DNA from: a phage
Length of the DNA stretch: 64,000 nt
Sequence record: NC_100372.1
Strand: one strand, 5' to 3'
In this document: in pieces, positions 1 to 64,000 of the stretch
Position numbering within the stretch: position 1 is the first letter of the stretch
Layout of the letters: each line of letters opens with the position of its first letter
The notes under the pieces: generated by a model
What the model was told of the DNA's origin: nothing
The model's database searches: none
The model's input: the letters and a program-made list of their open reading frames with translations, nothing else
Made by a program: the position numbers and the translations under genes

Positions 1-32
1 AATACAAAGAGACGATCTGCACACCTAAGAAC

Positions 33-1163
33 GTGGGTCGTGCCAATGAAACTACAGCTGAGCAACAGGCTGAGCTGGAAGCGATCAGTAAGTGGGAAAA
101 ACAAGTCCGTCTGGGGTATGTTGAAAATATGGAAGATTGCGAGCAGGGTGTTGACCTTTTACCCATGCTGGTGCATGACTACCTGAAGCGTGGAAAGGCA
201 CTTAAATTACCTTGCTGGATCTTGCGTAAGTTAGATGGCCTTCGTCTACTGGTTGTTTTCCAAAACGGTGAGCCTAAATTTATTTCCCGTGGTAATAAGT
301 CCTACCCTATTCAAGGAAAGCTTCTGGAGCAACTTCGTTCTTTCCACTTCACCACCGGGATTAAACAGCTCGACGGAGAGATCTATATTCATGGTCTGCC
401 TCTGCAGAAAATAGTGTCTCTTGCTAAACGTTGGCGCACACAGGAAGAGATTCAGGCCGAGATCGATAAAGACTACGAGGCAGATAAAAAACGCCGTCAT
501 GCCGCAATTAAGGCAGGCTTATCAACATACAAAAACTTCAATAAGGTAGATATTCCTGTTGATGTTGAGCCTGTTCGTGATGATTTGCGTTACGGAGGGT
601 ACTGTAGCTATGACTTAGAGTATCATATTTTCGACATCCCTAGTGACAAGGTATGGTGGGATCCGGAAACAGAATCTGGACGATGCAAGGATCTTATGGA
701 TGCAGAAGATACCATTACCACTCTGATGCTTGACCATATCAAGGTTGTTGACGCAGAGCTTGCGTACACAGTTGATCATTGCGAAGAATCTGTTGGTGTA
801 TTCATGTCCGAAGGATATGAAGGTACTATCATGCGTAACTTCTGTGGTAAATACGAATACGGTCAGCGAACATCTGAAGCATTGAAATGGAAAAAGTTCA
901 ACGATGCTGAGGTGAAAGTTATTGACGTTGAGAAAGATAAGAATGATGAAGGTGTTCTTATCTGTGTTGACAAGGAAGGTATCGTTGTTAAAATGAAGAT
1001 GAAAGGTACGCACGAGGAGCGTAGCTATGACAGGATGCAGGAAATGATCGGCAAGTTTGTCACCTTCAAATATCAAGCAAGGACAGAAGACAACAACTAC
1101 CAATTCCCTGTCGGCATCTGCGTCCGAAATGTTAACCCAGACACTTGGGAGGTTCTGGAATGA
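33..1163 (+). CDS. ATP-dependent DNA ligase (start uncertain; frame is open back to the window edge)
   Basis: Adenylation motif I K-L-D-G-L-R (RKLDGLRLL), motif IV-like EGTIMRN, motif V-like LKWKKF. No stop in frame between nt 3 and 33, so the N-terminus may lie upstream of the window. Confidence 0.85.
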   Translation: MGRANETTAEQQAELEAISKWEKQVRLGYVENMEDCEQGVDLLPMLVHDYLKRGKALKLPCWILRKLDGLRLLVVFQNGEPKFISRGNKSYPIQGKLLEQLRSFHFTTGIKQLDGEIYIHGLPLQKIVSLAKRWRTQEEIQAEIDKDYEADKKRRHAAIKAGLSTYKNFNKVDIPVDVEPVRDDLRYGGYCSYDLEYHIFDIPSDKVWWDPETESGRCKDLMDAEDTITTLMLDHIKVVDAELAYTVDHCEESVGVFMSEGYEGTIMRNFCGKYEYGQRTSEALKWKKFNDAEVKVIDVEKDKNDEGVLICVDKEGIVVKMKMKGTHEERSYDRMQEMIGKFVTFKYQARTEDNNYQFPVGICVRNVNPDTWEVLE

Positions 1164-1190
1164 TGTAGGAAGGTTTAGTAGGTAACGGTA

Positions 1191-1250
1191 GCCAATTGAA
1201 TGATGGTTTTTCAATTGGCACCTGCATAACCACATTATGCAGTGTTGTTG
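1191..1250 (+). terminator. Tandem hairpins downstream of the ligase gene
   Basis: GCCAATTGA(1191-1199)/TCAATTGGC(1211-1219), then CTGCATAA(1222-1229)/TTATGCAG(1235-1242), followed by TGTTGTTG. Confidence 0.45.
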
Positions 1251-1287
1251 ATCGGGTTAGTTATGAGTAAATTGGAGAGTATGAAAA

Positions 1288-1758
1288 ATGAAACTTGATA
1301 AAAATGTTCAACGAAAAGCTTTCTTGGATATGATCGCATATTCAGAAGGTACAGATAACGGTAGACAACCTACCAAGGATCGGGGCTATGATGTCATAGT
1401 CGGTGGCAAGCTGTTTAGCGATTACAGCAAGCATCCGGGTGTGTACGTTAAGCTAAATGCTAAACTTACCTCCTCTGCTGCGGGGCGCTACCAAGTTTTG
1501 GAGAAGTTTGCTAAACACTATATGAAACAGTTAGGATTACCAGATTTTGGCCCTGCCAGTCAGGATAAGATCGCACTACAATTGATCCGTGAGTGCAAGG
1601 CGCTCGATGATATTGATGAAGGTCGTATTCATCAGGCCATCCATCTTTGCAGATCCCGATGGGCAAGCCTTCCTGGTGCAGGGTACGGTCAGCATGAACA
1701 GAAGATTGAGAAGTTGATCGAGGTGTTTAAAAAGGCAGGCGGCATTGTCCTAGATTAA
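1288..1758 (+). CDS. Endolysin, phage lambda R-type lytic transglycosylase (GH24-like fold)
   Basis: Nearly collinear with my recollection of lambda R: QRKAFLDMIAYSEGTDNGRQ, GYDVIVGG, AAGRYQ, WASLPGAGYGQ, catalytic E in AYSEGT. Confidence 0.92.
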   Translation: MKLDKNVQRKAFLDMIAYSEGTDNGRQPTKDRGYDVIVGGKLFSDYSKHPGVYVKLNAKLTSSAAGRYQVLEKFAKHYMKQLGLPDFGPASQDKIALQLIRECKALDDIDEGRIHQAIHLCRSRWASLPGAGYGQHEQKIEKLIEVFKKAGGIVLD

Positions 1759-1761
1759 TCA

Positions 1762-1790
1762 TTGACATGACCACATGGACGTGGTATTGT
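1762..1790 (+). promoter_or_regulatory. sigma70-type promoter with palindrome in the spacer
   Basis: TTGACA(1762-1767), 17 nt spacer, TATTGT(1785-1790). Spacer holds ACCAC-ATGGAC-GTGGT. Confidence 0.6.
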
Positions 1791-1821
1791 TACCTAGTAA
1801 AATGTTAAGAAGGGTTTAACC

Positions 1822-2028
1822 ATGAAAGATTTTCTGTTGGCAATTTTGTTCATGGCAGCATGTCTGGCCTGTGGTGTCGTGTTTGCAGGTGAAACAGCGT
1901 ATCTTGTCGATGTATATCGGGACAATGGTAAACGTATTTGCCTTTATGAAACAAGCCAAGGTGAGCTCTACGAGCTTGTTAAACAAGGCGAGGCTGGATC
2001 TTGTCCTCGGACTCACTTCTTCGAATAA
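1822..2028 (+). CDS. Small secreted protein (signal peptide; possible lipoprotein)
   Basis: N-terminal h-region LLAILFMAACLACGVVFA followed by a charged mature part with 2 Cys. SD-like AAGAAGGG 8 nt upstream. Lies just after the endolysin. Confidence 0.55.
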   Translation: MKDFLLAILFMAACLACGVVFAGETAYLVDVYRDNGKRICLYETSQGELYELVKQGEAGSCPRTHFFE

Positions 2029-2038
2029 GGTTGGTAGT

Positions 2039-2257
2039 ATGGCTTTAGAAGGCACTGATTATATTCACGATTACCGTGGGAGTGCAGTGTATGTGGGCGA
2101 TACTGTTGCAGTATACTACGGTTATGGTTCCCTAGAAACAGCGAAGGTCATACAGATCAAGAATGACCGTGCTAAGCTTGAAGTTTATTACTCTAATGGT
2201 GAAAGATCGATTTCTAAGTGGAAAGATGGTCATTGTATGGTCAAATTGGAGGGCTGA
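2039..2257 (+). CDS. Hypothetical protein (72 aa)
   Basis: ATG at 2039 inside track ORF 1871..2257. The upstream part of that ORF overlaps the 1822..2028 gene. Stop overlaps the next start (TGATG). Confidence 0.55.
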   Translation: MALEGTDYIHDYRGSAVYVGDTVAVYYGYGSLETAKVIQIKNDRAKLEVYYSNGERSISKWKDGHCMVKLEG

Positions 2258-2721
2258 TGGAAGACGGACGTTTAATGAAGTCTGAACGCAGGCTTATTGT
2301 GCAGCTGATCCCAGAAACAGCTTGGTATAATAATCTCCGAAACGCTGTGAAGAAGAGTGAGTGGGATAAGATCCGTAAGAAGTGCTACAGAGAAGCCAAC
2401 TATACTTGTGAGGTGTGCGGCGGTAAAGGCAGCAAACATCCGGTGGAGTGTCATGAACTTTACACTTTCGAAGAGGGAGTGATCCGGCTTGTCGGACTGA
2501 TAGCGTTGTGCCCAGATTGTCACACATCGGTGCATCCTGGGTTAGCAAATATCCGTGGAAAGTATGCTCAGGCAGTTAATCAGTTGGCTAAGGTGAATAA
2601 GATCACCAAGGGTATGGCAGAGGCCTATTACCGAGACTGCTTTGCAGAATGGCGGGAGCTTAGCAAAGTTCCTGAATGGAGAACTGACTTTTCGTGGATA
2701 GAGGGTTACCTTGATGGCTAA
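2257..2721 (+). CDS. HNH-type zinc-finger nuclease
   Basis: CEVCGG...HPVECHELY...CPDCHTSVH (CxxC / H / CxxCH arrangement). ATG 2257 overlaps the upstream TGA. Confidence 0.65.
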   Translation: MEDGRLMKSERRLIVQLIPETAWYNNLRNAVKKSEWDKIRKKCYREANYTCEVCGGKGSKHPVECHELYTFEEGVIRLVGLIALCPDCHTSVHPGLANIRGKYAQAVNQLAKVNKITKGMAEAYYRDCFAEWRELSKVPEWRTDFSWIEGYLDG

Positions 2722-3004
2722 GAAACCTGTAAAAGAGAAATTTGATAAGACAGCTTTTGTATTCGATACACCTCTGGACGACATTATTAGAGGTATGCAA
2801 GCACTGTATCGAAAGGCTGAATCTGAGCAGTTGTCTGAATCAGAACTTTACTGGCTTGGTTGGTGGGAGTTAAACCTGCCTAAAGCTGAAAGTTCTTGTC
2901 TGAGAACTGTTAAAACGTGCGCCCAAGAAAACGCCGCACTTGGAATCTACCACAAAAGGAAAAGATCAACAAAAAGCTCTCCAAGAAAGACTAAAAAGTC
3001 TTGA
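2711..3004 (+). CDS. Hypothetical protein with basic C-terminus
   Basis: ORF overlaps the previous stop. C-terminal HKRKRSTKSSPRKTKKS. Confidence 0.55.
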   Translation: MMAKKPVKEKFDKTAFVFDTPLDDIIRGMQALYRKAESEQLSESELYWLGWWELNLPKAESSCLRTVKTCAQENAALGIYHKRKRSTKSSPRKTKKS

Positions 3005-3030
3005 CAAAAGTGCTATTAATCTGATATTAT
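3001..3030 (+). promoter_or_regulatory. sigma70-type promoter
   Basis: TTGACA(3001-3006), 18 nt spacer, TATTAT(3025-3030). Confidence 0.6.
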
Positions 3031-3063
3031 CAGTCAGATATTTATAAACTAGGAGAACTAGAC

Positions 3064-3372
3064 ATGCTTAAAATTTTTATTGTTGAAGATAAAGATATTG
3101 TCCAGTTGTATGCAAACGAGAATCATAAAGGTATGATCCTGAAGAAGGCAAGCAACCTTCATGAAAACACCATTCAACCTGGCGATGTAATTAAGATCTG
3201 TGGCTATCTGATACCAGACTCCTTGATGAAAATAACCCACCACTGGGGGTCTAATCCGTTCCTTTTTGAAAAATATTGGGATGTTGAGTCGCTTATTGCA
3301 GAGAGTGATGATGCATTCCATTACAGCATCCAACCATCTTGCAGAGTAACTAACAGGAGGGTCTTTGAGTAG
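3064..3372 (+). CDS. Hypothetical protein
   Basis: AGGAG SD upstream of ATG 3064. Follows the promoter at 3001. Confidence 0.65.
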   Translation: MLKIFIVEDKDIVQLYANENHKGMILKKASNLHENTIQPGDVIKICGYLIPDSLMKITHHWGSNPFLFEKYWDVESLIAESDDAFHYSIQPSCRVTNRRVFE

Positions 3373-4504
3373 AGAATATCCGCTTATTGAGTCCATAGAT
3401 TGTCTAGCTGATCTTCTTGAACCTGACGCTATAGTTTATTATGACTTCGATCAGGTTGCATACCAAGCTGCAGCAAGCTGTGAAAAAAGGACAATTGAGG
3501 TAACACATAAAGCCTCCGGACGTAAGAAGGTGTTTAAAACACGAACAGAGTTTTGGGGGAGGCAGAAGAACGCAGTTGGCGGCTGGTTAAAGGCTGAGAA
3601 CACCAACCGTGAAGCTGCATGTAAAAAAGCTGGCAAGGAGTTTATTCCGTGGACACGAGAAGATTTCGATGTCTTGGATATCCAAACCCCTGATCCTGTA
3701 GAGAACTGCTTGCACACAATTAAGTGTAAAGCTAATGCAGTCCTTAACTATCTCGGTATTCCTGAAGATCGGTGCGTAGGGGTGCTTGGAGGAACAGGCA
3801 ATTTCAGACTAGATCTTCCCATGCCGGAACGATATAAAGCCAACCGTAACAATACTCTTCGACCACTGTTGCTTGAAGATGCAAGACAGTATCTACAAAA
3901 GCAATATAACGCTCAAGTGATCAACGGTATTGAAGCTGACGACTGGTTAGCTATCCAGCAATTTGAAGGTTGGAACCACTACCAGAAAACAGGAAAGTTC
4001 AACAAGTTTATTATCTCTATAGATAAGGACCAGCGAACACTTCCTGGGCTTGTATTCGATCCGATGAGGAACGATAAAGGTGATTTTGTAAGAGAGACAC
4101 CTATGCTCATTGATAACGGTATGGGTAACATATTCATGAAACCAAACGGCGATGTTGGTGGGTATGGAATGTTGTTCTTCGGTTATCAAATGCTGTGTGG
4201 TGACTCGGCTGACAATATTAAGCCTTACCAAGGGCTTATTGGTAAAGGAAAGTTTGGAGATGCATCTGCATTCTCCTTACTGTCTCAGTGCAGCACACCG
4301 AAAGAGATGTGGTTAGCAATTATTGATCAGTATAAAAAATGGTTTCCGAAAGGTGCCGTTAAGTATACTGATTTCAATGGTATCGACCGTAGGATTTCCG
4401 TAGGCCAGTGGATGAGTATAATTTTTGACTGTTTGTATATGAAGCGAACATTCAATGATCAAACAAAACTTGTTAACGTTCTTAGAAATGTTGGAGCAAT
4501 TTGA
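3365..4504 (+). CDS. 5'-3' exonuclease / flap endonuclease (FEN, PIN-like)
   Basis: GIEADDWLA, ISIDKDQRTL and CGDSADNIKP acidic-cluster motifs typical of T5 D15 / T7 gp6 / Pol I 5' nuclease family. TTG start preceded by AGGAGGG. Confidence 0.8.
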   Translation: MSREYPLIESIDCLADLLEPDAIVYYDFDQVAYQAAASCEKRTIEVTHKASGRKKVFKTRTEFWGRQKNAVGGWLKAENTNREAACKKAGKEFIPWTREDFDVLDIQTPDPVENCLHTIKCKANAVLNYLGIPEDRCVGVLGGTGNFRLDLPMPERYKANRNNTLRPLLLEDARQYLQKQYNAQVINGIEADDWLAIQQFEGWNHYQKTGKFNKFIISIDKDQRTLPGLVFDPMRNDKGDFVRETPMLIDNGMGNIFMKPNGDVGGYGMLFFGYQMLCGDSADNIKPYQGLIGKGKFGDASAFSLLSQCSTPKEMWLAIIDQYKKWFPKGAVKYTDFNGIDRRISVGQWMSIIFDCLYMKRTFNDQTKLVNVLRNVGAI

Positions 4505-4827
4505 TGACTAAAAATTCTGTAGATAATGCAATTATGGAAGCTGTTTTTGAGGATGATCATACAACAGGGACCCTTAAAACAAAAAATACATTTATTGTTG
4601 CTACAGGTATGTGGCGGTTGTATGAAGATGACACTATTGCATACATCCTGTATACTGATGATTACGCAGATGATCGTGTATGGTCTGCTGTTTTAAAAGA
4701 AGATTGCGAGCTGATTGAGGGCGAGCGGTTATGCATGTTTACCAGCGTGGAAACAGACGTTAAGCTTTGCTCTCTTGTGCTATTCAAAGACAAAGCTTAT
4801 TCTCCAGATGAAGAGGAAACAGCATGA
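4504..4827 (+). CDS. Hypothetical acidic protein
   Basis: ATG 4504 overlaps the upstream TGA. No motif recognised. Confidence 0.6.
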   Translation: MTKNSVDNAIMEAVFEDDHTTGTLKTKNTFIVATGMWRLYEDDTIAYILYTDDYADDRVWSAVLKEDCELIEGERLCMFTSVETDVKLCSLVLFKDKAYSPDEEETA

Positions 4828-5453
4828 GAGAAAGACTGCTGTCTATAGACCAGTCTCTTACCCACACAGCCTGTGTTGTATGGGACGATGGTAAGCCTGT
4901 TCATAAGATTGTGTTACGCACACAAAGCTCATCTGCAAAAGAGAAGAAACCAGGGACGGTTTCTTTTGCAACAGCTGCTGAGCGTATTGACTGGATCTGC
5001 AAACAGGTTAGATATTATATCCACACGCACGGAGTCGATACTGTGGTTATGGAAGGGCTTTCCTTTGGATCGCGAGGTGATGCCACACGTGAGCTGGCTG
5101 GGTTGTTTTACGGTCTTGAAGTTATGCTTTGGGATGCTTTAGCAGATTGTGAAAATGACGGCCTGTTTAAGGTTCACACAGTGACACCAACAACTGCCAA
5201 AAAGTTTGCTCGTAGTCATCTTCCTGAAGAACTTGCTTTTGAGGAGAAGAAAAAGCTTGACAAAAGGACAGGTAAAGAGCATACTGTGAAGAAACCTGTT
5301 ACGATGGATAAAAAGTTGATGGTTAAGGCCTGCGAAGTATCTGAACCCGGGTTCCTGGATGGGATCAACTTGGTACAAGGTAAGGCCGATCTCGCAGATG
5401 CTTATTGGATAGGCAGGGCGCATCTGGAGGGATTATCGCAAAGCGTAAAATAA
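4824..5453 (+). CDS. RuvC-like Holliday junction resolvase
   Basis: LSIDQSLTHTACVV (first catalytic D), VVMEGLSFG (E), ADLADAYWIG (C-terminal D). Arrangement matches the RuvC/RNase H fold. Confidence 0.7.
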   Translation: MRERLLSIDQSLTHTACVVWDDGKPVHKIVLRTQSSSAKEKKPGTVSFATAAERIDWICKQVRYYIHTHGVDTVVMEGLSFGSRGDATRELAGLFYGLEVMLWDALADCENDGLFKVHTVTPTTAKKFARSHLPEELAFEEKKKLDKRTGKEHTVKKPVTMDKKLMVKACEVSEPGFLDGINLVQGKADLADAYWIGRAHLEGLSQSVK

Positions 5454-6010
5454 GAAAGAAAGCTGTCAAAGCCCCCGTTCATAGCGGGTGGCTAAAAGAT
5501 TCTAAGGACATAGCTAACTTTCGGAAAGAATTGTCAGAAGAGCAGGATGGTCTTGATCCGATCTTGTGCGAACCACTTCGTAAGCCTTGTTTAGATCATG
5601 ATCATCTGACTGGTCGTTGCAGGGGTGTTTTGTCCCAATGCACTAATACCTTTGAGGGGTATGTGCTTAAATACTGGATGAAATACTGTAACGAGTATAC
5701 AGATTGCAGTTTATCAGAGGCGTTACGCCGGATGGCTGACTATCTGGAGAAAGACTACAGCGACTTCCCGCTCCACAAAAACTACAGAGATGATATGACA
5801 AAGTTCTTGAGGAGATGCTCTAAAGCTACGATTATTGCACGTGCAGAATCAGATCTCGGTCTTGTCATTAATTCAGAGTATACCAAGCATGAGGCTATTG
5901 AGGCCTACATGCAGGAGTTTATAAAGAAAACTGAGGAGAGAGATTTCTATGGGGACGAAAAAGGTATTCAATCCTTGCGATTCAGTTCTGATCAGGATGA
6001 AATACCGTAA
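5405..6010 (+). CDS. Endonuclease VII-family (Endonuclease_7) protein; start codon uncertain
   Basis: CLDHDHLTGRCRGVLSQCTN matches the LDHDHxTGxxRGxLCxxCN core. No in-frame ATG before the domain. Only TTG 5405 or non-canonical codons after GGAGGG(5425-5430). Confidence 0.7.
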   Translation: MDRQGASGGIIAKRKIRKKAVKAPVHSGWLKDSKDIANFRKELSEEQDGLDPILCEPLRKPCLDHDHLTGRCRGVLSQCTNTFEGYVLKYWMKYCNEYTDCSLSEALRRMADYLEKDYSDFPLHKNYRDDMTKFLRRCSKATIIARAESDLGLVINSEYTKHEAIEAYMQEFIKKTEERDFYGDEKGIQSLRFSSDQDEIP

Positions 6011-6170
6011 CTGGAAAGGTGTTGTTGCAGATCGCTGCGTTACTGAGCCTAATTTATGGTTTGGCTCTACAGAGTATCATAAAGAAGAGCAGTGGTTGAT
6101 GCATGCATTTGACGTAGATAAGGGCGAATACCGTGACTTCGCTTTAAAAGACATTCTTCAGTTTTACTAA
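5997..6170 (+). CDS. Hypothetical protein (57 aa)
   Basis: ATG 5997 within track ORF 5949..6170. Confidence 0.5.
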   Translation: MKYRNWKGVVADRCVTEPNLWFGSTEYHKEEQWLMHAFDVDKGEYRDFALKDILQFY

Positions 6171-6182
6171 GGAATCTTAACG

Positions 6183-7166
6183 ATGATGACAAAGTTAACT
6201 CTTGAGCAAATTTTAACACTAAAGCAACAGGGATACACTAATAGACAAATTGCTCGTGAATTTTTAGGGCGTGAGTCGCGTGAGAGCTGGATCCGACTAC
6301 AGCTTAAACGTGCACAAGAGAATATGTCAGAGATTGTAGGAGAGGCAACGGAGCGCTTCCTTGAAGAACACAAAGGCGCTAAAGTTTGGGTGTATGATAC
6401 AGAGACATCCCCAACAAACGGCTGGTTCTTTGGGCACTATAAGACCAACATTCAAACCTGCGGTATTGAAATTATGCCTTATATGCTAACTTTCGCAGGT
6501 AAATGGTTAGACAGCCCTAGTGTGGTCGACTGTGCTCTTCCTGATTACAAAATGTGGGGCGAGGATATCCACAACGATCTTGAACTGATTCAAGATTTGT
6601 GGTATTATCTGGATAAATGTGATGTTGCAGTAGCGCACAACTCTGGTTTTGACTGTGGATGGGCCAACCAACGATTTGCATTTCACGGTTTACCACCAAC
6701 AAGTCCATACAAAGAGGTTGACACCCTCAAGATGATTAAAAAGGCATTCCGTTTGAATGCAAACACGTTAGAGTATGCATGTAAATACTTCCAACTGGCC
6801 CGACAGAAGCTGATTGACCACACATTTGAAATGTGGATCAAGTGTGTTCATGGTGATCTTGAGGCGTTTAAACAGATGCGGGAGTATAATGTTGGGGACA
6901 TCTTGTCTCTTGAAGGCCTGTATTTGCTGGCGCGTCCGTTTGCTAAGCAGCACCCTAACATGTCGTTGTACTACCAAGATGAGGAGTCAAAAGTTCGTTG
7001 CCCACGTTGTGGTGGAGAACACCTTCACGAGGAAGAAGCTTTGGCGTATACTCAGCTGAGTGCATTTAAAACATACCGCTGCGAAGGTTGTGGATCTGTT
7101 GTTCGTGATCGTAACAACATCCGTACTAGGGAAGAGATGAAAAACACCCTTATTCAGATAATCTAA
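6183..7166 (+). CDS. DnaQ-like 3'-5' exonuclease with N-terminal HTH and C-terminal zinc ribbon
   Basis: DEDD motifs VYDTET, AHNSGFD, YNVGDI. N-terminal GYTNRQIAREF helix-turn-helix. C-terminal CPRCGG...CEGCG. Confidence 0.75.
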   Translation: MMTKLTLEQILTLKQQGYTNRQIAREFLGRESRESWIRLQLKRAQENMSEIVGEATERFLEEHKGAKVWVYDTETSPTNGWFFGHYKTNIQTCGIEIMPYMLTFAGKWLDSPSVVDCALPDYKMWGEDIHNDLELIQDLWYYLDKCDVAVAHNSGFDCGWANQRFAFHGLPPTSPYKEVDTLKMIKKAFRLNANTLEYACKYFQLARQKLIDHTFEMWIKCVHGDLEAFKQMREYNVGDILSLEGLYLLARPFAKQHPNMSLYYQDEESKVRCPRCGGEHLHEEEALAYTQLSAFKTYRCEGCGSVVRDRNNIRTREEMKNTLIQII

Positions 7167-7172
7167 CAAATA

Positions 7173-7200
7173 GAGGGAGGCTTGCGCCTCCCTTTTCCTT
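7173..7200 (+). terminator. Rho-independent terminator
   Basis: GGGAGGC(7175-7181)-TTGC-GCCTCCC(7186-7192) followed by TTTTCCTTTT. Confidence 0.8.
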
Positions 7201-7211
7201 TTGGAGGCACT

Positions 7212-8018
7212 TTGAGCAAGAAAGAGTCCAACGACAAATATTACACAGACCCCGAGTATGCAGAATATCTTGTTGGTAAAGTAAAAGGTAAGTATGGGAA
7301 TTGTGCATACGTTGAGCCTTCTGCTGGAAAGGGTTCTTTTTCAAAACTATTTTCAGAGATACTGTCGTATGATTTGGTACCAGATCCTGAATTTGAAGGC
7401 CCAACCCCGTGTATTAAGGCAAACTTCTTAGAGGTGTACCCCAAGGCCGATGTATTCATAGGTAATCCTCCATTCGGCAAAAATTCGTCTTTAGCTTGCA
7501 AGTTCTTTAACCACTGTGCATCATTGCTAGAGCCTGGTGGAGCTATAGCCTTCATCTTGCCACGGACTTTTGAAAAAATATTTTTTGCAAACAAACTGGA
7601 CATGTCGATGCACCTTATTTACAGCGAAAGGTGCCCCAAGAACTCGTTTTTACTTAACGGCAAACCTTATGACGTGCCATGTGTTTTCCAAATTTGGGAG
7701 AAAAAGGTGTGCAATAGGGACCCTGTAGAGATCGGGGAGAATAAGTTATTTTCTTTTAGCACACCGGACGATTACGACTTCTGTATAAGACGTGTTGGGT
7801 ATAATGCTGGGAAAGTATTGGGAGAGGATGACCCAAAATCTGAAGAATCAACATATTTCATAAAATCTTTAGTTGATGGTGTTGACAGAGTGTTTGCTGA
7901 GTGCTATTCTTCTTTTCAAGAAGAAGCAGGTAAGACTGCTGGAATGAAGAGTATAGGCAAGAAAGAACTACAATACATTTTGGAGACCAGGTATGATCAA
8001 AAGTATAGACTTGACTAA
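7212..8018 (+). CDS. DNA N6-adenine (or N4-cytosine) methyltransferase, NPPF type
   Basis: AdoMet motif VEPSAGKGSF followed by catalytic IGNPPFG. TTG 7212 after GGAGG is preferred because the track start 7182 lies inside the terminator hairpin. Confidence 0.8.
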   Translation: MSKKESNDKYYTDPEYAEYLVGKVKGKYGNCAYVEPSAGKGSFSKLFSEILSYDLVPDPEFEGPTPCIKANFLEVYPKADVFIGNPPFGKNSSLACKFFNHCASLLEPGGAIAFILPRTFEKIFFANKLDMSMHLIYSERCPKNSFLLNGKPYDVPCVFQIWEKKVCNRDPVEIGENKLFSFSTPDDYDFCIRRVGYNAGKVLGEDDPKSEESTYFIKSLVDGVDRVFAECYSSFQEEAGKTAGMKSIGKKELQYILETRYDQKYRLD

Positions 8019-8451
8019 AGAGCTTACTGATGCAAAAGCTTTTGGTGAGACAGCTGTGCAAAGGGGGCAGGCTATGGGGCTGGCACTACCTTTTGTCTTA
8101 AAAGAGCATTTTACAGATTTTCAGCTTATCCGTGGTGAAAAGGGGATGCTTATTCTGGAGCATAAGCTGAGTAAGAAACGTTATAAAGTTGTTTTTAATT
8201 CTAAAGCTCCAACAAAACTTGGATTCAGAACTTACAATCTCAACCCTTCTTATACTAAGGGTGTTGGAAGAGTGGAACAGCAACATCTCAGTGCTAGAGC
8301 TTCTTTAGCCCCTTTGATGCTAAATTTCTCAGGTGTTGCTTTGGGATACCTGGATAAGAAAAGAGTTCTTCATGTTCGTTTTACAGACTTCGTAACGCTT
8401 TTAGCTAACAACGAAGTAGATGAAAAGGGACGTGTAAAAACAAACTTCTAA
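7993..8451 (+). CDS. Hypothetical protein
   Basis: ORF overlapping the upstream gene end. No motif recognised. Confidence 0.6.
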   Translation: MIKSIDLTKELTDAKAFGETAVQRGQAMGLALPFVLKEHFTDFQLIRGEKGMLILEHKLSKKRYKVVFNSKAPTKLGFRTYNLNPSYTKGVGRVEQQHLSARASLAPLMLNFSGVALGYLDKKRVLHVRFTDFVTLLANNEVDEKGRVKTNF

Positions 8452-8478
8452 TAACGTGCAGTATGATTGGAGACCGCA

Positions 8479-8670
8479 ATGACACCAGAGTTAACAATTC
8501 CAGACAGCTTTTCAGAAAGCTTTATCCCAGAAATGATGAAGAAGATGCAATCACTGCTTGATCAGATTGAGGAGGCTGTTTGGGAAGACGATGCTGTAGT
8601 AGCTAACGAGCTGGTAGATAAGTGTAAAAGTATTATTGATGCAATTGAAGAATACCACGGAGGTTTTTAA
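8479..8670 (+). CDS. Hypothetical acidic protein (63 aa)
   Basis: ATG 8479 five nt after GGAG. Stop overlaps the next start. Confidence 0.55.
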   Translation: MTPELTIPDSFSESFIPEMMKKMQSLLDQIEEAVWEDDAVVANELVDKCKSIIDAIEEYHGGF

Positions 8671-9272
8671 TGGATATTATTGTTCTTAATGCTCCACCAA
8701 GTTCTGGAAAAGACCATATCGCAGATCTTTTGTTGGAAGCCATTCCAAACTCGCATCACCGCGAGGTAAAGGAAATGCTATTCAGTGTGGCAATTAAGGC
8801 AGCGGGTATTTCACCACAGTTGTGGAATGCACTCTATGATCGCCGCTACAAAGAAGAACCGTGCCCGTTCTTAATGATAGACGGCAAGCATGTTTCTCCG
8901 CGAGAATGGATGATCCATTGTAGTGAAAATCTGATTAAACCTATCTTTGGTGAAGACGCTTTCGGTAAGGCCGCAGTCGCATCCTTGAAGAAAGATTTCC
9001 CTGAAGGTAAAGGGGTTGTTGTTTACTCCGATGGTGGCTTCAAAGAGGAGCTGGCATGCCTTGGCGAGTACGCATACAGCACAGGTGGCGATCTTCTACT
9101 GTTCCGTATCCACCGTGCAGGATATGATTGGGGAAATGATTCCAGAACTTACCTTAGCCTAGAGAAGAACGGGATAAAAGGTATCGAGTTTGATGTTGTT
9201 AACCCTGAGGGGTCTCCTTGGGAGTGCGCATCTGAGATTGTGTGCAAGTATATTGATGCTAAAGAGGTCTGA
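8670..9272 (+). CDS. Deoxynucleoside monophosphate kinase-like P-loop protein
   Basis: N-terminal P-loop LNAPPSSGKDHIADL resembling T4 gp1 (SGVKRSGKDT). Size and context (nucleotide metabolism) fit. Confidence 0.6.
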   Translation: MDIIVLNAPPSSGKDHIADLLLEAIPNSHHREVKEMLFSVAIKAAGISPQLWNALYDRRYKEEPCPFLMIDGKHVSPREWMIHCSENLIKPIFGEDAFGKAAVASLKKDFPEGKGVVVYSDGGFKEELACLGEYAYSTGGDLLLFRIHRAGYDWGNDSRTYLSLEKNGIKGIEFDVVNPEGSPWECASEIVCKYIDAKEV

Positions 9273-9277
9273 GAACA

Positions 9278-9871
9278 ATGCTGATCGGAATTGATGTAGA
9301 TTTAACACTGGTAGACTCAGGAACAGCATGGTGGGAGTGGCTAGAGCGTTTATATGGTCCAGCCAGCAAGACAGTCGCTAAACCTTCTAACGGACTGATG
9401 TATTACGATCTGTCAAAGTATTGGCCTGATCGCCCCAAAGAAAACATCATAGGGCCTTTTGATTTCTGGAGTGACCCGTTCCTCTACGACTTTCTTAAGC
9501 CTGAAGAGGGGGCTATTGAGGTTATGAAAGATTTGGTGGCTCGTGGTCACAAGCTTGCATTTATCTCTGTATGCAAGAAAGGTCACCTTGCATCTAAATC
9601 AAGGTTCTTAAAGCGTTGGACCAGCGATTTTATGGATCTGGACGATCACACCCAGGGTCACGGCTTCTACGCCACACATTTCAAAGGTAATGTGGCTGTA
9701 GATGTTATAATTGACGACAGACATGAATACCTGAACCAATTCGCTTCACGCCCTGAAGTTATTAAAATCTTAAAAGACACTCCTTATGAGCAATTCGAGG
9801 AGTTGAAGGTCAGTGTTGACTATACCACCAATAGTTGGTATAAAATAGGAAAGTTTTTAGAAGGTATTTGA
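9278..9871 (+). CDS. HAD-superfamily 5'(3')-deoxyribonucleotidase-like phosphatase
   Basis: Motif I IDVDLT (DxDxT). C-terminal acidic motif DVIIDDRHE. Confidence 0.7.
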   Translation: MLIGIDVDLTLVDSGTAWWEWLERLYGPASKTVAKPSNGLMYYDLSKYWPDRPKENIIGPFDFWSDPFLYDFLKPEEGAIEVMKDLVARGHKLAFISVCKKGHLASKSRFLKRWTSDFMDLDDHTQGHGFYATHFKGNVAVDVIIDDRHEYLNQFASRPEVIKILKDTPYEQFEELKVSVDYTTNSWYKIGKFLEGI

Positions 9872-9872
9872 A

Positions 9873-10073
9873 ATGGGCAGATGTTCTAAAGGTGGCGATC
9901 CTGTAGTCAGATACGGTGACTGGCTAGAGGTATATGATCTTGGAGGTAAGCTAGTGTATGCCTCCAGGATCACCCAAGACATGTGCTCTGATATGTTTAA
10001 CAGATACCTTGCATTTAAGGCCAACATAAACCCAGACGAAATTTCCAAAATTAAAACAAGGAGAGCTAAATAA
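9873..10073 (+). CDS. Hypothetical protein (66 aa)
   Basis: Tightly packed between the HAD gene and thyX. Confidence 0.5.
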   Translation: MGRCSKGGDPVVRYGDWLEVYDLGGKLVYASRITQDMCSDMFNRYLAFKANINPDEISKIKTRRAK

Positions 10074-11056
10074 TGCTAAAACTGTGCACTGCAAAGATTA
10101 TTGCCGACAGCATTTCCGAGAAAGGTAAGCGTATCACCACTTTTGAGCTAGAGTATCCTCGAATTATTCACTCAGAGCTTATGACACATCGAGTGTTCAG
10201 CCGAAACGCCATGTCTTCTCGTGCAGTTCCTGTCGGTAAGATGCTACAGCAGATCGTGGAGAATCCGGCAATGCCAGTTCGCTTCGGTGTAAATAAGCGA
10301 GGGATGGAAGATGGTGGGGAACACGATCAAAAGATCCGTGTAGAGTATACCGACATGGAGTTAACTCCTGAAGAGTTTTGGAAAGAAGCTGCAAAAAACG
10401 CCGCGTGGCATGCAGAGAAGTTCGCCCTTGCTGGTTACCATAAGCAAGTATGTAATCGCTTAGTGGAGCCGTTTCAGCGCATGAAAACAGTTGTAACAAG
10501 CACCGAGTGGAATAATTTTTTCCATCTGCGTTGCTGGCACGATGCTGATCCTACGATTCAGATGCTGGCTAATTGTATGTGGGATGCTCTTATGAATAGC
10601 ACTCCTGAAACCCTTAAACCAGGCCAATGGCACACCCCATATGTAGAGCACGTTTATTTGGACGGTGAGTTTAACTATGCCGTGCGTGACACAGAAGGGA
10701 AGCTATGCATTCTCGATACTGGAGAAGCTCTATCTATTAGTGCGAGCTGCTGTGCACAAGTATCTTATCGCAATATTGACAGCACGTTTGAAAAAGCAGA
10801 TAGTGTGGCTAAAAAATTGATTGGTGGGGATCGTATTCATGCAAGCCCTTACGAGCACCAGGCGACACCTATGGATCACGATAATGCAATGGAACGTTTA
10901 AACTACTACCTGTCTTCATGTGAAATCACACAAGATAGTTGTGTTTGGCAGGAAGGTGTAACCCATCAAGACCGTGATGGTAAATTCTGGTCTGCCAACT
11001 TTTGTGGGTGGGTTCAGCACAGACAGTTGCTTAATAACCACTTCATGAAAGGGTAA
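10073..11056 (+). CDS. thyX: FAD-dependent thymidylate synthase ThyX
   Basis: ThyX signature THRVFSRNAMSSRA (RHRxxSxxxxS-type). Length about 330 aa. Confidence 0.9.
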   Translation: MLKLCTAKIIADSISEKGKRITTFELEYPRIIHSELMTHRVFSRNAMSSRAVPVGKMLQQIVENPAMPVRFGVNKRGMEDGGEHDQKIRVEYTDMELTPEEFWKEAAKNAAWHAEKFALAGYHKQVCNRLVEPFQRMKTVVTSTEWNNFFHLRCWHDADPTIQMLANCMWDALMNSTPETLKPGQWHTPYVEHVYLDGEFNYAVRDTEGKLCILDTGEALSISASCCAQVSYRNIDSTFEKADSVAKKLIGGDRIHASPYEHQATPMDHDNAMERLNYYLSSCEITQDSCVWQEGVTHQDRDGKFWSANFCGWVQHRQLLNNHFMKG

Positions 11057-11085
11057 GCCTATCACAGCGATAGGTAACTTTTGTG

Positions 11086-11114
11086 TTGACTAATAGCATT
11101 AGATAATCTATAAT
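11086..11114 (+). promoter_or_regulatory. sigma70-type promoter (near consensus)
   Basis: TTGACT(11086-11091), 17 nt spacer, TATAAT(11109-11114). Confidence 0.75.
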
Positions 11115-11154
11115 AGTGGCTCACTTTGTTGGTGAGCCAGAAAGGGAGACAGAT

Positions 11155-11616
11155 ATGAGTGATGTTATGATTCCTAAAAAGACATTTATTTCAGTTACTT
11201 TAGATTTCCTATCTACCGTTCCTGGGTTTAACGTTCGCACACGAAACGGTCTTCGAGCTGCACTCTTTGCCGTAGGGTTTGATTTAAAAAATATTGATGT
11301 TCTTCGTGGAAAAAACGTTAGATGCAAAAATAAACCAACTCATTATCGAAAGGCCGATGTATTTGCTGGTGTCATGCGTGCAGACTTTAGATACCCACAA
11401 ATGTATAATGGTGTAGATATTCTAGATGTAGATAAAGCACCCGGTGAGACAATGCTTGTTCAAGATCTTCCGTATGATATCCCCGTAGAGGATCGTGTCA
11501 ATGTAAGAAAGTATACAAAACAATCTGAAAAGGCTGAAGATATTCATATTGTTGATGAACCTTTCAATTTTGAAGATCTGCATCGCCTGGAAAAATTATT
11601 CGGTATTGAAAGCTAA
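11155..11616 (+). CDS. Hypothetical protein
   Basis: ATG 11155 after GGGAG. The track start 11116 would precede the predicted transcript start. Confidence 0.6.
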   Translation: MSDVMIPKKTFISVTLDFLSTVPGFNVRTRNGLRAALFAVGFDLKNIDVLRGKNVRCKNKPTHYRKADVFAGVMRADFRYPQMYNGVDILDVDKAPGETMLVQDLPYDIPVEDRVNVRKYTKQSEKAEDIHIVDEPFNFEDLHRLEKLFGIES

Positions 11617-11626
11617 GGTGGTGAAG

Positions 11627-11857
11627 ATGAGTCATAACTCCAAGTGGAAGGATCTTGGTTTTGCAAGTCGGGCAGAATATGTTGGTTGGCTTTGGTTCAA
11701 TGGCCTGACAAACGATATTAAAATGTATGATGATGTTTATTATGACGAGTATACAGGTAAAATTATAAATATCTCTGTAGAAGAGGATACCTTTACCCAA
11801 CAAGATACTGATACCTGCCTTGATAAATACGTTGATGAAGTGGAGGAAGCAAATTGA
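11627..11857 (+). CDS. Hypothetical acidic protein (76 aa)
   Basis: ATG 11627 after AAGGTGG. Stop overlaps the nrdA start. Confidence 0.55.
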   Translation: MSHNSKWKDLGFASRAEYVGWLWFNGLTNDIKMYDDVYYDEYTGKIINISVEEDTFTQQDTDTCLDKYVDEVEEAN

Positions 11858-14169
11858 TCACCAAGGTAATTAAAAGCAACGGATGTGAAGTAGCATTCGA
11901 TCCGGAACGTTTAAATAAGGCAGCTATTTTCGGTGACGACGGTAACGGCAATTGGTCACATATTGCACTTGATGCATACAAACGGCTGTATGATGGATGC
12001 ACAACCAAAGAAGTTAACCAAGCTATTATAGACTCCTGTGTTAGCCGTAAGGACGAAGCACATTCTCGTATGGCTGGTCGTGTTCTTATCGGTCAGATTT
12101 ATAAAGAGGCTTTTGGAGGATTCACAAAGATCCCTTCCTTACCATCATTTTACAATACCATGGTTGATAAAGGGTATTGGGAGGATATGGGCTATAGCTT
12201 TACCGAGTTAAACACTTTAGACACTGTTATTGATCACAGTAAAGACCTTGGTTATGGCTATGCAGTCCTTAAACAGTTTCGAGACAAATACGGGATCAAG
12301 GATACTCTTAAAGACACCCTGTTCGAATCTCCACAGATGATGTTTATGGGGATAGCGATGGCTGTCATGAAAAATATGCCGAAAGAACGCCGTATTGACG
12401 ATGTTGTAAAATTATACACTTATCTGTCAGACTTAAAGATCAATGCCCCGACACCGTACTTAAACGGTCTACGCACAGGCAAGACAGGGTATGCATCTTG
12501 TTGTGTAATAAAAGCTGACGATACAGCAAAATCTATTGGTGTGGCACGTGAAGTTGCATACACAATGACGGTTAACCAAGCAGGTATTGGCTACTATTTA
12601 TCATCAAGATCTGCAGGTGATGGTGTTCGTGGTAACACTATTAAACATATGGGCAAGATTCCATATTATCGAGGTATTGATGCTGGAGTTAAGGAGAACA
12701 GACAACAATCACGTGGCGGTTCTGCAACAGTATCATTCCTTGCACTGGACCCGCAGATTGATGAGCTAATCCGTTTGAGAAACCCTATGACTGTTGCTTC
12801 AAAAAGAATCAACACCATGGACTACTCTATAGGTATTAATAGGTCGTTTATCAACCGTGTGGCTAAGAATTTAGATTGGATGCTTGTTTCTTATAAGCAC
12901 GCTCCTCAACTGCATGAGGGTATCTTCACCATGTCTATGGAGGAGTTTGATGCAGAGGTTGATCGTATCGCTAAAGATGACAGTATTCCTAAAACATGGA
13001 TCCGAGCTAGAGATCTTGCTGTTGAGCTGATCACTCAGCGTACCGAGGTTGGAAGGCTGTACGTATACTGGACAGATGAGATGAATAGACATACACCTTT
13101 TAAAGATGTAATCTATTCAAGTAACCTGTGTGCAGAAATAGCCCTCCCGACAAAAGGCTATTCAGATATGCGTAATATCTTCAAGTACGATGTTGATGAT
13201 GGCGAAGTTGCATTGTGCTTCCTGTCATCTCTTGTAGCCGGAAGGGTTACCCCAGAGGAGTATGAGGATGTTGCATACTACACGGTGCTTATGATTGACA
13301 ATGTTATGGAAATCATGACATATCCGTATGAAAATATGGAGAGCACTGTTAAAAAACGCAGATCCATTGGGGTTGGCCTTACTAATGTTGCACATTTTAT
13401 TGCCAGCCACAAGGTTACTTACGGATCTCCTGAAAGTAAACAGCTTGTTCACGATCTTGCAGAACTTCACAGCTACAGCTTGCATAAGGCAAGTTTACGA
13501 TTGGCAAAAGAGCGTGGTGTCTGTGAGTGGATGCATAAAACAAAATACCCGGAGGGTTGGTTACCAATCGACACCTATAACAAAGAGGTCGATAGTGTGG
13601 TGAAAGATCCTTCTCTTAAGCAGGATTGGGAAGGGTTACGTAAAGAAATCATTGAAAATGGTGGGCTACGTAATAGCGTTCTTGAAGCATATATGCCTAA
13701 TGAAAGCTCTTCGCTGGCAACAAACACCACTAACGGGGTTTATCCTGTCCGTGAACACATTATCTTTAAAAAGTCACCACAAGGGCAGGTGCTGTTTATC
13801 GTTCCTGAATATGATGAACTGAAAGAGTATTATACCTCGGCTTGGGACGTTGATACTAGCGACATGATTGATATGTATGCTGTGATTCAAAAATTCACAG
13901 GACAGGCAATCAGTGCTGACCTATATATTGATTACACCAAGTTGAAAGATGGTAAAATTTCAATGAAAGAGCAGCTGGGGTATCTTATCCGTGCTACTAA
14001 ATTCGGGATGAAGACATGGTATTACTTAAACTCTCGGGTTGGTGCTGGTGACTCTTTGACAGAGGAGCTTCACGCGAAGAAACAGGCTGAAGATGAAACC
14101 AGAAAGAACTATCCTTTGATTGCAGATAGTTCAGTTGAAGATCCGTATTGCGAAAGTTGTGCACTGTAA
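11854..14169 (+). CDS. nrdA: Ribonucleotide reductase class Ia, alpha subunit
   Basis: N-terminal ATP-cone (VIKSNGCEVAFDPERL), active-site NLCAEI, C-terminal CESCAL redox pair. TTG start after GGAGGA. Confidence 0.95.
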   Translation: MITKVIKSNGCEVAFDPERLNKAAIFGDDGNGNWSHIALDAYKRLYDGCTTKEVNQAIIDSCVSRKDEAHSRMAGRVLIGQIYKEAFGGFTKIPSLPSFYNTMVDKGYWEDMGYSFTELNTLDTVIDHSKDLGYGYAVLKQFRDKYGIKDTLKDTLFESPQMMFMGIAMAVMKNMPKERRIDDVVKLYTYLSDLKINAPTPYLNGLRTGKTGYASCCVIKADDTAKSIGVAREVAYTMTVNQAGIGYYLSSRSAGDGVRGNTIKHMGKIPYYRGIDAGVKENRQQSRGGSATVSFLALDPQIDELIRLRNPMTVASKRINTMDYSIGINRSFINRVAKNLDWMLVSYKHAPQLHEGIFTMSMEEFDAEVDRIAKDDSIPKTWIRARDLAVELITQRTEVGRLYVYWTDEMNRHTPFKDVIYSSNLCAEIALPTKGYSDMRNIFKYDVDDGEVALCFLSSLVAGRVTPEEYEDVAYYTVLMIDNVMEIMTYPYENMESTVKKRRSIGVGLTNVAHFIASHKVTYGSPESKQLVHDLAELHSYSLHKASLRLAKERGVCEWMHKTKYPEGWLPIDTYNKEVDSVVKDPSLKQDWEGLRKEIIENGGLRNSVLEAYMPNESSSLATNTTNGVYPVREHIIFKKSPQGQVLFIVPEYDELKEYYTSAWDVDTSDMIDMYAVIQKFTGQAISADLYIDYTKLKDGKISMKEQLGYLIRATKFGMKTWYYLNSRVGAGDSLTEELHAKKQAEDETRKNYPLIADSSVEDPYCESCAL

Positions 14170-14174
14170 TTTAA

Positions 14175-14197
14175 AAAGGGGCTTCGGCCCCATTTTA
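14175..14197 (+). terminator. Rho-independent terminator / attenuating hairpin
   Basis: GGGGC-TTCG-GCCCC followed by ATTTT. Confidence 0.7.
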
Positions 14198-14208
14198 GAG
14201 GTAGAATA

Positions 14209-15297
14209 ATGGCTGTATTTAATACTGAGAACACTGCTCATAAAACTGGTGATTATCCGCTGTTTTTAGGACAGCAGATGGGGATGTACGACTCTATTAA
14301 CAAAAAGTACCCACAGCTGTTTGAACTATACAAAAAACAAAAAGAACAAGATTGGGCAGAGGACGAAGTAGATTTGTCACAGTCTATTTCGGATTTCGTA
14401 ACATGCTCAAAGTCAACTTACGATGTAATGGTGCAGACACTGATGTGGCAATGGGAGGCAGACAGTGTTGCAGCAAGATCTATCATTTGTCTGTTTTCAC
14501 CATTTATCACTAATAGTGAACTTTTCACCTTGTTGATGAAGCAGTCTGAGATCGAGGTTCTTCATGCACTAACTTACTCAGAGATTGTTAGACAATGCCT
14601 TCCTAATGCTCGTGAGATTATAGAAGAGATTCAGGAAAACCAGAACGTGCTAAGCAGGTCTGGAGTTATTGTCAAATATATGCAAGAGCTTGAGGTTATT
14701 GGTGCAAAATACCGACTGGATCCTTCCAGTGTTGAAGAAGATGTTGTACGGAAATGTATCCTTAGAGCACTTTTTGCACTTTTAGCTCTAGAGAGTATTG
14801 AGTTTATTGCAAGTTTTGCATGTACGTTCGCAGTAGCTGAGCAAGGTATTTTTGTTCAAGTTGCACAACTCGTTCAAAAAATTATGCTTGATGAGATGCT
14901 GCATTCGAAAGGTGATTTTGCTATCATCGATATCCTGCTTGATGATCCTACATGGGAGCAAAGCTTTCTTGAGATTAAGGGAGAGTTAAAAGAGATTCTT
15001 GACGAAGTACGGATCAAGGAGTACGGTTGGAGTGACTATATTTTCAGCGAAGGAAGGGCGATTATAGGGCTTAACTCACCATTACTTAAAGAATGGGTTG
15101 ACTATAACTGTTCACCGATTTATGATTACTATAACATCGACAAAGACTTTGTGCCGCCAACAAAAGACCCGTTACCGTTTATGCAGGTGTGGATGAAACC
15201 TTCACTGCAACAGACGGCTAACCAGGAAATGTCTAACACCGACTATCGCGTCAACACAACTGTTAATGACGCTGAAGAAGAAATTTGGGAGTTTTAA
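14209..15297 (+). CDS. nrdB: Ribonucleotide reductase class Ia, beta subunit
   Basis: Di-iron ligand motifs EIEVLHALTYSE and DEMLHSKG. Acidic C-terminal tail ...EEEIWEF. Confidence 0.93.
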   Translation: MAVFNTENTAHKTGDYPLFLGQQMGMYDSINKKYPQLFELYKKQKEQDWAEDEVDLSQSISDFVTCSKSTYDVMVQTLMWQWEADSVAARSIICLFSPFITNSELFTLLMKQSEIEVLHALTYSEIVRQCLPNAREIIEEIQENQNVLSRSGVIVKYMQELEVIGAKYRLDPSSVEEDVVRKCILRALFALLALESIEFIASFACTFAVAEQGIFVQVAQLVQKIMLDEMLHSKGDFAIIDILLDDPTWEQSFLEIKGELKEILDEVRIKEYGWSDYIFSEGRAIIGLNSPLLKEWVDYNCSPIYDYYNIDKDFVPPTKDPLPFMQVWMKPSLQQTANQEMSNTDYRVNTTVNDAEEEIWEF

Positions 15298-15300
15298 TAT

Positions 15301-15579
15301 ATGAGCTGTGAAAAATCTTTTTTCATTATCATCTACGGTAAGGATAACTGCCCACATTGTGTAAGAGCAAAAGAATTTGCAGCAAGCAAAGGTATACCTT
15401 TCGTATACAAGACGCTCGGTGAAGGATACACAAAAGAAGAGCTTATTGAGAAGTGTAGTCCATTTGTTCCCAGAACGTTGCCTCAGATCTTCTTGGAAAG
15501 CAACCTTGATAGTGTCCACATAGGTGGTGCTGACGATTTCATCTCTTTTGTTAAGAATGGTTTTGGAGAGAAAAAGTGA
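15301..15579 (+). CDS. Glutaredoxin/thioredoxin-like redoxin
   Basis: Active site CPHC near the N-terminus (YGKDNCPHCVRAKE). Located between nrdB and nrdD. Confidence 0.85.
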   Translation: MSCEKSFFIIIYGKDNCPHCVRAKEFAASKGIPFVYKTLGEGYTKEELIEKCSPFVPRTLPQIFLESNLDSVHIGGADDFISFVKNGFGEKK

Positions 15580-17699
15580 AAGTTGTAAAACGGGACGGTA
15601 GAGAAGAGGTCTATAACGGAGTTAAGGTAATCAAGGCGGCAGAGTCCGCCTTACTTGAGTCTGGGCATACTGAAGAAGAAGCTTACCGGATCGCTTGTGC
15701 GATTAATGAAGTTGTTGCCAACAATCTACCAACCGACCAGTGCACGATCTCTGTAAAAAATATCCATATCCTTGTTGAAGATGCTCTTATGGATATGGGT
15801 TTAAAATGTGCAGCCAGAGAATATATCCAGTATAGACAGACAAGAGATAATAACAGAGAGGCAGGTGGAAAACTGCTTGCAGATATTAGTGGCTTCTTGG
15901 ATCGAACTTGTGATGAATTTACAAAAGAAAACGCAAATAAGCCCACTAATCATGTACATACTCATCGTGACCTGCTTGCAGGTATCCTTAGCAAACACCT
16001 TGCATCAACACAGATACTGCCAGATCGTGTCTCCGAAGAGCACAACAAGGGATTCATCCATGTGCATGATCTTGACTATCTGATCAGTCCGTTAACAAAC
16101 TGCTGTTTGGTGAATTATCCGGATATGCTGGAAAACGGATTCAACATTGGCAACGCCCATGTCAGTAAGCCGAAGTCAATAGGGGTTGCAACAACAATCC
16201 TCAGCCAAATCTCTAGTGCAGTAGCTAGTGCTCAATATGGTGGTCAGACCATGAGCCATATTGATCATTATCTGGCGCAGTATGCTGAAGCAACCTATGA
16301 GAAGAATCTTAAATTTTGTCAGGAACATTGGTTGCCGGATGCTGAGACTGTTGCAATGCAAATGACGGATAAAGACGTGTTTGATAGTATGCAAACTTTG
16401 CTATACCAAATCAATACGTTAACTTCTGTCAACGGGCAAACCCCATTCATCACATTAAGTTTAGGACTGGATACCTCAATCTTTGGTAGAATGATTACCA
16501 AAAACTACCTGAAAGTCCACAAAATGGGTCTTGGTGAAGAACGTATCACACCTGTGTTCCCTAAGGTGCTGTTCTTCCTGGAGGAGGGTATCAACATGAA
16601 CCCCGGGGATCCTAACTATGATTTGAAACGATTAGCTCTGGAATGCTCTGCAGAGCGGATTTATCCTGACTTCGTATCTGTACCACTAAATAGAAAAGTG
16701 ACAGGTTCAACAGAAGGTAATGTCACAAGCATGGGTTGCCGGAGTTTTCTTAGCAAATACAATGACTTGGAAACAGGAGAGGAGAAATACCTTGGCAGAT
16801 TTAACTTAGGTGTTGTTAGCCTTAACCTACCAATGATTGCGGCAAAAGCTAAAACGGAAGGTGTTGATTTCTTTGCAGTTCTTGACGAGTACTTGGATCT
16901 GGCATACGAGGCTCATCTTGTAAGGGTTAACCGTCTAAAAGGAACAAAGGCAGGGCAGAACCCCATCATGTGGTGTGAAGGAGCTCTTGCTCGCCTGGAT
17001 CCTGAAGAGAGTATTGATAAACTCTTCTATGACGGGTATGCTTCCATAAGTATTGGATATATTGGTGTGTATGAAACCTGCCAGATTTTAGGCAGAGAGG
17101 GAGACAAGTCCTTAGCTCTTGGGATCCTTCAGCACATGAAAGACGCTTGTGATCGGTACAAAAAAGAAAGTGGTCTGGCATTCAGCTTGTACGGCACTCC
17201 TTCAGAGAGCTTGTGCTATAAGGCTGCAACATGTCTAGATCGTGAATATCCTGAAGTGTTGAAGCACGAGCACGAATACCTTACCAACAGTTTCCACCAG
17301 CCCGTGTGGATCAATAGCTCACCTTTTGACAAGTGGAAGTATGAGGAAGGTTTTGCTATGATCTCTTCTGGCGGTAACATTGGATACATAGAAACACCTA
17401 ACCTGAAAAACAACCTGGATGCTTTGGAATCCCTTGTCGATTTCGGGTATAAACACATTATGTATTTTGGTATTAACCAACCTGTGGATAAATGTCTTAA
17501 GTGCGGATTCTCTGGTGAGTTCAGTGCAACAGCTAAAGGCTTTGTATGCCCAGAGTGCGGAAACCATGAAGAGGGAACGATCAGTGTGATTAGACGTGTA
17601 TCTGGGTATCTGTCCAGTCCAAACTCCCGACCTTACAACAAAGGTAAGCAAGCGGAAGTTATAGAACGGGTTAAGCACTACGGCAGCTGTGGTTGCTGA
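15576..17699 (+). CDS. nrdD: Anaerobic ribonucleoside-triphosphate reductase (class III)
   Basis: N-terminal ATP-cone, C-terminal zinc site CLKCG...CPECG and glycyl-radical motif RRVSGYL. Confidence 0.95.
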   Translation: MKVVKRDGREEVYNGVKVIKAAESALLESGHTEEEAYRIACAINEVVANNLPTDQCTISVKNIHILVEDALMDMGLKCAAREYIQYRQTRDNNREAGGKLLADISGFLDRTCDEFTKENANKPTNHVHTHRDLLAGILSKHLASTQILPDRVSEEHNKGFIHVHDLDYLISPLTNCCLVNYPDMLENGFNIGNAHVSKPKSIGVATTILSQISSAVASAQYGGQTMSHIDHYLAQYAEATYEKNLKFCQEHWLPDAETVAMQMTDKDVFDSMQTLLYQINTLTSVNGQTPFITLSLGLDTSIFGRMITKNYLKVHKMGLGEERITPVFPKVLFFLEEGINMNPGDPNYDLKRLALECSAERIYPDFVSVPLNRKVTGSTEGNVTSMGCRSFLSKYNDLETGEEKYLGRFNLGVVSLNLPMIAAKAKTEGVDFFAVLDEYLDLAYEAHLVRVNRLKGTKAGQNPIMWCEGALARLDPEESIDKLFYDGYASISIGYIGVYETCQILGREGDKSLALGILQHMKDACDRYKKESGLAFSLYGTPSESLCYKAATCLDREYPEVLKHEHEYLTNSFHQPVWINSSPFDKWKYEEGFAMISSGGNIGYIETPNLKNNLDALESLVDFGYKHIMYFGINQPVDKCLKCGFSGEFSATAKGFVCPECGNHEEGTISVIRRVSGYLSSPNSRPYNKGKQAEVIERVKHYGSCGC

Positions 17700-17702
17700 T
17701 AC

Positions 17703-17732
17703 TTGACAAAAGCCACAAGGATGTGGCATATT
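17703..17732 (+). promoter_or_regulatory. sigma70-type promoter with palindrome in the spacer
   Basis: TTGACA(17703-17708), 18 nt spacer, CATATT(17727-17732). Spacer holds GCCACA-AGGA-TGTGGC. Confidence 0.55.
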
Positions 17733-17762
17733 GTTGTTACACAGTAAACTAGGAGGTGCAGT

Positions 17763-17879
17763 ATGTCGTCAGGTATTTATAAAATTTGCAAGTGTGGTTG
17801 TCATTGCAATCTTCGTTGGTGCAAGGCACTGGATGATTTTATTTGGCATTGTCCTAAATGTGATGCGGAGTACTTATGA
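17763..17879 (+). CDS. Cys-rich mini-protein (38 aa, zinc-ribbon-like), translationally coupled to nrdG
   Basis: MSSGIYKICKCGCHCNLRWCKALDDFIWHCPKCDAEYL. AGGAGG SD. Its TGA overlaps the nrdG ATG (ATGA). Below the ORF-track size cut-off. Confidence 0.55.
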   Translation: MSSGIYKICKCGCHCNLRWCKALDDFIWHCPKCDAEYL

Positions 17880-18349
17880 ATATTGTCGGATACACAGAAA
17901 TATCCTACACCGAAGGGCCAGGTCTCAGGACGGCCTTGTGGGTATCTGGGTGCCCACACGCTTGTCCTGGTTGCTTTAATCAAGCATTTTGGTCCAAAGA
18001 TAAGGGAAGAGAATTCACCGAAGAAGATTTGCAGAGAATTTTGTCAGATTTGGACAATGAATCTATATGCGGTATTTCTTTGCTTGGTGGAGAGCCTTTG
18101 GCTACGTATAATGAGCCCGGTATTATTAAACTTATGAGGAGAATTAAGGAAAAGTTTGGTGACAAGAAAACTATTCTTGTGTATACTGGGTTCACATTTG
18201 AGCATATCTCTAGTGATGTTCTTGAGCTGGCTGATATCATCATTGATGGCAAGTATGTAAAAGATTTACCAACAAAGAAACCATTCCGAGGCAGCGATAA
18301 CCAAAGAATGTTTAAAAAGGTAGCAGGCGGTTGGGTTCAGGTTGACTAA
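17876..18349 (+). CDS. nrdG: Anaerobic RNR activating enzyme (radical SAM)
   Basis: CPHACPGC radical-SAM cluster motif (CxxxCxxC). Size about 157 aa. Confidence 0.92.
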   Translation: MNIVGYTEISYTEGPGLRTALWVSGCPHACPGCFNQAFWSKDKGREFTEEDLQRILSDLDNESICGISLLGGEPLATYNEPGIIKLMRRIKEKFGDKKTILVYTGFTFEHISSDVLELADIIIDGKYVKDLPTKKPFRGSDNQRMFKKVAGGWVQVD

Positions 18350-18352
18350 TCG

Positions 18353-18382
18353 TTGACAAAGCTTTGGTAAGTTGGTTATAAT
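18353..18382 (+). promoter_or_regulatory. sigma70-type promoter
   Basis: TTGACA(18353-18358), 18 nt spacer, TATAAT(18377-18382). Confidence 0.7.
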
Positions 18383-18411
18383 TATCGTAATGAAAGCAGA
18401 GGAGGTGCCAA

Positions 18412-18525
18412 ATGGCTAAAAAAGCCTTGAAGAAGGCGTACAAGAAAGAGATTGCGCTTGAGCTTAAGAAAAAACACAAGCGTGAAAAGAAATATCATGA
18501 AGATGAAGAGGGGGTGCAGCAGTGA
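18412..18525 (+). CDS. Lys-rich mini-protein (37 aa)
   Basis: MAKKALKKAYKKEIALELKKKHKREKKYHEDEEGVQQ. GGAGG SD. Stop overlaps the GTG of the next ORF. Confidence 0.45.
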   Translation: MAKKALKKAYKKEIALELKKKHKREKKYHEDEEGVQQ

Positions 18526-18872
18526 CACAAGAGCGTATTGATTTAGCCAGTAAGTTTGTAGATCTCATTTTGCCACGGTTGGTTACTCAACATGCAGACG
18601 CTATTTCTACCAATCTTGATGGCTTACGCCTAATGCTGAACCGAACAGATGACCCACGTATTCGGGCCGATTTAGAGGCCTCTGCCAACAAACTGGAAAA
18701 GTTCTTGCAAGTAGACACGCAAGAAGCCTTGCACAAGATTATGGTGGAAGGTTTCTCTAAAGAATTCACCGTTAAAGAGCTTAAGGAGCTGATCCGCCAA
18801 GAAGAGATGAATATCCGAGTTCAGGCTGTTGCAAGCAGCATGGAAGCGGCTATTGAAAAACTGTTGCAGTAA
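18522..18872 (+). CDS. Hypothetical protein
   Basis: GTG start overlapping the upstream stop. Helical-looking sequence. Confidence 0.6.
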   Translation: MTQERIDLASKFVDLILPRLVTQHADAISTNLDGLRLMLNRTDDPRIRADLEASANKLEKFLQVDTQEALHKIMVEGFSKEFTVKELKELIRQEEMNIRVQAVASSMEAAIEKLLQ

Positions 18873-18910
18873 AAGTCCTTGACACATCTCAATCTGAAAG
18901 GAGTCCCAAC

Positions 18911-19699
18911 ATGGGTCGAGCTAAAGAAACAAAACGCATGCGTGATGAAGCCAGAGAGGCTCGCAAATCTGATCGCCTGCGTAAGGCTGCTGAGAAATTT
19001 GCTGACGAACGAGAGCACACAGCTCCAGCTCTCCGACCAATGAACAAAAAGCAGCAAAAGTATCTTGATTATCTAGGATCGCGTAAGATTATTATTGTAA
19101 ACGGTGTGTTTGGATCCGGTAAGACATTCATGGCATCCGCATATGCAGGTGATCTTTTGCGTAAGAACGAGATTGATAAGATCATTGTTGCACGCCCTTA
19201 CGTTCAGACAGGAAAGACTTCAGGGTTTAAACCTGGAAACGCAATGCAGAAACTGTGGCCCTATCTCCGAAGCATGATGGACACGATTTGTCGTCGTGTT
19301 GGCAAAGGTGCTTTTGCCGCAATGCTGGGAGATGGTCAGAACAGTCGTATCGAGATCTGTGAAGTTGAAAGCATTCGTGGTCGTAGTTTCGATGAGCGAT
19401 GCTTTGTCCTAATTGACGAGGCACAGCAAACTAACCCTGAAGAGATGTTGTCAATTATCACAAGGATCTCTGATCAGGCCACACTTGTAATCATGGGTGA
19501 TAATAGCCAACGTGACATCCCTGGTAAGTCTGGGCTTGCATGGGTAACGGATTTCTTTACTCGTCATCCAGATCCTGAGGTTGGGATGATTAGCTTTGAT
19601 AGCCCAGATGATGTTGTTCGTTCTGGATTGGGCCGTCAGATTGCACTCAATCTTATTAAGGATCGTGCAAATCATATTTGGACACCTGTTTCCGAGTAA
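18911..19699 (+). CDS. phoH: PhoH-like ATPase
   Basis: Walker A GVFGSGKTF, Walker B VLIDEAQ, PhoH-like C-terminal region. Confidence 0.9.
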   Translation: MGRAKETKRMRDEAREARKSDRLRKAAEKFADEREHTAPALRPMNKKQQKYLDYLGSRKIIIVNGVFGSGKTFMASAYAGDLLRKNEIDKIIVARPYVQTGKTSGFKPGNAMQKLWPYLRSMMDTICRRVGKGAFAAMLGDGQNSRIEICEVESIRGRSFDERCFVLIDEAQQTNPEEMLSIITRISDQATLVIMGDNSQRDIPGKSGLAWVTDFFTRHPDPEVGMISFDSPDDVVRSGLGRQIALNLIKDRANHIWTPVSE

Positions 19700-19743
19700 T
19701 ACAAAAGGGTGGTTATTCCACCCTTAAATATCTAAAACAATTA

Positions 19744-19772
19744 TTGACAAACAGATAAGTTTTAGGTATTAT
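19744..19772 (+). promoter_or_regulatory. sigma70-type promoter
   Basis: TTGACA(19744-19749), 17 nt spacer, TATTAT(19767-19772). Preceded by hairpin AAGGGTGG/CCACCCTT (19705-19725). Confidence 0.7.
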
Positions 19773-19797
19773 CGAACAAAACAAGGAGAATGACAGT

Positions 19798-20109
19798 ATG
19801 GCTACAATACAAGAGAGACTGAATAAGATATACTGCCTATTTGTCTATAACGGTGAGACAATTTTGGCAAACAAAGGATACAAGAATGTGTGGATTAAGG
19901 ACAGCGGTGGTAACATAATCAACTTGGCGCTACTACGTGAGCGAAGACACCGATTCTTCACTGAGTCCCGTGTTATTGAAAGCAACACATTTTACAGAAC
20001 AGGGGATAAAGTAATTGTTGACAATGACACGTGGTATGTGGTAGACTGGCAATCGTTGACCTGTGATGCTTCTGACAATTGTAAGTATTCCATGGTAATT
20101 GCTAAATAA
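19798..20109 (+). CDS. Hypothetical protein
   Basis: AAGGAG SD upstream. No motif recognised. Confidence 0.65.
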   Translation: MATIQERLNKIYCLFVYNGETILANKGYKNVWIKDSGGNIINLALLRERRHRFFTESRVIESNTFYRTGDKVIVDNDTWYVVDWQSLTCDASDNCKYSMVIAK

Positions 20110-20170
20110 AGGCAAATGAGAATCAGGTTTAAATAGATCGCTTTTAACTTTCCAACATTAAGGACCTCAC

Positions 20171-21220
20171 ATGAATTTAACACCTCGCAGCACCATGGTA
20201 CACGGCATGAAAGAAAAACAGAACGGCTTCGAACCGATGAGTAATAAAATGTTTGGTATGCCTGGTGGTATTATGGAAACATACAGCTACCCAACGCCAG
20301 TTGTTGACCACGTGCTTTATATTGACGATCTTGATGATTTGCAGGATCATATGTCCCGTTTGCAAACAATTCGTATGGCACGGCCGGAAGAAAGTATCCG
20401 TGTAATTGTTAACAGCCCTGGTGGTTGCGTCCACATTGCTATGGCGTATTTGCAGGCATTCCGCGAGTCTCAGGCAAGCGTTGTTGTACACGCTGAAGGG
20501 ATGTGCTGCTCAGCAGGAACAATCTTATGGCTGGGTTGCAAAGAACGAACTGTGGCTCCGGACACAGAGTTTATGTTCCACTACTATCAAGGTGGCACCT
20601 ATGGCAACGGTGTGAACATGAATACTCAGGTCAACTACTGGAAGAAACGTTTTGAACGCCTGATCGAAAAATACTACGGTGGGGTTCTGACAGAAGATGA
20701 GATCGCATCCATCACGGCTGGTGGAGAAGTGTGGTTGGATGGAGAAGAGCTGGCAGCTCGAACTGGTGCTATCATTCTGGACGATGAAAACATTCAGCGC
20801 ATTCAGAATGGGCAGAAACCGAAAAAGCTTTTGGCAAAAAGTGATGAAGAAGGTGTGCTAGGCGAAGCAGGCCTGCCAGAGATTCACCAATGCACATCTC
20901 TGGACGAGCTGGTCCATGCTGTTGAGTCTGCAAAAGTAAATGGTATGAAAGGTGATGTTCACACTGTGTTCCTGAATCTGCAGATGGAGAGTGGTGAGAC
21001 CGTTAAGATTGCACTGGGTGAGATTACCTCGGAAGATCTGCAGCGATTCTCTGTGGTAGAGCTTCAGGACATTTTGTCCCAATTGAAAACCACCCTGAAC
21101 GGAGGTGAAGAAGTTCAGGTTAAAGATAAGACCCGCAAGCGTCTGGTGGACAATATTATTAAAACAGCAAAAGAGCTCAATGAAAAAATCCTGGGCGCAG
21201 GAATTGTCGAAGAAGCTTAA
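20171..21220 (+). CDS. ClpP/S14-like serine protease with about 150 aa C-terminal extension
   Basis: VNSPGGCVHIAMAYLQAF, nucleophile region GMCCSAGTILWLG, His region EFMFHYY. Collinear with ClpP INSPGG...AAS.G...MIHQP. Confidence 0.75.
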   Translation: MNLTPRSTMVHGMKEKQNGFEPMSNKMFGMPGGIMETYSYPTPVVDHVLYIDDLDDLQDHMSRLQTIRMARPEESIRVIVNSPGGCVHIAMAYLQAFRESQASVVVHAEGMCCSAGTILWLGCKERTVAPDTEFMFHYYQGGTYGNGVNMNTQVNYWKKRFERLIEKYYGGVLTEDEIASITAGGEVWLDGEELAARTGAIILDDENIQRIQNGQKPKKLLAKSDEEGVLGEAGLPEIHQCTSLDELVHAVESAKVNGMKGDVHTVFLNLQMESGETVKIALGEITSEDLQRFSVVELQDILSQLKTTLNGGEEVQVKDKTRKRLVDNIIKTAKELNEKILGAGIVEEA

Positions 21221-21232
21221 ACATTAATCTTA

Positions 21233-21256
21233 AAGCCCTCTTCGGAGGGCTTTTAT
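21233..21256 (+). terminator. Rho-independent terminator
   Basis: AAGCCCTC-TTCG-GAGGGCTT followed by TTTAT. Confidence 0.85.
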
Positions 21257-21271
21257 GATCTGGAGATTTGC

Positions 21272-21805
21272 ATGACTTGTGCTAGAAAACCTGACGAACA
21301 ACGTAACGCCTATGATGAATATGTGACACCAGAGTGGTGTGCAGAAGGGTTGTATGACCTCATTCCGTTCCCAGAAGATTGGACCTATTTGGAGCCTTGC
21401 AGGAATAGCGCCTCAGGTGTGTTCTACTCCCGTATGCCGTTAGGATCTGCATGGGGAGAAATCCAAGAAGGTGTTGACTATCTGAATACGGAATACAACC
21501 ATGTTGACTGTATTATCACCAACCCGCCGTACAGCCTGGCTCGTGAGTTTGTGGACAAGGCGTTGAAAGATGCCGACGTAGTTATTATGCTTTTGCGTCT
21601 TAATTTTCTGGAAAGCAAGGCCAGATTTGAATGGTGGCTTGATAATGCCCCTACCACTGTGATCACAATATCTAAGCGTCCATCATTCCAATCGAATGGC
21701 AGAACTGACGGGCAAGCATATGCATATTTTGTGTGGGACAAGAAGAACCGTTTAGACCTACCACCATTTATGTGGTTGGCACCTCCGGAGGCAGACTTGA
21801 AATGA
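21272..21805 (+). CDS. DNA methyltransferase, NPPY type (N6-adenine/N4-cytosine)
   Basis: Catalytic motif IITNPPYSLAREF. Small single-domain phage-type MTase. Confidence 0.8.
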   Translation: MTCARKPDEQRNAYDEYVTPEWCAEGLYDLIPFPEDWTYLEPCRNSASGVFYSRMPLGSAWGEIQEGVDYLNTEYNHVDCIITNPPYSLAREFVDKALKDADVVIMLLRLNFLESKARFEWWLDNAPTTVITISKRPSFQSNGRTDGQAYAYFVWDKKNRLDLPPFMWLAPPEADLK

Positions 21806-22086
21806 AAATGAGTGCTAAGGACAAGTTGCACCAGTTAGCGCTAAAACGTCCTGTAACTCTCCCTGACGAGCTTAACTCCATTTATGATGCGATTGTAGGG
21901 GAGATACAAAATAAGGCGTTAGCAGGCTTTCTGGGATGCGGATTTTCGATAAATCTTCCATCACACCTCTCAGACTACTTCCCACACATCGTTGGGGATT
22001 TGAGGGCAGGAGGTCTGCAGGTGGATGTTGTTGGCATCTCCCCGGAGAAAAATAACACAGTTGCCTACTTGACAGTGACCTGGTAG
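21802..22086 (+). CDS. Hypothetical protein
   Basis: ATG 21802 overlaps the upstream TGA (ATGA). Confidence 0.6.
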   Translation: MKMSAKDKLHQLALKRPVTLPDELNSIYDAIVGEIQNKALAGFLGCGFSINLPSHLSDYFPHIVGDLRAGGLQVDVVGISPEKNNTVAYLTVTW

Positions 22087-22122
22087 TAGTGTATTTTGTT
22101 TTCAACAAGAGGGGGGTCATCT

Positions 22123-22362
22123 ATGTATAAGTCATTTTCAATTTACTCAAGACAGGCAAAACACTACACAGAGATTCTGATCACTCAGAAAAAATCTGTG
22201 GAAGGTGAGTGGGAATATCATCATAAAATGTTGCGTCCAGACTGGGTTTTTGATAGGCTTATTGCTATGATCCCTCTTGGAGAAGTATACCCTCTGACAG
22301 GTCATAGGGATGCTTGGGATTTAATTGACTATATAGATTCATTTAAGGAGCCTAGATTATGA
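22123..22362 (+). CDS. Hypothetical protein
   Basis: ATG 22123 after AGAGGGGGG. Confidence 0.55.
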   Translation: MYKSFSIYSRQAKHYTEILITQKKSVEGEWEYHHKMLRPDWVFDRLIAMIPLGEVYPLTGHRDAWDLIDYIDSFKEPRL

Positions 22363-22757
22363 AGATTGAGATTACTGAAGAAGGTAAGAAAGTCTCTGGT
22401 AACTATGCAACAGTTATCCGTGATGTAATGTTCGAAGTCACTAAGATTGGCACATCCAAGGTTGGTCAAACGGTGAGTGTGCAAGGTAATATCACCGCAG
22501 GAGAGAAGATATTCATCGTGATAAAAGGCCAGGATCCTGTAGAAGGGACAGTTGGACGTGGTGGATACTTGTGTATCTCTGAAGAGCCTCGCATGCTAGT
22601 TGCTGATAACTCCACAGGTAAAAAGCGAGTATGTAACACGGACGAGGTGATGATTATCTATCCAGTCAACCCGGATGATCCGGCAACATGGATTGTGGGA
22701 AATGAAATCTTCTCTTTAGAAGAGCTATCCTTCCCAGCTCCGCGATCTGTTCAGTAA
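22359..22757 (+). CDS. Hypothetical protein (MKIEIT... family-like N-terminus)
   Basis: ATGA overlap with the upstream gene. Confidence 0.6.
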   Translation: MKIEITEEGKKVSGNYATVIRDVMFEVTKIGTSKVGQTVSVQGNITAGEKIFIVIKGQDPVEGTVGRGGYLCISEEPRMLVADNSTGKKRVCNTDEVMIIYPVNPDDPATWIVGNEIFSLEELSFPAPRSVQ

Positions 22758-22796
22758 TAATTTATCTTGCCAGGGACGGCAAAAGCAGGAGGTAGC

Positions 22797-23030
22797 ATGA
22801 AAGTTAAATTTCTTACAGATTTAGGGTACCCTTCCTTGGTTGACTGCGTTGGTAAAATTGTGGAAGCAAAACGGCTATCTGCAAACGATAATGTTGTCAT
22901 GGTTAAGGGAAAAGATTTACTAGCTGCAGGTGCAGAGTCTGGCAGGATCTCTCCTGACTATACGTATTACCTGTCTTTAAGTAATCTACCAGAACGAGGC
23001 GGCAAAGGCCTTGAAGTTGTGGAGGAGTGA
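22797..23030 (+). CDS. Small acidic protein, KGxDLxAAGA paralogue family
   Basis: MKVKFL...VMVKGKDLLAAGAE...VVEE. AGGAGG SD. Confidence 0.65.
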   Translation: MKVKFLTDLGYPSLVDCVGKIVEAKRLSANDNVVMVKGKDLLAAGAESGRISPDYTYYLSLSNLPERGGKGLEVVEE

Positions 23031-23035
23031 CAGGT

Positions 23036-23572
23036 ATGCTTCTGATTAACTGGGAAGACCTCTATGGGGACAAAGACCCTGTTGCGTTTGTTGATCGTAG
23101 GTGGAGGTACACTGAAGAACAACTGGCTGCAAAAAATTTAACTGCAAAACGCAGAAAGATCATCCAGTGCAAGTACAAATACGCACAGTTTGCTGCAAAA
23201 GTGTCTCCACAAATCGAGAGTTTTGTACTTAAATTGTATGACGAGTACCTCAAATTCAAATTGGATTTTGTACAGGTATACCGTGCACAGGTACGTCCAG
23301 ATACCAACATCTGTAGATGGAAGGTTGTTTGTGATGGTAAAGATTTGCCGCTCAGTTTGACAATTGAGTGGCGTTGGGGGTATCATGAGTGCGGTTTGTA
23401 TGATATTTGGGATGTCATTGTAGATCCTGCTAAGTACCTGAACACAGAGGAGCTGGAATATATCAATAAGGTTATTCTAGATATGTTTTTCAGCTACACC
23501 CATGAAAACTCTGAGAAAGAACGGGATAATTTTCTTGACACCCTCGGCAACCACCTGCAGTGTACAATTTAA
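23036..23572 (+). CDS. Hypothetical protein
   Basis: ATG 23036, 10 nt after GGAGG (GTG 23027 is too close to the SD). Confidence 0.6.
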   Translation: MLLINWEDLYGDKDPVAFVDRRWRYTEEQLAAKNLTAKRRKIIQCKYKYAQFAAKVSPQIESFVLKLYDEYLKFKLDFVQVYRAQVRPDTNICRWKVVCDGKDLPLSLTIEWRWGYHECGLYDIWDVIVDPAKYLNTEELEYINKVILDMFFSYTHENSEKERDNFLDTLGNHLQCTI

Positions 23573-23590
23573 CCTACAAAGGAGGAGCCA

Positions 23591-23827
23591 ATGAGTATAG
23601 ATGCTGTGCTGATAGGTTACCTGGTAGTAGCTGTTATAACAGCAGTAATCTTGGCAGGTATATGCATCGTGTCTACACGAAGGGTGAAGTTTGATGATTT
23701 TATCACCATCATCACTGCTGCGCCCTTTTGGCCTGTTGTTATCTTCATCGTAATAATGTGCCTAGTTGATTACCACAAGAATATCCGTAAGGAGAAAAAG
23801 GAGAGTAGGGATGGATACCGCACCTAA
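23591..23827 (+). CDS. Membrane protein (2 TM)
   Basis: Two hydrophobic spans VLIGYLVVAVITAVILAGICIV and ITAAPFWPVVIFIVIMCLV. AAGGAGGAG SD. Confidence 0.65.
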   Translation: MSIDAVLIGYLVVAVITAVILAGICIVSTRRVKFDDFITIITAAPFWPVVIFIVIMCLVDYHKNIRKEKKESRDGYRT

Positions 23828-23963
23828 AACTGTTTATACTGTTCTTAAAGAGATTGCGTTCTACGCAGATCTTAGCCGGGCACCTTTATGGGAAAAGAAT
23901 ATGTATTTAAAATGGTGCGTGAAATTAGGGGGGCCTTCTAATGTTTCAAGCCATGTTTATTGA
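23811..23963 (+). CDS. Hypothetical protein (50 aa)
   Basis: ATG 23811 within track ORF 23766..23963. Confidence 0.4.
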   Translation: MDTAPKTVYTVLKEIAFYADLSRAPLWEKNMYLKWCVKLGGPSNVSSHVY

Positions 23964-24069
23964 AATGCTCTCTGGGGTATTACTGCTGGTAGCCATTTTG
24001 GGTGGCGCGGCACTGATGTATAATTATCTTGAAAAAGGGGACAGTAATGACAAAAAAATAAATCCTTAG
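23941..24069 (+). CDS. Single-TM mini-protein (42 aa) ending at an A7 run
   Basis: MFQAMFIEMLSGVLLLVAILGGAALMYNYLEKGDSNDKKINP. See the frameshift finding. Confidence 0.45.
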   Translation: MFQAMFIEMLSGVLLLVAILGGAALMYNYLEKGDSNDKKINP

Positions 24070-24235
24070 AACAGGCTGAAAACCTTCTCCACGAGCTGGT
24101 AAAGGAGTGGAAAGTTGAATACTCAGATTTTAATGCAAGAGAGGGGGAAGATTATTGGCCTACAGAGCGCTCAGAGGGAGAGTGGTATCAAGATTTCATA
24201 GAATGGCTATATCAGACGTGCGATGAGGGGTGACG

Positions 24236-24691
24236 ATGTTTGTTAAATATGTAAAAACGTGCCTCAACAACCTTGGTAGAGAGCATTGGTACACACTGCT
24301 TGAAAAAGGAGAAATTTTAACAAAATCTGGAAAGATAACTTTGATACCTTTGGACGATAAAGACCCGTCACTACTTGTCATAGATGATTACGTTACAGGT
24401 GTGTCGTACGAGGTATCTGTGGAGAGGTTAATACGCAGATCTGGAGGTCCTTATGACCGAAGAGAGTATGTTTTCGATTCCGTTACAGAGAAGGAAGATC
24501 CGTCCCTAATGTTTAGAATGGTAATCAGGGATATGAAATCATCTATAAATAGGATCGTAAAGGACATTAAGGAGCCTTTTAGGGTAAAAGTTAATAAGTT
24601 TTTTGATTCTAAGATCAACATACTCACCGTTGTGCTAGGCGTAATTCAACTTCTGTTAATTTTGCACTATTTTGAACTGTTGTTTAAGTAA
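24236..24691 (+). CDS. Hypothetical protein with C-terminal TM helix
   Basis: ATG 24236 after GAGGGG. C-terminal ILTVVLGVIQLLLILHYF. Confidence 0.6.
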   Translation: MFVKYVKTCLNNLGREHWYTLLEKGEILTKSGKITLIPLDDKDPSLLVIDDYVTGVSYEVSVERLIRRSGGPYDRREYVFDSVTEKEDPSLMFRMVIRDMKSSINRIVKDIKEPFRVKVNKFFDSKINILTVVLGVIQLLLILHYFELLFK

Positions 24692-24751
24692 TGTGCATTA
24701 TGGCACAAAGGATGTGCCATAATTAAATAAACTAAGAAAGAGGTAGAGAGA

Positions 24752-25099
24752 ATGTCAAAGATTAAATCGATATTAATGTGGGTGGCTGTTGTAGCTTTTG
24801 TAGGATACTGGACTTGGGAAACTGAATTAAAAGATATTGGGTATACCAGCCTTGAGAGCAAGGCGTGCATTGGCATAACCGATGCATTCAGGCAGAATGC
24901 TATGGATCACGAATGTGTCGATGCAGATATAGATGAGAAACTGTCTAAGGACAAAGATTTTTACCATGGTCATGCCTTGCTTGATAGTGGTGACACTGTG
25001 GAATTCTGGTCGTGGTTCCGTGAAGATGGGACAATAAAGACAGCAGTAAAGATTTCCAACAAAGAGTTGATGCTGTTGCAGCAGAAGGAGGTGCAATGA
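24752..25099 (+). CDS. Membrane-anchored/secreted hypothetical protein
   Basis: N-terminal hydrophobic ILMWVAVVAFVGYWTW. AGAGG SD. Confidence 0.6.
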   Translation: MSKIKSILMWVAVVAFVGYWTWETELKDIGYTSLESKACIGITDAFRQNAMDHECVDADIDEKLSKDKDFYHGHALLDSGDTVEFWSWFREDGTIKTAVKISNKELMLLQQKEVQ

Positions 25100-25383
25100 T
25101 CTGGATATCCTACGCTGATGGCACCATGCTGTATACTGCAGGTACTAGATATGAAGTTAAGGAGGACGATAAAAAATTTATCGTAAAAACATTTGACAAG
25201 GACGACAACCTTTTGCTAGAATTGACTTACAAGGTTGGGGATGTATCTAGCATCCAATTAGATTGCGGTCATAAAGATAACCCGCTCAAGAAACCTGGGG
25301 TAGGTAAAGCTTCAGAAGAACGCCTGTCTCGTATTGCAGAAAGCGTTTCTGCACAAAAATCTAAAAAGGGGACTAGAAAATGA
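25096..25383 (+). CDS. Hypothetical protein
   Basis: ATGA overlap with the upstream gene. Confidence 0.6.
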   Translation: MIWISYADGTMLYTAGTRYEVKEDDKKFIVKTFDKDDNLLLELTYKVGDVSSIQLDCGHKDNPLKKPGVGKASEERLSRIAESVSAQKSKKGTRK

Positions 25384-25574
25384 AAAACTTACATTTTAAC
25401 ACTTATTACTACAACACTTTGAATGATTTGTATTATATTGTTCGAAGTAAAAATCCTGAAACAGTCCTATTCTGCCGCGAACCTTTCAAAGGAGAGGAAG
25501 TGGAGTCTGAGATGAATGTTAGCCAGATTACCTCTTTGTTGCTCTCAGGTGCAATGGAAGAAGCAATATTCTAA
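25380..25574 (+). CDS. Hypothetical protein
   Basis: ATGA overlap with the upstream gene. Confidence 0.55.
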   Translation: MKNLHFNTYYYNTLNDLYYIVRSKNPETVLFCREPFKGEEVESEMNVSQITSLLLSGAMEEAIF

Positions 25575-25592
25575 ACCAGGCGGGAGGGTTTT

Positions 25593-25778
25593 ATGAAGCA
25601 CTATTGTCTGTCTGGTAGGATGGGGGTGGATTGTGATTGGGTTTTCTTAAAACTTGTCAGCGTTCGAGAGTCCATCCCAGAGGAAGAGCAAGAAAGTGAG
25701 CTGATGTCATGGATCAACTATTACGGCAACACTTTCCGGCATGTCAAAATGGAAGAGCTGCCAAACGAGGCTGATTGA
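25593..25778 (+). CDS. Hypothetical protein
   Basis: GGGAGGG SD upstream. Confidence 0.55.
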   Translation: MKHYCLSGRMGVDCDWVFLKLVSVRESIPEEEQESELMSWINYYGNTFRHVKMEELPNEAD

Positions 25779-25780
25779 TT

Positions 25781-25870
25781 ATGGTCGCATCAATATTAAC
25801 GTTTATGGGTGGCGTGGCATTCGGATTCATTCTTTGTCTGTTTATAGTTATCATGGCTATGCGAGGCTGA
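25781..25870 (+). CDS. Single-TM mini-peptide (29 aa)
   Basis: MVASILTFMGGVAFGFILCLFIVIMAMRG. Fills the gap between neighbouring genes exactly. Confidence 0.4.
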   Translation: MVASILTFMGGVAFGFILCLFIVIMAMRG

Positions 25871-25873
25871 ATT

Positions 25874-26158
25874 ATGAAACTGTTCGAGTGGTTTAAAAAG
25901 TTTAAATACCAGGCTGTTGCTGTATCGAAATGGACCGTCCGCTGGGTGGACGATGATGGAACACAAATTCCCGGTGATCAGGATACCGGATACTGGGTTA
26001 TGATGGAGAACGGATTTGGGAAAAGGAAGTTTAAATGTGTTGGTGCTCCTACTCTTTTAAATGTTAGAAGTGTGCCAGGGTACAGCACTATGGTTGTTTG
26101 GGAGCTATCCGGTGTTCCTCCTGCTAATGTGCAATATCTGCCAAACCCAGAAAAATAA
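25874..26158 (+). CDS. Hypothetical protein
   Basis: GAGG SD. Start as in the ORF track. Confidence 0.6.
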   Translation: MKLFEWFKKFKYQAVAVSKWTVRWVDDDGTQIPGDQDTGYWVMMENGFGKRKFKCVGAPTLLNVRSVPGYSTMVVWELSGVPPANVQYLPNPEK

Positions 26159-26170
26159 AAGGAGAAGATA

Positions 26171-26455
26171 ATGAGCAATGGTGTTAGCAATAGTGCTGCA
26201 GAGTTTAAAGTGATCTGTAAAGGAACTTATTGGATAGTGAAACAGAAAGTGTACCTATTCGGTTTCATACCGTTTTGGCAGAGATTTTGCTGGGGAGCTA
26301 ACGAGCTTAAGAGATACGCAACCAAGGCTATGGCACTTATTGGTATAGCTGAATACATTGCTGCCAGGGACAGAGAGGGTAAAACTTGTTACTACACTGC
26401 TGACGAGATTCGTAACAGTGTTTACGTTCCACAACCGCCCGATGGAGACCGCTGA
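26171..26455 (+). CDS. Hypothetical protein
   Basis: AAGGAG SD upstream. Confidence 0.6.
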   Translation: MSNGVSNSAAEFKVICKGTYWIVKQKVYLFGFIPFWQRFCWGANELKRYATKAMALIGIAEYIAARDREGKTCYYTADEIRNSVYVPQPPDGDR

Positions 26456-26679
26456 TGAAAGTTAAAGTTTTAGATTCAAGCTTCTATATTGGTCAGGAGC
26501 CCTTAGTGGGGAAAGTGTTTACCGCTATCCCTAACGAAGATTATCCTGACCTTCTAAAAATAAAAGGTGCAGATCTTATTGCCGCTGGTGCATCCCAGGA
26601 ATGCTTTGACAGTCAGTGGACCTACAACTTTGCCCTAGGAGAGGATGTGGAGATAGTGGAGGACGATCATGAAGGTTAA
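26455..26679 (+). CDS. Small acidic protein, KGxDLxAAGA family
   Basis: MKVKVLD...LKIKGADLIAAGASQE...VEIVEDD. Confidence 0.65.
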   Translation: MKVKVLDSSFYIGQEPLVGKVFTAIPNEDYPDLLKIKGADLIAAGASQECFDSQWTYNFALGEDVEIVEDDHEG

Positions 26680-26923
26680 AATTCTTGACTCTAACGTCTA
26701 CTTGGGACAATCCTTCCTGAAAGGAAAGGTAGTACCTGCTGTATACTTCGAAGGGTTGCCGTGGGACGATCCTGTGCGGCAAAATCACAGCCATGTAGGC
26801 CACAATGTGGTGTTCATCTTGGGATCAGACCTGATCGCGGCTGGTGCCCCGGAATATTATTTCGGAGAGGACTCGTATTATGCCTTTGGGGCAGGGTCAG
26901 ATGCAGATATTTTAGAGCTGTGA
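26669..26923 (+). CDS. Small acidic protein, KGxDLxAAGA family
   Basis: MKVKILD...ILGSDLIAAGAPE...ADILEL. Confidence 0.65.
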   Translation: MKVKILDSNVYLGQSFLKGKVVPAVYFEGLPWDDPVRQNHSHVGHNVVFILGSDLIAAGAPEYYFGEDSYYAFGAGSDADILEL

Positions 26924-26935
26924 TGGGGAACTGTT

Positions 26936-27334
26936 GTGAAAAATAAACTGTTCAAAGTTACAATGAAAATTCGCGGAGCTTGGAGCGTAAAGCAAGGGCG
27001 TATCCCCGAATTTGAGAAAGACTTCTACGTAGTCTCCACCTCGGAGGAGGCTGCATGCTGGCAGGCTGGCTATGCCTATGCAAGAACCTGGTACGAAGGA
27101 TACCAGACTGGAGGCTATGACGGAGAAATTGTCAGTAAGGGTGTGGAAGAAATTAATGTGTTGACAAGTGAAAAAGTTTTTGTTATAGTGCATCCAGATT
27201 CCAGAGTGAAGCATTACTGGAATGCCAGAACAAAAACCTGGACACCGTTTGCAGATTCTGCTACACCACTTTTAAACCAGAAAGCTCTTGACTCTGCCCC
27301 AAGCTATGGGGTTGTTGAAGAAAAGATAAGCTGA
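26936..27334 (+). CDS. Hypothetical protein, paralogue of 29141..29536
   Basis: Shares FVIVHPDSRVKHYWNARTKTWTPFADSATPL with FVMRHPHSNIAYYWDVLNNEWTPDLQKATVL. GTG start. Confidence 0.6.
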   Translation: MKNKLFKVTMKIRGAWSVKQGRIPEFEKDFYVVSTSEEAACWQAGYAYARTWYEGYQTGGYDGEIVSKGVEEINVLTSEKVFVIVHPDSRVKHYWNARTKTWTPFADSATPLLNQKALDSAPSYGVVEEKIS

Positions 27335-27351
27335 AATAGTGGGGTGCTTAC

Positions 27352-27642
27352 ATGATGGATTTAGTTTTGGACGCTGATAACACCGGATCGTTTAAAAAAG
27401 ATGGTGTAATAAGCATGGACCAATCCTGCGATGTCAAGATTGACTCAAAATGGACCTACAAGTTTGACGGTGAGATCTTCGCAAATGATGAGAAGGTCGT
27501 GGATGCTGTAGCCATTTTAAACGCTTTAGGGTATGACCCTGTGAACTCATTGATCAAGGATCCTGTTGAGTTTGCAGAGTATGTTCGTAAAATGGCAGAT
27601 CTTGCAGTAGATATTTTAAAAACTATCGACAACAAGTTGTAA
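27352..27642 (+). CDS. Hypothetical acidic protein
   Basis: Start as in the ORF track. Confidence 0.6.
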   Translation: MMDLVLDADNTGSFKKDGVISMDQSCDVKIDSKWTYKFDGEIFANDEKVVDAVAILNALGYDPVNSLIKDPVEFAEYVRKMADLAVDILKTIDNKL

Positions 27643-27648
27643 AAACTG

Positions 27649-27677
27649 TTGACACAACGCTTCAGATTTAGTATCAT
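27649..27677 (+). promoter_or_regulatory. sigma70-type promoter upstream of the HPF homologue
   Basis: TTGACA(27649-27654), 17 nt spacer, TATCAT(27672-27677). A 5' leader hairpin AAGAGGG-GTTGGT-CCCTCTT at about 27687-27709. Confidence 0.7.
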
Positions 27678-27723
27678 TGTTTTCAAAGAGGGGTTGGTCC
27701 CTCTTCTTTAAAAGGAACACATT

Positions 27724-28041
27724 ATGCAAATTGAAATCACTGGCAACGTAGAGATCACTGAAGGTATGGTGTCTTTCATTTCCAACAAAATGTCCAAGCT
27801 GGAGCGTTTGCACCCCTCTGCCAACTATGCACGTGTGAGTGTAAAAGTTGAAAATGATCACCAGGAAGTTATGGCTTTCATTTTTGACACTTCTGGAAAA
27901 GAAGTTATCGCCAAAGCTAAAGGTAGTGATGCTTACGAGGCAACTGACCGTATGGTAGATGTTGCAGCACGCCAGTTGGCTAAGTGTGGTGGAAAGAAAG
28001 GTAAGGGAAAAGGCAAAGTAAAGATTGACTTTTTAGATTAA
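27724..28041 (+). CDS. hpf: Ribosome hibernation promoting factor / RaiA (YfiA) family homologue
   Basis: MQIEITGN-VEITEGMVSFISNKMSKLERL...VKVEN...AKAKGSDAYEATDRMVDVAARQLAK aligns along its length with E. coli HPF as I recall it (MQLNITGNNVEITEALREFVTAKFAKLEQY...LKVEK...ASAEGQDMYAAIDGLIDKLARQLTK). It has an extra Gly/Lys-rich tail. Confidence 0.85.
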   Translation: MQIEITGNVEITEGMVSFISNKMSKLERLHPSANYARVSVKVENDHQEVMAFIFDTSGKEVIAKAKGSDAYEATDRMVDVAARQLAKCGGKKGKGKGKVKIDFLD

Positions 28042-28050
28042 GGTGCTACA

Positions 28051-28152
28051 ATGGGCACGATTAAGAAATTAATCCCAAATGTAGAGATTGCATGCTTTGA
28101 AATTATGTTTGCAATCGCAGTTGTAGTTAATGTGTTAGGTTACGGCTATTAA
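28051..28152 (+). CDS. Single-TM mini-peptide (33 aa)
   Basis: MGTIKKLIPNVEIACFEIMFAIAVVVNVLGYGY. AAGGTG upstream. Confidence 0.4.
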   Translation: MGTIKKLIPNVEIACFEIMFAIAVVVNVLGYGY

Positions 28153-28178
28153 TATCAAATAATTGAGGAGACCTCTAA

Positions 28179-28448
28179 ATGAAAATTAAATTATTCCAAA
28201 CTGAGCTGGCAGACAAAAACTGTGGACTGGTTGAAGGCATGATCGTTGAAGCACAACCAGTTGACTACATGAAGGTGGTTCGTGATGCCCTGGGTGAAGG
28301 TTTTGATCTGATGGAGCCAGCTCTGCGAGAAGATGTCATCGAAATGGCTAAAAAGCACACACCGGAAGGTTTGGTAGTGTTTGTTGCTCCAGGTAATGGA
28401 GAGGAGTTGATTGTAACTCCGGATGTGTATGAGGTTGTAGAAGAGTAA
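28179..28448 (+). CDS. Small acidic protein, ...YEVVEE paralogue family
   Basis: MKIKLF...GLVVFVAPGNGEELIVTPDVYEVVEE. GAGGAG SD. Confidence 0.65.
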   Translation: MKIKLFQTELADKNCGLVEGMIVEAQPVDYMKVVRDALGEGFDLMEPALREDVIEMAKKHTPEGLVVFVAPGNGEELIVTPDVYEVVEE

Positions 28449-28540
28449 TCCTGCTTGGGTTGGAATACTTTCCTCGACAAGAAAGGTTTATAATTATTTG
28501 TGGGAAAGGAATCCCCATCTCTTACCAGAGGTGATACTAT

Positions 28541-28804
28541 ATGATTGTTTATTTTAAAACTTCAGGTGGATACCCTGATTCTCAAAGCTTGATTGGAAAA
28601 ACGTGCACAGCATACTCACCTCTTGATGAGGAGGTAAGTGGTATCCTACGAGATATGTATCGGATTGATCCACAAGAAGCTTTTGATCAAAACCTTGTAT
28701 TTGTCAAGGGATCAGACATAAAGTCTTTGGGGGCATTCCCTGAAGCAGATGATGATGCTGTTTATTCGTTTATGACACCTTTTGAAGCTATGGTTGTGGG
28801 GTAA
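28541..28804 (+). CDS. Small acidic protein, KGxDLxAAGA family (divergent)
   Basis: LVFVKGSDIKSLGAFPEADDDAVYSF. Confidence 0.6.
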   Translation: MIVYFKTSGGYPDSQSLIGKTCTAYSPLDEEVSGILRDMYRIDPQEAFDQNLVFVKGSDIKSLGAFPEADDDAVYSFMTPFEAMVVG

Positions 28805-28808
28805 GAAT

Positions 28809-29141
28809 ATGAAAGTACGCTTTATTGGTGAAACAATTCCTGTGCATCTCCGGTCTCCTGAAGACTCTGCAGATCTTGCATCTCAAAAGGCGAGAGGGTA
28901 TGATAAGAAAGTGATCTCAAGCAATGTAGAGCTTGAGGCCACCAGTCTGCCTGACCCAGCTGCATTCTTCAATCATTATGGCTACTATTTTAGCAATCTG
29001 ATGAATATTGGTGAGCTTGTGTTTATTAGTGGTGGAGAGATAGTTAGCAAGCTTGGTGGAGATCCGGATATCTTTCATGAAACCTGTCCTTTTGCATTTG
29101 TGGTGGGTTCAGATGTGGAAGTTATTGAGGAGGTTCGGTAA
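28809..29141 (+). CDS. Small acidic protein, KGxD family (divergent)
   Basis: MKVRFIG...LVFISGGEIVSKLGGDPD...VEVIEEVR. ATG 28809 inside track ORF 28782. Confidence 0.6.
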   Translation: MKVRFIGETIPVHLRSPEDSADLASQKARGYDKKVISSNVELEATSLPDPAAFFNHYGYYFSNLMNIGELVFISGGEIVSKLGGDPDIFHETCPFAFVVGSDVEVIEEVR

Positions 29142-29536
29142 TGGTAAGTCTATACCGTGTTGAGTATAGCTCGGATACTGTATACAACGTAAGAAGCAAA
29201 GATCGCAGTGATAGAGTGCAAGAAATGTATGTTCTTGCAGATAGTCCGTTATCTGCAGCGTTCAAGGCAGGAGCTCTTGCATCTCGTTGGAAATTTGAGG
29301 GTGGATCTTTCTATGAAGAAACCCTCGAAGATTCTGTTGTTATTTCTTCTGTAGAGGTTTCAACCGACTACGAAGGGAAAAAGTTCGTAATGCGGCACCC
29401 ACACAGCAACATTGCGTACTACTGGGATGTTCTGAACAATGAGTGGACCCCTGATCTTCAGAAGGCCACTGTTCTAACCCCATTCCTGGCAGATAAGTTC
29501 CCACCAGAAGGTAATTTATCTGCACTGTTTCAGTAA
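29141..29536 (+). CDS. Hypothetical protein, paralogue of 26936..27334
   Basis: See 26936..27334. ATG overlaps the upstream TAA. Confidence 0.6.
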   Translation: MVSLYRVEYSSDTVYNVRSKDRSDRVQEMYVLADSPLSAAFKAGALASRWKFEGGSFYEETLEDSVVISSVEVSTDYEGKKFVMRHPHSNIAYYWDVLNNEWTPDLQKATVLTPFLADKFPPEGNLSALFQ

Positions 29537-29554
29537 TTTTATGCCACACAGGTG

Positions 29555-29583
29555 TTGACAACACCAACCCTGTGTGCAATAAT
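29555..29583 (+). promoter_or_regulatory. sigma70-type promoter embedded in nested palindromes
   Basis: TTGACA(29555-29560), 17 nt spacer, AATAAT(29578-29583). GGTGTTGACAACACC palindrome sits inside CACACAGG...CCTGTGTG. Confidence 0.6.
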
Positions 29584-29615
29584 ACCTTCATCTTAACAAG
29601 ATAGGAGACCGACTG

Positions 29616-29873
29616 ATGAAGATTAAATTGAAAAACCTTGAAACGGCAGAGATTCAGGAAGGTGTTGATTTCCGTTCTAAAGATGGAGACATCCTAGAGG
29701 CGAATGTCCCGACATATAAGTTGATTAAAGGTTTTGGCAACGTTCCGGAGGAGGATATTACAGACATTCTTATGATGTTGATCCTTGACGGGACTGTGTT
29801 TGTAGGTGAAGGTGAGAACGCTATTGCAATCCCGAGCCATTTTTATGAAGTAGTTGACGAAGAGGTGCTGTAA
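29616..29873 (+). CDS. Small acidic protein, ...YEVVDEE family
   Basis: MKIKLKNL...GTVFVGEGENAIAIPSHFYEVVDEEVL. Confidence 0.65.
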   Translation: MKIKLKNLETAEIQEGVDFRSKDGDILEANVPTYKLIKGFGNVPEEDITDILMMLILDGTVFVGEGENAIAIPSHFYEVVDEEVL

Positions 29874-30224
29874 ATGAAAGTAGAGATCACAGGTTTTGAT
29901 ATGAATGCGGTTCCGGAAGATATTTTAGCTAAACTCCCGGAAGGTTTTAGTAACGGTGTTGTGGTGGATGCTGTCCCTCCTACCAAAGACATTCTGCTGC
30001 AGTATGGTGTAGCAGAGGAGGATGTCGATAAAGTTCTTACAATGATGGCAATCGACCGTGTTGTCGTTGTTAAAGGTCTTGAAGGTTTTGATGACGATCC
30101 TCTGATTATTCGTGGTGATGACTATCGCATCATCGACAACGAAGGCCAAGAGTTCTACGAACCTTCTGCTGAAGATGTTCTTAACTTACTACTGGAAGCA
30201 GGCACCGAAGAGGAGGAAGAATAA
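29874..30224 (+). CDS. Small acidic protein, same family
   Basis: MKVEITGF...RVVVVKGLEGFDDDPLIIRGDDYRIIDNEG. Poly-E tail. Confidence 0.65.
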   Translation: MKVEITGFDMNAVPEDILAKLPEGFSNGVVVDAVPPTKDILLQYGVAEEDVDKVLTMMAIDRVVVVKGLEGFDDDPLIIRGDDYRIIDNEGQEFYEPSAEDVLNLLLEAGTEEEEE

Positions 30225-30553
30225 TGAAAATTGATCCGTTACTGAAGGCTCGTGCAGAAAAAGCATACACTATCAAGCTGACCTCTCTGGTCCCTACTTG
30301 TCATCCGGATGTAGGTTGGCCTGAAGGCCTGGTAGAGGGGACTGTAACAGCTGCATACCTTCCTAACATCAAATACCTCATGGAGATCTTGGAGATGGAT
30401 GAGGAAACTGCAGAACAGTTCCAGTTAGACATGAAACAAAGTGGGACTCTGGTTATTCACGGGTGGTATAATACTAAAGATGCAGAAGATCCTCTGGTAA
30501 CTTCTAATCTGGCATATGAAATCTTAGGACCTTTGAACTTGGGGGAAGATTAA
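30224..30553 (+). CDS. Small acidic protein, same family (divergent)
   Basis: GTLVIHGWYNTKDAEDPLVTSNLAYEILGP. Confidence 0.6.
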   Translation: MKIDPLLKARAEKAYTIKLTSLVPTCHPDVGWPEGLVEGTVTAAYLPNIKYLMEILEMDEETAEQFQLDMKQSGTLVIHGWYNTKDAEDPLVTSNLAYEILGPLNLGED

Positions 30554-30840
30554 TGAAAGATTTGGTCAAGATCAAGATTAAAGATACCAATGGAGAACTC
30601 AGCCATTTTGGAATTAACGATGGTGACGAGCTGGTCGCCCACCTGCCTACCAAGGAAGTTGTAAGCAAGGCTGTTGCCGGAGAAGAAGATGCAATGCAGG
30701 CTGCTGGTGTGGATGAAAACTATGTAGCCATGTGCATGTGCCGAGATCAGGTTGTTCTGTATAAAGCGTATCGACCAAATGGAGCACCTGAGTGGCTTGT
30801 TTTCCGACCCGAAGGGTATGAAATTTTAGAGACACTATGA
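30553..30840 (+). CDS. Small acidic protein, same family (divergent)
   Basis: VKIKIKD...QVVLYKAYRPNGAPEWLVFRPEGYEILETL. Confidence 0.6.
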   Translation: MKDLVKIKIKDTNGELSHFGINDGDELVAHLPTKEVVSKAVAGEEDAMQAAGVDENYVAMCMCRDQVVLYKAYRPNGAPEWLVFRPEGYEILETL

Positions 30841-30920
30841 TAAATCTTGCCAAGGTTGCAATGGCACTGCTAATTATTTGCTGGATAGTGACCTTGGCAC
30901 TATGTCTTGTATTTCATTAA
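30837..30920 (+). CDS. Single-TM mini-peptide (27 aa)
   Basis: MINLAKVAMALLIICWIVTLALCLVFH. ATGA overlap with the upstream gene. Confidence 0.4.
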   Translation: MINLAKVAMALLIICWIVTLALCLVFH

Positions 30921-30929
30921 GGGGGCTGT

Positions 30930-31193
30930 ATGAACATCTTGGTGTGGGTTGTGGCAGTGGCGTTTGTTGCGTGCCTCTCTTGTTGGGTTGCTGTGAGGAT
31001 TTCTATAGCCACTCTTCGGAAATTAGGGTTCTCAGAGTGGGATATTAATATCCTTTCTTTTCGCAATGAGACAATCTCAGCCGCCCTGCTGTGCAAGAGG
31101 TTTAAGTGGGAACCTTGTGAGGTCATGAACTATCTAAGAACAGGGGATATTCCTGAGAGATTTAAAAAAGTTCTTGACGGCAAAGACAAATGA
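30930..31193 (+). CDS. Membrane-anchored hypothetical protein
   Basis: N-terminal TM ILVWVVAVAFVACLSCWVAV. AAGGGGG SD. Confidence 0.6.
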   Translation: MNILVWVVAVAFVACLSCWVAVRISIATLRKLGFSEWDINILSFRNETISAALLCKRFKWEPCEVMNYLRTGDIPERFKKVLDGKDK

Positions 31194-31202
31194 TAGTATA
31201 GT
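31174..31202 (+). promoter_or_regulatory. sigma70-type promoter
   Basis: TTGACG(31174-31179), 17 nt spacer, TATAGT(31197-31202). Confidence 0.6.
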
Positions 31203-31221
31203 GACTAACAAGAGGTGAGGA

Positions 31222-31362
31222 ATGACTGATTTTACTGAAGCTTTAATGATGGCCTTATCTGTTTTAGCGCTATCGGTGTGTTTTGGAGCGTTATTCACAT
31301 CTCTGGTTAGAGTTTTACATACCATATTATCACCCAAGGAGCACAGTAATGACGAAGATTGA
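31222..31362 (+). CDS. Single-TM mini-protein (46 aa) ending in UGA-C
   Basis: MTDFTEALMMALSVLALSVCFGALFTSLVRVLHTILSPKEHSNDED. GAGGTGAGG SD. Confidence 0.45.
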   Translation: MTDFTEALMMALSVLALSVCFGALFTSLVRVLHTILSPKEHSNDED

Positions 31363-31443
31363 CTTAAATGCTGGCGACCATTTGTTGTCAAATGCATCGG
31401 GGATTATCTTGGATTCACAATCGGCAACACTTACGAGGCGGTA

Positions 31444-31599
31444 GTGGCGAAGGTTTATCATGATAAAGTCCTCAGCCTTGTGTTTGACTGTGATGATGAC
31501 GGAGATGACCGTTACGTCTGTGAGGTGCTGGCACGTGACGATAGTGAAGACCAGAAATTCCTGGTTATTGAACTGAACGGTATTTTTGTAGAACGTTAA
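31444..31599 (+). CDS. Small acidic protein (51 aa from GTG; the open frame extends upstream to 31363 without a start)
   Basis: GTG 31444 five nt after GAGG. The frame is continuous with the 31222 ORF across its TGA. Confidence 0.35.
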   Translation: MAKVYHDKVLSLVFDCDDDGDDRYVCEVLARDDSEDQKFLVIELNGIFVER

Positions 31600-31627
31600 T
31601 TTAAAACAATATAAGGAGACTCTTACT

Positions 31628-31933
31628 ATGGCTAAATCTAAAGTTGAACTGTTCACCTCTCTGCCTTCTGACACTGCAGAGCGTGATCGCCTCCGTAAAA
31701 CAATTGAAGAGCTGGTGGAACTTCAGCTTCAGATTAAAGATCTGAAAGACGCTATCAAGGATATTATTCTTGTCGAGAAACAGGATCATCTGTATTCTCC
31801 TAAGTTTATCAAGTCATTGGTGGCTACCGAATTCGATATCCGCTACGAAGCTGAAAAACGTCGAGCTAAAATCGAAGAAGAGGTTGAGCACATGTCTGAA
31901 GCAGACATTCTGTTCAAACGCTCTGCAGAATAA
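31628..31933 (+). CDS. Hypothetical coiled-coil protein
   Basis: AAGGAG SD. Heptad-like RKTIEELVELQLQIKDLKDAIKD. Confidence 0.65.
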   Translation: MAKSKVELFTSLPSDTAERDRLRKTIEELVELQLQIKDLKDAIKDIILVEKQDHLYSPKFIKSLVATEFDIRYEAEKRRAKIEEEVEHMSEADILFKRSAE

Positions 31934-31941
31934 CAACGAGG

Positions 31942-31965
31942 AGGGGTCTTGGCCCCTATTTTTAC
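31942..31965 (+). terminator. Rho-independent terminator
   Basis: AGGGG-TCTTGG-CCCCT followed by ATTTTTAC. Confidence 0.7.
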
Positions 31966-31986
31966 TATCTATGGAGAAGATCAGAA

Positions 31987-32313
31987 ATGCTAATGCCGAT
32001 TACTGTAAAAGAGCTAAATGAACGTGATGCAGGGGGCCTGTGGCCTGCACGGAAAATACGCTGCGTTTATATGAAAGAGAATCTTGAGCACCTTGATCAG
32101 CAGATTGCGGTTGGTGATATTTTCGAAGTTCTCTATTCTAATCGTCGCAACTGGGAAACCATTCAACCTTCCGGTTTTGTTCTTGCCAGACTTGATACTG
32201 GAGAAGTGATTATCCCCGGGCTGGATATTGTCTTCGAAATTATCCAGGAGTGGGATCCTGATAAGATTAAATATGAAGAGTTATTCGGTGAAGGTATTAT
32301 CAAGCCTGTGTGA
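31987..32313 (+). CDS. Hypothetical protein
   Basis: Start as in the ORF track. Confidence 0.6.
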   Translation: MLMPITVKELNERDAGGLWPARKIRCVYMKENLEHLDQQIAVGDIFEVLYSNRRNWETIQPSGFVLARLDTGEVIIPGLDIVFEIIQEWDPDKIKYEELFGEGIIKPV

Positions 32314-32321
32314 GGTGGATT

Positions 32322-32621
32322 ATGTCTACAACGACAGCTAAATACTCCTATATGCCAGCAACCTCAGCAGAAATAGACTTCAGTTTCGATGTGTTTCCAT
32401 TGTTTGAGATAGTCCTGGCATACCCAACAATTCTATCTACTCCTGAATCACTTGTACCTGTTAAGTTGCAGAACGCTATGCATTCCATGCACTACAACAA
32501 TAAATGTAGGCACAGATGGTGTCAAGACGAGGAAAAAGATCTGGAGAGTTTGAAAGATTTTGACAGTCACCTTTTGACACCTTTTAGTTACTCAAACCTA
32601 GACAAACCCTCATGGGTATAG
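32322..32621 (+). CDS. Hypothetical protein
   Basis: ATG 32322 (the track start 32310 is GTG). Confidence 0.55.
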   Translation: MSTTTAKYSYMPATSAEIDFSFDVFPLFEIVLAYPTILSTPESLVPVKLQNAMHSMHYNNKCRHRWCQDEEKDLESLKDFDSHLLTPFSYSNLDKPSWV

Positions 32622-32645
32622 CAAAATATCAAATTTAAGGCACCT

Positions 32646-32672
32646 AGGACGCTCTGTGGCGTCCTTTTCTTT
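32646..32672 (+). terminator. Rho-independent terminator
   Basis: AGGACGC-TCTGTG-GCGTCCT followed by TTTCTTT. Confidence 0.85.
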
Positions 32673-32834
32673 ATCTGGTGCACGATTCCATACCTTAGAC
32701 AATTAATCTCCTTACAGAGCGTTTAAAGGCATCCTACAAACAACTCTCTATTTCGAGCGTAGCGAGAACGCACGCCCGTTTTGACCCAAATCACCATACG
32801 CTCGGATTTTAACCAAACCCTCGCGGTGTTTCTG

Positions 32835-32863
32835 TTGACACATTACCGCTCCTGTGATAATAT
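32835..32863 (+). promoter_or_regulatory. sigma70-type promoter
   Basis: TTGACA(32835-32840), 17 nt spacer, TAATAT(32858-32863). Confidence 0.65.
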
Positions 32864-32895
32864 CCACACATCGTTTGAAGAATATGGGATACACA

Positions 32896-32976
32896 ATGAA
32901 AACATTGTCAGAGGTTTTAGTGGTGATCCTGATGATCATTGCGTCCATAGCGGCTGTTGCCGGAATATGCTTATAG
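32896..32976 (+). CDS. Single-TM mini-peptide (26 aa)
   Basis: MKTLSEVLVVILMIIASIAAVAGICL. First ATG after the 32835 promoter. Weak SD. Confidence 0.35.
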   Translation: MKTLSEVLVVILMIIASIAAVAGICL

Positions 32977-33051
32977 CATCGACACGTTCCAGCCATATGT
33001 CGATAAAGTCTTATTTTTTAAACATGTTGCCGGAATACTCACGGGTGGAAC

Positions 33052-33237
33052 ATGACCAACACACATGCATCTACAGAAACATCTGAAGGAGTGACAGAGG
33101 AAAACTTCAATTCTGAGGATTCTCTATCTCCGTCCCAGGTGGACCCTGAGGCTGATGACCTAACGTGGGAGGATATCATAGCCATCTGGTTCTCTATTAT
33201 GCCTGAGCACGAAGAGTTCAGAGGTGGGAGACTATGA
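33052..33237 (+). CDS. Hypothetical highly acidic protein
   Basis: GGGTGGA upstream. D/E/S-rich. Confidence 0.5.
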   Translation: MTNTHASTETSEGVTEENFNSEDSLSPSQVDPEADDLTWEDIIAIWFSIMPEHEEFRGGRL

Positions 33238-33357
33238 AGCACCGAGCCCACATAAGTTTATCATGCTAAAGCATGGCCTGAAGGGGCAAACGTGCATAAT
33301 TCCATCGTATTGGAACGTATAAACCCCGTTCACACTCTCATTTCCAGAGGAGATTTC

Positions 33358-33573
33358 ATGAAAATAGAAATATTTGGTGGGGCTGACAACACTCGTGGCC
33401 TGATTTACCTTGAATTCGATGAATCTTACCTGCCAGAGGTGTTAAATATAGATGCTGTTGCGGAAGCCCTTGATGTAGACCCTAAAGATCTCTACTCCCG
33501 TGCTGAGATTGATGGTTGGGAAGAGACTCTGAACATTGATTTCAGTGAAGTAGTAGATGAACCTTTGGACTGA
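33358..33573 (+). CDS. Small acidic protein (MKIEIFGG..., family-like)
   Basis: ATG 33358 after AGAGGAG. Last gene of the + strand arm. Confidence 0.6.
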   Translation: MKIEIFGGADNTRGLIYLEFDESYLPEVLNIDAVAEALDVDPKDLYSRAEIDGWEETLNIDFSEVVDEPLD

Positions 33574-33713
33574 CACACAAGTCTGCTTTGCAGGTTTAGC
33601 TGCTCAGCTAAGGTTCTGGAGTCACCTATAACATCTTCCAACTAAATTTCCTACCAACACAGTTACTTACCCACCACACATGACTGTTTGCTTGTTTAGT
33701 GAGCAGTCATCCC

Positions 33714-33741
33714 TTGACATTCTTGCCTATCTTGATAAAAT
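33714..33741 (+). promoter_or_regulatory. sigma70-type promoter firing into ORF-free DNA
   Basis: TTGACA(33714-33719), 16 nt spacer, TAAAAT(33736-33741). No ORF with an SD downstream. Confidence 0.5.
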
Positions 33742-33936
33742 TAAGTTCTTCTCTTTTCTTTTACCGAGTAATTCGGGTTTTCTGTTCTCTTCGGTTTGAA
33801 GGGGTATGGAGATACACCTGAGTGAACAGGGTGAACAACCGAACCTTTAGCTATGGCATTAGCATGGCGAAGCGGACGGGTGACGAAAGAGGGGCCGGAG
33901 GACACCAGTCACTGCCATATAGTATATGGGTGATAA

Positions 33937-34476
33937 CCTGAAGAGTCTGAATAAGTGTTTAAGTACCAGTCAGAGGAAAAGGTGAATGGTAGCCGAAGGG
34001 GGAGGGGGGTTTCTTATATCTTTAATTTGTATACTTTATATACACTTGTAAACCAATTCAATTAGGATCTGTTTACCACACAAAGTGGATGGAGACAAAT
34101 ATCACCTATTAAACTTGAATTATTTATAGAAAATACCACAACACCGCTTAAGTCTTTGATTTTACACACAAATCTTACAAATATCCTACCTCCATATTTA
34201 ACATACTTGTAACATATTCCATATCCTACCTGCCTGATCAATTTACTCCCACCACATTCCCACATTTTCCCTGTCTGTACTACCCCACCCCCGCCGGGAG
34301 TCCCGTCATATCTGGCTTTCCAGCAAATATCACACCCACAAATATCATCACCTGAAGAGGGTTTCATCCCATAATACCTGCCTTACCTGAAGAGCGCTTC
34401 ATACACCACCTAAATTTTTTAATTGACCCCTCCCCGCCGCCGGAGAGGTTGGCTTTTCCCACACAGGCCTGAAGAG
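33937..34476 (+). repeat. CCTGAAGAG 9-mer, 4 direct copies
   Basis: Copies at 33937-33945, 34351-34359, 34386-34394 and 34468-34476. Confidence 0.8.
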
Positions 34477-34706
34477 TCAGCCAGAAATATCTGAACAGGT
34501 CCAGTTATGCCCCGATTTTGTGCTTGTCCTACAGGAGTGCTGCCCTGTCAGGAGCCGGTAGCGACTGGAGTGCTGCCAGGCGGACGGAATGGGAATACTT
34601 CTCATTTTTATAATAATTCTCAAATATCGAGGCAGTGAGGCAAATTAATAGGCCAGGCCGTTCACACAGTGGCACAACATTTGCAATCTATCTTGTGGGA
34701 GTGAAT

Positions 34707-34740
34707 GAGAATACCTATCATTGTGAGAATGGTTATCATT
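34707..34740. promoter_or_regulatory. Two adjacent Fur-box-like sites (GAGAATNNNTATCATT)
   Basis: GAGAATACCTATCATT (34707-34722) and GAGAATGGTTATCATT (34725-34740). The second matches 13/19 of GATAATGATAATCATTATC. Confidence 0.4.
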
Positions 34741-35038
34741 ACGGGCAATTTAACATAATACCTATTATGCGCACCACTGGCGATACATACAGGGATTGAT
34801 AACATGGGTTACTGTTTACGCACATAACAATTATATTTATTACTATTTGTGTGGGATATAGTTAGCAACCAATAGATTAGATATTGACCTGCAGACTTCT
34901 GACCGTCCAGACGTCTAAACGCCCACACAACAAGGATTATACATACATTCCTGAATGTAAACAGGGCCGCAAAAAATGCTACCATACCAGTTTGTAAATT
35001 TTTCATGCAGCACTTGACAAAGAGGAGAAAAACTTGTC

Positions 35039-35100
35039 TGACACAATGTGACAAAATTGCCACTTTTGACACTTTTACCTTTGACACAATATGACACAAT
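35039..35100 (+). repeat. TGACACAAT iteron cluster (5 copies, 3 perfect)
   Basis: Perfect copies at 35039-35047, 35082-35090 and 35092-35100. Variants at 35049 (TGACAAAAT) and 35067 (TGACACTTT). Confidence 0.8.
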
Positions 35101-35193
35101 AACGGCTGTTACTATTCCATATCTCACTGTTTACGTATAGACTGTTTACGCCTGAATAGTTTACGCCCAAACTGTTTACACAGAGATGATAAG

Positions 35194-35432
35194 CCATGAC
35201 ATTCGTTTGCATGAAAACAATTAACAAGTTAATAATATATGACATAATATAAAAGCAGGGCAACTATTAGAAGATCTATAGTTGCCTTGCTTGTTATGTC
35301 ATGATTAACTAAATACAAGGCAACTATGATCTGAATAATAGATTGCAGAAAAACTATCACGGGGGTGATTGTTACTGCTTTTATATTATGTCGCGACTCC
35401 GTCGCGCCATGCCATTCGTTTGCATAGTTGCC
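35194..35432. repeat. Nested direct-repeat / inverted-repeat / palindrome structure
   Basis: 19-nt DR CCATGaCATTCGTTTGCAT (35194-35212 and 35407-35425, 1 mismatch). 18-bp perfect IR GACATAATATAAAAGCAG (35241-35258) / CTGCTTTTATATTATGTC (35375-35392). GGCAACTAT/ATAGTTGCC at 35259, 35278, 35319 and 35424. Confidence 0.85.
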
Positions 35433-36040
35433 TTATTGTTACAGGTAAAACAATTACATTATTAATTATTTCTTATCTTTCTCTTAGTCATCTAATGATT
35501 CCAGTCAGTATAGTAATGTACAGTAAACATTAGACGACTAAAGATTTCTCTGTGTATAATAACTTATCGTGACAATTTCGAACTGTTTACGAAAAATGTT
35601 GACACCTGAGCTGATTTATGTTATGCAGTTTACACGAATAATTATTTTATGCAGGTATTGACTATTCCGTTATTCTGTGGTTGGAATAAATACTTTGCAG
35701 ACTATAGAATGGCGTGCGTACGTGAATTCTGAGATCTGGCGGCTATAGTTATACTCGATTTTTCGCGTAGAACACGCTTTCGATGCTGTGTAAGTGTATG
35801 ACTTATAAAGATTTTTAGTTGTTGACAAGATATTGGAGATGTGCATCAGGTTAAAATTTGTGCAATAGCGGCATTACGTGCACTTTTGGGAGAGAAAACG
35901 GGTAAAAATGGCCCTGCTACCACACAATGAAAGATTATGCAATGGTTATTTTCCATGTATATTTGTACAGTATGTGGGATTGATGGCTAGTCAATTATTC
36001 CACTTGCCAGGTAGGGCCGTTTATGGTAGGAGAAGAGCAG

Positions 36041-36069
36041 ACAAAAAGAAAGGGGCCTTTAAGCCCCTT
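36041..36069 (-). terminator. Rho-independent terminator ending the - strand arm
   Basis: On the - strand: AAGGGGC-TTAAAG-GCCCCTT followed by TCTTTTTGT. Confidence 0.8.
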
Positions 36070-36087
36070 GATAATTCAGTTAAGAAA

Positions 36088-36507
36088 TTATAATGATTCG
36101 TATATTTCAAAAATCCGATTTGCCAGGTCGTTACGGTAGCGGAATTTTTCATCGCGCTTGATCATTAAATCCTTATAGCCGTACTCTTTAAGCACTTCAT
36201 TAACTTTATAGCGGCATACCTGCATATTATCTTGAGCGTCACCAATAAACTTGTTGCTGTGGTGCATTGCTTTAATTTCTTCTTCCAGGACCAGGGCAAC
36301 TACCCGGACCGGATCAAGCTGGTAGGCGGTAACATCTATGCGGCATTGTAGACGGCTTTTAACGTCTGCCACCGGATATACTGCAACCTCTTCCCCGTCA
36401 ACATTGACAATAATTAGTTTACCATCGATTTCGAATCCTTTCGCCGCCGGACCGTGACAAAAAGCGTTATCAAAGCTATATGCCGGATTATCAGATTTAA
36501 TGTTCAT
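36088..36507 (-). CDS. Hypothetical protein
   Basis: AGAGG SD. Own promoter at 36557-36585. Confidence 0.65.
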   Translation of the reverse strand: MNIKSDNPAYSFDNAFCHGPAAKGFEIDGKLIIVNVDGEEVAVYPVADVKSRLQCRIDVTAYQLDPVRVVALVLEEEIKAMHHSNKFIGDAQDNMQVCRYKVNEVLKEYGYKDLMIKRDEKFRYRNDLANRIFEIYESL

Positions 36508-36556
36508 GGTGTTTTTACCTCTTAGTTAATTTTCTTACAACTTCCCTTCAAAAAAG

Positions 36557-36585
36557 AATATAGCAAAACTGCCGATCCCTGTCAA
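36557..36585 (-). promoter_or_regulatory. sigma70-type promoter (-35 inside a palindrome)
   Basis: On the - strand: TTGACA(36585-36580), 17 nt spacer, TATATT(36562-36557). ATCCCT-TGTTGAC-AGGGAT palindrome brackets the -35. Confidence 0.7.
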
Positions 36586-36651
36586 CAAGGGATAGCATAA
36601 TTTTTATGTGATCAAGGGGCTTTATCGCCCCTGACCATGCAACCTGTTGTA

Positions 36652-36915
36652 TTATTTGTTGCTCATCCAGTTTTCCCAAGCTGCCTGATAATCTGCCTCA
36701 CTACGGCGGATCTCTTCTTGTTCTTCAAGCCGGATCTCTTCTTCCAGGTACCCCAAGATATCGGCTTTTTTGGTCTGGCGTAACATCCAATCGTCTTTTT
36801 TGCGAGTAAAGATCTTGTACGCTTTCTCGCAAACTTCTTTTTTGCTACCTTTTTGGACTTCAAGAATTCTGTAAGCCATGTACTGAACTAGTTTGAGCTG
36901 GTCAAGACGTTTCAT
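36652..36915 (-). CDS. Hypothetical protein
   Basis: AAGAGGAAA SD. The overlapping track ORF 36663..36863 is rejected. Confidence 0.65.
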   Translation of the reverse strand: MKRLDQLKLVQYMAYRILEVQKGSKKEVCEKAYKIFTRKKDDWMLRQTKKADILGYLEEEIRLEEQEEIRRSEADYQAAWENWMSNK

Positions 36916-36971
36916 GATGTTTTCCTCTTTATGTGGTTCGTTTCGATTAGTTGATAATATAGCATGAATTG

Positions 36972-37190
36972 CTATTTACTCACAACAATATCGAAAACAA
37001 ATTTTTCTTTGTTGTCAAAACTCACGTATCCGATTCGACCACGCAATCCCCGAGTAGTGCCGTATTCGTAACCATCAAGGCCTTTAACCTTCCAATCCGT
37101 ACCCATTAAAACCGCATTATATTTCTGACCAACTACAAAAGCGCTACCAGTTGATTCAATGCAAACAACTTTAATTTTACGGGTTGCCAT
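36972..37190 (-). CDS. Hypothetical protein
   Basis: AGAGAGAAAG upstream. No motif recognised. Confidence 0.6.
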   Translation of the reverse strand: MATRKIKVVCIESTGSAFVVGQKYNAVLMGTDWKVKGLDGYEYGTTRGLRGRIGYVSFDNKEKFVFDIVVSK

Positions 37191-37252
37191 TTTCTTTCTC
37201 TCTTTTTGTGCGGTTCTGATTAGTGGGCCTTTTGGCCCGTGTCATTATCTTA

Positions 37253-37525
37253 TTACTTACGGCGGCAGAATTCAAGCGTTTTTAATTGATAATCTTCCTC
37301 AGCCTGAAGTACAACCGCCTCGATCATTTCGTTGGCATTGTTGAAGCCATACCCTTTAGCGAACTCGTCCGCACCACCTTCGTGATCATGTTCTGCGTTC
37401 ATCGCTTCCACGAAATGGAATTCAAGATTATTGAGATAAGGGCTTGATGTTCCGTCCTCTTTTTCGATGAGATCCCAAATAGTATTAAAACGTGATTCGA
37501 CTTCTTGGTTAATCCAGCTTAACAT
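37253..37525 (-). CDS. Hypothetical acidic protein
   Basis: AGAGAGGAAAA SD. Promoter at 37580-37608. Confidence 0.65.
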   Translation of the reverse strand: MLSWINQEVESRFNTIWDLIEKEDGTSSPYLNNLEFHFVEAMNAEHDHEGGADEFAKGYGFNNANEMIEAVVLQAEEDYQLKTLEFCRRK

Positions 37526-37579
37526 GGCGTTTTCCTCTCTTCTGGTTGTTGTGTGGGCACTTTTGCCCCTTCAAGATAA

Positions 37580-37608
37580 ATGTTACCCCACCGCCTGGCA
37601 GGTGTCAA
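37580..37608 (-). promoter_or_regulatory. sigma70-type promoter
   Basis: On the - strand: TTGACA(37608-37603), 17 nt spacer, TAACAT(37585-37580). Confidence 0.6.
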
Positions 37609-37630
37609 CGGTTTTTATAGTTTTTTATAT

Positions 37631-37677
37631 GACAGGCACCCCCGGTGATTGTCTCCCCCCGTCGCCAGGTGCCTGCC
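37631..37677 (-). repeat. GC-rich hairpin element, copy C (candidate ncRNA / protein-binding hairpin)
   Basis: On the - strand: GGCAGGCACC-UGGCGACGGGGGGAGACAAUCACCGGG-GGUGCCUGUC. The 23-nt core (37635-37657) is the exact reverse complement of 45480-45502. Confidence 0.7.
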
Positions 37678-37692
37678 GTGAAACAAGTATAA

Positions 37693-37720
37693 CAAAAAAC
37701 AGGACCATTACAAGCCCTGT
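37693..37720 (-). terminator. Rho-independent terminator
   Basis: On the - strand: ACAGG-GCTTGTAATGGT-CCTGT followed by TTTTTTG. Confidence 0.7.
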
Positions 37721-37737
37721 TTTATGGTTTATAAAGA

Positions 37738-37929
37738 TTATATTTTTTCGCCTATATAGTCCGGTCGGTTTTTCTCTGTCATACGCTTAAGCAATTCTTG
37801 CATGTTGCTTATGGCTTGCAGTGTATCCTCTTCAAGGGATGAATCGAGATAATCAGGATCATTCTTCACCTTGCAATGGTTATGGTAACGTAGTACTGCC
37901 AGTACTTTTTTAACTTCTTCTGCTGTCAT
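37738..37929 (-). CDS. Hypothetical protein
   Basis: AGGTGG SD. Third gene of a 3-gene unit. Confidence 0.6.
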   Translation of the reverse strand: MTAEEVKKVLAVLRYHNHCKVKNDPDYLDSSLEEDTLQAISNMQELLKRMTEKNRPDYIGEKI

Positions 37930-37937
37930 TATTCCAC

Positions 37938-38072
37938 CTAAAACAATGAGTTAATATATAACATTAGATCGCTGACTACCAGGACAACACTGATCAGCAC
38001 ATACCTAACCATAAGGGGAAAGATCGCCAACATTGCCACCACGATCCCCATGGTAATAATTATCTTTCTCAT
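37938..38072 (-). CDS. Membrane mini-protein (44 aa, 2 hydrophobic spans)
   Basis: MRKIIITMGIVVAMLAIFPLMVRYVLISVVLVVSDLMLYINSLF. ATG 2 nt after the upstream stop. Below the track cut-off. Confidence 0.5.
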   Translation of the reverse strand: MRKIIITMGIVVAMLAIFPLMVRYVLISVVLVVSDLMLYINSLF

Positions 38073-38074
38073 GG

Positions 38075-38359
38075 TTAACGGTTCACGTAAGTTTTCCCGT
38101 TTACGGTTATCGGCAGATCCTCCAGGTCTGGATCTTCTTTAAGGTCGCGAGCAAGTTCACCGCACCGGACGCCCTCGAATCCGTAGTACTCTGTAGTGCC
38201 GTCCTTAAAAGTTTTTGCGGCAAGGCATAGGCGATAAGTAACCCCGATTTGATTGACGGCATGGATATCAGTTAGATCTACCTCTTTTGCCAACTCTTTA
38301 GCCATTACAGGCGCATTAAGTCCAACAACCAGGGCAACCACTGCGATCATCTTTTTCAT
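38075..38359 (-). CDS. Secreted (periplasmic) protein with Sec signal peptide
   Basis: MKKMIAVVALVVGLNAPVMA|KE, a typical n-h-c signal with an AxA-like VMA site. AGAGGA SD. Confidence 0.7.
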   Translation of the reverse strand: MKKMIAVVALVVGLNAPVMAKELAKEVDLTDIHAVNQIGVTYRLCLAAKTFKDGTTEYYGFEGVRCGELARDLKEDPDLEDLPITVNGKTYVNR

Positions 38360-38450
38360 TGTGTCTATCCTCTTTCTGCTACGTTTAAGGCGGCAGTAAC
38401 CGCCTGTTTATGCTTTGTTGGTTAATTTTCGGGTATCTGTATAAATTAAA

Positions 38451-38666
38451 CTATGCTGTACGCTCAACTATAACAACGGCTTGAGGGATCTCACCTTCAA
38501 CCACTATCAAGGCTTTTTTCTGCGTGATAGATATCTTTACCCGCTTCAGCGTGGCGGTAAAATCTTTCATTTCGTCACGTGGTGTTTTAGTGCAATACCA
38601 GATCTCAGGCTTGCCGATCTGCAAGTTGCGTAAAAATTCTGTTTTGCCTGTTTTGTTGGTGATCAT
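38451..38666 (-). CDS. Hypothetical protein
   Basis: AGAGGGG SD. Confidence 0.6.
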   Translation of the reverse strand: MITNKTGKTEFLRNLQIGKPEIWYCTKTPRDEMKDFTATLKRVKISITQKKALIVVEGEIPQAVVIVERTA

Positions 38667-38722
38667 TTGCCCCTCTTTATTTTTTCATAATTTCAGGAGG
38701 GGCCTTTTCGGCCCCGCCAGGC

Positions 38723-39007
38723 TTATTTATTGATGGCGTGCAACGGGAAAGGTACGCCAGGTTGATAGATAACTTTTACAACCTCATCAGGGCAAAAGAA
38801 GTTGCAAAATTCACCGCAATAGGCTTCGTCTTCTTTTAGCTCTTCATCAACATACTCAAAAAAGTAGTCGATGCTTGGATAATCCTGGCCGGGATTATAG
38901 TCGACCATTGTCAGGACTAGCTCAAGATCGTTGCGTAGGATATGCATACCAGCTTTTAAGTATTTGGCTTCCATTTCTACTACATCGCCAACGGTAACAA
39001 TAGCCAT
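38723..39007 (-). CDS. Hypothetical acidic protein
   Basis: TAGGAG SD. TTGCAT/GATAAT promoter about 39070-39100. Confidence 0.65.
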   Translation of the reverse strand: MAIVTVGDVVEMEAKYLKAGMHILRNDLELVLTMVDYNPGQDYPSIDYFFEYVDEELKEDEAYCGEFCNFFCPDEVVKVIYQPGVPFPLHAINK

Positions 39008-39215
39008 GGTTTTAACTCCTATCTATCCGGTTAATGATTGGAGGCCTCACCGCCCCCCCCGACACCCTTTATTATCCATATTGTAGGACTTGATGCAAGT
39101 ACTTCTTTAAAAAATTTTTAAGCGCCTTGGGGCCGCTGTAACGCCAAAATAATAAAGGCCATGCGGGTTGCATAGCCTTTAGATGATTATATCGCTGTAG
39201 GCCCTGCTGGGGGCC

Positions 39216-39566
39216 TTATTTTGCATTATTTCCTATATTGCCGCTACGGTACCAGCGTTTACGGTGAAAATGGTAATAATCGCCATCGGCATTGAACATC
39301 AGATGGTTTTCAATAACCAGCTTACGAAGGTGGGCCGGATCTTGTTCCATTCTTGCCAGACTCTGGCGGCTGTTACGTAAGCGGATAAATTCCATATTCA
39401 GGCCGTTGATTGCAGCATGGATGTCAAAGTAACCACCTTTGAGACGTTCACGCATGGCGTTAATCTCAACACAATATACAGATTTCTCACAAATCAAGGT
39501 ATTAGCCAGGGCGCGGACCTGGGCAAGGGGGTTAAGCTCATTAAGGTAATATAGTTTTACTTTCAT
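39216..39566 (-). CDS. Hypothetical protein
   Basis: Start as in the ORF track. Weak SD. Confidence 0.55.
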   Translation of the reverse strand: MKVKLYYLNELNPLAQVRALANTLICEKSVYCVEINAMRERLKGGYFDIHAAINGLNMEFIRLRNSRQSLARMEQDPAHLRKLVIENHLMFNADGDYYHFHRKRWYRSGNIGNNAK

Positions 39567-39583
39567 AAAATAACCTGCTGAAA

Positions 39584-39883
39584 CTAGTTTGAGAAAACAT
39601 CGTTCACAATAGCGATCACAATGCCGTTCACCTTGTCACGGTCAACAATGCACAAATCGCCATAGATCATGTGGTAGTCTGGATGATCTTTCACGGAATA
39701 ATCAATGAGTGTTTTCTTATCGTCCAGCTTACTAACTTCCATTCTCATAACGATATGAGAATCATCAAAGGCATTATTCCGAAAAGTCATAACCTGACCG
39801 CCAGGGCACCCGGTGATCTCTACTTCCACGCCGTCTACGATCTGACCATCAAAGAAATAAAGATTATTAGCCTGGATAAACAT
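39584..39883 (-). CDS. Hypothetical protein
   Basis: ATG 39883, 8 nt after GGAG (the track start 39904 is GTG). Confidence 0.6.
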   Translation of the reverse strand: MFIQANNLYFFDGQIVDGVEVEITGCPGGQVMTFRNNAFDDSHIVMRMEVSKLDDKKTLIDYSVKDHPDYHMIYGDLCIVDRDKVNGIVIAIVNDVFSN

Positions 39884-39927
39884 GATCATTACTCCTTTTT
39901 GCACTGATTATTTTAACAGGGTTTAAA

Positions 39928-39972
39928 TTTACTTTATTGATGGCCCTGGAGTCAAGGCCATCTAAAAATAAA
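39928..39972 (-). repeat. 45-bp perfect repeat, copy 1: hairpin with the -35 hexamer in its loop
   Basis: Identical to 43671-43715. On the - strand: GATGGCC-TTGACTCCAG-GGCCATC, then about 18 nt to TAAATT. Confidence 0.85.
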
Positions 39973-39974
39973 TT

Positions 39975-40175
39975 TTACAGGCCTACAATCTCTTTAATTC
40001 GTTTTACTGCTGCCTCAGCGCCTTGAGGGTAAAAATTATGGTAACCAATCACGCGGGTAATACTGATCGCCACTTGATGATCTTCATAATCGCCTTTGAA
40101 GATTTCTTGACCGTCAATCAGCACGGCAATTTTTTCTTCTTTTTTGAAGTTAATAACGCGGATATTGTTGCTCAT
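39975..40175 (-). CDS. Hypothetical protein (66 aa)
   Basis: ATG 40175 after AAAGGAGAAA. Confidence 0.6.
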   Translation of the reverse strand: MSNNIRVINFKKEEKIAVLIDGQEIFKGDYEDHQVAISITRVIGYHNFYPQGAEAAVKRIKEIVGL

Positions 40176-40280
40176 TTTGTTTCTCCTTTCTGGTCTTTGT
40201 GTTGGTGGGGATTGCTCCCCGTTGATTGTTATTATCCATATTTCCGGACCGGATTGCAACACCCTAGAAGAAAAATTTTT

Positions 40281-40310
40281 GAAAAAGTTAAGCCCCCAGG
40301 GATTGGGGGC
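40281..40310 (-). terminator. Rho-independent terminator
   Basis: On the - strand: GCCCCCA-ATCCC-TGGGGGC followed by TTAACTTTTTC. Confidence 0.7.
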
Positions 40311-40315
40311 CGTTA

Positions 40316-40435
40316 TCAGTTACTTACAGCGATAAAGTACATCCCTACGCCTAACAATATTTCAAGGGCGATGATCTCAAGCCATACCGTAACACGGCGC
40401 ACCTTATCGGTGCGGGGCTTATCCTTGGGTGTCAT
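40316..40435 (-). CDS. Single-TM mini-protein (39 aa)
   Basis: MTPKDKPRTDKVRRVTVWLEIIALEILLGVGMYFIAVSN. GGAGG/GGGGGAG upstream. Confidence 0.45.
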   Translation of the reverse strand: MTPKDKPRTDKVRRVTVWLEIIALEILLGVGMYFIAVSN

Positions 40436-40455
40436 CGTCTCCCCCTTTCCTCCTG

Positions 40456-40677
40456 TTAGCAGTGACGTGGTTTGCAATGGCCCCCAGGAGTATTATCACC
40501 ACGCACATTACAAGAAAAATTATCTCTGTCGTTGTTCGATCCATTGTTATAAAATTCCTTAAGATCAGGCCTGAAAATAAAGCTTTCGTTATTGAATCCA
40601 TCCCGCCAGGCGGCTGGCTTCAAATCTTCACTAAATGGATTAATTAACGTGGTATTATTTAAACGGCTGGCCCACAT
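40456..40677 (-). CDS. Hypothetical N/D-rich protein (73 aa)
   Basis: Preferred over the overlapping TM-like track ORF 40419..40601. It has fewer rare codons and a clean stop-SD-ATG junction to the next ORF. Confidence 0.45.
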   Translation of the reverse strand: MWASRLNNTTLINPFSEDLKPAAWRDGFNNESFIFRPDLKEFYNNGSNNDRDNFSCNVRGDNTPGGHCKPRHC

Positions 40678-41026
40678 ATTTTCTATTCCTCTCAAATAAG
40701 CGATCCGCCTCAGTTAAACAAATCTCATGGGCGTGATCTCTGGTTTTAGCTTCATCGAAAACCTGTTGTGCAAGGCTGCAACGTAGGGAGACTGGAAGAT
40801 CACTATAATAGGCGTTGACAAACGTTTGAGCGTCGTACAGGTCTGAAAATACTTTACCCTTTCTATTATTCCCCTTGTCAACAATTGCAAGGATAACCAA
40901 TACAATAGTTGCAACCACTCCCAGGAAGATAGATATAATAAACCATAAAAAGGCGGATCTACCCATCTTGCCAGCGATCCAGGCGTTAAACAAGGCAACT
41001 AATATAGCCAAAATAATAAATTCCAT
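40655..41026 (-). CDS. Membrane protein (2 TM) with cytoplasmic C-terminal domain
   Basis: MEFIILAILVALFNAWIAGK...FLWFIISIFLGVVATIVLVILAIV. AAAGAGG SD at ATG 41026. Confidence 0.65.
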   Translation of the reverse strand: MEFIILAILVALFNAWIAGKMGRSAFLWFIISIFLGVVATIVLVILAIVDKGNNRKGKVFSDLYDAQTFVNAYYSDLPVSLRCSLAQQVFDEAKTRDHAHEICLTEADRLFERNRKYVGQPFK

Positions 41027-41093
41027 TCTATGTACCTCTTTTACAGTTCTGATTAACAATAAGGCGGCAAATATGCCGCCGCCTGTTACCTGA

Positions 41094-41474
41094 TTAAAAA
41101 TTATCGCCGTAAATCTTTCCGCTTTCTACCCATACCACCACGCGGGGCATACTATCCCACACATCTTGTTTTAGATTGAGCGAGTGCAGTTCTTCGGTGG
41201 TGCTCATACCGGGCACGGGCTGATTGTATACTGCAAAACGACCGCCTGCATAATCATAGGCCAGGGTTAAATCACACTGGATCATCTTTTTGATCATGGC
41301 ATTAAGCATAGCGTTAGCCGCGTACTGATCTCGTTTTAATGGCAACTCTTTAATCAGTTTGCGATAGTTTTCGATATGGTCGCACACTGTTTCACGCGGA
41401 AGATCTTTCATATCTTCACGGAATGTAACCAGGTTAAACATAACGGTGTCAATAGCTTTAGTAGTGTTTTTCAT
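41094..41474 (-). CDS. Hypothetical protein
   Basis: ATG 41474 after AAGAGGAAA. Confidence 0.65.
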   Translation of the reverse strand: MKNTTKAIDTVMFNLVTFREDMKDLPRETVCDHIENYRKLIKELPLKRDQYAANAMLNAMIKKMIQCDLTLAYDYAGGRFAVYNQPVPGMSTTEELHSLNLKQDVWDSMPRVVVWVESGKIYGDNF

Positions 41475-41529
41475 GATGTTTTCCTCTTTGTTTTGTGGGA
41501 GGCAAGTCATCTCGCCCCCTTGAGTTTTA

Positions 41530-41557
41530 AATATAGCAGGTTTTTAGATTATTGCAA
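41530..41557 (-). promoter_or_regulatory. sigma70-type promoter
   Basis: On the - strand: TTGCAA(41557-41552), 16 nt spacer, TATATT(41535-41530). Confidence 0.6.
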
Positions 41558-41565
41558 CACTTTAT

Positions 41566-42189
41566 TTATGAAAAACTCATCTCACCATATTCATCCACAT
41601 CAAACCGCCAATCATTGGCTTCAATAAGGCCGATCAGGTTTTCGGTAGTAAACTGTTCAAGATAGGCCTCCTCCAGGTCTACATAAACCTTGCGGGATAG
41701 CTCCCGTACCGTCTCGGTGATCAGCTCTTCCAGGTCTTCCACTTTGTTTTCTTGTTTGGCGGTCAGATCTAGCCAGGTGGTATCAATGTATCCGCTTACA
41801 GTGTTTTCATGGCTGTAATGGCTGTACTTGTCGCGTTCAACACTGGCTGATAACTCGCCATCGTGCATTGTGCCGAACAAGTGACGAATTGATCGGAACT
41901 TGGTCAGGGCCTTTACTTTACGCAAGAATTTTTCTAAATCCACGTTTTCAGCACTGATTGACGCGCCGTCACCCTGGCACCAAAAGCCGGACCAATGTAC
42001 TTCGGTATCTTCAAGGCCGTACTCTGGAAAAACTTGTTCTTTATAATATTCAATTACACTTTCTGCGAAAAAATCCTCTCCGCTGTGTTCTTCTCTTTCG
42101 CGGACCATTTCAATAGCTTTTTCTTTTTGTTCGTCGGTCAGCACGTCGAAAGATAAATTGCAACCTGTGGTAATGTTAACGGTGGTCAT
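41566..42189 (-). CDS. Hypothetical acidic protein (207 aa)
   Basis: AGGAGAAAA SD. Contains HWSGFWCQGDGA. No family assigned from memory. Confidence 0.7.
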   Translation of the reverse strand: MTTVNITTGCNLSFDVLTDEQKEKAIEMVREREEHSGEDFFAESVIEYYKEQVFPEYGLEDTEVHWSGFWCQGDGASISAENVDLEKFLRKVKALTKFRSIRHLFGTMHDGELSASVERDKYSHYSHENTVSGYIDTTWLDLTAKQENKVEDLEELITETVRELSRKVYVDLEEAYLEQFTTENLIGLIEANDWRFDVDEYGEMSFS

Positions 42190-42246
42190 GATATTTTCTC
42201 CTGTTTTCTTTATTAGTGGCGGGAAGTTTTCCCGCCTGTGTGTTTA

Positions 42247-42274
42247 ATTATACTTATTGAGATTTACTTGTCAA
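42247..42274 (-). promoter_or_regulatory. sigma70-type promoter (consensus hexamers)
   Basis: On the - strand: TTGACA(42274-42269), 16 nt spacer, TATAAT(42252-42247). Confidence 0.7.
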
Positions 42275-42524
42275 CACTATTTTTTAAATTATTGTGGCGT
42301 AAAATGTTCAAGATCTCTTCAACGTCATCAACACGGCGGTAATTTTTAAACGCTACCAATTGCCCCATGATTTTAATCACTGGGCGGCCTTGCCAGTGCC
42401 CCTGGAGAAAGCGCGCCTTGACTTTATCGGTGGAGCTATCACGCCACCAAATGGCCTTGTTGTTGCAGTAGTAAAAATTATTCAGGACAACATCAACCTT
42501 ATCAAAATTTTTTAATTTACGCAT
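42264..42524 (-). CDS. Hypothetical protein
   Basis: AAAGGAG SD. Confidence 0.65.
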   Translation of the reverse strand: MRKLKNFDKVDVVLNNFYYCNNKAIWWRDSSTDKVKARFLQGHWQGRPVIKIMGQLVAFKNYRRVDDVEEILNILRHNNLKNSVDK

Positions 42525-42556
42525 GGCGTTTACTCCTTTCTCTCTTTGATGTGGTT

Positions 42557-42584
42557 AGTATAGCTAACCTGTTTAAGATGTCAA
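42557..42584 (-). promoter_or_regulatory. sigma70-type promoter
   Basis: On the - strand: TTGACA(42584-42579), 16 nt spacer, TATACT(42562-42557). Confidence 0.7.
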
Positions 42585-42765
42585 GCTTTAAATAAAATCA
42601 CTGTCAATAATATTTTTAACGCCATAAAACGGCCCTGGGCGATGTTTTCAGGTTAAGAAAGGCGATTGCATAGGTGGGGGCCTTTTCGGCGCTTACAGGG
42701 CCAACCAGGGGCGCTATTCGTAGGATAGAAATAAAAAGCCCCGCACAATGGCGGGGCGTTGGTTG

Positions 42766-42963
42766 TTATTTGTCTTTATGGCGGTATCGTTCTGCCTGTC
42801 GTTCACGTTCCAAAAGTAGGCCAGGCAATTTACGATCATAATGATTTCGCCAGATCTTTCCAAATCTTTTTGGCTTATTTAGTTTATTGTTACGCTGGCG
42901 GCGTTCCGGCAGCTCTTCGGAATCATGAGATCGCTTTACAATCTTCTCAAAATTAATCTTCAT
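42766..42963 (-). CDS. Hypothetical basic protein (65 aa)
   Basis: ATG 42963 after GGGGGG. R/K-rich. Confidence 0.5.
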   Translation of the reverse strand: MKINFEKIVKRSHDSEELPERRQRNNKLNKPKRFGKIWRNHYDRKLPGLLLERERQAERYRHKDK

Positions 42964-43306
42964 ATATTCCCCCCTTGCTAACTTCAATATTTGCCTGAAT
43001 AGCCCGGATACGGCGCTTTATAACTTCCTGGTCTGTGTGATCGTATCCCCAAAAGTCTACAATTTTTGCGCCCCCCGCCTCCAGGCGGTATAGTGTTTCC
43101 TGCATCTTGTAAGCCGGGACCGGTCGCGGTGTTACTTGGTCACCTTCTTTATTTTTATACTTTATAATATAATCTTCGTTATCGTTGAATGCCCAAAATG
43201 GATATTTTGCAAGGGCGTTGCTTTCTTTTTCGTTCTTAGATTGGATCTTGTTTACAATTAAAGCCGTAGCAATAGCGCCGATAATAAAACTTGCACCGCT
43301 GATCAT
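42953..43306 (-). CDS. Membrane-anchored hypothetical protein
   Basis: ATG 43306 after AAAGGAGAAAG. N-terminal TM ISGASFIIGAIATALIV. Confidence 0.65.
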   Translation of the reverse strand: MISGASFIIGAIATALIVNKIQSKNEKESNALAKYPFWAFNDNEDYIIKYKNKEGDQVTPRPVPAYKMQETLYRLEAGGAKIVDFWGYDHTDQEVIKRRIRAIQANIEVSKGGIYED

Positions 43307-43381
43307 GTTACTTTCTCCTTTCATGGTGTTAATAAATTATCTTTATAGATGGCCCTGCAGCCAGGACCACCGAAAAAATAA

Positions 43382-43627
43382 CTATTTCACAATGCCCACA
43401 AAACAGATCCCGCCTTCCCCGACGTAGGCAATATCGGTCACTTTGTAGTCGGTTAAGATCTGTTTATTCAGATCATTAATAAAATCGGTCATTGCGTTGG
43501 TGTAGTTGTCTTCCATGTCTAGGGAATAATCCCAGGTGTAAACCTTTTTACGTCCGAAGCCTTTAACAACAACACGGGCACCTTTGGTGTTGGTTGGTGC
43601 ATAGTATTTAGTGATTAGTGCTGCCAT
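43382..43627 (-). CDS. Hypothetical protein
   Basis: GAGGAG SD. Confidence 0.65.
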   Translation of the reverse strand: MAALITKYYAPTNTKGARVVVKGFGRKKVYTWDYSLDMEDNYTNAMTDFINDLNKQILTDYKVTDIAYVGEGGICFVGIVK

Positions 43628-43670
43628 GGTTTTAACTCCTCTGTATTAGTTCAGTGTTAACAGTGTAAAG

Positions 43671-43715
43671 TTTACTTTATTGATGGCCCTGGAGTCAAGG
43701 CCATCTAAAAATAAA
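43671..43715 (-). repeat. 45-bp perfect repeat, copy 2
   Basis: Identical to 39928-39972. Sits between the stop of 43717..44121 and the start of 43382..43627. Confidence 0.85.
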
Positions 43716-43716
43716 C

Positions 43717-44121
43717 TTAGTAAGTTTTCAGTACTTTACCGTCCAACCTGTCAAGCTGGATCTCGATAGCTGCAGAAAACCTATTGTACACCACGTCGCC
43801 CATGGAATCCAACCAGTCTATGACGTTATACACCTGCTCTTTGTTCTTGCAGGTCCGGATCCGTTTCATGATGTAAGCCGGATCAATATTGGTACTTTCG
43901 TTGGTGTTCCCCTGTACCTGATTTGCCGTATTAGTTACATCTTTAATGGCCTTTACCACCACCTGGAAGGGCTTTAAGGTGCCTTTTGCGTTCATCTCAC
44001 GCGCTTTTGCGGCGCGGTTGTTATATGTTACACAACGGCGGCAAATGTTCACCAAATGCATGTCAATAATTTTTTCATCGTTTGCCAGTTCGTTCATGAT
44101 GCGGCGTACGTTCTTATTCAT
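43717..44121 (-). CDS. Hypothetical protein
   Basis: AAAGGAAAAAG upstream. Confidence 0.65.
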   Translation of the reverse strand: MNKNVRRIMNELANDEKIIDMHLVNICRRCVTYNNRAAKAREMNAKGTLKPFQVVVKAIKDVTNTANQVQGNTNESTNIDPAYIMKRIRTCKNKEQVYNVIDWLDSMGDVVYNRFSAAIEIQLDRLDGKVLKTY

Positions 44122-44203
44122 GATCTTTTTCCTTTGTGTTGGCGGGAAACATTCCCGCCTTTTGTGACTAGTTTACTTGAATTTTGCAGCGTGTCAACAA
44201 TTT

Positions 44204-44602
44204 TTATTCGTGGGCGCATGTTACAATGTGCTTTTTATAGCCCAGGTGGTTAGCAAGTGCCGACAAAAACTCTTCTTCATAGATCCAGCCGTTGGCAGTG
44301 ATCCCCATAGCATTTAATGCGCTCTCAAGTGCTGCATTAGCTTTATCGTAACCGTGACCGCTCGCCTTCCCGCCAGTATAACCGTACTTATTGTTCTTGT
44401 TGTCGTGAATCCAAAAAACGCAGTATTGAGTGTTCCCGCTGGCGGCGGCATAATACCGGATCTCAGCTACTTCGTGCAAATTATTGTCATCGTCCAGGCC
44501 CACCAGATTATAAGCCTTGTAAAATCCACGATCACGGCGGCAGTTCTTGACATCAGAAAAAGAAAAGTCCGCATTATCAAAATTAAAGGTAGTGGTTTTC
44601 AT
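44204..44602 (-). CDS. Hypothetical protein
   Basis: AAGAGGA SD. Confidence 0.65.
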   Translation of the reverse strand: MKTTTFNFDNADFSFSDVKNCRRDRGFYKAYNLVGLDDDNNLHEVAEIRYYAAASGNTQYCVFWIHDNKNNKYGYTGGKASGHGYDKANAALESALNAMGITANGWIYEEEFLSALANHLGYKKHIVTCAHE

Positions 44603-44666
44603 GATTTTATCCTCTTAGTGTCTTTTGTGCTTTTAGTGTATTTGGTGTCGGACTGTATGTCAATAC

Positions 44667-44864
44667 TTATTTTTTATTAAACCAGTGGTTGATCTGGCCT
44701 TTTGTCAGGGCGCAACGATTAAGCTGTTGCCGGGTATAGCTCTGACCGCGACGGAATTTATAAAGGCCTTGCCCGTTGTTGATGGTTACGTCCACCTGGC
44801 AAATCATTTGATCGGTGACGGCCTGGCGAGTGTTGCGACGTACTTTAATTCCGTAGGCGTTCAT
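44667..44864 (-). CDS. Hypothetical protein
   Basis: AGAGAGGA SD. Confidence 0.6.
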   Translation of the reverse strand: MNAYGIKVRRNTRQAVTDQMICQVDVTINNGQGLYKFRRGQSYTRQQLNRCALTKGQINHWFNKK

Positions 44865-44947
44865 GATTTTTATCCTCTCTGTTAATTAGTGTGGTGTTGT
44901 TCACCTTGCGAGGATAAGAATAACAGAACTATCCGAGCTGTCAACCA

Positions 44948-45121
44948 TTAGTTAGAATTATTTTTTGGGCAGAATTCTCCAGCCGCCGCCCCTGCCAGGT
45001 TAACCATCATTTTTTCGTACTCTTCTTTATGTTCCAACGCTCCCGCCATAGCCTTTTCAACCAGGGCGATAGCCTCAGCGTCATTAATCGCTACATTTCC
45101 AGGGATCCTATTACCTTTCAT
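44948..45121 (-). CDS. Hypothetical protein (57 aa, below the track cut-off)
   Basis: MKGNRIPGNVAINDAEAIALVEKAMAGALEHKEEYEKMMVNLAGAAAGEFCPKNNSN. GAGGAGG SD. Confidence 0.5.
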   Translation of the reverse strand: MKGNRIPGNVAINDAEAIALVEKAMAGALEHKEEYEKMMVNLAGAAAGEFCPKNNSN

Positions 45122-45281
45122 TTTTGTACCTCCTCTTCAATTGTTACCTGCCCTGTAGCATAGGCCTACCAGGTTTGCAAGCTTTCACTCTCTCCTACCT
45201 GGTCAGTCAGGTCCTGCCAGGCTGGCCCCGCCAGGTTGCAGCGGTTGGTGTATTATGTTAGAAAAAATTTTTGAAGAAGTG

Positions 45282-45312
45282 TTGACAGCGGCCCCGCCAG
45301 GTGGCACAATAT
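45282..45312 (+). promoter_or_regulatory. Candidate + strand promoter upstream of hairpin element A
   Basis: TTGACA(45282-45287) then CACAAT/CAATAT at 17-19 nt. Antisense to all neighbouring genes. Confidence 0.4.
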
Positions 45313-45327
45313 ACCTATCGAAAGGAC

Positions 45328-45374
45328 GGCAGGCACCGGTGACGGGGGAGACAACCACCGGGGATGGGCGCTGC
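45328..45374 (+). repeat. GC-rich hairpin element, copy A (candidate ncRNA)
   Basis: GGCAGGCACCGGTGACGGGGGAGACAACCACCGGGGATGGGCGCTGC. Inner stem CCGGUG/CACCGG. Followed by the Fur-box-like GAGAACGGTTATCATTATC (45382-45400). Confidence 0.65.
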
Positions 45375-45461
45375 ATAAAATGAGAACGGTTATCATTATC
45401 ATTTAAAAATTTATGCAAAAAATCCTTGCTTTCTTTGTCCTGTGTGATACTATAATAACAA

Positions 45462-45504
45462 GCCGGGGCAACAGGGGCCGGGAGACAATCACCGGGGGTG
45501 CCCG
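45462..45504 (+). repeat. GC-rich hairpin element, copy B (candidate ncRNA)
   Basis: GCCGGGGCAACAGGGGCCGGGAGACAATCACCGGGGGTGCCCG. Starts 6 nt after a consensus TATAAT (45451-45456). Followed by the Fur-box-like GAGAATGATTATCATT (45518-45533). Confidence 0.65.
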
Positions 45505-45639
45505 TTATTCTGCAAACGAGAATGATTATCATTCAAAATTCTAAATGAGAACTTTTCGCATTTCATAAATTTAGTTAGCATGCTAATTACCTACCGTGAC
45601 AATTCTATATAAAATAATACCTCCTTAAATATTTCCATA

Positions 45640-46110
45640 TACAAATTTTAAAAATCCATTTCCGAAAACGAAAAATCGATTTCGTCCCCAAAAATTTCAG
45701 GTCGAGCTCCGGAACGATTTCCAGAAAATCTGATTCAGAAAACGAAAAACAGATCGAGTACTAAGAAATTTATCGAGAAAAATTTTCAGAAAATTCAATC
45801 TTTGAAACGAAAAACAGATCGAGTACTGAGAGAGATGTATCAAAACCTGCTGAGAATAATGGGTTTATTGTTATAAAGGGTCAAAGGTAAGCTGGGAAAG
45901 TTCCGGTAGAAGGGTGAGAGTATGTGCGGAAAATCTGGAATAGTAACTTAAAGTACGGTGCGAACGATAGAATGAGCAGCACATCTTATCGCGCCTGTCT
46001 TGAAAAATCCATTTTAGTTTTCGATCCATTTTCTGATTTTCTAAGAATTTTAAAATATCCGGCTAGGTAAAATATCAAAAGGAGGAAATCCATTTTAGAA
46101 ATCCTCCTTA
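45640..46110. repeat. AT-rich degenerate tandem repeats / iterons (origin-like)
   Basis: 22-nt perfect DR AACGAAAAACAGATCGAGTACT at 45741-45762 and 45806-45827, with a degenerate copy at 45667. AAATCCATTTTAG at 46005 and 46086, with variants at 45652 and 46023. Confidence 0.75.
46071..46109 (-). terminator. Rho-independent terminator
   Basis: On the - strand: AAGGAGGA-(15 nt loop)-TCCTCCTT followed by TTGATATTTT. Confidence 0.6.
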
Positions 46111-46138
46111 TACTTGATGTGCCAGGGATTTTCAAGTA

Positions 46139-46468
46139 TCAACTGTCTTTGTTTTTAGGCTTGTGCATACGTAGAGGTATGGTCTTTATAACATTCCATC
46201 TGCCCAACCCCTCCCAGTTCCAATTGTGAGCGTGATACCCAGTTATGCATGCACTGCTGGCGTGATCATAAGCATAAGAGAACGCTATGCGAACCAGGTG
46301 GGGCCAGTCCCTCCACGGCTGTGGACCGTAAGCCTTTCTCCAACACCGACACAAACTAATTGTCTCAAGAATAGGTAGAATAACAAATCCATATACCGCC
46401 ACCAAAATGGTAAGAGCAATGATTGTCAGGAATACATACCCTGCAGTTGAAATAATGATCTCTGTCAT
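46139..46468 (-). CDS. Membrane protein (N-terminal TM hairpin)
   Basis: IIISTAGYVFLTIIALTILVAVYGFVILPIL. ATGA overlap with the upstream gene. Confidence 0.65.
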   Translation of the reverse strand: MTEIIISTAGYVFLTIIALTILVAVYGFVILPILETISLCRCWRKAYGPQPWRDWPHLVRIAFSYAYDHASSACITGYHAHNWNWEGLGRWNVIKTIPLRMHKPKNKDS

Positions 46469-46668
46469 TTGTCATCCCCTTTCTTACGGATATAGATGTG
46501 AGAGCCTGCTTGTACATAAATTTCCCGACCATCTTCTGCAAAGATGTGGAATACACGGTCGCCTTCGTATTCAATACGGGATATCTTCATAACGGTCTTC
46601 CCACCCGGAATGCGGATCTCATCACCCACAGCAATGTTCCATGCAGATTTAAGCTTAAACATCTGCAC
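46465..46668 (-). CDS. Hypothetical protein
   Basis: Overlapping starts and stops within an operon-like run. Confidence 0.6.
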   Translation of the reverse strand: MQMFKLKSAWNIAVGDEIRIPGGKTVMKISRIEYEGDRVFHIFAEDGREIYVQAGSHIYIRKKGDDK

Positions 46669-46900
46669 CCCCCTTTGGGAGCTCTAACTCTGGCATAGCC
46701 ATATACGCCACGACAGGGTTGTAATCAAAGTAGAAATGACCGTTAATTATCCCAGTTTTGTGGGCATAGTCACCAGATCCTGCAAGAACAATCTCGCAAA
46801 CTCCGAAATCCACCTCGCCATTCTCATCTGCCATGGCTACAATATACTTTCCTAGAGGCATGTTTTTAACGCCGTCTACAAATGTCCACCCTTTGTTCAT
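46655..46900 (-). CDS. Hypothetical protein
   Basis: CAGGAG SD. Confidence 0.6.
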   Translation of the reverse strand: MNKGWTFVDGVKNMPLGKYIVAMADENGEVDFGVCEIVLAGSGDYAHKTGIINGHFYFDYNPVVAYMAMPELELPKGGADV

Positions 46901-46920
46901 ACTTTATCTCCTGCACTTTC

Positions 46921-47253
46921 TTAAGGTAACCAGTAAACAATTTCGCCTTTCAGTTCCATGTCGTTACCGACATAGATTTTCCAGCCATCCATTTTAGCCA
47001 CTGCAGGAGTGAAGCCCGTAGAACCACTAACCTCTTTCCAAGTCCCGTAGTCAGGTTGCCAGATATAGAATCCACCTCCCTTGTCCCATGCTCCATATAC
47101 CACATCGAGCAGGTTGCCCATTGCAACAATAGTAGGCCGTGGGAATAATACATCTACAGATGCGCCACAATTTCGGGTAGATTTTAAATTACAATCCCAA
47201 AAGATGTCTGCCAGTGTGGCGGCGATAGCTTTACGTCTTTCTAATGTTACCAT
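46921..47253 (-). CDS. Hypothetical protein
   Basis: Start as in the ORF track. Confidence 0.6.
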   Translation of the reverse strand: MVTLERRKAIAATLADIFWDCNLKSTRNCGASVDVLFPRPTIVAMGNLLDVVYGAWDKGGGFYIWQPDYGTWKEVSGSTGFTPAVAKMDGWKIYVGNDMELKGEIVYWLP

Positions 47254-47263
47254 GGCACGATAC

Positions 47264-47455
47264 TCACTTGTTGTTAAGAAGTTCTAAAACTTTCTGTTTT
47301 ACTTTATCAAGGTCTGTTGATTCAAAAATTGTGCGATATCCCCAACTTTGCCCATAGGAATAACTGCAATCCCCGTAACACCATTGCTCAACTTGATAGT
47401 ATTCAAGGAATGGGTGCTGTCTGACTATGATACCGTCTCGATTAAAAATTACCAT
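47264..47455 (-). CDS. Hypothetical protein
   Basis: AGAGAGGGA SD. Confidence 0.55.
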   Translation of the reverse strand: MVIFNRDGIIVRQHPFLEYYQVEQWCYGDCSYSYGQSWGYRTIFESTDLDKVKQKVLELLNNK

Positions 47456-47518
47456 AATTTATCCCTCTCTGCTAGTCTATGTTTGTATTATATACTGCAG
47501 TTTTCAGATGTCAACCTT

Positions 47519-47713
47519 TTACAGGTTACTCCAGTATAATCGGCATTTACACTTCGGGCAATGAGGTTCTTTTATGTAATAACCATCAGTCTTTGGAACA
47601 CTTTTTGGTGCAGTTTTAAGATTGTACCGAGTAAAGCACCGGAAGCAGGTTACCTCTCCTACCTGTTGATCGTTTATCCACTCACCAGAGTAAAGCTCTT
47701 TCTTGTTTCTCAT
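47519..47713 (-). CDS. Zinc-ribbon protein (64 aa)
   Basis: CFRCF...CPKCKC (CxxC x2). ATG 47713 after GGGGAGAG. Confidence 0.55.
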   Translation of the reverse strand: MRNKKELYSGEWINDQQVGEVTCFRCFTRYNLKTAPKSVPKTDGYYIKEPHCPKCKCRLYWSNL

Positions 47714-47739
47714 AATTCTCTCCCCAATCCTCTGCAATC

Positions 47740-47910
47740 TTATACCAGAATCTCCAGCCAGAAAGCACACGGGAACACTTTGAGGATTGAATCTTTACTA
47801 GGCTCGGAAGTTCTTTTTCCGTAGGGCAGGTAGAAATACCCTCCTGCAGATTCAAACATGGCTCCTTCTGTTGTATCTATCACAGCTAGAATTAAGATTT
47901 TAGTCTCCAT
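47740..47910 (-). CDS. Hypothetical protein (56 aa, below the track cut-off)
   Basis: METKILILAVIDTTEGAMFESAGGYFYLPYGKRTSEPSKDSILKVFPCAFWLEILV. GGGGAG SD. Confidence 0.45.
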   Translation of the reverse strand: METKILILAVIDTTEGAMFESAGGYFYLPYGKRTSEPSKDSILKVFPCAFWLEILV

Positions 47911-47964
47911 AGTGCTCCCCTGTCTTAATCGTTGTGGTGACTATACCACCTTAAAATATAGCTG

Positions 47965-48423
47965 TCAACACTCTTTGTACTCCACCACGATAATATCTAT
48001 ATCAAAAGTGGCAAGGTTAATAATGTCCTCTACATGTTCCCACTTCAAACCGCCTATGCCGCACCCGATCTTAGGGATGTAGAATGGTAAAATCGACCCC
48101 TCAAATACTTCATTGACTCGCTCAAAGCCTTTCAGTATTGAGAAATATTCAGCATTAGGCCCTGGGTAGAACTGAGTATACAGATTTATTCCGTAGACAA
48201 TACCTCTCGGAGATAAGTGCTCCCAGCGGGAGAACGCGCCCAGTTTACTTAGGCAACCGTGCATAGTCATTTTATCAGCTTCCAATGCTTGAGGGAACTC
48301 ACGGGCAATCTGTTTTGCTACACCCTTACCCATTGTGTGGAAGCAGTTACAACCGTGGATCAGGTGACCATCACCGCTCTTAAAAAGGGAGATTAAATCT
48401 CCCTCTACAGTATCAATAATCAC
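47965..48423 (-). CDS. Macrodomain protein, TARG1/DarG-like (ADP-ribose hydrolase family)
   Basis: HGCNCFHTMGKGVAKQIA and IPKIGCGIGGLKWEHVEDII match the TARG1-type NC..MG.G(I/V)A and P.IGCG..GL.W motifs. GTG 48423 overlaps the upstream stop. Confidence 0.8.
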   Translation of the reverse strand: MIIDTVEGDLISLFKSGDGHLIHGCNCFHTMGKGVAKQIAREFPQALEADKMTMHGCLSKLGAFSRWEHLSPRGIVYGINLYTQFYPGPNAEYFSILKGFERVNEVFEGSILPFYIPKIGCGIGGLKWEHVEDIINLATFDIDIIVVEYKEC

Positions 48424-48838
48424 GATATTCCAGCTCCTCTTCCACAATTTCAAAAAACTCAGTCCAGCACTGTGGCATATTGGAGTTACCGAAGTGGCTT
48501 TCATAGTAAAGGTTTTTACCGCTCGGAAGATAGAAATCTGTTACCTCATAAAATCCACAATCGTCGCACTCTCCCTCTTCAAACTTGGCCTTAACCTTAA
48601 TGCCGAGGAAGGTGAAAAGTTTATGGATATCTTCGGTCTCGAACTCCCAATTAATGTTGTTTTCCGCATCGGTGTAAAACTGGATCAGTAGGCCATCATC
48701 CATTTTTCCAAAATATTCTGTGAAGTAGCTTCCTTCCCAGAAGTCTTTGTGACAAATAATATCCATGCGCTTGCCCATAATAAAGGTGTGGGCGTTTCGT
48801 GCATCGTCACGAATCAGTTTTGGCATTTCATAAATCAT
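48413..48838 (-). CDS. Hypothetical protein, translationally coupled to the macrodomain gene
   Basis: Start as in the ORF track. No motif recognised. Confidence 0.65.
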   Translation of the reverse strand: MIYEMPKLIRDDARNAHTFIMGKRMDIICHKDFWEGSYFTEYFGKMDDGLLIQFYTDAENNINWEFETEDIHKLFTFLGIKVKAKFEEGECDDCGFYEVTDFYLPSGKNLYYESHFGNSNMPQCWTEFFEIVEEELEYRDY

Positions 48839-48903
48839 CGTAGTTCTCCAGGATCAATAGGTGGTGCTACAGGAAGATCATAAAACATGGCGATCACATT
48901 CTC

Positions 48904-49101
48904 TTACGCAGGAATTGCTTCAAACAGGCCGTTATCGATACCATCCTTCAAGTAAAGATTATACTCTATGTCAGTATCTGTGTAAAGGGCAGCATCTAGC
49001 ATTCTATCTGTGAGTCCATCCATTGGGTGGAGAAACCACCACCCACGCCAGTCAAAGTAACAACCTGGTGCATCTTCTCTCACACGGATTCGATAAATCA
49101 T
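48904..49101 (-). CDS. Hypothetical protein
   Basis: CAGGAGG SD. Confidence 0.6.
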   Translation of the reverse strand: MIYRIRVREDAPGCYFDWRGWWFLHPMDGLTDRMLDAALYTDTDIEYNLYLKDGIDNGLFEAIPA

Positions 49102-49197
49102 GGGCAGTGGCCTCCTGTTAGTTACACATCCCAGTTTTCTTCGTTCATCACATCCTCCAGCTCAACAAGGTTATAATTGCACACCTTACAACCCGTG

Positions 49198-49614
49198 TCA
49201 ACAGAAAACTTCAACAAATTCTTCCACAGTTTTAATGTCATGGGAAAAAGGTTTGCGGCTATAACGGGCAATAGCACTGTCAACCACCGCCCGGTACTCC
49301 AAATCTTCAGAATATTTCATGAAGCATTGCAACGTCTCTGGACAGATAGCCAGATAGCTCCACCACCCCTCTTCAGATTGGTAGTCAAATCCCATACTCT
49401 CTAGCCACGAAGCGTATACACCTGCACCTTCCAGCCAGTGAGTATTTTCATCAAGAAACTTGTTCACAGTCATGTGAGCTTCTAAGCATTTATCCAGCTC
49501 TTTTCCGTTAACCAGCCACGCACTGACAGTGGCGCATCCAAGATCCACAGATTGAGCTGATAGATTGTATTGGTCATAGTTCTCAGGTTTAACAATGATA
49601 TCTTCTAATGTCAT
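49198..49614 (-). CDS. Hypothetical protein
   Basis: AGAGGA SD. Confidence 0.65.
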   Translation of the reverse strand: MTLEDIIVKPENYDQYNLSAQSVDLGCATVSAWLVNGKELDKCLEAHMTVNKFLDENTHWLEGAGVYASWLESMGFDYQSEEGWWSYLAICPETLQCFMKYSEDLEYRAVVDSAIARYSRKPFSHDIKTVEEFVEVFC

Positions 49615-49676
49615 TTTTCAGTCCTCTATATACAAAAATGCCCCACCCTTTCGGGTAGGGCTATGTTAACTAGATG

Positions 49677-50903
49677 TTAAAAAGGTATGTCATCATCAAA
49701 GGCGTACTGTGCCGGATTCTGATCCATCGGGTCGTCTTCCGCATCATCTACAGGAGGAGCGTCTACAGTGTTTTGCTGTGGGGCGGCTTCCTGTTTGGCA
49801 GCTTGAGGCTCTTGATGGTCAGTGGCTCCAGCACCGTTCTTGATCCAATCATACAACGGTTCAGCAAGATTAGTCAAGACATCTTTTGCCTCTGCAGTAA
49901 TTGCTACTGCAAAATCATCAACTTTCGTTTTCTTGTCAATACGGCGACAAGCGTTCAATACCGCATTACCAACACTGGCACCTACTTCATCTTCAGTTCG
50001 GTTAGTGGCTTGAGCGTACTCTTTCTTAAGCTCGATGGTGACCACGTGCAGTGTTTTAGCCACATCTAAAGGGCTGTCAATCTTAAACCCGCGATCCAGG
50101 ATGATCTGCAATGCATTGATACTGTGCCCTGTCTCTACACCGATGGGGTCGTAAGAGGATTTACGCTTACCACCAGAACCTTGTGTACCGTTCTCTGCTT
50201 TAGGCGGGTAGGCCTTGAAGCCGCTGATAATATTCCCGGTGTCTTTGTCAACAATAGCTGCAACACGACCACCTACCACCAGGTCTTTAAGCTGCTCATC
50301 AGAGACAACCATAGCACCTTCACCAATCTTGTGATCATTGACAGTAACCACGTTGCCAACAATCTGAGTCACATCGCCATAGATGCGTAAAACGTCCTGA
50401 TTGGCATTCTGCTGAGGTTTCTGCTTCTGGCCTTGTGATTGTGCACCTTGTTGCTGTTTTTGCTGCTGAGTCGCTGCTGGAGCCTCTCCTGCACCCAGCT
50501 TGACCATCTTAGCCAGGGAGCCTTTGTAATAGGTCTTACCGTTATGCTCGTTTGCCTTCAAAGGGATATTTACGATCCATCCTGGCGTTACAGTTTCCCA
50601 CTTGTCATCAATTTTAACAGAGACAGAGTCTTGATGACCCGGTTTAAGCAGCTTATCACCCATACTGATCCAAACTTCTTCACCACCTTGAAGCAGGTTA
50701 TCAGAGGAATCCAGTTCAGAAATCAGTAAAGAGATGGTGTGGCTGGATTCAATTTTCTTACCTTGCCACACAGTGGTTTTAATACCTGTTGTAGGATCAG
50801 CACCTTTGATAGGCTTGATGCTGACACGTTTAATCATGCCGTGAGCCAGTAAAACAGTTTCACGCGGATTCATCGGGTTAGCGAATTGTTGAATAACGCT
50901 CAT
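49677..50903 (-). CDS. SSB-like protein carrying the bacterial SSB C-terminal tip (...FDDDIPF)
   Basis: Last 7 residues FDDDIPF equal the E. coli SSB acidic tip. Q/G-rich low-complexity linker. Placed in the replication module. The OB fold was not verified. Confidence 0.65.
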   Translation of the reverse strand: MSVIQQFANPMNPRETVLLAHGMIKRVSIKPIKGADPTTGIKTTVWQGKKIESSHTISLLISELDSSDNLLQGGEEVWISMGDKLLKPGHQDSVSVKIDDKWETVTPGWIVNIPLKANEHNGKTYYKGSLAKMVKLGAGEAPAATQQQKQQQGAQSQGQKQKPQQNANQDVLRIYGDVTQIVGNVVTVNDHKIGEGAMVVSDEQLKDLVVGGRVAAIVDKDTGNIISGFKAYPPKAENGTQGSGGKRKSSYDPIGVETGHSINALQIILDRGFKIDSPLDVAKTLHVVTIELKKEYAQATNRTEDEVGASVGNAVLNACRRIDKKTKVDDFAVAITAEAKDVLTNLAEPLYDWIKNGAGATDHQEPQAAKQEAAPQQNTVDAPPVDDAEDDPMDQNPAQYAFDDDIPF

Positions 50904-51268
50904 TATTTATCTCCTTGTTCTTCGTTAGTGTTTGCCGTGTGTGCAAACCCTGCTTGAATTAATTTGTCCTGAACTTGAGCCAACAGGCCCATTGCAAAAC
51001 TTGTGGTCCCAGAGAGGGCCATCAGCATATCTCGTTGTTGAGCTACCCAACCTAAGGCATAGTCCAAACGACGATATTTTTCTTCTTCACGCAGAGCCTG
51101 GAATAATTGTTCAGCCTCTGGCTGTTGTGTAAGCTCCTGAAGTCTTCCCATGAAAGAAGAAAGCACTAGCAGAAGAGACACTTGATCTTTACTTAACCCT
51201 AAGAAAAATTCTTGAGGTTGTTCTTGCTCGTTCATCGCAACCGACGCTTGATCGTTCATTTGTTCCAT
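50903..51268 (-). CDS. Hypothetical protein
   Basis: ATG 51268 after CGGAGA. Confidence 0.55.
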   Translation of the reverse strand: MEQMNDQASVAMNEQEQPQEFFLGLSKDQVSLLLVLSSFMGRLQELTQQPEAEQLFQALREEEKYRRLDYALGWVAQQRDMLMALSGTTSFAMGLLAQVQDKLIQAGFAHTANTNEEQGDK

Positions 51269-51351
51269 TATGGAATCTCCGATTTTATTTGAACAACATA
51301 GAAGGAGACACCATTTTAGCATCTCCTTCTGCAAATTACAACAGGTATTTG

Positions 51352-51597
51352 TTAGCCAATTACTTCGAAAGTACCCCAACTCCCGTTCAGCAGGCAGGTG
51401 ATCGGATCACCATCATCGTCAATTATTTCAAAGTTTTCAACATCCAGAATATGGTCATCGAACACAATGCTCTTATCGCCACCACCAGAAATAACAGCGT
51501 ATTCCTTACCTTGTGTTAGGTTCTGGCAACCTTTGCCGCCGAAACCAACTTCAACACAACGTACTTTCTGTCCTGCGCGAGCAACTACTCCAGCCAT
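51352..51597 (-). CDS. Small protein, G(K/E)xY...DD.G paralogue family
   Basis: LTQGKEYAVISGGGDKSIVFDDHILD...DDDGDPITC. Confidence 0.6.
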   Translation of the reverse strand: MAGVVARAGQKVRCVEVGFGGKGCQNLTQGKEYAVISGGGDKSIVFDDHILDVENFEIIDDDGDPITCLLNGSWGTFEVIG

Positions 51598-51614
51598 CTT
51601 AAGGTCTCCTGATA

Positions 51615-51917
51615 TTAATCGTCAAGTTCAAAATAGATTTTAACAGCTTCATCAAAGATTGGAATCCCGATGTTGTTGATAAGCTGCCAAACTACCATAT
51701 CTTTTCCTGGATCTGGGAGAATGTCAACCTTTCTCCATGCGCTGTATATCCAGTTCGGACCGCCTTCTGCACTAACTGGTAGATTTTCACCAGCTTCTTG
51801 TAAATACTTATACAGCAAAAGGTATTCTGGGTACTCTAGAACACTGTCCTCTGTAGTATATAGCAGTTCACGGTATACTTTCAAGAATCCTGTTGGGTTG
51901 ATGTTTTCAGTCTTCAT
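51615..51917 (-). CDS. Hypothetical protein
   Basis: ATG 51917, 9 nt after GGAG (alternative start 51935). Confidence 0.55.
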   Translation of the reverse strand: MKTENINPTGFLKVYRELLYTTEDSVLEYPEYLLLYKYLQEAGENLPVSAEGGPNWIYSAWRKVDILPDPGKDMVVWQLINNIGIPIFDEAVKIYFELDD

Positions 51918-52311
51918 TTGCTGCTTCTCCTGCATTCATCAGATCTGCCATAGCGTCACCAACGAAGAGGACAACCACGTCGTTGACAGCGTCAGCATCA
52001 TCTTTATTGATGTTGCTGAATTTGGGGCACACTGCAATGACCATATAGACCCCGTTGCCCAACTGAACAGTGCGTGTAGTGCACATTAGTGTGGTGCTTG
52101 TGCCTTCTTTAAAGGCAAATCCTTGCAGACGTTCTTCCAGAGAGTCACCTGTGGATTTCAACAAGGCAAGATCGCCCAATGCGTAGGTAGTGTCCTCATA
52201 GGTCAGTCCAGAGGTCAATGTTGCCTTTCCATCAGAAACTATAATAACCCCATCGGCACCGTCAAGCTCAGAGGCTTCAAAGATATTAATATCCCAAATG
52301 TTTTTCATCAC
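51907..52311 (-). CDS. Hypothetical protein
   Basis: ATGA overlap with the upstream gene. Confidence 0.6.
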   Translation of the reverse strand: MMKNIWDINIFEASELDGADGVIIVSDGKATLTSGLTYEDTTYALGDLALLKSTGDSLEERLQGFAFKEGTSTTLMCTTRTVQLGNGVYMVIAVCPKFSNINKDDADAVNDVVVLFVGDAMADLMNAGEAANED

Positions 52312-52568
52312 GCTTCCTCGTCATCTAATGAGTTGAAGATTTCACCGAAGTATTCTAAGACTTCCAGCTCACGGGTGGTGCAGAAAACACAGTCCCCGTT
52401 GTCATCTTCGATAACGGCCTCTTTACCAAGAACATCCACTTCAAATTCGTCGTTTAACAGAACGGAACCTGTGTAAACTTTATCTGCCGTGCAGTCCCGA
52501 AAAGCAGAGTCCTTCTCCAAGTAGTCTGGCTTAACCTTGGCTTTAATTCGTTGATATTGTTTGGTCAT
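52308..52568 (-). CDS. Small acidic protein, paralogue of 52632..52886
   Basis: KVKPDYLEKDSAFRDCTADKVY...EDDNGDCVFCT vs LKPECVANDRAFKDCTIGTVY...KDDEGDSVWCT. ATG 52568 lies downstream of the promoter at 52600-52628. Confidence 0.6.
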   Translation of the reverse strand: MTKQYQRIKAKVKPDYLEKDSAFRDCTADKVYTGSVLLNDEFEVDVLGKEAVIEDDNGDCVFCTTRELEVLEYFGEIFNSLDDEEA

Positions 52569-52599
52569 TGCTGTGGTCCCCTTTCGTTTTGATAGGGCC

Positions 52600-52628
52600 A
52601 TTATATTAGGCCCTATCGCTATTGTCAA
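52600..52628 (-). promoter_or_regulatory. Consensus sigma70 promoter with a palindrome across the -10
   Basis: On the - strand: TTGACA(52628-52623), 17 nt spacer, TATAAT(52605-52600). ATAGGGCC-TAATATAA-TGGCCCTAT. Confidence 0.8.
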
Positions 52629-52631
52629 GTA

Positions 52632-52886
52632 TTAATGCTCAGGTTTTACAAAAACTACTTCGTTAACAGTGCACCAGACAGAATCTCCTTCATCATCTTT
52701 AAAGGTAAGACACTGGGCTGAGTTTTCCAACTCATCGAGCTCTTCTTGTGATAAATAGGTCCCTTCTTCCAGAAGAGCTTTTACCAGAGGGTTCTCACAA
52801 AACTCTGCTTCATAAACTGTACCGATTGTGCAATCTTTAAAAGCTCGGTCATTTGCAACGCACTCTGGCTTCAAAGTGATTTTCAT
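52632..52886 (-). CDS. Small acidic protein, paralogue of 52308..52568
   Basis: GAGGAG SD. See the paralogue motif. Confidence 0.65.
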   Translation of the reverse strand: MKITLKPECVANDRAFKDCTIGTVYEAEFCENPLVKALLEEGTYLSQEELDELENSAQCLTFKDDEGDSVWCTVNEVVFVKPEH

Positions 52887-52962
52887 TTTAGCAGTCTCCT
52901 CAATTATTTAAAAATCAACTCTCTGTTTGTGTGGAGCATCTTATATCCAATCTTACTTCTTG

Positions 52963-53334
52963 TCAATGACTATTTTCAATCATCCACACAGGGTCGAGGT
53001 AAATTTGTTGGCGTTTTGCCCAATGACAAACTTCATTGTACATCTGAATCTCTTTGTCTGTCAATTCACGAATAGGCTCATCTATACCCTCATTTTTGTG
53101 GTAATCCCAGTCGGCATCGATTTCCCACAACCATGACTTACGATCTTCACGCTTACGCACACAAAAGTCCCCAGGACGGCCTGCCAGTGCATTTAAGAAC
53201 TCGTTCTCCGCTCGCTCCTGAAGAATACTAAGGAGCAAAACGTTGGAGCATGACCGTAAAATATGCTTCAGCTCACAATCATCAATCTCAACTTCAATAC
53301 GTTGCTTGACTGTGTGGGTACCTTTTACTAACAT
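52963..53334 (-). CDS. Hypothetical protein
   Basis: ATG 53334 after GAGGAGG. Confidence 0.6.
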   Translation of the reverse strand: MLVKGTHTVKQRIEVEIDDCELKHILRSCSNVLLLSILQERAENEFLNALAGRPGDFCVRKREDRKSWLWEIDADWDYHKNEGIDEPIRELTDKEIQMYNEVCHWAKRQQIYLDPVWMIENSH

Positions 53335-53344
53335 TCTACCTCCT

Positions 53345-53539
53345 CTATACAAACTCTGCAAGGGTTGTGTTGTTCACCGCACCACAGTAGATGGAATATC
53401 CCAACCCATTATGGTGCAGAAACCACGGCACACCTTGGTCATCCTTCACGTATACATCTCCATTTTCCGTGAAGGGCCAATACTCTTCCCCAAGGGTAAA
53501 ATACCTACTCATACCTTCAGCCAGATACTTTACTTTCAT
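53345..53539 (-). CDS. Small protein, G(K/E)xY...DD.G..W(F/Y)(L/I) family
   Basis: FTLGEEYWPFTENGDVYVKDDQGVPWFLHH. Confidence 0.6.
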   Translation of the reverse strand: MKVKYLAEGMSRYFTLGEEYWPFTENGDVYVKDDQGVPWFLHHNGLGYSIYCGAVNNTTLAEFV

Positions 53540-53763
53540 AGATCCTCTTCAACAACTACAAACTTGGCAAGTAGGGTGGTCCCATAGATATGATACTCAC
53601 CATTTGCCAGATGGGAGATATACCAGGAGATACCGTCCTCGTCTTCGATCATATTGTTCCTGCGATCCTTATCGTAATAAACCTTGTAGACCTTACCTTC
53701 TTCAAAGAATGACAGGTCTGTCATCTTTTCTTCTACAAATGTAGCTTTAACCAAAGTTGTCAT
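53536..53763 (-). CDS. Small protein, same family
   Basis: FEEGKVYKVYYDKDRRNNMIEDEDGISWYISH. Confidence 0.6.
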   Translation of the reverse strand: MTTLVKATFVEEKMTDLSFFEEGKVYKVYYDKDRRNNMIEDEDGISWYISHLANGEYHIYGTTLLAKFVVVEEDL

Positions 53764-54044
53764 TGATCTGTCTCCTTCTTGTTGAGCCGGAACACTGCAA
53801 TAATAGCATTTCCAAGATGCAGTGTCAAATCATTCCCCAGATACCATAACATTCCACGGTCATCTTTGATGAAAGGATAACAATCCGGTGCTTTCCAGAC
53901 ATTATACACTTTGCCGACCTGAAAGAAATCAGGCCCTGTTGGAATTTTAGTACCGGGCCACACTTGAGACACCTGAACGCACTCTACCTGCATAATGACA
54001 GGGATAGTCATAGAAGTAAATGTTTTTGTTGGTTCTACTACCAT
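53760..54044 (-). CDS. Small protein, same family
   Basis: FQVGKVYNVWKAPDCYPFIKDDRGMLWYLGN. ATG 54044 after GAGAGGAG (the track start 54134 would overlap the polymerase gene). Confidence 0.6.
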   Translation of the reverse strand: MVVEPTKTFTSMTIPVIMQVECVQVSQVWPGTKIPTGPDFFQVGKVYNVWKAPDCYPFIKDDRGMLWYLGNDLTLHLGNAIIAVFRLNKKETDQ

Positions 54045-54093
54045 AAAAGTCTCCTCTCTGTCTAACAACACTTCCGTGTGTTGATAGTTTACA

Positions 54094-56871
54094 TTAGTGA
54101 CAATCGCCCCAGTTACGACCGCACAAGTATTCACCTGTGATCTGGAACGGAACGCCCATCATTTTAGAAGCCTGCCAGAAGCAATGCACCACCATTTCGC
54201 CCACAGGGCTCCAGATAAGTTCAAGCTTTCCGTCATCGTTCAAGATAGGATCGTATACCGTATTTCCGTCCTTGTCAACCACTTCGTTTCCGTCCTCATT
54301 TTTGCGTGCCTTTTTGTACTTATGACCGTCGAACACATGAAGTTTAGCCTCTTGTTGGGCTTTAAATGTTTCCAGCTCTTCAATTGTGTCGAAGGTGTAT
54401 ACAGTTTTATACTTAGGGGTGTCAGGCACTTGAAGCTGATATTCGTCATGGTAATAAATAATACGACGAACACCTTCATCATACCATCCACGCTTCACCA
54501 TTTGGTGGTGCATGAGGATTCCGACCAAGTCGCACAACGATGCACCGCCATTTTGCTGATATGCATTAAGCAAAGAGTGTTTAGAGCGGGTCCAAATGGC
54601 ATGCCCGTCAAAAGAGTAGATAAATTTCTTACCTGTTGCTTCCCAGAATTTCTCCAGATCCTCTTTGCGCCCCTTAAGACCTGGGTTGGCATCCCAGAGA
54701 GCATCAATTACTCTCTGCCCCAGTTCTGGAGAGATATCCAGCATATCTGCAACTTTATCTTTTTGTGCCCCATACATAACCCCATACGTGATAGGTTTAC
54801 CATCGTTACGAGACACCTCTCTACCTGCTACTTTTGTATATGCCTCAGCATTGTTTTGGTGCGCGTCCCCGTTACTTACAACATCATAATACAGACCGTT
54901 GTCAAACTCAAAGGCACCCCAGGCCCCGATGAGCTGCTCTAAGTTGGACCCGTCAATACCGATCTCAAAGTATCCAGGAGGAACACCCCACAGACTACGC
55001 ATCTCTTTACCCATAACCACTTTAGGAGATGGTTTAGGCATGTTTGCACAAATACTATGTTTCTGTCTGGAAGTGTTTGTTAATCCAGAACTTTTAGCAG
55101 GAAGCTTGTGGTCAATCTTCAAACGTGGATGATTAAGAAGACCAGTATCTACCTTATCTTCCTTGATTGGATCAAGGACCGATCTGCGGTTTCGCAATGA
55201 TAACCACAAAACGATATCTTTAGCCATCTCTCCGTTCAATTTTTCAAGATTCGGGCACAGGTGTCCAAACGTATCTTTCAGTTGCGGAGAAGTAATAAGC
55301 GCTCTGGCTTTTCTACGTATCTTCCCAAACACTTCCTTTTTAATCCTTTCTGAGTTAGGGAAGCTTCGGAACTTGTGCACGGTTGTCTGGAACTTAGCAT
55401 CGGTTTTGTTCCAGAAGTTGATAATCAGGTCACAATACTCTGACTCTAAAAGCTCGTCCATATATGCATATACTCGTGCATCAACATCTGCATCAGGTAG
55501 AGCTTTCTTCTTGCTGTCTTTAGTTACATCCTTAGTTCTCCACATTGTCGGAAGCCAACCAGCACTGATCAGGTATCGCTTAATGTCGTCCTGGTTGCTG
55601 ATTTTCATAGGTATCTTGCAGTCCGGCATTCGCTTCTGCTGTAGATCACTTATTGCCTGATCCATTAGCTCTTTAGGTAAAGGTTGTGGTGTGGAGGTGC
55701 CCTTAATATAGCCTCTCAAGAAATCAGCCATCTTATCGGGGTCTTTGCAGCCCATCTCTTCACACCATTTTATCCCCATCTTGCTGACATCTCCTGTGGA
55801 GGTAAATGCTCGCTTAGGCGGGGCTTTGAACTCTAAAGCGCTCATGTCCACAGGATAGCCAAGCTTATCTTTTAACCATTTCCAACCATTATTGGAGATT
55901 GTCCCATCTTGGTTAAACGGCTTTTCAGGGAACTTGGGCCGCTGAGACATTGACAACTCTTTTAAAGGAAGTTGAGGTTCAACACGATCAGCGATCTCTT
56001 TCATCCACGCATCGCAACGGTCCCGTAAAGCAATAGCCCCATCTATGTCGAAATACACCCCCTGTCGAGCCTGCAGCTCCATCAGAAAGTGCTGTAACAT
56101 GCCTCGGCGTAATGCGTTCTTCCAGGTGATTTTCTTGAAGCCTTTCGGCTTCTCTTTGGCAGGATCGTACATAAAGTTCTGCATGTCAGATTTGCCGTAG
56201 AATACACCTTTTGATTCCGCTACCAACTCCTTCCAGAGCAACTCCTGGATGATAACGTCCTCGAACACACGATCCACATACTTCCACAGAGGAAGCTCAC
56301 GCCAGTCATCGATTTGAACTTTCTGGTTACCAAGGGCATAGCCCCATGCCATAAGGCCATGAGGTCCAACAGGTTGCATTTTCTTGGTAACTGGATTAAA
56401 TACTGCGTCCGGACAACCTTTTGGCAAAGGGCGGTCAGGCCACAAGATTCGACTCATTGCTAACGTATCGAACAGATTAACCTGGTGGTCGTTGATAGTC
56501 CCCATGCATTTAGGATCACGGAACATATCAAAATGAATACCGGATAATCTCTCCATCAGCATAAAGTCGTAGCTGTAGCAGTTATGACAGTTCAAAGCTG
56601 TAGGTGACCAGTCTGAGTTGCCTGTAAGCCAGCCTTCCAACTCTGAAAAATCTGCTATGCGAGCCTCAAAATCTGTATAAAGGGTCTTCTTTGCCAGAAT
56701 GAAGTTCTTAGCTTTCTCCACATCCTCTTCAGAGTAGTGTGTGCGGTCATTTAGAGGAAGGAACAGCATAAAACGGTTCTTATTCAGCTCTTTAAACAAA
56801 CCGCAGTGATAATAAAGATCTGGGTCTTCCAGCAGGCCAGAGGCCTCAAAATCGAACGACCACATGCTCAT
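54094..56871 (-). CDS. DNA polymerase, family A (with 3'-5' exonuclease domain)
   Basis: Exo I FDFEASG, Exo II NCYSYDFMLM. Pol motif A IGIDGSNLEQLI, motif B RNDGKPITYGVMYGAQ, motif C YYHDEYQLQV. Confidence 0.93.
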   Translation of the reverse strand: MSMWSFDFEASGLLEDPDLYYHCGLFKELNKNRFMLFLPLNDRTHYSEEDVEKAKNFILAKKTLYTDFEARIADFSELEGWLTGNSDWSPTALNCHNCYSYDFMLMERLSGIHFDMFRDPKCMGTINDHQVNLFDTLAMSRILWPDRPLPKGCPDAVFNPVTKKMQPVGPHGLMAWGYALGNQKVQIDDWRELPLWKYVDRVFEDVIIQELLWKELVAESKGVFYGKSDMQNFMYDPAKEKPKGFKKITWKNALRRGMLQHFLMELQARQGVYFDIDGAIALRDRCDAWMKEIADRVEPQLPLKELSMSQRPKFPEKPFNQDGTISNNGWKWLKDKLGYPVDMSALEFKAPPKRAFTSTGDVSKMGIKWCEEMGCKDPDKMADFLRGYIKGTSTPQPLPKELMDQAISDLQQKRMPDCKIPMKISNQDDIKRYLISAGWLPTMWRTKDVTKDSKKKALPDADVDARVYAYMDELLESEYCDLIINFWNKTDAKFQTTVHKFRSFPNSERIKKEVFGKIRRKARALITSPQLKDTFGHLCPNLEKLNGEMAKDIVLWLSLRNRRSVLDPIKEDKVDTGLLNHPRLKIDHKLPAKSSGLTNTSRQKHSICANMPKPSPKVVMGKEMRSLWGVPPGYFEIGIDGSNLEQLIGAWGAFEFDNGLYYDVVSNGDAHQNNAEAYTKVAGREVSRNDGKPITYGVMYGAQKDKVADMLDISPELGQRVIDALWDANPGLKGRKEDLEKFWEATGKKFIYSFDGHAIWTRSKHSLLNAYQQNGGASLCDLVGILMHHQMVKRGWYDEGVRRIIYYHDEYQLQVPDTPKYKTVYTFDTIEELETFKAQQEAKLHVFDGHKYKKARKNEDGNEVVDKDGNTVYDPILNDDGKLELIWSPVGEMVVHCFWQASKMMGVPFQITGEYLCGRNWGDCH

Positions 56872-56929
56872 ATACAGTTCTCCTTAAAGGGGAGGCGGTT
56901 GTACTACCCCTCCCACTCTTGGTTAAACA

Positions 56930-59008
56930 TTAAAAAGGTGTTTCGTCGTCTTCAAAACCAGGAACGTGGTTAGAGGACGGATCATCATACTGAAGATCTT
57001 CCTGTGTGTCAACAGGGTTAACAGCAGGGGTTATAACCTTATCAGCCACAACCTTGCCCACAGGTGTTTCTACAACTGCATGCTCCTGATCCTCAAACAT
57101 AGCCTGAGGTCTCCAAACAACCTCCCCACCTTCCCCATCTGTAAACATCTGCATTTCTTTGTCCCAGTACCAGTTGCTGGCATCATGGAACTTGCCTGTG
57201 TGGGGATCCATAACTAGAGTGTCTGCAATACCTAAGGTTTTTGCTGGGCGGTTTTTAAGACCTACCAGTCGGACACGTCCACGGGAACGATCCACCATCT
57301 CCTCTGCCTCTACCCCGACAACCACCCAGCTAAGTTGCTCCAATCCGGCACTACCGCGAAGGTTCTCTTTTCGTACAGGGTACCAGAAAGGTAACGGATT
57401 TCCATCCTTATCCTTCGGAGGTACAATCTCTGTGCGCTTCAGGTGAGCAATCACCAAGATAAACACATTAAACTGCTTACAGAACGCGGCTAGTTGAGTC
57501 ATAGCCATGTCAAGTTCTTTGCGCTCATCCTTAACATTAAGCCCTGAAATCACCATAGACAAGTGATCCAGCACAATGTAACGGCAGTGATACAGGCACA
57601 CCATTTGTTTAAGCTTAGTGATCAGCTCATCTACAGGAATGGAGCCGAAATGCTTGAACACTTTGATTTTTCCGGCCTTGGCCCAAGATTGATGAATCTC
57701 AGCGTGCTCCTGATCGGTCAGGAACTGACTGGGGTCTTCAACAAACTCTTTAACATCAAACCCCAGCTGGTTAGCGTACAGAGAGTTGATTGCTTCCTCA
57801 GGATCCTCTTCAAGGTGAATCAGGCACAGGCGATCATCCTCTTCATAATCATCAGCTTTAGGGCATGTTGGATCCATCAAGTATCTTGCAATGCAATGTT
57901 CCAGCTTCTTGGCTACAGTTGTTTTACCACCGCCAGACGGGCCTGTCAGCATCATCAAGGTGCCTTTGTGGAGTCCTTTCAGCATCTTCTGCAGTTTAGG
58001 GAACTCTGCACTAATATCCACGCCATTGGAAGTCTTCTTACGAAGAGATTCAATGGAGAAGTCTTCTAAATCAGATACAGCATCAGGCACATATTTGACT
58101 GGGTGACGGAACATGTTGACAATATCTTCCAGCTTTTTAGCCTTCAGCATGTCACGAATATCTTTTACACCATCAGGGTCGTTTACCTCACCTGGGTATT
58201 CCACGTGGTAAACGTTGTCAGCCATCAAAAATGCTGCGATATTATGCGTAGCTTCAACACCTTTGATAACGTGTTTTTGCTTCTCTACCTCGTTAGCTGC
58301 ATCGTTGTCCATTGCAAGGACTACTGTTCCGTAGCTACGGATAAATTTCTCATTGTTCGCAAAAGTGTCTACGGCGTTTGCACACCCGCAGTTAATTCCG
58401 ACAAAAGGCAGGCATGGTTTTCCTGCCAGATCACCGCCGTTGATAACTGCATCAATCCCATCCTGGACTTCTTTAGCCCACTGCTTCACCTTCGCCGGGG
58501 CTTTAGCATTGGTGAGAATTCCTTTTACTTGTACCTGATATGCAGCCTGCCACGCTGCAATAACATCTCCTTCCCCCTCACAAACGTTAATCTGCTTGCG
58601 GTTGTTGGAGGATGCACACAGCTTTTGACCAAACATCTGGGAGTTGGCCTTTACTATGCCGACAACCGAGAAATGGCCCCTTTGCTCTTTAGGGATTGTC
58701 CAGTCACGCTTTTTAAAGCCAGATAGATTACCGTAGCGGTCATAATACGGAAAGTAGGTGGCAGTAACAGTTACGCCATCCTCTTGGGATAGCGATGATC
58801 GTACACCAAAATATTGTGCAGCCATCAGTCCAATATTTTGTTGTGGAACAGGGACAATTTTAGTGTTTTCTAAAACAGTCTCCACAGTTTCAACTTCTTT
58901 TTCATCACGATAGTCTCGTTTCACACTTCCCCCACTTTTATACTTAGTTGCTTTCGGGTTTGGCTCACCGAAACGGTTGTATGCAGATGCCATGAATTTA
59001 CTGCCCAT
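56930..59008 (-). CDS. Bifunctional primase-helicase (T7 gp4-like: TOPRIM + DnaB/RecA-type helicase)
   Basis: TOPRIM CEGEGDVIAA and AMDNDAANE. Walker A LTGPSGGGKTT, Walker B-like YIVLDHLS. Acidic C-terminal tail ...GFEDDETPF. ATG 59008, 8 nt after AGGAG. Confidence 0.9.
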   Translation of the reverse strand: MGSKFMASAYNRFGEPNPKATKYKSGGSVKRDYRDEKEVETVETVLENTKIVPVPQQNIGLMAAQYFGVRSSLSQEDGVTVTATYFPYYDRYGNLSGFKKRDWTIPKEQRGHFSVVGIVKANSQMFGQKLCASSNNRKQINVCEGEGDVIAAWQAAYQVQVKGILTNAKAPAKVKQWAKEVQDGIDAVINGGDLAGKPCLPFVGINCGCANAVDTFANNEKFIRSYGTVVLAMDNDAANEVEKQKHVIKGVEATHNIAAFLMADNVYHVEYPGEVNDPDGVKDIRDMLKAKKLEDIVNMFRHPVKYVPDAVSDLEDFSIESLRKKTSNGVDISAEFPKLQKMLKGLHKGTLMMLTGPSGGGKTTVAKKLEHCIARYLMDPTCPKADDYEEDDRLCLIHLEEDPEEAINSLYANQLGFDVKEFVEDPSQFLTDQEHAEIHQSWAKAGKIKVFKHFGSIPVDELITKLKQMVCLYHCRYIVLDHLSMVISGLNVKDERKELDMAMTQLAAFCKQFNVFILVIAHLKRTEIVPPKDKDGNPLPFWYPVRKENLRGSAGLEQLSWVVVGVEAEEMVDRSRGRVRLVGLKNRPAKTLGIADTLVMDPHTGKFHDASNWYWDKEMQMFTDGEGGEVVWRPQAMFEDQEHAVVETPVGKVVADKVITPAVNPVDTQEDLQYDDPSSNHVPGFEDDETPF

Positions 59009-59792
59009 CAATTCTTCTCCTTACTACAGGCTCGTTTGCTAAGAATACAGCTCTTGCCCAGCCACGTGGTGTAAGGCTTCGAATCATCTTCGTCCTTGCA
59101 CTCTTTCCACCTAGCTTAGCGTGTTGCATGGAATAACCACTAACCACATCAACTATTTGCGGGACAGGTTTTGTGGCGGGGATTATAAATCCATTTCCTA
59201 TCCAACCGCAAGTTATTTTTGGGTAGGCATCACGTGGAGCTATAAATTCAGGAAACCATGGGTTTACATCATCCTCTGGTAAATACCCACCATAATCCGA
59301 AGGATGAAAACGGTAATCAGGTTTTCGCCACAGTGTTGACATAACTCCTACAGGGTTCTCTACATGCCACGGGCAATCGTAAATCTCTCCCAACTCTTCT
59401 GCAACCCGAGCATCTTTCACAGCATTAATTTGGATCAGAGGATCCTTAGCCAGCTTTTTCTTAAAGTGTGCAGCTCCGGATACTGCTAAATGCGTGCACG
59501 GAGGAAATGCAAGAATAAAGTCTGGAGCTGGATACATGCAAAAAGTTTCTTGAGGGAACCATGGATCAATCCAATAATCCACATAGTGAATGTTAGGATG
59601 ATCTGTTATCACCTCTGCATAACTACCGTGGTCAGCACCTTCTGCATTAAAGCACAGGCACAGGTACCCAGCTTTTGCCCAGTCAATAACTGCACCACCA
59701 GACCCGTCAAATAGACTCCACACAACACCTTTGTGGTAGTGTTCTTTGTAGATAAATTTCAATTTGCTGTCTCCTAATGCAAAAAGCCCCAC
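58998..59792 (-). CDS. DNA (cytosine-5) methyltransferase-like protein (compact)
   Basis: Motif I LFDGSGG, motif IV AFPPCTHLAVSG (catalytic PC), motif VI HVENPVG. Only 264 aa, so the target-recognition region is short. Confidence 0.75.
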   Translation of the reverse strand: MGLFALGDSKLKFIYKEHYHKGVVWSLFDGSGGAVIDWAKAGYLCLCFNAEGADHGSYAEVITDHPNIHYVDYWIDPWFPQETFCMYPAPDFILAFPPCTHLAVSGAAHFKKKLAKDPLIQINAVKDARVAEELGEIYDCPWHVENPVGVMSTLWRKPDYRFHPSDYGGYLPEDDVNPWFPEFIAPRDAYPKITCGWIGNGFIIPATKPVPQIVDVVSGYSMQHAKLGGKSARTKMIRSLTPRGWARAVFLANEPVVRRRIDGQ

Positions 59793-59813
59793 CCTTTCGG
59801 GCAGGGCCTAGTG

Positions 59814-60296
59814 TTAAACCCGGATACCTATTGTATACTCGGTGGATACCAATGTCAAATCTAAATTTAAAATTTCTTGCATCTCATAGTATGCATCCAG
59901 AGTGAGATACATTTCCCCATCCTCTTCTACATACTTGTCGAGATGTTTGAGGCACTTTGGATAACTATCAAGGGCAGCTTTTAAGCACTCAAACTCCGTG
60001 CTGTTGATGAATCCTTCCATCTTAGCTACCCGTTCTGGAGTAACAATAGCACTGTAGTGAGATTTAGCTTCCTGAATGCAATGGGTCCAAGCATCAACTT
60101 TCTCTTCAAAAAGCCCGAAGAATTTCTTTTTGGTGAGTTTCAGATTTTTTAAGTGCTTAAGCACTCGGTTGCCGATTACAGCCACATCACGAAACTTAAA
60201 GATAACTTTGTCGATATCCTCGCGGCCTATTTTCACAAAGCAGGCCTTGCACATCTCGGGAGCAGCGTAGCCTACCTTCCACATAAAATCTGACAT
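59814..60296 (-). CDS. Hypothetical protein
   Basis: AAGGAGAGAG SD. Confidence 0.65.
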   Translation of the reverse strand: MSDFMWKVGYAAPEMCKACFVKIGREDIDKVIFKFRDVAVIGNRVLKHLKNLKLTKKKFFGLFEEKVDAWTHCIQEAKSHYSAIVTPERVAKMEGFINSTEFECLKAALDSYPKCLKHLDKYVEEDGEMYLTLDAYYEMQEILNLDLTLVSTEYTIGIRV

Positions 60297-60308
60297 AACA
60301 CTCTCTCC

Positions 60309-60704
60309 TTATTCCTGAAAAGCAACAATATCATATGCACTTGCAGATGATCCTGGTGAAGAGTGACTCCAGTCTAGGTCATCAGAGTAGTCAGCATACT
60401 GTGCACCGCTACGTAGTTTGTATTTTACCCACTTACCTGGTGCAGGGTTTTCACCACCTTCCCATGCTTCCCAGCCTTCTGGTAGGCCATCCTGAGAGTA
60501 GTCGTCCACCTCACTAATAATCTTAGGGTTTGGCACCAAGATTCCGGCTGGTTCTTCCTTCTTAGCAAGTGTCCACACAATGTATGTGTCTGAACAGGAG
60601 CATGTCAGTAAAGTATACCCACTGTTCAGAACTTCTGAAAGCTCTTTTTCAGCATCTTCTAATTTGGTTAGGTGGTATTGGATAATCTTCACATCTGTAA
60701 TCAT
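60309..60704 (-). CDS. Hypothetical protein
   Basis: Start overlaps the upstream stop. Confidence 0.65.
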   Translation of the reverse strand: MITDVKIIQYHLTKLEDAEKELSEVLNSGYTLLTCSCSDTYIVWTLAKKEEPAGILVPNPKIISEVDDYSQDGLPEGWEAWEGGENPAPGKWVKYKLRSGAQYADYSDDLDWSHSSPGSSASAYDIVAFQE

Positions 60705-61006
60705 TAGAAACCTCCTGTCTCTTCAGCAAATGCAGCCGCTGTCGTCGCTGCATCCAGATAGGACTCTAGTTCACGTGCTGCACGTTTGTAAATCGAGTGG
60801 CGCAGATCATTTGGTAACTGGTGAAAATCAACCTCTTCTCCGTTGTGGTAAACATGCACATCAGTAATCTGTCTAAATCCATAATAATCAACATCAGAAT
60901 CACGGCACTCCGGATCTGGCAACTGGACAACTGCCTGAGCTTCTACAGTGAGCATATCGTCAAGTTCGAAATCGATTTCAAAAGTGTATGGTTTATAACG
61001 CTTCAT
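60704..61006 (-). CDS. Hypothetical acidic protein
   Basis: GAGGAGAG SD. Confidence 0.65.
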   Translation of the reverse strand: MKRYKPYTFEIDFELDDMLTVEAQAVVQLPDPECRDSDVDYYGFRQITDVHVYHNGEEVDFHQLPNDLRHSIYKRAARELESYLDAATTAAAFAEETGGF

Positions 61007-61076
61007 CGTTTGGTGCTCTCCTCAGTTTTGTGGGGAGGAGTTCCTCCCCCTTTTTTTTTTTTATACTCACATCTTA

Positions 61077-61418
61077 CTACTCAAGGTCTTCAGAGTCAAG
61101 CTCAAAAAGAATCAAACTGTGCATGCCTGCAGAGAGATCAACACACCCTGCAACAATAAGGGTTTGATAGTAAGGTTCAGCACCCTCAATATCTTCGTTA
61201 AAATCCACAACAAGGTAGTCACCTTTGTTAAAGGTGTATTTGTCCGATGTAAACGCAAAACCTGCCCAGTCCCCTACTGCAGGATCTTTATCAGTCACCT
61301 TTGTTAGCAGTAGATCTTTTTCACGGGATCTTTTAGTAAAATCGTGAATCACAACATCCTTCTCTTCAGGAGTCGGATTGCCACACACGTAGTTAACGAT
61401 ATTTCTCCACAAACTCAT
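61077..61418 (-). CDS. Hypothetical protein
   Basis: ATGA-type overlap with the helicase gene. Confidence 0.65.
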   Translation of the reverse strand: MSLWRNIVNYVCGNPTPEEKDVVIHDFTKRSREKDLLLTKVTDKDPAVGDWAGFAFTSDKYTFNKGDYLVVDFNEDIEGAEPYYQTLIVAGCVDLSAGMHSLILFELDSEDLE

Positions 61419-62785
61419 ACGTCCCCCTTTTCTGCTCTAGTTTCAAAATCTTTCCTGACTTTCTCGTCTAAGCCAGGGAAAGTTGTATTATAAAACTCTA
61501 CGACTCTCGGGTCAACAATAATATCCACCTCTCTTAATGGACGCAACAAGTTTATTCCTTGTATCGTCTTAACCCGACTCAAGGCAACATACGTCATTCC
61601 GGGAGAGAAAGCTCCGTTCTTTCCGAGGTCTAGGTTGTAACAATCTAACGTAAGTCCTTGACTTTTGTGCGATGTTACTGCGTACCCAGATTTCAAAGGA
61701 AGTTGCTCATAAGACCCGATCACAACCCTCTCTATGAACTTCTCCATCTTCCTTTCGGCAATATTGTACCTCTGGGAAGGTTTGTACTCGTTATTCTCCC
61801 ACAATCTCGGCTCAATTTCAACCTGTGTCCCGTCTTCCAGCTCAACCACCACAGACTTGGTCTTGAATTTTACCACTGTGGCGCGTGTCCCGTTGACATA
61901 GTACGGAACTTTGTGTGTCGGGTCAACATCGTTTGAGGTTATCATAACCTTCATCCCTATCTTCAGCCTCATTTCCTGCTCCACAGGCAGTGTGGAGGGG
62001 AACTTACCTTTCATTTTACCAATGTAGGTCTTCTCTGGGGCCTTGATGGCATCATAGAAACGTCTGTTCACCTCCTCTGCTTGCTTATTGGTGGCACAGA
62101 TGGTCAAGGCATCTGTTGGGACACCACCATGATAGCAACGAGTGTTAAGCTCTGCTACAACCTCTTTTATGCGACGACCTTCACGAACACAGTTCAACAT
62201 TGTGGCGAAGCGAACAGATTCCTGACGGAACTGGTCTACTAATGCTATATTGTGAAGATTAAGATCCTCCCAAGATTTTGTATAGCAACACAGGTCTGTG
62301 TGGTAGAAGTTGAAGTAGGCTTCTTTCTCCATAGAAGAGACAACTGGGGGTGCTTGGTAGAAATCTCCAAACAATAACACCTGAATGCCTCCGAAAGGTT
62401 TGTCATTTTTCCGAAGAAAGCGGAGTTTTCTATCCATCTCTATGAACTTGTCAGCACGGATCATAGAGATTTCATCGATAATTAGGATGGTAAATGCCTT
62501 GCTTTTCAGAGGCTTTGCTGTTTTTGCCCTTATTGCTGTCCAGTCTGACTCCATGCTCACACCTGCGGCAAGATCGAAAGTTCGGTGCGCTGTTGCTCCA
62601 TTAACGTTTAAAGCGGCTACCCCTGTCGGGGCAACCGTTATGCAAGAGTCTCCATACATGGACTGGATCATGTTGATAAGATATGTCTTCCCGGTTCCAC
62701 CAGGTCCACTTACGAAGACATTCTCACCGCTCATGATTGCAACAAGGGCAGCATCTGTGCCTACATCGTACTGCCCTTTTTCCAT
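61415..62785 (-). CDS. SF1B helicase, Pif1/RecD/Dda-like
   Basis: Walker A VSGPGGTGKTYL, Walker B LIIDEISMI, GDFYQAPPV, TSHKSQGLTLD, YVALSRV. Confidence 0.9.
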   Translation of the reverse strand: MEKGQYDVGTDAALVAIMSGENVFVSGPGGTGKTYLINMIQSMYGDSCITVAPTGVAALNVNGATAHRTFDLAAGVSMESDWTAIRAKTAKPLKSKAFTILIIDEISMIRADKFIEMDRKLRFLRKNDKPFGGIQVLLFGDFYQAPPVVSSMEKEAYFNFYHTDLCCYTKSWEDLNLHNIALVDQFRQESVRFATMLNCVREGRRIKEVVAELNTRCYHGGVPTDALTICATNKQAEEVNRRFYDAIKAPEKTYIGKMKGKFPSTLPVEQEMRLKIGMKVMITSNDVDPTHKVPYYVNGTRATVVKFKTKSVVVELEDGTQVEIEPRLWENNEYKPSQRYNIAERKMEKFIERVVIGSYEQLPLKSGYAVTSHKSQGLTLDCYNLDLGKNGAFSPGMTYVALSRVKTIQGINLLRPLREVDIIVDPRVVEFYNTTFPGLDEKVRKDFETRAEKGDV

Positions 62786-63990
62786 TACGCCTCCTCGTAG
62801 ATAATGTCGATAGTATTACCGTCGCGGTCAACCACGTACTCAATTGGGTCGCCATCTTTGCGCGATTCTGGAGCTACTACGATTTCGTAGCGGCATGCAC
62901 GGCACTTGGCGCTGTTGTGTTGGTAAGGTACACTAACTACATCGGCAGGGTCAACCATAACCGTCATCACAGTTCCGTAGCTCTTTGCATACTCTTTGCT
63001 GGCACAGTGCAGGCCATAAGAGCATGCAGCTTCCGGATCATCCTCTACAAAGTTACGAGGCATGGATACAAAAGCCCCCTGGTATTGTGGGACTTTACCA
63101 CTGTGCCAATCCACCCACTTGTCGCCGTTAAACTGAACCCCTTTGTAGCAAATGATTCGACCATCTTCTGCAATCTGAATGTCGTTTGCCTGCATAAAAT
63201 CGTAGAGCATGTTTACAGATTTTGCAGAAGGATTGCGTAGCAGGCGAACGAGGAATTTCACATAGCGGTCATCCAGTGTTCCGTCTGCATAATCTTTCTC
63301 AATTTTCTTTGCAATGGTGGATCGCATCTCTACACCGTAGTAGTAGAGCTTACCGTCTTTCATGATCAGGTTGTCTGCAAGTGTGGTGAACTCATTCTTG
63401 CGTTCCAGCCAGACAAGGATTTCACCAATTGCCTCGTCATATTCCTGAACAGAGATATGGTCGAAAACTTTCTGGTAAACTTCCTCACTTTCACTGCGGC
63501 GAATTTCAAAAATACCTTCGTTGCAGGTGATCTGGAGGAGTTCCCCGCAAATAACCACCAAAGGCTCGATGCTTCGGGTCTGTTGCTGAGACACACTGCT
63601 CACCACCTCCAGCACCGGGTCTTTTACTTCTACTAAAGGTTCTTCTGACTTGATTGCTACCCCAGTGAACCCTACACCGTGAACAACACACAGTGGATAT
63701 ACCACACCCCAACGTTTAACGGAACCTTCTCCTAAATCTAAGATCATGGCGTACTTACCGTTATCTTCCAGCCCATATCGAAATAAACGGGCCTCTTCAC
63801 GGGTTTCAAAATCCTCACGGGTGTAGCAGACGCTGTCACGGTCAGGATCGAACAACTCTGGGGCACCTACTGCCAGTGTCCAGGTTGTGTTACCTTTCTC
63901 AATAGCGCATGTGAAACCCTTCTTCTCAAGCTCTGCACGGCGGTCACGTGCTTCTTTACGAGTTTTGAAATGTTCGTAGATGAAAATCAT
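62785..63990 (-). CDS. Hypothetical protein (401 aa) with duplicated N-terminal F.TR(K/E)EAR..R..LE..G motif
   Basis: GGAGACC SD at the window edge. HFKTRKEARDRRAELEKKG and DFETREEARLFRYGLEDNG repeats. No family assigned. Confidence 0.7.
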   Translation of the reverse strand: MIFIYEHFKTRKEARDRRAELEKKGFTCAIEKGNTTWTLAVGAPELFDPDRDSVCYTREDFETREEARLFRYGLEDNGKYAMILDLGEGSVKRWGVVYPLCVVHGVGFTGVAIKSEEPLVEVKDPVLEVVSSVSQQQTRSIEPLVVICGELLQITCNEGIFEIRRSESEEVYQKVFDHISVQEYDEAIGEILVWLERKNEFTTLADNLIMKDGKLYYYGVEMRSTIAKKIEKDYADGTLDDRYVKFLVRLLRNPSAKSVNMLYDFMQANDIQIAEDGRIICYKGVQFNGDKWVDWHSGKVPQYQGAFVSMPRNFVEDDPEAACSYGLHCASKEYAKSYGTVMTVMVDPADVVSVPYQHNSAKCRACRYEIVVAPESRKDGDPIEYVVDRDGNTIDIIYEEA

Positions 63991-64000
63991 CTTGGTCTCC

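What the first reader, a model, noticed from the sequence alone, without database searches (positions are those of the whole stretch)
22359..33573. Massive expansion of small acidic paralogues (at least 14 genes, at least 2 sequence families) including a three-gene segmental duplication
Family 1 has the motif (V/I)KG(K/A/S)D(L/I)xAAGA followed by an aromatic-rich stretch and an acidic end. Members are 22797, 26455, 26669, 28541 and 28809.

Family 2 has an MK(I/V)(K/E)(L/I) start, a G.(V)V(F/V)(V)xG core and a C-terminal (Y/F)E(V/I)(V/L)(E/D)E. Members are 28179, 29616, 29874, 30224, 30553 and 33358.

The blocks 26455-27334 and 28541-29536 have the same order: family-1 gene, family-1 gene, then a 132-aa gene. 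The 132-aa genes are clear paralogues (F(V)(I/M)xHP.S...YW.....WTP....AT.L). This is a diverged tandem segmental duplication.

Such rapidly diversifying arrays of tiny acidic proteins in early regions are typical of host-takeover or anti-defence arsenals. No member has a known function that I can recognise.
Basis: seen in the sequence. Interest (0 to 1): 0.55.

Follow-up and report, generated by a model that had tools for sequence, protein, structure and literature searches.

The report
Paralogous small-protein gene array in rV5-like phage
A 137-kb E. coli phage of the rV5 group carries twelve small genes belonging to three old, well-conserved paralogue families (two of them predicted SH3-like mini-barrels) of unknown function; the repeats are real, but they are stable accessory genes rather than a fast-evolving anti-defence arsenal.

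Summary
The window is a Vequintavirus (rV5-like E. coli myovirus, 98.9% identical to phage ECP26). Profile-profile tests with decoys confirm family 1 (5 genes), family 2 (5 of the 6 proposed; 33358 fails) and the 132-aa pair: 12 genes in 3 families, not at least 14.

F1 is not an orphan. It belongs to phrog_5009, a roughly 70-aa domain of unknown function found in T4-like, T1-like, T7-like and lambdoid enterobacterial phages. F2 and the 132-aa family are almost genus-restricted.

AlphaFold models (pLDDT 91 and 89) make both F1 and F2 SH3-like small beta-barrels. Sequence does not prove that F1 and F2 are related.

The F1-F1-132aa order occurring twice is non-random (P about 1e-4). But the F1 tree does not pair positional counterparts, and no DNA similarity remains between the blocks. 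The duplications are therefore ancient.

Gene order is identical across more than 110 genomes and dN/dS is 0.02-0.20, so the genes are not rapidly diversifying. A natural deletion of block 1 (BASEL phage Bas59) is viable and changes nothing on 11 immunity systems. Function remains unknown. Small protein-binding host modulators made from sigma70 promoters is the best guess.

The parts
22797..23030 (+). F1 member (77 aa; rV5 gp122 ortholog), isolated copy
   Evidence: phrog_5009 E 2.5e-36; hhalign 110 to 26455; deep F1 profile 116; dN/dS 0.10
26455..26679 (+). F1 member (74 aa; rV5 gp135), first gene of block 1; the minimal form of the domain
26669..26923 (+). F1 member (84 aa; rV5 gp136), second gene of block 1; overlaps the previous gene by 11 nt
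   Evidence: phrog_5009 E 1e-31; hhalign 115 to 26455; dN/dS 0.17
26936..27334 (+). F3 member (132 aa; rV5 gp137), third gene of block 1
   Evidence: phrog_7379 E 2e-73; BLASTP 8e-10 and hhalign 46 to 29141; dN/dS 0.06
28179..28448 (+). F2 member (89 aa; rV5 gp141). Wrongly labelled 'sigma 54 modulation factor' in several GenBank records
   Evidence: Leave-one-out hhalign 35.3, E 6.5e-6, 79 columns; no Pfam S30AE hit; dN/dS 0.04
28541..28804 (+). F1 member (87 aa; rV5 gp142), first gene of block 2; has an insert between strands 2 and 3
   Evidence: phrog_13920, plus a weak phrog_5009 hit at 1.6e-4; leave-one-out 47.1; deep profile 77.5; dN/dS 0.11
28809..29141 (+). F1 member (110 aa; rV5 gp143), second gene of block 2. 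Only the C-terminal ~40 residues align; the N-terminal part is divergent or expanded
   Evidence: phrog_13661; leave-one-out 41.0, E 7e-7, 38 columns; deep profile 50.0; dN/dS 0.06
29141..29536 (+). F3 member (131 aa; rV5 gp144), third gene of block 2
   Evidence: phrog_7379 E 4e-66; dN/dS 0.02
29616..29873 (+). F2 member (85 aa; rV5 gp145), first of a run of four F2 genes
29874..30224 (+). F2 member (116 aa; rV5 gp146) with an acidic C-terminal tail
   Evidence: Leave-one-out 35.3; pI 4.05; dN/dS 0.20
30224..30553 (+). F2 member (109 aa; rV5 gp147 = ORF152)
   Evidence: Leave-one-out 36.9. rV5 Table S3 lists it as 'structural protein (MS evidence)' on the basis of two weak peptides, both present in the window protein; dN/dS 0.08
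30553..30840 (+). F2 member (95 aa; split in rV5 as gp148/gp149 by a 2-nt indel)
   Evidence: Leave-one-out 38.6; dN/dS 0.06 and the rV5 indel
33358..33573 (+). Proposed sixth F2 member (71 aa; rV5 gp158). Membership is NOT supported
   Evidence: Only residues 1-11 align, score 18.6; rank 13 of 65 in global mode; has its own phrog_12108
27649..27677 (+). Predicted sigma70 promoter (TTGACA-17-TATCAT) ahead of the HPF gene and the 28179 / block 2 genes
   Evidence: Scan; the same site is annotated P144 in rV5 NC_011041
29555..29583 (+). Predicted sigma70 promoter (TTGACA-17-AATAAT, extended -10) ahead of the F2 run
   Evidence: Scan; annotated P150 in rV5
23433..27248 (.). Interval missing in the viable phage EduardKellenberger (Bas59). 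It removes 14 genes, including F1 26455, F1 26669 and most of F3 26936
   Evidence: blastn junction with microhomology AGAT(C/T)CTGCTA and an in-frame fusion

Best explanation
The region is the distal, accessory part of the long rightward transcription unit of a Vequintavirus (rV5 genes 82-163). It holds three families of old paralogues.

- F1: five genes, members of the widespread phage domain phrog_5009.
- F2: five genes, almost restricted to this genus.
- F3: two genes of 131-132 aa.

F1 and F2 proteins are each a single, acidic, SH3-like five-stranded mini-barrel. Size differences come from inserts between strands 2 and 3 and from terminal tails.

The families arose by tandem and block duplication before the genus radiated. 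This includes duplication of a unit holding F1 and F3, and a run of four F2 genes. Every copy has since been kept by purifying selection, which implies each has a distinct, useful but non-essential job.

Most likely mechanism (inference, not shown): they are small stand-alone protein-binding modules. They would be transcribed by unmodified host RNA polymerase from sigma70-type promoters, alongside the phage HPF/RaiA ribosome-hibernation homologue. Each would bind a different host or phage protein through its variable loops to tune host physiology during infection.

Shown: paralogy, fold prediction, conservation, dispensability of block 1. Inferred: time of expression, protein-binding activity, host targets.
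For: Identity of the genome: (98.9% to ECP26; 122 Vequintavirus records).

Families.

Narrow distribution of F2 and F3 and wide distribution of F1.

Non-random gene order: P = 1e-4 for F1-F1-F3 occurring twice, and P = 0.003 for a run of four F2 genes.

Purifying selection: dN/dS 0.02-0.20.

Fixed gene order in all inspected genomes.

Dispensability.

Predicted sigma70 promoters at 27649 and 29555, independently annotated in rV5.

HPF neighbour: Pfam PF02482, E 1e-12.

Expression of at least one F2 protein: two peptides in the rV5 MS data.

Context of F1 relatives: always among small accessory ORFs, in the lambdoid nin region, the RB49 hyperplastic region and a Proteus podophage.
Against: There is no direct evidence of function, binding partner or expression timing. 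I found no Vequintavirus transcriptome.

Acidic SH3-like barrels could equally be structural or assembly factors, and one F2 orthologue was labelled a virion protein in rV5.

Loss of block 1 gave no phenotype in the BASEL panel. This shows only that any role is subtle, redundant or conditional.
Confidence: 0.55

Rival explanations
1. Anti-defence arsenal. Each paralogue would inhibit a different bacterial immunity system, and the array would grow and diversify in an arms race.
For: The proteins are small, acidic and accessory, sit in a multi-copy array and have no housekeeping homology. Block 1 is dispensable on K-12. F1 relatives sit in accessory/moron regions of other phages. One genome carries a 52%-identical allele of 29616.
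Against: dN/dS is 0.02-0.20, and copy number and order are fixed across more than 110 genomes, which is not an arms-race signature.

Vequintavirinae are 'exceptionally susceptible' to RM systems (PMC8594841).

The predicted fold is not that of the DNA-mimic anti-restriction proteins.

Caveats: only 11 systems were tested, and the paralogues may be redundant.
Confidence: 0.2
2. Virion-associated or morphogenetic proteins. Some members would be packaged, and possibly injected, or would act as assembly chaperones.
For: rV5 Table S3 marks ORF152 (the 30224 orthologue, F2) and two other genes of the array (ORF133, ORF137) as 'structural protein (MS evidence)'. SH3-like barrels are common in phage structural proteins (general knowledge).
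Against: The evidence for ORF152 is two short, low-scoring peptides (XCorr about 1.8-1.9). The other eleven members were not detected. The genes lie in the replication-side transcription unit, far from the morphogenesis module. Block 1 is dispensable.
Confidence: 0.1
3. Nucleic-acid-binding regulators (KOW- or Sm-like barrels) that act on RNA or ribosomes together with the neighbouring HPF homologue.
Confidence: 0.08
4. The similarities are compositional or start-motif artefacts, and the genes are unrelated ORFans.
For: This is true for 33358. It is also true of the F1-F2 link: the score drops to 11.7 once the first six residues are removed, and 7 of 300 decoys reach that value. The MK[IV]x[ILVF] start also occurs on the unrelated HPF gene.
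Against: Leave-one-out profiles retrieve every F1 member and five F2 members at rank 1, far above the decoys, over nearly full length. Both F3 genes fall in one PHROG. The AF2 models built from these alignments are confident.
Confidence: 0.03

Closest known systems
phrog_5009 (with phrog_13367, phrog_8603 and others): phage protein family of unknown function
   Same: F1 members 22797, 26455 and 26669 match full length at E 1e-31 to 1e-38. All 78 remote representatives found with the F1 profile also hit phrog_5009. They share the consensus MKVKLL..GGY.G...VGKVV.A...I.G.DLI.AGA...Y.F...E.EVVEE.
   Different: Elsewhere the domain is usually present in one or two copies per genome, or as a tandem-repeat protein. 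Here there are five separate genes. Two of them (28541, 28809) are so divergent that PHROGs files them in their own families (phrog_13920, phrog_13661).
SH3-like small beta-barrel fold (SH3, KOW, PsaE, Tudor-type domains)
   Different: There is no sequence similarity to any Pfam SH3 or KOW family. F1 has a conserved helix (G-x-D-L-I-x-A-G-A) after strand 3. F2 has a helical insert of about 25 residues between strands 2 and 3. No proline-peptide- or RNA-binding residues can be inferred.
Hyperplastic / accessory regions of large virulent phages (e.g. T4-type plasticity regions, the SPO1 host-takeover module): runs of small, non-essential early ORFs (own knowledge)
   Same: A tight same-strand run of 40-180-aa ORFs with host-type promoters. 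They have no homologues of known function and are dispensable in the laboratory. It lies next to nucleotide-metabolism and replication genes. An F1 relative sits in exactly such a region of RB49.
   Different: Here the gene content is remarkably fixed across the genus rather than plastic. A third of the roughly 35 genes belong to just three paralogue families.
Multigene families of large eukaryotic DNA viruses (poxvirus ankyrin/Bcl-2-like families, ASFV MGFs) and gene 'accordion' amplification (own knowledge)
   Same: Tandem arrays of diverged paralogues built on one small binding scaffold, in a non-essential genome region.
   Different: There is no evidence here of ongoing copy-number change or positive selection, and no host targets are known. 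This is an analogy only.

Membership tests
phrog_5009 phage domain family (F1) | Significant full-length match to the family HMM | tested here: met
   22797 E 2.5e-36, 26455 E 2.1e-38, 26669 E 1.1e-31, 28541 E 1.6e-4. 28809 has no direct PHROG hit, but scores 50.0 (E 7e-9) over its C-terminal 41 columns against the deep F1 profile.
phrog_5009 phage domain family (F1) | Conserved core motif G-x-[DE]-L-I-x-x-G-A followed by Y-x-F | tested here: met
   Seen in alignments A1, A4 and A6. G38 and G45 are invariant, and D40 and Y57 are at least 90% conserved. The motif is degenerate in 28541 (GSDIKSLGA) and 28809 (GGEIVSKLGG).
F2 (Vequintavirus-specific family defined here) | Retrieved by a profile built from the other members, above all decoys and over most of its length | tested here: met
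   28179, 29616, 29874, 30224 and 30553 score 33-38.6 over 72-79 columns, against a next best of 20.4 or less.
F2 (Vequintavirus-specific family defined here) | Same criterion applied to 33358 | tested here: not met
   Score 18.6 over 11 columns. There is no gain with -mact 0.05, and it ranks 13 of 65 in global mode.
F1 + F2 as one superfamily | Significant profile-profile similarity beyond the start motif | tested here: not met
   Score 22.6 over the N-terminal 29 columns only, about equal to the best reversed decoy (22.0). After trimming six residues the score is 11.7, and 7 of 300 shuffled decoys reach it.
F1 + F2 as one superfamily | Same predicted fold and strand order | tested here: met
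   Both AF2 models have five strands in the same order. Both give SH3-domain top hits, and many PDB chains are shared between the two lists. A direct superposition of the two models was not possible with these tools.
SH3-like small beta-barrel fold | Five-stranded barrel with structural matches to SH3, KOW or PsaE domains | tested here: met
Canonical SH3 / KOW sequence families (Pfam) | Match to a Pfam SH3 or KOW model | tested here: not met
   No Pfam hit at E up to 1 for any member.
Three-gene tandem segmental duplication | Same order of homologous genes in both blocks | tested here: met
   Both 26455-27334 and 28541-29536 have the order F1, F1, F3. Permutation P = 9.9e-5.
Three-gene tandem segmental duplication | Positional counterparts are each other's closest paralogues | tested here: not met
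   26455 is closest to 26669 and 22797 (hhalign 115 and 110), not to 28541 (32.9). The NJ tree groups 28541 with 28809 (67% bootstrap). The sequences are short, so resolution is weak. A two-gene (F1-F3) duplication followed by independent F1 duplications fits equally well.
Three-gene tandem segmental duplication | Residual nucleotide similarity between the blocks | tested here: not met
   Best blastn E between the blocks is 0.37, so the duplication is ancient.
Rapidly diversifying arms-race gene array | Elevated dN/dS and presence/absence or copy-number variation among close relatives | tested here: not met
   dN/dS is 0.02-0.20. The array is identical in all inspected genomes, and at least 115 of 122 records are colinear. 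The only exceptions seen are one deletion (Bas59), one divergent allele (phiWec189) and one frameshift (rV5 gp148/149).
Anti-restriction DNA mimics (Ocr/ArdA type) | Protection of the phage from type I RM systems | tested here: not met
   The literature reports Vequintavirinae as exceptionally RM-sensitive (PMC8594841). Bas58 and Bas59 have the same EOP on EcoKI and EcoCFT_I with or without block 1. The predicted fold is a beta-barrel, not an elongated helical mimic.
Early (host-RNAP-transcribed) genes | Transcription in the first minutes of infection | not testable with these tools
   Only predicted sigma70 promoters are available. No Vequintavirus transcriptome was found.

The most novel reading that the evidence does not exclude
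F1 and F2 together form one diversified superfamily of ten stand-alone SH3-like binder proteins. In effect this would be a phage-encoded 'binder library', in which one scaffold has been duplicated and re-looped to hit ten different host proteins or immunity components. It would be a bacteriophage counterpart of the multigene families of large eukaryotic DNA viruses. The phrog_5009 domain would be the widespread ancestral module across enterobacterial phages.
Probability: 0.2. Interest if true: 0.6.

Novelty: new member of a known kind. Interest (0 to 1): 0.3.

Why it matters
rV5-like phages are among the most frequently isolated E. coli phages and are used in biocontrol and therapy cocktails. 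Yet about a third of their genes, including this whole array, have no assigned role.

This work gives a concrete, testable map of about 4 kb of unknown sequence:
- Twelve genes reduce to three families.
- Two of those families share a simple, confidently predicted mini-barrel scaffold.
- One family is a domain shared with T4-like, T1-like, T7-like and lambdoid phages.

The map prioritises which genes to delete together, since paralogue redundancy must be removed to see a phenotype. It also corrects misannotations. If the proteins turn out to be host-protein binders, phrog_5009 would become a new widespread class of phage effector domain. If not, the finding remains an ordinary example of old gene duplication in a phage accessory region.

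Tried and rejected
- Pfam, PHROGs and PDB sequence searches gave no functional annotation for any member.
- 33358 as an F2 member was rejected.
- 22359 (132 aa, start MKIEI) and all other array genes as members of F1, F2 or F3 were rejected, with scores of 18 or less.
- F1-F2 sequence homology is not demonstrable. The signal is confined to the start motif and a 'G.VV.A' strand.
- F3 showed no relation to F1 or F2 (scores 10.9 and 14.7).
- DNA-level repeats between the two blocks: none found.
- I looked for a named T4 orthologue of F1. The T4-like hits are all Krischvirus (RB49 group) hypothetical proteins.
- Neighbourhoods of remote F1 representatives were on contigs of 0.5-2.3 kb and were uninformative.
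- Literature searches for Vequintavirus paralogues, early genes or transcriptomes found nothing on these genes. The rV5 genome paper does not mention the paralogy.
- The UniProt identity of the BFVD hit A0A5B9MT80 (CM1, 83 aa) could not be confirmed. The only 83-aa CDS in this region of CM1 is the gp152 orthologue.

Full report
**What the window is.** The 11.2-kb region is 98.9% identical to Escherichia phage vB_EcoM-ECP26 and 90-95% identical to more than 100 other Vequintavirus (rV5-like) genomes. All genes from about 20.1 to 33.6 kb lie on the + strand. GC skew flips at about 34 kb. Upstream are a ClpP-like protease and a DNA methyltransferase. An HPF/RaiA ribosome-hibernation homologue (27724-28041; Pfam PF02482, E 1e-12) sits inside the array. 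In rV5 nomenclature the region is ORF126-163, the distal end of the transcription unit 'genes 82-163', which begins with the nucleotide-metabolism and replication genes (PMC3606486).

**Checking the families.** I defined 35 genes in the array and compared them all against all.

- Plain BLASTP already links 26455/26669 (4e-14), 26936/29141 (8e-10), 26455/22797 (1e-7), 29616/29874 (3e-4) and 26669/28809 (3.5e-4).
- I then collected homologues from a 5.8-billion-protein database using the F1 and F2 alignments. Every hit was an orthologue of one of the window's own genes.
- I built one profile per gene and ran hhalign on all 595 pairs, with reversed-sequence decoys. The best decoy scored 21.8.
- F1 pairs scored 24-115 and the 132-aa pair scored 46.
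- F2 pairs scored only 17-26, although with near full-length alignments.
- A leave-one-out test resolved F2. A profile of the other members retrieved each of 28179, 29616, 29874, 30224 and 30553 at rank 1 of 65. Scores were 33-39, E was 1e-5 to 2e-6 and alignments covered 72-79 columns, while the next best hit scored 20.4 or less.
- 33358 aligned only over its first 11 residues, with score 18.6. More permissive or global alignment added nothing.
- No other gene of the array joins any family.

The result is F1 = 5 genes, F2 = 5 genes and F3 = 2 genes. PHROGs had already put three F1 genes in phrog_5009 and both F3 genes in phrog_7379. It keeps 28541, 28809 and every F2 gene in separate families. 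Pfam has nothing for any of them.

**How wide the families are.** An exhaustive HMMER search of 1.84 billion representatives with the F1 profile found 89 proteins at E of 1e-3 or better.

- Most are 63-90 aa and match end to end.
- A few carry two or three tandem copies, and one is fused to DUF3310.
- All 78 that I scanned hit phrog_5009.
- tblastn with a generic member finds the domain in RB49-like T4-type phages, T1-like phages (Tls, Henu7), a Proteus podophage, large Klebsiella and Providencia phages, and lambdoid phages. It always sits among small hypothetical ORFs.

F1 is therefore a five-fold expansion of a widespread phage domain of unknown function. F2 and F3 are different. Word-indexed searches find only Vequintavirus orthologues. 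The single exception is a structural and sequence relative of F2 in Vibrio phage Vc1 (Foldseek E 4e-5, TM 0.71, 31% identity).

**Structure.** AlphaFold2 on the family alignments gave confident models.

- F1 26455: pLDDT 91.3, pTM 0.79. Strands at 2-5, 21-23, 33-37, 56-61 and 65-69, with a helix at 38-43 that carries the conserved G-x-D-L-I-A-A-G-A motif.
- F2 29616: pLDDT 89.3, pTM 0.77. Strands at 2-5, 26-30, 61-63, 70-72 and 77-80, with helices at 34-38 and 45-58 inserted between strands 2 and 3.

The fold is too common to imply a function.

By sequence, the F1-F2 link is not established. The profile-profile score is 22.6 over the N-terminal 29 columns only. That beats 300 column-shuffled decoys (maximum 15.6) but equals the best reversed-sequence decoy (22.0). 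It collapses to 11.7 once the six-residue start motif is trimmed, and 7 of 300 decoys reach that value. The start motif M[KQ][IV]x[ILVF] also occurs on HPF and other unrelated ORFs. A common origin of F1 and F2 is therefore plausible (same array, same predicted fold, similar termini) but unproven.

**The segmental duplication.** The label string of the array is --1-----------113--21132222--------.

- F1-F1-F3 occurring twice has permutation P = 1e-4.
- F1-F3 occurring twice has P = 0.017.
- A run of four F2 genes has P = 0.003.

Local duplication clearly built the array. However, 26455 is far closer to 26669 and 22797 than to its positional counterpart 28541. A neighbour-joining tree groups 28541 with 28809 at 67% bootstrap. 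There is no nucleotide similarity between the blocks. A three-gene block duplication with very unequal rates remains possible. A two-gene (F1-F3) duplication followed by separate F1 duplications fits equally well. Either way the events are ancient.

**Evolutionary dynamics.** I compared the window with six genomes that are 91-95% identical. Nei-Gojobori dN/dS values were:

- F1: 0.06-0.17
- F2: 0.04-0.20
- F3: 0.02-0.06
- Comparators: ClpP 0.04, HPF 0.05, methyltransferase 0.007

Gene order is identical in ECP26, VB-EcoM-WM, rV5, naswa, A6-1, JEP1, CM1 and HeinrichReichert. At least 115 of 122 records cover 80% or more of the region. These are conserved, functional genes and not a rapidly diversifying set. 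I saw three exceptions:

- A 3.8-kb deletion in EduardKellenberger (window 23433-27248). It is flanked by a roughly 13-nt microhomology and fuses 23036 in frame to the tail of 26936.
- A 52%-identical allele of 29616 in phiWec189.
- A 2-nt indel that splits the 30553 orthologue in rV5.

**Function.** Nothing is known directly.

- Predicted sigma70 promoters lie in the intergenic gaps before HPF (27649-27677) and before the F2 run (29555-29583). The rV5 curators annotated the same two sites. I found no transcriptome.
- The rV5 supplementary table marks ORF152 (the 30224 orthologue) as 'structural protein (MS evidence)'. This rests on two short, low-scoring peptides, both present in the window protein. 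It shows at least that the protein is made.
- The BASEL study states that Vequintavirinae are exceptionally susceptible to restriction-modification.
- Its raw data allow a natural experiment. Bas59 (EduardKellenberger) lacks block 1 and Bas58 (HeinrichReichert) is intact and of the same species. [quoted passage not shown] Bas59 is, if anything, less sensitive to EcoPI. The six-strain lysis pattern is the same.
- Block 1 is therefore dispensable and not needed against these systems. Redundancy with 22797 and block 2 cannot be excluded.

**Verdict.** The interpretation overreaches. The array is old, stable and under purifying selection, and an anti-defence role has no support so far.

The most likely reading is a set of small stand-alone SH3-like protein-binding modules that tune host physiology. 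They would be expressed from host-type promoters together with the phage HPF homologue. This part is inference (confidence in the overall statement is about 0.55; the evolutionary and structural parts are much firmer than the functional part).

In kind, this is an ordinary feature of large virulent phages, namely paralogous small accessory genes, so interest is modest. The useful new points are:

- the profile-level unification of F2;
- the SH3-like fold prediction for F1 and F2;
- the link of F1 to a widespread phage domain;
- the natural deletion data.

Noticed in passing
window 31349-31599 (frameshift near 31380): The 83-aa gene conserved in ECP26, rV5 and naswa (rV5 gp152: MTKIDLNAGDHVVVKCIGDY...) is frameshifted in this window by a 1-nt deletion (GACCATTTGTTG versus GACCATGTTGTTG). 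This is either a pseudogene or a sequencing error. Its CM1 orthologue is probably the second-best BFVD structural match of the F2 model (E 0.017, TM 0.52), so it may be another small barrel.
   Followed up: partly
window 24047-24232 (A-run at ~24053-24059): The 61-aa acidic ORF (ECP26_00154 / rV5 ORF132) is disrupted in the window by one extra A in a homopolymer (A7 versus A6 in ECP26). This is a likely homopolymer sequencing error or a phase-variable frameshift.
   Followed up: partly
window 28179-28448: This F2 gene is annotated 'sigma 54 modulation factor' in ECP26, naswa, A6-1, VB-EcoM-WM and other records. It has no S30AE/HPF Pfam match. The label seems to have spread from the true HPF gene 138 nt upstream.
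   Followed up: yes
window 23433-27248; L004 6001-6015: The viable BASEL phage EduardKellenberger (Bas59) carries a 3.8-kb deletion between imperfect 13-nt microhomologies. It removes 14 genes and creates an in-frame fusion of the 23036 orthologue with the last ~26 residues of the 26936 orthologue.
   Followed up: yes
window 33600-36100: A stretch of about 2.5 kb has no convincing ORFs at the point where transcription direction and GC skew switch. rV5 labels it 'non-coding'. It is dense in short direct and inverted repeats, e.g. TGACACAAT(G/A)TGACA at 35039 and 35082, GTTTACG..ACTGTTTAC at 35129 and 35159, and a perfect 18-nt inverted repeat at 35241/35375. It may be a replication origin or regulatory region.
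   Followed up: partly
window 27724-28041: A phage-encoded ribosome hibernation factor (HPF/RaiA, Pfam PF02482, E 1e-12) with its own predicted sigma70 promoter sits in the middle of the paralogue array. It is conserved across the genus with dN/dS 0.05.
   Followed up: partly
phage collection records MG0656xx: Eighteen GenBank records named 'Campylobacter phage' with host C. jejuni are about 92% identical to this E. coli Vequintavirus over the whole region. They are probably mislabelled or contaminant genomes.
   Followed up: no
L005 4902-5129 (phage mEp515); proteins P0030 and P0031: Single-copy F1 relatives of 75 aa (43-51% identical to 22797) occur in lambdoid phages, between NinG/RusA and the lysis genes. 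They also occur in many E. coli chromosomes (a cluster of 309 sequences), which suggests exchange between virulent and temperate phages.
   Followed up: partly
window 24236-24691 and 25593-25778: The rV5 orthologues ORF133 (151 aa, one transmembrane segment) and ORF137 (61 aa) are listed as virion proteins on MS evidence, although they lie in this non-morphogenetic region. ORF129 (window 23591-23827) was called a putative holin with two transmembrane segments.
   Followed up: no
LC739538 (phiWec189) 119434-119679: One Vequintavirus carries a 29616 allele that is only 52% identical, while all others are 86-100% identical. This is a local allelic replacement inside an otherwise conserved array.
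   Followed up: no

What the first reader, a model, noticed from the sequence alone, without database searches (positions are those of the whole stretch)
27649..28041. Phage-encoded ribosome hibernation factor (HPF/RaiA homologue) with its own promoter and structured leader
The 105-aa product aligns over essentially its whole length with E. coli HPF as I recall it (N-terminal MQ(I/L)xITG, xVEITE, KLE, VKVE, the (D/Q)xYxAxD...ARQL(A/T)K helix). It adds a Gly/Lys tail (GGKKGKGKGKVKIDFLD).

It is a stand-alone transcription unit with promoter at 27649-27677 and a leader hairpin at 27687-27709. It sits in the middle of a block of small unknown genes.

HPF and RaiA bind the 30S decoding region and silence or dimerise ribosomes. 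A lytic phage carrying one could shut down host translation, protect ribosomes, or counter translation-targeting defences. The Lys-rich tail is not present in the host protein and may alter ribosome or RNA contacts.
Basis: partly seen in the sequence, partly recalled or inferred. Interest (0 to 1): 0.62.

Follow-up and report, generated by a model that had tools for sequence, protein, structure and literature searches.

The report
Known rV5-phage ribosome hibernation factor gene
The gene is a real phage copy of the bacterial ribosome hibernation factor HPF, but it has been annotated in rV5-like coliphages since 2006, and the one published test (2019) did not find it on ribosomes, so it is a correct but already known finding.

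Summary
The window is Escherichia phage vB_EcoM-ECP26, an rV5-like Vequintavirus. ORF 27724-28041 (105 aa) is a true HPF/YfiA-family protein. It passes the Pfam PF02482 and TIGR00741 thresholds. Its best solved relative is E. coli HPF. [quoted passage not shown]

The sigma-70 promoter (27649-27677) is real and conserved, and rV5's GenBank record already annotates it as P144. The hairpin (27686-27705) exists but is modest. It is no better than shuffled sequence and is absent from a diverged relative. The gene is not a stand-alone unit: it heads an operon, with no terminator before about 31942.

The gene was found in all 118 matching phage records and in two more distant uncultured relatives. 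It is under strong purifying selection (dN/dS 0.03-0.07) and has phage-like GC content.

Mizuno et al. 2019 already described rV5 HPF and expressed it in E. coli. They found no peptides in salt-washed 70S/100S fractions and no change in 100S. I add that the phage clade keeps K23, K26, R83 and K87 but has no basic residue at contact positions K80, K89 or H55. All three lineages carry longer basic tails of unrelated sequence.

Already known; its role in infection is unresolved.

The parts
27649..27677 (+). Sigma-70-type early promoter (-35 TTGACA, 17-nt spacer, -10 TATCAT), equivalent to rV5 P144
   Evidence: Matches the consensus at 11 of 12 positions. Matches this strong are enriched on the coding strand: 6 observed against 0.27 expected. 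Conserved in 9 Vequintavirus relatives, and the -35 is also kept in the diverged L002. Annotated as P144 in DQ832317.
27686..27705 (+). 7-bp stem-loop (AAGAGGG / CCCUCUU, 6-nt loop). It starts 1-2 nt after the inferred transcription start (about 27684-27685). Possible 5'-terminal mRNA-stabilising hairpin.
   Evidence: Fold energy -10.4 kcal/mol, not better than shuffles (z = 0.43). Present with variable strength (-5.3 to -15.7 kcal/mol) in Vequintavirus relatives and absent in L002. The start-site position and the stabilising role are inferences.
27712..27716 (+). Shine-Dalgarno-like AAGGA, 7 nt upstream of the ATG
   Evidence: Read directly from the sequence. A ribosome-binding site is annotated at the same place in phage Murica.
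27724..28041 (+). CDS of the phage HPF homologue (105 aa + TAA). Equivalent to ECP26DNA_00166 and rV5 ORF144 (ABI79209).
   Evidence: ORF list. Pfam PF02482 48.8 bits against a 23.7 cut-off. TIGR00741 47.0 bits against 40.9. phrog_12469 E 1.6e-69. 100% identity to MK883717.
27724..27990 (+). HPF core domain, residues 1-89 (beta1-alpha1-beta2-beta3-beta4-alpha2)
   Evidence: AlphaFold2 pLDDT is mostly above 90, with elements E2-7, H13-29, E33-43, E46-55, E60-67 and H70-89. All 36 top Foldseek PDB hits are HPF/YfiA/pY, with rmsd 1.0-1.1 A to 4hei and 6h4n_x. dN/dS is 0.03-0.065.
27991..28038 (+). Disordered Lys/Gly-rich C-terminal tail, residues 90-105 (GKKGKGKGKVKIDFLD)
   Evidence: pLDDT below 50. 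Net charge of residues 89-105 is +4. Length and frame vary between isolates, but the proximal CG(G/R)KKGKG is kept in all. Diverged relatives P0004 and P0010 have basic tails of similar length and unrelated sequence.
28051..29536 (+). Downstream cistrons of the same operon (rV5 ORFs 145-149), ending at the next promoter, P150 (29555-29583)
   Evidence: ORFs. No terminator-like site lies between 28041 and 31942 on this strand. The rV5 annotation shows P144, ORFs 144-149, P150, then a terminator after ORF158.

Best explanation
The ORF encodes a short-HPF-derived member of the HPF/YfiA family. It is carried as a long-resident, selectively maintained gene in every matching rV5-like (Vequintavirus) record searched. 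It is the first cistron of a host-sigma-70-driven operon in the small-gene region, so it is probably made soon after infection (inferred).

The most likely mechanism, inferred from fold and retained residues, is that the core docks in the channel between the head and body of the 30S subunit. There it would overlap the mRNA and the A- and P-site tRNA positions on vacant ribosomes, as HPF and RaiA do. Binding is probably weaker and more salt-sensitive than for the host factor. The phage clade has no basic residue at three of the contact positions reported for Gram-negative HPFs (K80, K89, H55). In their place it has a longer, disordered, positively charged tail that could make non-specific rRNA contacts and extend towards the RMF / anti-Shine-Dalgarno site.

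The net effect would be transient parking or protection of idle host ribosomes, or competition with host hibernation factors, rather than stable 100S formation.

Shown here or in the literature: identity, fold, selection, promoter, operon position and distribution. Inferred: ribosome binding, expression timing and physiological role.
For: Family and fold:
- PF02482 E 1.2e-12, above threshold.
- TIGR00741 above its cut-off.
- Best PDB relatives are E. coli HPF structures 2rql, 4v8h and 6h4n.
- The AlphaFold2 core is confident, and the 36 best PDB fold matches are all HPF/YfiA/pY at 1.0-1.1 A rmsd.

Maintained function:
- dN/dS is 0.03-0.065 over residues 1-88 while dS reaches 0.72.
- The gene is present in all 118 phage records that match the region.
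- It is syntenic in an uncultured relative whose protein is only 64% identical.
- Gene GC is 41.8% and GC3 39.6%, like neighbouring phage genes.

Retained contact positions: K23, K26, R29 (Q in E. coli), R83 and K87 in E. coli numbering are kept in all three phage lineages. The contact list comes from bioRxiv 10.1101/2025.10.07.680626.

Weaker binding:
- The phage clade has V/T/I at position 80, where 24 of 30 bacterial homologues are basic.
- It has G/S/N at position 89, where 25 of 30 are basic.
- It has no basic residue at 55.
- rV5 HPF was absent from high-salt-washed ribosomes although it was expressed.

Expression: the promoter is strong and conserved and the gene is promoter-proximal.
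Against: - The only experiment found no rV5 HPF peptides in 70S or 100S fractions and no change in 100S. That is also compatible with a complete loss of ribosome binding.
- The score against the HPF equivalog model NF007780 is far below its cut-off (55.4 against 125).
- A factor that blocks the decoding site has no obvious selectivity for host over phage mRNAs, so the benefit to a lytic phage is unclear.
- Early timing is inferred from promoter type only. No transcriptome was found.
- Position 80 is also V or I in some bacterial homologues (4 of the 30 aligned), so its loss alone is not diagnostic.
Confidence: 0.55

Rival explanations
1. Anti-hibernation competitor. The phage protein occupies the HPF/RaiA site weakly and reversibly. 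Its longer basic tail sterically excludes RMF, as the RaiA tail is thought to do. This would prevent or undo stable 100S/HPF-RaiA hibernation in slow-growing or stress-responding hosts, keeping ribosomes available for phage mRNAs.
For: Mizuno et al. proposed that viral HPF might compete with cellular homologues and prevent dimer formation. All three phage lineages have tails about 8-10 residues longer than host HPF, with unrelated sequences but net charge +3 to +4. The RaiA tail runs towards the RMF site. No phage record among 50,697 encodes an RMF homologue, so the phage does not bring the partner needed for 100S formation. The lost basic contacts fit a readily displaced binder.
Against: Expression of rV5 HPF did not change the small 100S fraction, although the authors themselves suggest the growth phase may have been inadequate. 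A weak binder is a poor competitor unless it is very abundant. The distal tail is truncated or frameshifted in some isolates. From my own recollection, not checked here, none of the BASEL collection E. coli phages tested replicated on deeply dormant hosts.
Confidence: 0.2
2. Host shut-off factor. A true translation inhibitor made early that traps ribosomes released from host mRNAs, lowering host protein synthesis (including defence proteins) while abundant, strongly initiating phage mRNAs still compete.
For: The HPF fold and part of the rRNA-contact set are retained. The gene has a strong host-type promoter and a promoter-proximal position. It lies in the small-gene region that in large lytic phages typically holds host-takeover genes (general knowledge).
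Against: No selectivity mechanism is evident. The published expression experiment showed ribosome profiles that were nearly all 70S. It does not report growth arrest, though this was not specifically examined in what I read. The protein was absent from ribosome fractions.
Confidence: 0.12
3. Neofunctionalised scaffold. The HPF fold has been kept but the protein no longer binds ribosomes. It acts on another RNA or protein target, for example as a small RNA-binding protein using the Lys-rich tail.
For: Not found on ribosomes. Only 40-42% identity to host HPF, although Enterobacterales HPFs are 80-86% identical to each other. Below the HPF and RaiA equivalog cut-offs. No basic residue at 80, 89 or 55. 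In the exhaustive search the clade is isolated: nothing lies between 65% and 44% identity.
Against: The residues that stay invariant between phage and bacterial proteins include the rRNA-contacting K23, K26, R83 and K87. Purifying selection acts on the whole core. No alternative partner is suggested by the gene context.
Confidence: 0.12
4. Functionless passenger gene picked up from a host.
For: None beyond the lack of a demonstrated function.
Against: dN/dS is 0.03-0.065 with dS up to 0.72. The gene is present in all 118 matching genomes and in diverged relatives. Its composition is phage-like.
Confidence: 0.01

Closest known systems
E. coli short HPF (YhbH; PDB 2rql, 4v8h, 6h4n)
   Same: Same Pfam/TIGRFAM family. 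[quoted passage not shown] Collinear over residues 1-89 with one indel near residue 8. Shares the MQ(I/L)xITG, VEITE and KLE motifs, D69, Y71, D75, D79, R83 and K87.
   Different: Only 40-42% identical. Below the HPF equivalog cut-off (55.4 against 125 bits). No basic residue at K80, K89 or H55, and residue 8 is deleted. The C-terminal KDKLKQH is replaced by a 17-residue Gly/Lys tail. It was not seen on 70S/100S and had no effect on 100S in the one published test.
E. coli RaiA (YfiA, protein Y)
   Same: Same fold and family. Like RaiA it has a C-terminal extension beyond the short-HPF length that is disordered, which is why RefSeq names it 'RaiA'.
   Different: Much weaker sequence match: 19.3 bits against a 158 cut-off, and PDB E 0.09 against 7e-12 for HPF. 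The tail is unrelated in sequence. By my recollection it is also shorter than the RaiA tail and lacks RaiA's acidic end. It derives from hpf, not raiA.
Other phage-encoded HPF homologues (Cronobacter phage GAP32, Xanthomonas phage XaC1; phrog_8990)
   Same: Large (over 130 kb) lytic phages carrying a PF02482 protein.
   Different: Independent, more divergent acquisitions. The ECP26 protein matches phrog_8990 only at E 1e-6, against 1.6e-69 for its own phrog_12469. Mizuno et al. placed GAP32 elsewhere in the tree.
Phage-encoded ribosomal proteins bS21 and bL12 (Mizuno et al. 2019)
   Same: Same class of translation-related genes captured from hosts and kept under purifying selection.
   Different: Those proteins were found incorporated into E. 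coli ribosomes. rV5 HPF was not.
T4-type PeSL cassettes (early promoter followed by a stem-loop; recalled from Arbiol et al. 2010, not checked here)
   Same: A sigma-70 early promoter followed immediately by a stem-loop, in a region of many small ORFs. The same architecture recurs at other promoters in this window.
   Different: No sequence homology was tested. The hairpin here is modest and is not conserved outside the genus.

Membership tests
HPF/YfiA family (Pfam PF02482 Ribosomal_S30AE; TIGR00741) | Profile match above the curated threshold over the whole domain | tested here: met
   PF02482 scores 48.8 bits against a 23.7 cut-off, residues 3-88 on profile positions 1-83 of 88. TIGR00741 scores 47.0 against 40.9.
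HPF/YfiA family (Pfam PF02482 Ribosomal_S30AE; TIGR00741) | [quoted passage not shown] | tested here: met
   AlphaFold2 model with mean pLDDT 84.9 and a core mostly above 90; elements E2-7, H13-29, E33-43, E46-55, E60-67, H70-89. Foldseek PDB ranks 1-36 are all HPF/YfiA/pY, with TM up to 0.94 and rmsd 1.0-1.1 A.
HPF/YfiA family (Pfam PF02482 Ribosomal_S30AE; TIGR00741) | Basic rRNA-contact residues on alpha1 and alpha2 (K23, K26, K80, R83, K87, K89, K91) and the H55/E60 contact with uS9 | tested here: inconclusive
   K23, K26, R83 and K87 are kept in all three phage lineages. E60 and K91 are kept in the window protein only. Position 80 is V/T/I, position 89 is G/S/N and position 55 is not basic. 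Position 80 is also non-basic in 6 of 30 bacterial homologues.
HPF/YfiA family (Pfam PF02482 Ribosomal_S30AE; TIGR00741) | Binds the 30S decoding channel of vacant ribosomes | not testable with these tools
   The published test on the 98%-identical rV5 protein found no peptides in high-salt 70S/100S fractions, although the protein was present in the extract.
Short HPF (YhbH) equivalog, NCBIfam NF007780 | Score above the equivalog cut-off | tested here: not met
   55.4 bits against a cut-off of 125.
Short HPF (YhbH) equivalog, NCBIfam NF007780 | Promotes or stabilises RMF-dependent 100S dimers | not testable with these tools
   Published: no discernible effect on 100S when expressed. No RMF homologue exists in any phage record.
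RaiA (YfiA) equivalog, NCBIfam NF007654 | Score above the equivalog cut-off | tested here: not met
   19.3 bits against a cut-off of 158. PDB RaiA chains match at E about 0.09-0.1.
RaiA (YfiA) equivalog, NCBIfam NF007654 | Extended C-terminal tail directed at the RMF site | tested here: inconclusive
   An extended, disordered, basic tail is present, but its sequence is unrelated and its path on the ribosome is unknown.
Long HPF (two-domain, self-dimerising) | C-terminal dimerisation domain after a linker | tested here: not met
   The protein is 105 aa. The only significant Pfam match is PF02482, covering residues 3-88. The 16-residue tail is predicted to be disordered.

The most novel reading that the evidence does not exclude
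The phage protein is a dedicated anti-hibernation factor. It would be an HPF derivative selected for weak, reversible occupancy of the decoding channel, with a basic tail that excludes RMF. rV5-like phages could then prevent or reverse host 100S/RaiA ribosome silencing when they infect nutrient-limited gut E. coli. Three diverged phage lineages have each kept a longer basic tail and lack the same two alpha2 lysines, which suggests a specific adaptation rather than drift.
Probability: 0.2. Interest if true: 0.6.

Novelty: already known. Interest (0 to 1): 0.2.

Why it matters
A virus that carries a factor normally used to switch ribosomes off is counter-intuitive. Learning whether it silences, protects or re-awakens ribosomes would show how large lytic coliphages handle slow-growing hosts, which matters for phage therapy against non-growing bacteria.

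The gene, its family assignment and its promoter are already in public annotation and in the literature, so this finding adds no new entity. The useful additions here are:
- a residue-level argument for why the published ribosome-binding test may have been negative;
- the recurrent basic tail in three phage lineages;
- the correction that the gene heads an operon;
- two annotation errors that have spread through related records.

Tried and rejected
- The word-indexed homologue search with the single protein gave only 5 hits, all in the phage clade. It had to be repeated with an alignment that included E. coli HPF.
- Exhaustive phmmer over 1.84 billion representatives found only the protein's own cluster, then weak hits at 44% identity or less. 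Its second-best hit, P0122, is a PPC-repeat protein and is spurious.
- The IMG/VR scan gave only two additional loci, both close relatives.
- An Rfam scan of 27300-28500 at E up to 1 gave only two chance-level hits, so the leader is not a known RNA family and not the raiA motif.
- The hairpin was considered as an intrinsic terminator for the upstream genes. I rejected this as the main reading: it lies downstream of the promoter, the terminator scan did not call it, and it is followed by CUUUAAAA rather than a U-tract.
- The neighbouring 89-aa ORF labelled 'sigma 54 modulation factor' was tested as a possible second HPF. It has no Pfam hit, so the label is a misannotation.
- No tRNA genes lie in the window.
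- Searches for later experimental work on phage HPF found nothing beyond Mizuno 2019 and a mention in Mathieu 2020.
- dS between the Vequintavirus genes and L002 is saturated, so no dN/dS could be given for that comparison.

Full report
**Source of the window.** A 2-kb stretch around the finding is 100% identical to Escherichia phage vB_EcoM-ECP26 (MK883717, Vequintavirinae, genus Vequintavirus, the rV5-like phages). It is 93-99% identical to 117 other records. In that record the ORF is ECP26DNA_00166, 'sigma 54 modulation factor'.

**The observation.**
- The promoter is TTGACA, 17 nt, TATCAT at 27649-27677, an 11-of-12 consensus match.
- Matches this good occur six times on the coding strand of 20000-36000 and never on the other strand. 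A first-order Markov model gives 0.27 +/- 0.5 per strand, with a maximum of 2 in 300 simulations.
- The promoter is conserved in nine Vequintavirus relatives. Its -35 element is kept even in a much more distant relative.
- The rV5 GenBank record already carries it as 'Sigma70-type promoter; P144'.

**The hairpin.** It is real: 27686-27705, 7 bp, -10.4 kcal/mol. But the 77-nt leader folds no better than its dinucleotide shuffles (z = 0.43). In relatives a stem-loop at this place ranges from -5.3 to -15.7 kcal/mol. The outer stem is invariant and the inner stem variable, so there is no informative covariation. The diverged relative L002 has no hairpin and a shorter leader. If transcription starts about 7 nt after the -10 element (27684-27685, inferred), the stem begins 1-2 nt from the 5' end. 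That is the geometry of 5'-terminal stabilising hairpins, but this is an inference. The same promoter-then-hairpin layout recurs at several other promoters in the window.

**The transcription unit.** The 'stand-alone transcription unit' claim fails. No terminator-like site follows the gene until 31942-31957. That site corresponds to the rV5 terminator after ORF158, and the rV5 annotation shows P144, ORFs 144-149, then P150. The gene is the first cistron of an operon. Kropinski et al. 2013 place it in the large region of 88 mostly small ORFs.

**What the protein is.**
- Pfam PF02482 (Ribosomal_S30AE) matches residues 3-88 at E 1.2e-12, 48.8 bits against a gathering score of 23.7.
- The HPF/YfiA family model TIGR00741 is passed (47.0 against 40.9).
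- The narrow equivalog models are not passed: E. coli-type HPF 55.4 against 125, and RaiA 19.3 against 158.
- The best solved relatives are E. coli HPF chains (E about 1e-11, residues 1-89). RaiA chains score about 0.1. The gene therefore descends from hpf rather than raiA.
- An AlphaFold2 model built on a 46-sequence alignment has mean pLDDT 84.9. [quoted passage not shown]
- The 36 best Foldseek matches in the PDB are all HPF/YfiA/pY proteins. Rmsd is 1.0-1.1 A to V. cholerae HPF and to E. coli HPF in the 100S ribosome.

**Evolution and distribution.**
- All 118 phage records that match the region encode the protein.
- A search with E. coli HPF finds only about a dozen further records among 50,697. 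One is the Xanthomonas jumbo phage XaC1, and several are short fragments or bacterial DNA.
- Two more distant versions exist. P0004 is 64% identical. It sits in the same small-gene context on 126-kb and 137-kb contigs of an uncultured rV5-like phage that shares only 12-16% of 10 kb with known phages at the DNA level. P0010 is 57% identical.
- In an exhaustive search of 1.84 billion cluster representatives the clade is isolated. After P0004 the next real homologue is 44% identical at E 4e-7.
- The nearest cellular proteins are Enterobacterales short HPFs at 37-44% identity. Those are 80-86% identical among themselves.
- Gene GC (41.8%) and GC3 (39.6%) match neighbouring phage genes.
- Over residues 1-88, dN/dS against ten relatives is 0.03-0.065 while dS reaches 0.72.
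- The gene is therefore old in this phage lineage and functionally constrained.

**Residue-level comparison.** A 2025 preprint on hibernating ribosomes of Gram-negative pathogens lists the HPF contacts:
- K26 and Q29 contact the 16S backbone near m3U1498.
- H55 and E60 contact the uS9 C-terminus.
- T53 and H62 contact m2G966.
- A basic track K80, R83, K87, K89, K91 runs along helix alpha2.

In an alignment with 30 diverse bacterial homologues, all three phage lineages keep K23, K26, R83 and K87, and they have R at position 29. They have V/T/I at position 80 (basic in 24 of 30), G/S/N at 89 (basic in 25 of 30), no basic residue at 55, and a deletion of residue 8 (basic in 21 of 30). Position 80 is also V or I in some bacterial homologues, so this is a weakening rather than a disqualification.

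All three phage lineages end in a tail 8-10 residues longer than host HPF. The tails are unrelated in sequence and have net charge +3 to +4. Within Vequintavirus the distal tail varies by indels. It is frameshifted or truncated in APCEc02, P0003 and Murica, while the proximal CG(G/R)KKGKG segment is always kept.

**Prior knowledge.** The rV5 record (2006) annotates ORF144 as similar to the Klebsiella sigma-54 modulation protein. Mizuno et al. 2019 (Nat Commun 10:752) list the rV5, FV3, JES-2013, FFH2 and typing-phage-14 proteins as viral HPFs. They also expressed the rV5 protein in E. coli. Peptides were found in crude extract but none in 70S or 100S fractions purified under high-stringency salt, and 100S abundance did not change. 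The authors name inadequate growth phase, true loss of binding, or dissociation during the salt washes as possible reasons. Mathieu et al. 2020 repeat the annotation for gut rV5-like isolates. I found no later experimental work.

**Most likely mechanism.** The fold and half of the contact set are retained under strong selection. I therefore think the protein still docks in the 30S decoding channel of vacant ribosomes, but more weakly and more electrostatically than host HPF, with the tail replacing the lost alpha2 lysines. That would explain its loss in high-salt preparations. [quoted passage not shown] No phage record encodes RMF, which makes phage-driven 100S formation unlikely. Complete loss of ribosome binding with a new target remains possible.

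**Verdict.** The finding is correct in its main point and wrong in one detail (the stand-alone unit). The entity is already known and annotated. What remains open and moderately interesting is the function during infection.

Noticed in passing
window 28179-28448 (+): This 89-aa ORF is labelled 'sigma 54 modulation factor' in ECP26 and several other records, but it has no Pfam match. The label appears to have slipped by one gene in phage APCEc02 and then been propagated by similarity. Conversely, some records name the true HPF gene 'ATP-dependent protease La type I'.
   Followed up: partly
window - strand promoters at 44197-44170, 42274-42247, 37608-37580, 59858-59830, 61099-61071: Strong sigma-70-like promoters are followed within a few nucleotides by stable stem-loops. 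Two of them carry nearly identical GGCGGGAA...TTCCCGCC hairpins (-14.6 kcal/mol). This is the same layout as upstream of the HPF gene and recalls the T4-type promoter-stem-loop cassettes.
   Followed up: no
window 26455-27334 and 28809-29536 (+): Paralogous gene modules flank the HPF gene. The small acidic proteins 26455-26679, 26669-26923 and 28809-29141 are related (E 2e-14 to 3e-4). So are the 131-132-aa proteins 26936-27334 and 29141-29536 (E 5e-8). This suggests tandem duplication in the small-gene region.
   Followed up: partly
window 27991-28038; loci L008, L009, L010, L006; protein P0003: The Lys/Gly tail is encoded by an A/G-rich, slippage-prone stretch. Isolates differ by indels. The APCEc02 frameshift (tail ...GKGERQSKD) looks like a 1-nt deletion in GGAAAAGG, and the same tail is seen independently in P0003. 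Murica is truncated at 99 aa.
   Followed up: partly
window 28025-28052 (+): A promoter-like site, TTGACT-16-TACAAT with an extended -10 TG, lies inside the last codons of the HPF gene. It overlaps the start of the 33-aa hydrophobic ORF 28051-28152 (rV5 ORF145).
   Followed up: no
phage records MG0656xx (for example L013 = MG065644): Eighteen 'UNVERIFIED Campylobacter phage' records are 94-95% identical to this E. coli phage over the region. The host assignment looks doubtful.
   Followed up: no
L002:4942-5000: In the diverged relative the HPF leader is about 25 nt shorter. The purine-rich GAGGG that forms the 5' arm of the hairpin in ECP26 sits there at Shine-Dalgarno distance from the ATG. 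The hairpin plus a new AAGGA site in Vequintavirus may therefore have arisen by an insertion.
   Followed up: no

What the first reader, a model, noticed from the sequence alone, without database searches (positions are those of the whole stretch)
31222..31599. Mini-TM ORF terminated by the leaky context UGA-C and followed in-frame by 78 sense codons with no ATG
The 46-codon TM ORF (31222..31362) stops at TGA (31360-31362), followed by C. This is known to be one of the least efficient termination contexts in E. coli.

The same frame stays open to 31599 and encodes a domain resembling the small-protein families: LKCWRPFVVKCIGDYLGFTIGNTYEAVVAKVYHDKVLSLVFDCDDDGDDRYVCEVLARDDSEDQKFLVIELNGIFVER. The conserved-looking N-terminal part lies upstream of the only candidate start (GTG 31444).

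An out-of-frame ATG at 31349 yields only 31 codons. The options are UGA read-through giving a membrane-tethered isoform, initiation at GTG giving a truncated domain, or a recent pseudogene.

A second case has the same geometry. The 25781..25870 TM peptide is followed by TGA-ATT-ATG, in frame with 25874..26158.
Basis: partly seen in the sequence, partly recalled or inferred. Interest (0 to 1): 0.5.

Follow-up and report, generated by a model that had tools for sequence, protein, structure and literature searches.

The report
Ordinary phage gene with one-base deletion
The apparent "leaky stop followed by a start-less domain" is an ordinary, conserved 83-codon phage gene with its own ATG and ribosome-binding site, which in this one genome has lost a single G, so it is a fresh frameshift or a sequencing error and not a read-through signal.

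Summary
The window is an rV5/FV3-like Escherichia myophage (Vequintavirus).

In all 117 related phage records, the "start-less domain" is a conventional 83-aa gene. It is FV3ORF148, and it matches phrog_12851 end to end. It starts at the ATG equivalent to window 31349, behind a strong AAGGAG ribosome-binding site, and it overlaps the 46-aa membrane mini-gene by 14 nt.

The window alone lacks one G between 31381 and 31382 (CATGTTG to CAT-TTG). The ATG lies in the +1 frame of the membrane ORF. A 1-nt deletion therefore automatically puts the remaining 72 native codons in frame with that ORF.

- With the G restored, the protein is 100% identical to the consensus.
- The deletion allele occurs in no other public sequence searched.
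- A 60%-identical relative keeps the same two-gene overlap, but its membrane ORF ends in UAA-U, not UGA-C.
- No slippery heptamer is present.

Whether the deletion is a real recent mutation or a base-calling error cannot be decided without the reads.

The "second case" (25781..26158) is two adjacent genes. The downstream one has its own Shine-Dalgarno sequence (SD) and ATG. The upstream one sits on a 97-nt cassette that some relatives lack. Interest is low.

The parts
31174..31202 (+). Promoter-like site (TTGACG-17-TATAGT, 10/12) just upstream of the TM mini-gene. It is a possible start of the small transcription unit.
   Evidence: consensus scan only: 4 sites found against 3.4 expected in shuffles, so the evidence is weak.
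31222..31362 (+). 46-aa single-pass membrane mini-protein gene (FV3ORF147 homologue, phrog_16755). Its SD GAGGTGAGG lies at 31212-31220. Its stop is TGA at 31360-31362, followed by C.
   Evidence: phrog_16755 matches 46/46 with E=5e-35. Annotated in S127 BCL3, FV3, NHEP1 and ECP26. A homologous 45-aa ORF sits at the 60%-identity locus. KD(19)=2.34.
31336..31341 (+). Shine-Dalgarno AAGGAG for the 83-aa gene, 7 nt upstream of ATG 31349. It is embedded in the last codons of the TM ORF.
   Evidence: Annotated as a ribosome_binding_site in phage Murica. Invariant in alignment A1.
31349..31599 (+). Disrupted copy of the conserved 83-aa gene (FV3ORF148 / phrog_12851). It is 251 nt here and 252 nt in every relative. 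It overlaps the TM ORF by 14 nt.
   Evidence: tblastn found an intact single-piece ORF in 117/117 records. phrog_12851 matches 1-83/83 with E=1e-57. With the G restored it is 100% identical to the consensus.
31381..31382 (+). Site of the private 1-nt deletion. Relatives read CAT-G-TTG-TTG; the window reads CAT-TTG-TTG. The deletion lies after codon 11.
   Evidence: Alignments. The deletion-allele probe or pattern gave 0 hits in phages, IMG/VR, metagenomes and genomes. Wild-type controls were positive.
31349..31444 (+). The reading frame actually initiated in this window. It has 11 native codons plus 20 out-of-frame codons, then TAG (31-aa aberrant peptide).
31444..31599 (+). GTG-initiated 51-codon remnant (native residues 33-83). 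The GTG overlaps the TAG of the 31-aa frame (TAGTG), and GAGG at 31435-31438 lies 5 nt upstream. Re-initiation is possible but unproven.
   Evidence: The same nucleotides encode E-A-V-V in intact relatives, so the 'start' is fortuitous.
31628..31933 (+). Next gene of the unit, a 101-aa transcriptional-regulator-like protein (phrog_639).
   Evidence: E=1e-21. Annotated 'transcriptional regulator' in FV3 and NHEP1.
31942..31967 (+). Intrinsic-terminator-like hairpin plus T tract that closes the unit.
   Evidence: Annotated as a terminator in phage Murica.
25775..25870 (+). The 'second case', upstream part: a 29-31-aa TM mini-ORF on a ~97-nt cassette bounded by CGAGGCTGA direct repeats. Some relatives have the cassette and others lack it.
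   Evidence: Annotated in NHEP1. KD(19)=2.6.
25874..26158 (+). The 'second case', downstream part: a conventional 94-aa gene (phrog_8932) with its own GAGG SD (25863-25866) and ATG.
   Evidence: (E=4e-40). It is present with the same ATG in relatives that lack the TM cassette.

Best explanation
The locus is an ordinary pair of overlapping early genes of an rV5/FV3-like Escherichia phage. A 46-aa membrane mini-protein gene comes first. An 83-aa acidic, probably all-beta soluble protein gene follows. The second gene starts at its own ATG (window 31349), behind its own AAGGAG, 14 nt before the first gene's stop codon.

In this genome a single G is missing after codon 11 of the second gene (between 31381 and 31382). 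The ATG is in the +1 frame relative to the membrane ORF. Removing one base therefore drops the remaining 72 native codons into the membrane ORF's frame. That creates the illusion of a stop codon followed by an in-frame, start-less domain.

What is shown: the deletion, its uniqueness, the frame arithmetic, and the conservation of the intact gene.

What is inferred: ribosomes start at ATG 31349, make a 31-aa aberrant peptide and stop at TAG 31442-31444. Some may re-initiate at the overlapping GTG 31444 to give a 51-aa C-terminal fragment. Any TM-domain fusion through UGA read-through would be an incidental, low-level by-product.

The deletion is either a very recent loss-of-function mutation in a dispensable accessory gene or a base-calling/assembly error. 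I rate these as roughly equally likely. The sequence alone cannot separate them.
For: - The window is a Vequintavirus: 117 related records, best 98% identity.
- Relatives annotate a 252-nt CDS that starts at the ATG equivalent to 31349 and ends at the same TAA.
- The alignment shows a single gap in the window at CAT[G]TTG.
- tblastn with the reconstructed 83-aa protein gave 117/117 records with at least 80% of the protein in one place, all at 95% identity or more. All 60 listed rows were a single uninterrupted piece.
- phrog_12851 is matched over positions 1-83 of 83.
- Among six close genomes, 18 of 19 variable sites beyond the overlap are third-codon positions and 17 are synonymous. This indicates strong purifying selection on the ATG-initiated frame.
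- With the G restored, the window's product is 100% identical to S127, Murica, NHEP1 and ECP26. It carries only one private, synonymous substitution.
- 31349-31222 = 127 = 3x42+1.
- In relatives the post-UGA frame is 33 junk codons followed by stops.
- The deletion allele is absent from phages, IMG/VR, metagenome and genome collections, with positive wild-type controls.
- Distant homologues (60% identity) are 83-84 aa, start MEKINLQPGD, and keep the 14-nt overlap with a 45-aa TM ORF that ends UAA-U.
- The same gene is independently disrupted by a 13-nt insertion in two Logan assemblies, which suggests it is dispensable.
- The window has a second private frameshift (A7 instead of A6) in another small gene.
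Against: Nothing contradicts the deletion itself. What remains open is its nature.

- The missing G is not in a homopolymer, so it is not the classic homopolymer error.
- The window's count of private 1-nt indels is 7. Three relatives have 4-10. The window is therefore not an obviously error-prone assembly.
- No expression data exist, so the fates of the 31-aa and 51-aa products are inference.
Confidence: 0.93

Rival explanations
1. Programmed UGA-C read-through: the membrane mini-protein is extended past its leaky stop into the downstream domain, giving a membrane-tethered isoform.
For: - In this window the frame is open from the UGA to 31599.
- UGA is the leakiest stop in E. coli K-12. The base after the stop modulates termination, and UGA read-through products have been demonstrated (PMC5373646).
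- That UGA-C specifically is among the weakest contexts is from my own knowledge (Poole et al. 1995), not tested here.
Against: - The in-frame relation exists in none of 117 relatives. There, read-through gives 33 unrelated codons.
- The T-G-A-C bases are fixed by the overlapping gene's Ile-Asp codons (ATT GAC).
- At the homologous locus of a 60%-identity relative the stop is UAA-U.
- All homologues are free-standing 83-84-aa proteins.
- The fusion would carry 6 non-native linker residues and lack the native N-terminal 12 residues.
Confidence: 0.02
2. Programmed -1 ribosomal frameshifting or transcriptional slippage restores the full-length protein from ATG 31349 despite the missing base.
For: - A -1 shift anywhere between 31363 and 31441 would give a near-native protein.
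- TTG at 31382-31384 could in principle re-pair on TTT at 31381-31383.
Against: - No X_XXY_YYZ heptamer in any frame in 31340-31450.
- No nucleotide run long enough for transcriptional slippage at the site.
- No Rfam element in the window.
- The allele is private to one genome, so there has been no evolutionary maintenance of a recoding site.
Confidence: 0.02
3. The deletion is real and the functional product is now a 51-aa domain made from GTG 31444, by termination-reinitiation at the TAGTG overlap. This would be a viable split or truncated gene rather than a dead one.
For: - GTG 31444 overlaps the TAG of the 31-aa frame and has GAGG 5 nt upstream.
- A comparable 52-aa C-terminal ORF was called in two other assemblies with an independent disruption.
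Against: - The fragment lacks native residues 1-32. These include the two predicted N-terminal beta strands (residues 11-16 and most of 28-36) and many invariant residues such as C16, I17, Y20-T24, G26 and Y29-A31.
- The GTG and GAGG are ordinary sense codons in intact relatives.
- No selection evidence is possible for a private allele.
Confidence: 0.05

Closest known systems
FV3ORF148 (YP_007006319.1) and its equivalents in S127 BCL3 (WGL32870.1), Murica (AKU44235.1), NHEP1 (XUK81797.1) and ECP26 (QDB73589.1). These are hypothetical proteins of rV5-like phages, family phrog_12851.
   Same: Same position, same flanking genes, same ATG, SD and stop. The sequence is 100% identical at protein level once the missing G is restored.
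   Different: The window copy is 251 nt, not 252 nt. It is frameshifted after codon 11.
FV3ORF147 (YP_007006318.1), a 46-aa membrane mini-protein, family phrog_16755.
   Same: Full-length match (46/46) with one conservative K30R difference. It has the same 14-nt overlap with the next gene.
   Different: No difference of note. Its TGA-C stop is shared by close relatives but is TAA-T in the 60%-identity homologue.
Programmed stop-codon read-through in phages, for example the Qbeta A1 coat extension through UGA (own knowledge).
   Same: A UGA stop followed by an open in-frame extension without its own ATG.
   Different: Here the extension has its own conserved ATG and SD in another frame. The in-frame relation is private to one genome and caused by a 1-nt deletion. 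The stop context is not conserved.
Independently disrupted allele of the same gene in Logan assemblies ERR10755697 and ERR10755745 (P0004).
   Same: The same gene is split into an N-terminal 42-aa ORF and a C-terminal 52-aa ORF. This shows the gene tolerates disruption, or is prone to assembly problems.
   Different: A different lesion, a 13-nt insertion with local changes at about codon 32, in a Murica-like background.

Membership tests
phrog_12851 / FV3ORF148 family (83-aa rV5-like phage protein) | End-to-end sequence match to the family profile, including the N-terminus encoded from the ATG. | tested here: met
   The reconstructed protein matches positions 1-83 of 83 with E=1.3e-57. tblastn gave 95-100% identity in 117 records.
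phrog_12851 / FV3ORF148 family (83-aa rV5-like phage protein) | Intact, uninterrupted reading frame. | tested here: not met
   A 1-nt deletion between 31381 and 31382 splits it into a 31-codon frame and a 78-codon frame. It is a disrupted member.
Programmed stop-codon read-through | The downstream extension is in frame with the upstream ORF in related genomes. | tested here: not met
   In relatives the post-UGA frame is 33 unrelated codons and then stops. The domain lies in the +1 frame.
Programmed stop-codon read-through | A leaky stop and its context are conserved across homologous loci. | tested here: not met
   TGA-C occurs in close relatives, where it is forced by the overlapping ATT GAC codons. 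The 60%-identity locus has TAA-T.
Programmed stop-codon read-through | The extension lacks an independent initiation site. | tested here: not met
   ATG 31349 with AAGGAG 7 nt upstream is conserved and annotated as the start in relatives.
Programmed stop-codon read-through | A read-through product is detectable. | not testable with these tools
   Needs a reporter assay or mass spectrometry.
Programmed -1 ribosomal frameshift (dnaX or tail-chaperone G/GT type) | A slippery X_XXY_YYZ heptamer in the zero frame within the overlap window. | tested here: not met
   None in 31340-31450 in any frame.
Programmed -1 ribosomal frameshift (dnaX or tail-chaperone G/GT type) | The two-frame arrangement is conserved among relatives. 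| tested here: not met
   All relatives encode the protein in a single frame. The allele is private.
Recent frameshift pseudogene or sequencing error | A single indel relative to otherwise near-identical intact orthologues, with no further decay. | tested here: met
   One gap and one private synonymous substitution. The restored product is 100% identical to the consensus.
Recent frameshift pseudogene or sequencing error | The indel is supported, or contradicted, by the raw reads. | not testable with these tools
   No reads are available. The window's private small-indel count (7) is within the range of three relatives (4-10), so assembly quality gives no verdict.

The most novel reading that the evidence does not exclude
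The deletion is genuine, and in this isolate the weak UGA-C stop of the membrane mini-gene lets a small fraction of ribosomes read on. That would create a new 125-aa membrane-anchored version of a normally soluble early protein: a gene fusion caught at birth. Alternatively, the gene now works as a split pair through TAG/GTG re-initiation.
Probability: 0.03. Interest if true: 0.3.

Novelty: not a real feature. Interest (0 to 1): 0.05.

Why it matters
It matters mainly as a negative result and a method lesson. When a small gene overlaps its upstream neighbour in the +1 frame, any 1-nt deletion near its start produces a 'stop codon followed by an in-frame start-less domain' and mimics read-through. 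Comparison with one close relative resolves it.

For anyone annotating this genome, positions 31381/31382 and 24052-24058 should be checked against the reads. The two genes should be annotated either as intact (if the indels are errors) or as frameshifted pseudogenes. If the indels are real, they add to evidence that these two small early genes of rV5-like phages are dispensable.

Tried and rejected
1. Read-through module: rejected on comparative grounds.
2. Programmed -1 frameshift: no slippery heptamer and no Rfam element.
3. Deciding error versus mutation from assembly quality: a 4-genome MAFFT comparison gave 7 private small indels for the window against 4-10 for relatives, which is inconclusive.
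4. Looking for the same allele elsewhere:
   - Allele-specific 40-nt megablast probe.
   - Exact-pattern scans of IMG/VR, metagenome and genome collections.
   - Exact-product look-ups of the 31-aa and 51-aa ORFs.
   - All were negative, with positive controls for the wild-type allele.
5. Function of the 83-aa protein:
   - Pfam gave nothing, and the PHROG family has unknown function.
   - blastp found no paralogue in the window.
   - The homologue search found only 4 clusters.
   - The AlphaFold model from 3 sequences has low confidence (pLDDT 59.5, five beta strands).
   - Foldseek against PDB gave no hit with E<=0.001. The best hits were small SH3/Tudor/KOW-like barrels at E 0.1-1. This is only a weak hint of a small beta-barrel.
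6. Indel at window 51300 as a third CDS frameshift: rejected. It lies upstream of the likely true start (MEQMNDQ...), and it is S127 that is the odd one out, not the window.

Full report
**Observation**

The region reads exactly as the first-stage reader described.
- ORF 31222..31362 encodes a 46-aa peptide with a hydrophobic core. The Kyte-Doolittle mean over its best 19 residues is 2.34.
- It ends in TGA (31360-31362), followed by C.
- The same frame runs on for 78 sense codons to TAA at 31597-31599.
- The first canonical start in that stretch is GTG 31444.
- The ATG at 31349 is in another frame and gives 31 codons.

A stop-free run of 78 codons is unlikely by chance (about 2%, my own arithmetic). 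So the stretch is genuine coding sequence, and the question is how it is expressed.

**What the window is**

A 1.2-kb query around the site matches 117 phage records at 90-98% identity. All are rV5/FV3-like Escherichia myophages of the genus Vequintavirus. The closest is S127 BCL3 at 98%.

**What relatives have at this site**

S127 BCL3, FV3, Murica, NHEP1 and ECP26 all annotate two overlapping genes here.
- The first is the 46-aa ORF, which is not annotated in Murica.
- The second is a 252-nt, 83-aa gene. It starts at the ATG equivalent to window 31349 and ends at the same TAA as window 31599.
- Its product is MTKIDLNAGDHVVVKCIGDYLGF...NGIFVER.
- The ATG sits 7 nt behind AAGGAG (31336-31341). 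Murica annotates this as a ribosome-binding site.

The nucleotide alignment shows one gap. Relatives read GACCATGTTGTTGTC and the window reads GACCAT-TTGTTGTC, so a G is missing between 31381 and 31382.

**Why the geometry arises**

ATG 31349 lies 127 nt (3x42+1) after ATG 31222, which is the +1 frame of the membrane ORF. Deleting one base after codon 11 moves the remaining 72 native codons back by one, into the membrane ORF's frame.

The 'in-frame, ATG-less domain after a stop' is therefore an automatic consequence of the deletion. The 'conserved-looking N-terminal part upstream of the GTG' is simply residues 13-32 of the normal protein. In S127 the frame following the UGA reads 33 unrelated codons and then hits stops.

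**Strength of the comparative evidence**

- tblastn with the reconstructed 83-aa protein finds it in all 117 records. Each has at least 80% of the protein in one place at 95% identity or more, and 94 records are at 99% or more. All 60 listed rows are a single uninterrupted piece.
- The protein matches phrog_12851 over positions 1-83 of 83 (E=1e-57). The membrane peptide matches phrog_16755 over 46 of 46.
- Across six close genomes, 18 of the 19 variable sites in the non-overlapping part of the 83-aa gene are third-codon positions, and 17 are synonymous. This indicates strong purifying selection on the ATG-initiated frame.
- With a G put back, the window's product is 100% identical to that of S127, Murica, NHEP1 and ECP26. 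The window carries only one private substitution in the gene, and it is synonymous. The lesion is therefore very recent or not real.

**More distant relatives**

A search of about 5.8 billion proteins returned only four clusters.
- Two clusters, at about 60% identity, are 83-84 aa and begin MEKINLQPGD.
- Their loci keep the same architecture. A homologous 45-aa membrane ORF overlaps the 84-aa gene by 14 nt.
- There the membrane ORF ends in TAA followed by T, not TGA-C. The 'leaky' context is therefore not a conserved property of the module.
- In the close relatives the T-G-A-C bases are the overlapping gene's ATT GAC (Ile-Asp) codons.
- No homologue is fused to a membrane segment.

**Is the allele seen elsewhere?**

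A 40-nt probe in which every 28-mer spans the deletion junction finds nothing among 50,697 phage records. The corresponding wild-type probe finds 44.

Exact-pattern scans for the deletion allele are negative in three collections:
- IMG/VR
- JGI metagenomes
- the 185,579-species genome set

The wild-type pattern hits two IMG/VR contigs. Exact look-ups of the 31-aa and 51-aa products find no record. The allele is private to this genome.

**Mutation or error?**

I aligned the window with the corresponding 50-68 kb of S127, NHEP1 and ECP26.
- The window has seven private 1-nt indels. Six are +1 extensions of short runs, and one is the G deletion.
- The relatives have four to ten each, so the assembly is not obviously error-prone.
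- Only two of the seven indels fall in coding sequence, and both are frameshifts. One is this deletion. The other is A7 in place of A6 at 24052-24058, which breaks a 61-aa gene (phrog_8789) three codons after its ATG.
- Deposited relatives also contain split genes, such as thyX in ECP26.
- The same 83-aa gene is independently disrupted by a 13-nt insertion in two Logan assemblies. The gene is therefore probably dispensable.

I cannot decide between a genuine recent loss-of-function mutation and a base-calling error. The reads would settle it.

**Expression in this genome if the deletion is real (inference)**

- Ribosomes initiate at ATG 31349, read 11 native and 20 foreign codons, and terminate at TAG 31442-31444.
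- That TAG overlaps GTG 31444 (TAGTG), and GAGG lies 5 nt upstream. Some re-initiation giving native residues 33-83 is possible.
- That fragment lacks the two predicted N-terminal strands and many invariant residues.
- There is no X_XXY_YYZ slippery heptamer in any frame between 31340 and 31450. There is no Rfam element anywhere in the window.
- UGA is the weakest stop in E. coli K-12, and read-through products are documented (PMC5373646). A trace of a 125-aa fusion cannot be excluded, but it would be an accident of the deletion and not a designed isoform.

**The second case**

The 29-31-aa membrane ORF at 25775/25781..25870 lies on a roughly 97-nt cassette bounded by CGAGGCTGA repeats.
- The query spanning the cassette is covered in full by eight records (ECP26, B9-1, BP9, NHEP1, SYGMH1, VB-EcoM-WM and the two FV3 entries). 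The cassette is absent from S127, YP-6 and HMD-6.
- In S127, which lacks it, the same downstream ATG directly follows the upstream gene.
- The downstream gene 25874..26158 (phrog_8932) has its own GAGG and ATG.
- The stop context there is TGA-A.
- Two adjacent genes share a frame one time in three, so nothing suggests read-through.

**Function**

Both proteins are of unknown function.
- Pfam gives nothing for the 83-aa protein.
- A low-confidence AlphaFold model (pLDDT 59.5) predicts five beta strands.
- Foldseek finds only non-significant similarity to small SH3/Tudor/KOW-like barrels.
- The pair lies in a short unit with a regulator-like gene (phrog_639). The unit runs between a promoter-like site at 31174-31202 and a terminator at 31942-31957.

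**Verdict**

Novelty is nil and interest is low.

Noticed in passing
window 24047-24233 (A run at 24052-24058): A second private frameshift. A7 replaces the A6 of relatives, so a TAA falls after codon 4 of a conserved 61-aa gene (MTKNKSLEQAENLL..., phrog_8789). It also extends the upstream 39-aa membrane mini-ORF (23941..) by 3 codons. The A7 allele was found in no phage record or IMG/VR contig. The A6 control was found in 13 records. An A7 run could allow some transcriptional or +1 slippage.
   Followed up: partly
window 25775-25871: A roughly 97-nt cassette encoding a 29-31-aa membrane peptide, bounded by CGAGGCTGA direct repeats that duplicate the ribosome-binding site. A 571-nt query spanning it is covered in full by 8 related records and has a cassette-sized gap in S127 BCL3, YP-6 and HMD-6. 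It looks like gain or loss by recombination between repeated RBS sequences.
   Followed up: partly
window 23941-24069, 25781-25870, 30837-30920, 31222-31362: A recurring architecture in this early-gene block. Very small single-pass membrane ORFs (27-46 aa, KD19 2.2-2.9) sit immediately upstream of, or overlap, a small gene. The 23941 and 31222 modules share the junction sequence AGTAATGAC and a C-terminal ..SND.. tail, which hints at paralogy.
   Followed up: no
L009 1395-1659 and L010 174-438 (Logan ERR10755697, ERR10755745): An independent disrupted allele of the same 83-aa gene in two other assemblies. A 13-nt insertion plus local changes at about codon 32 splits it into 42-aa and 52-aa ORFs.
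   Followed up: partly
window ~61030-61060: The window lacks the roughly 1.34-kb DNA methyltransferase gene that S127 BCL3 (L005 14881-16224) and NHEP1 carry at this position. The junction has a long T run.
   Followed up: no
window ~2031-2257: An extra roughly 220-nt segment relative to S127 BCL3. It corresponds to a small hypothetical gene present in NHEP1 and ECP26.
   Followed up: no
window ~33300-36200: A gene-poor, indel-rich stretch at the switch from plus-strand to minus-strand genes, with 15-nt and 46-nt indels relative to S127. There are no tRNA genes (ARAGORN) and no Rfam family hits anywhere in the window.
   Followed up: no
related records; L008 10135-11113: 18 GenBank records named 'Campylobacter phage' are rV5-like Escherichia phage genomes. 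Deposited relatives also carry split genes, such as thymidylate synthase in ECP26. Single-base frame breaks are therefore common in this group's records.
   Followed up: no
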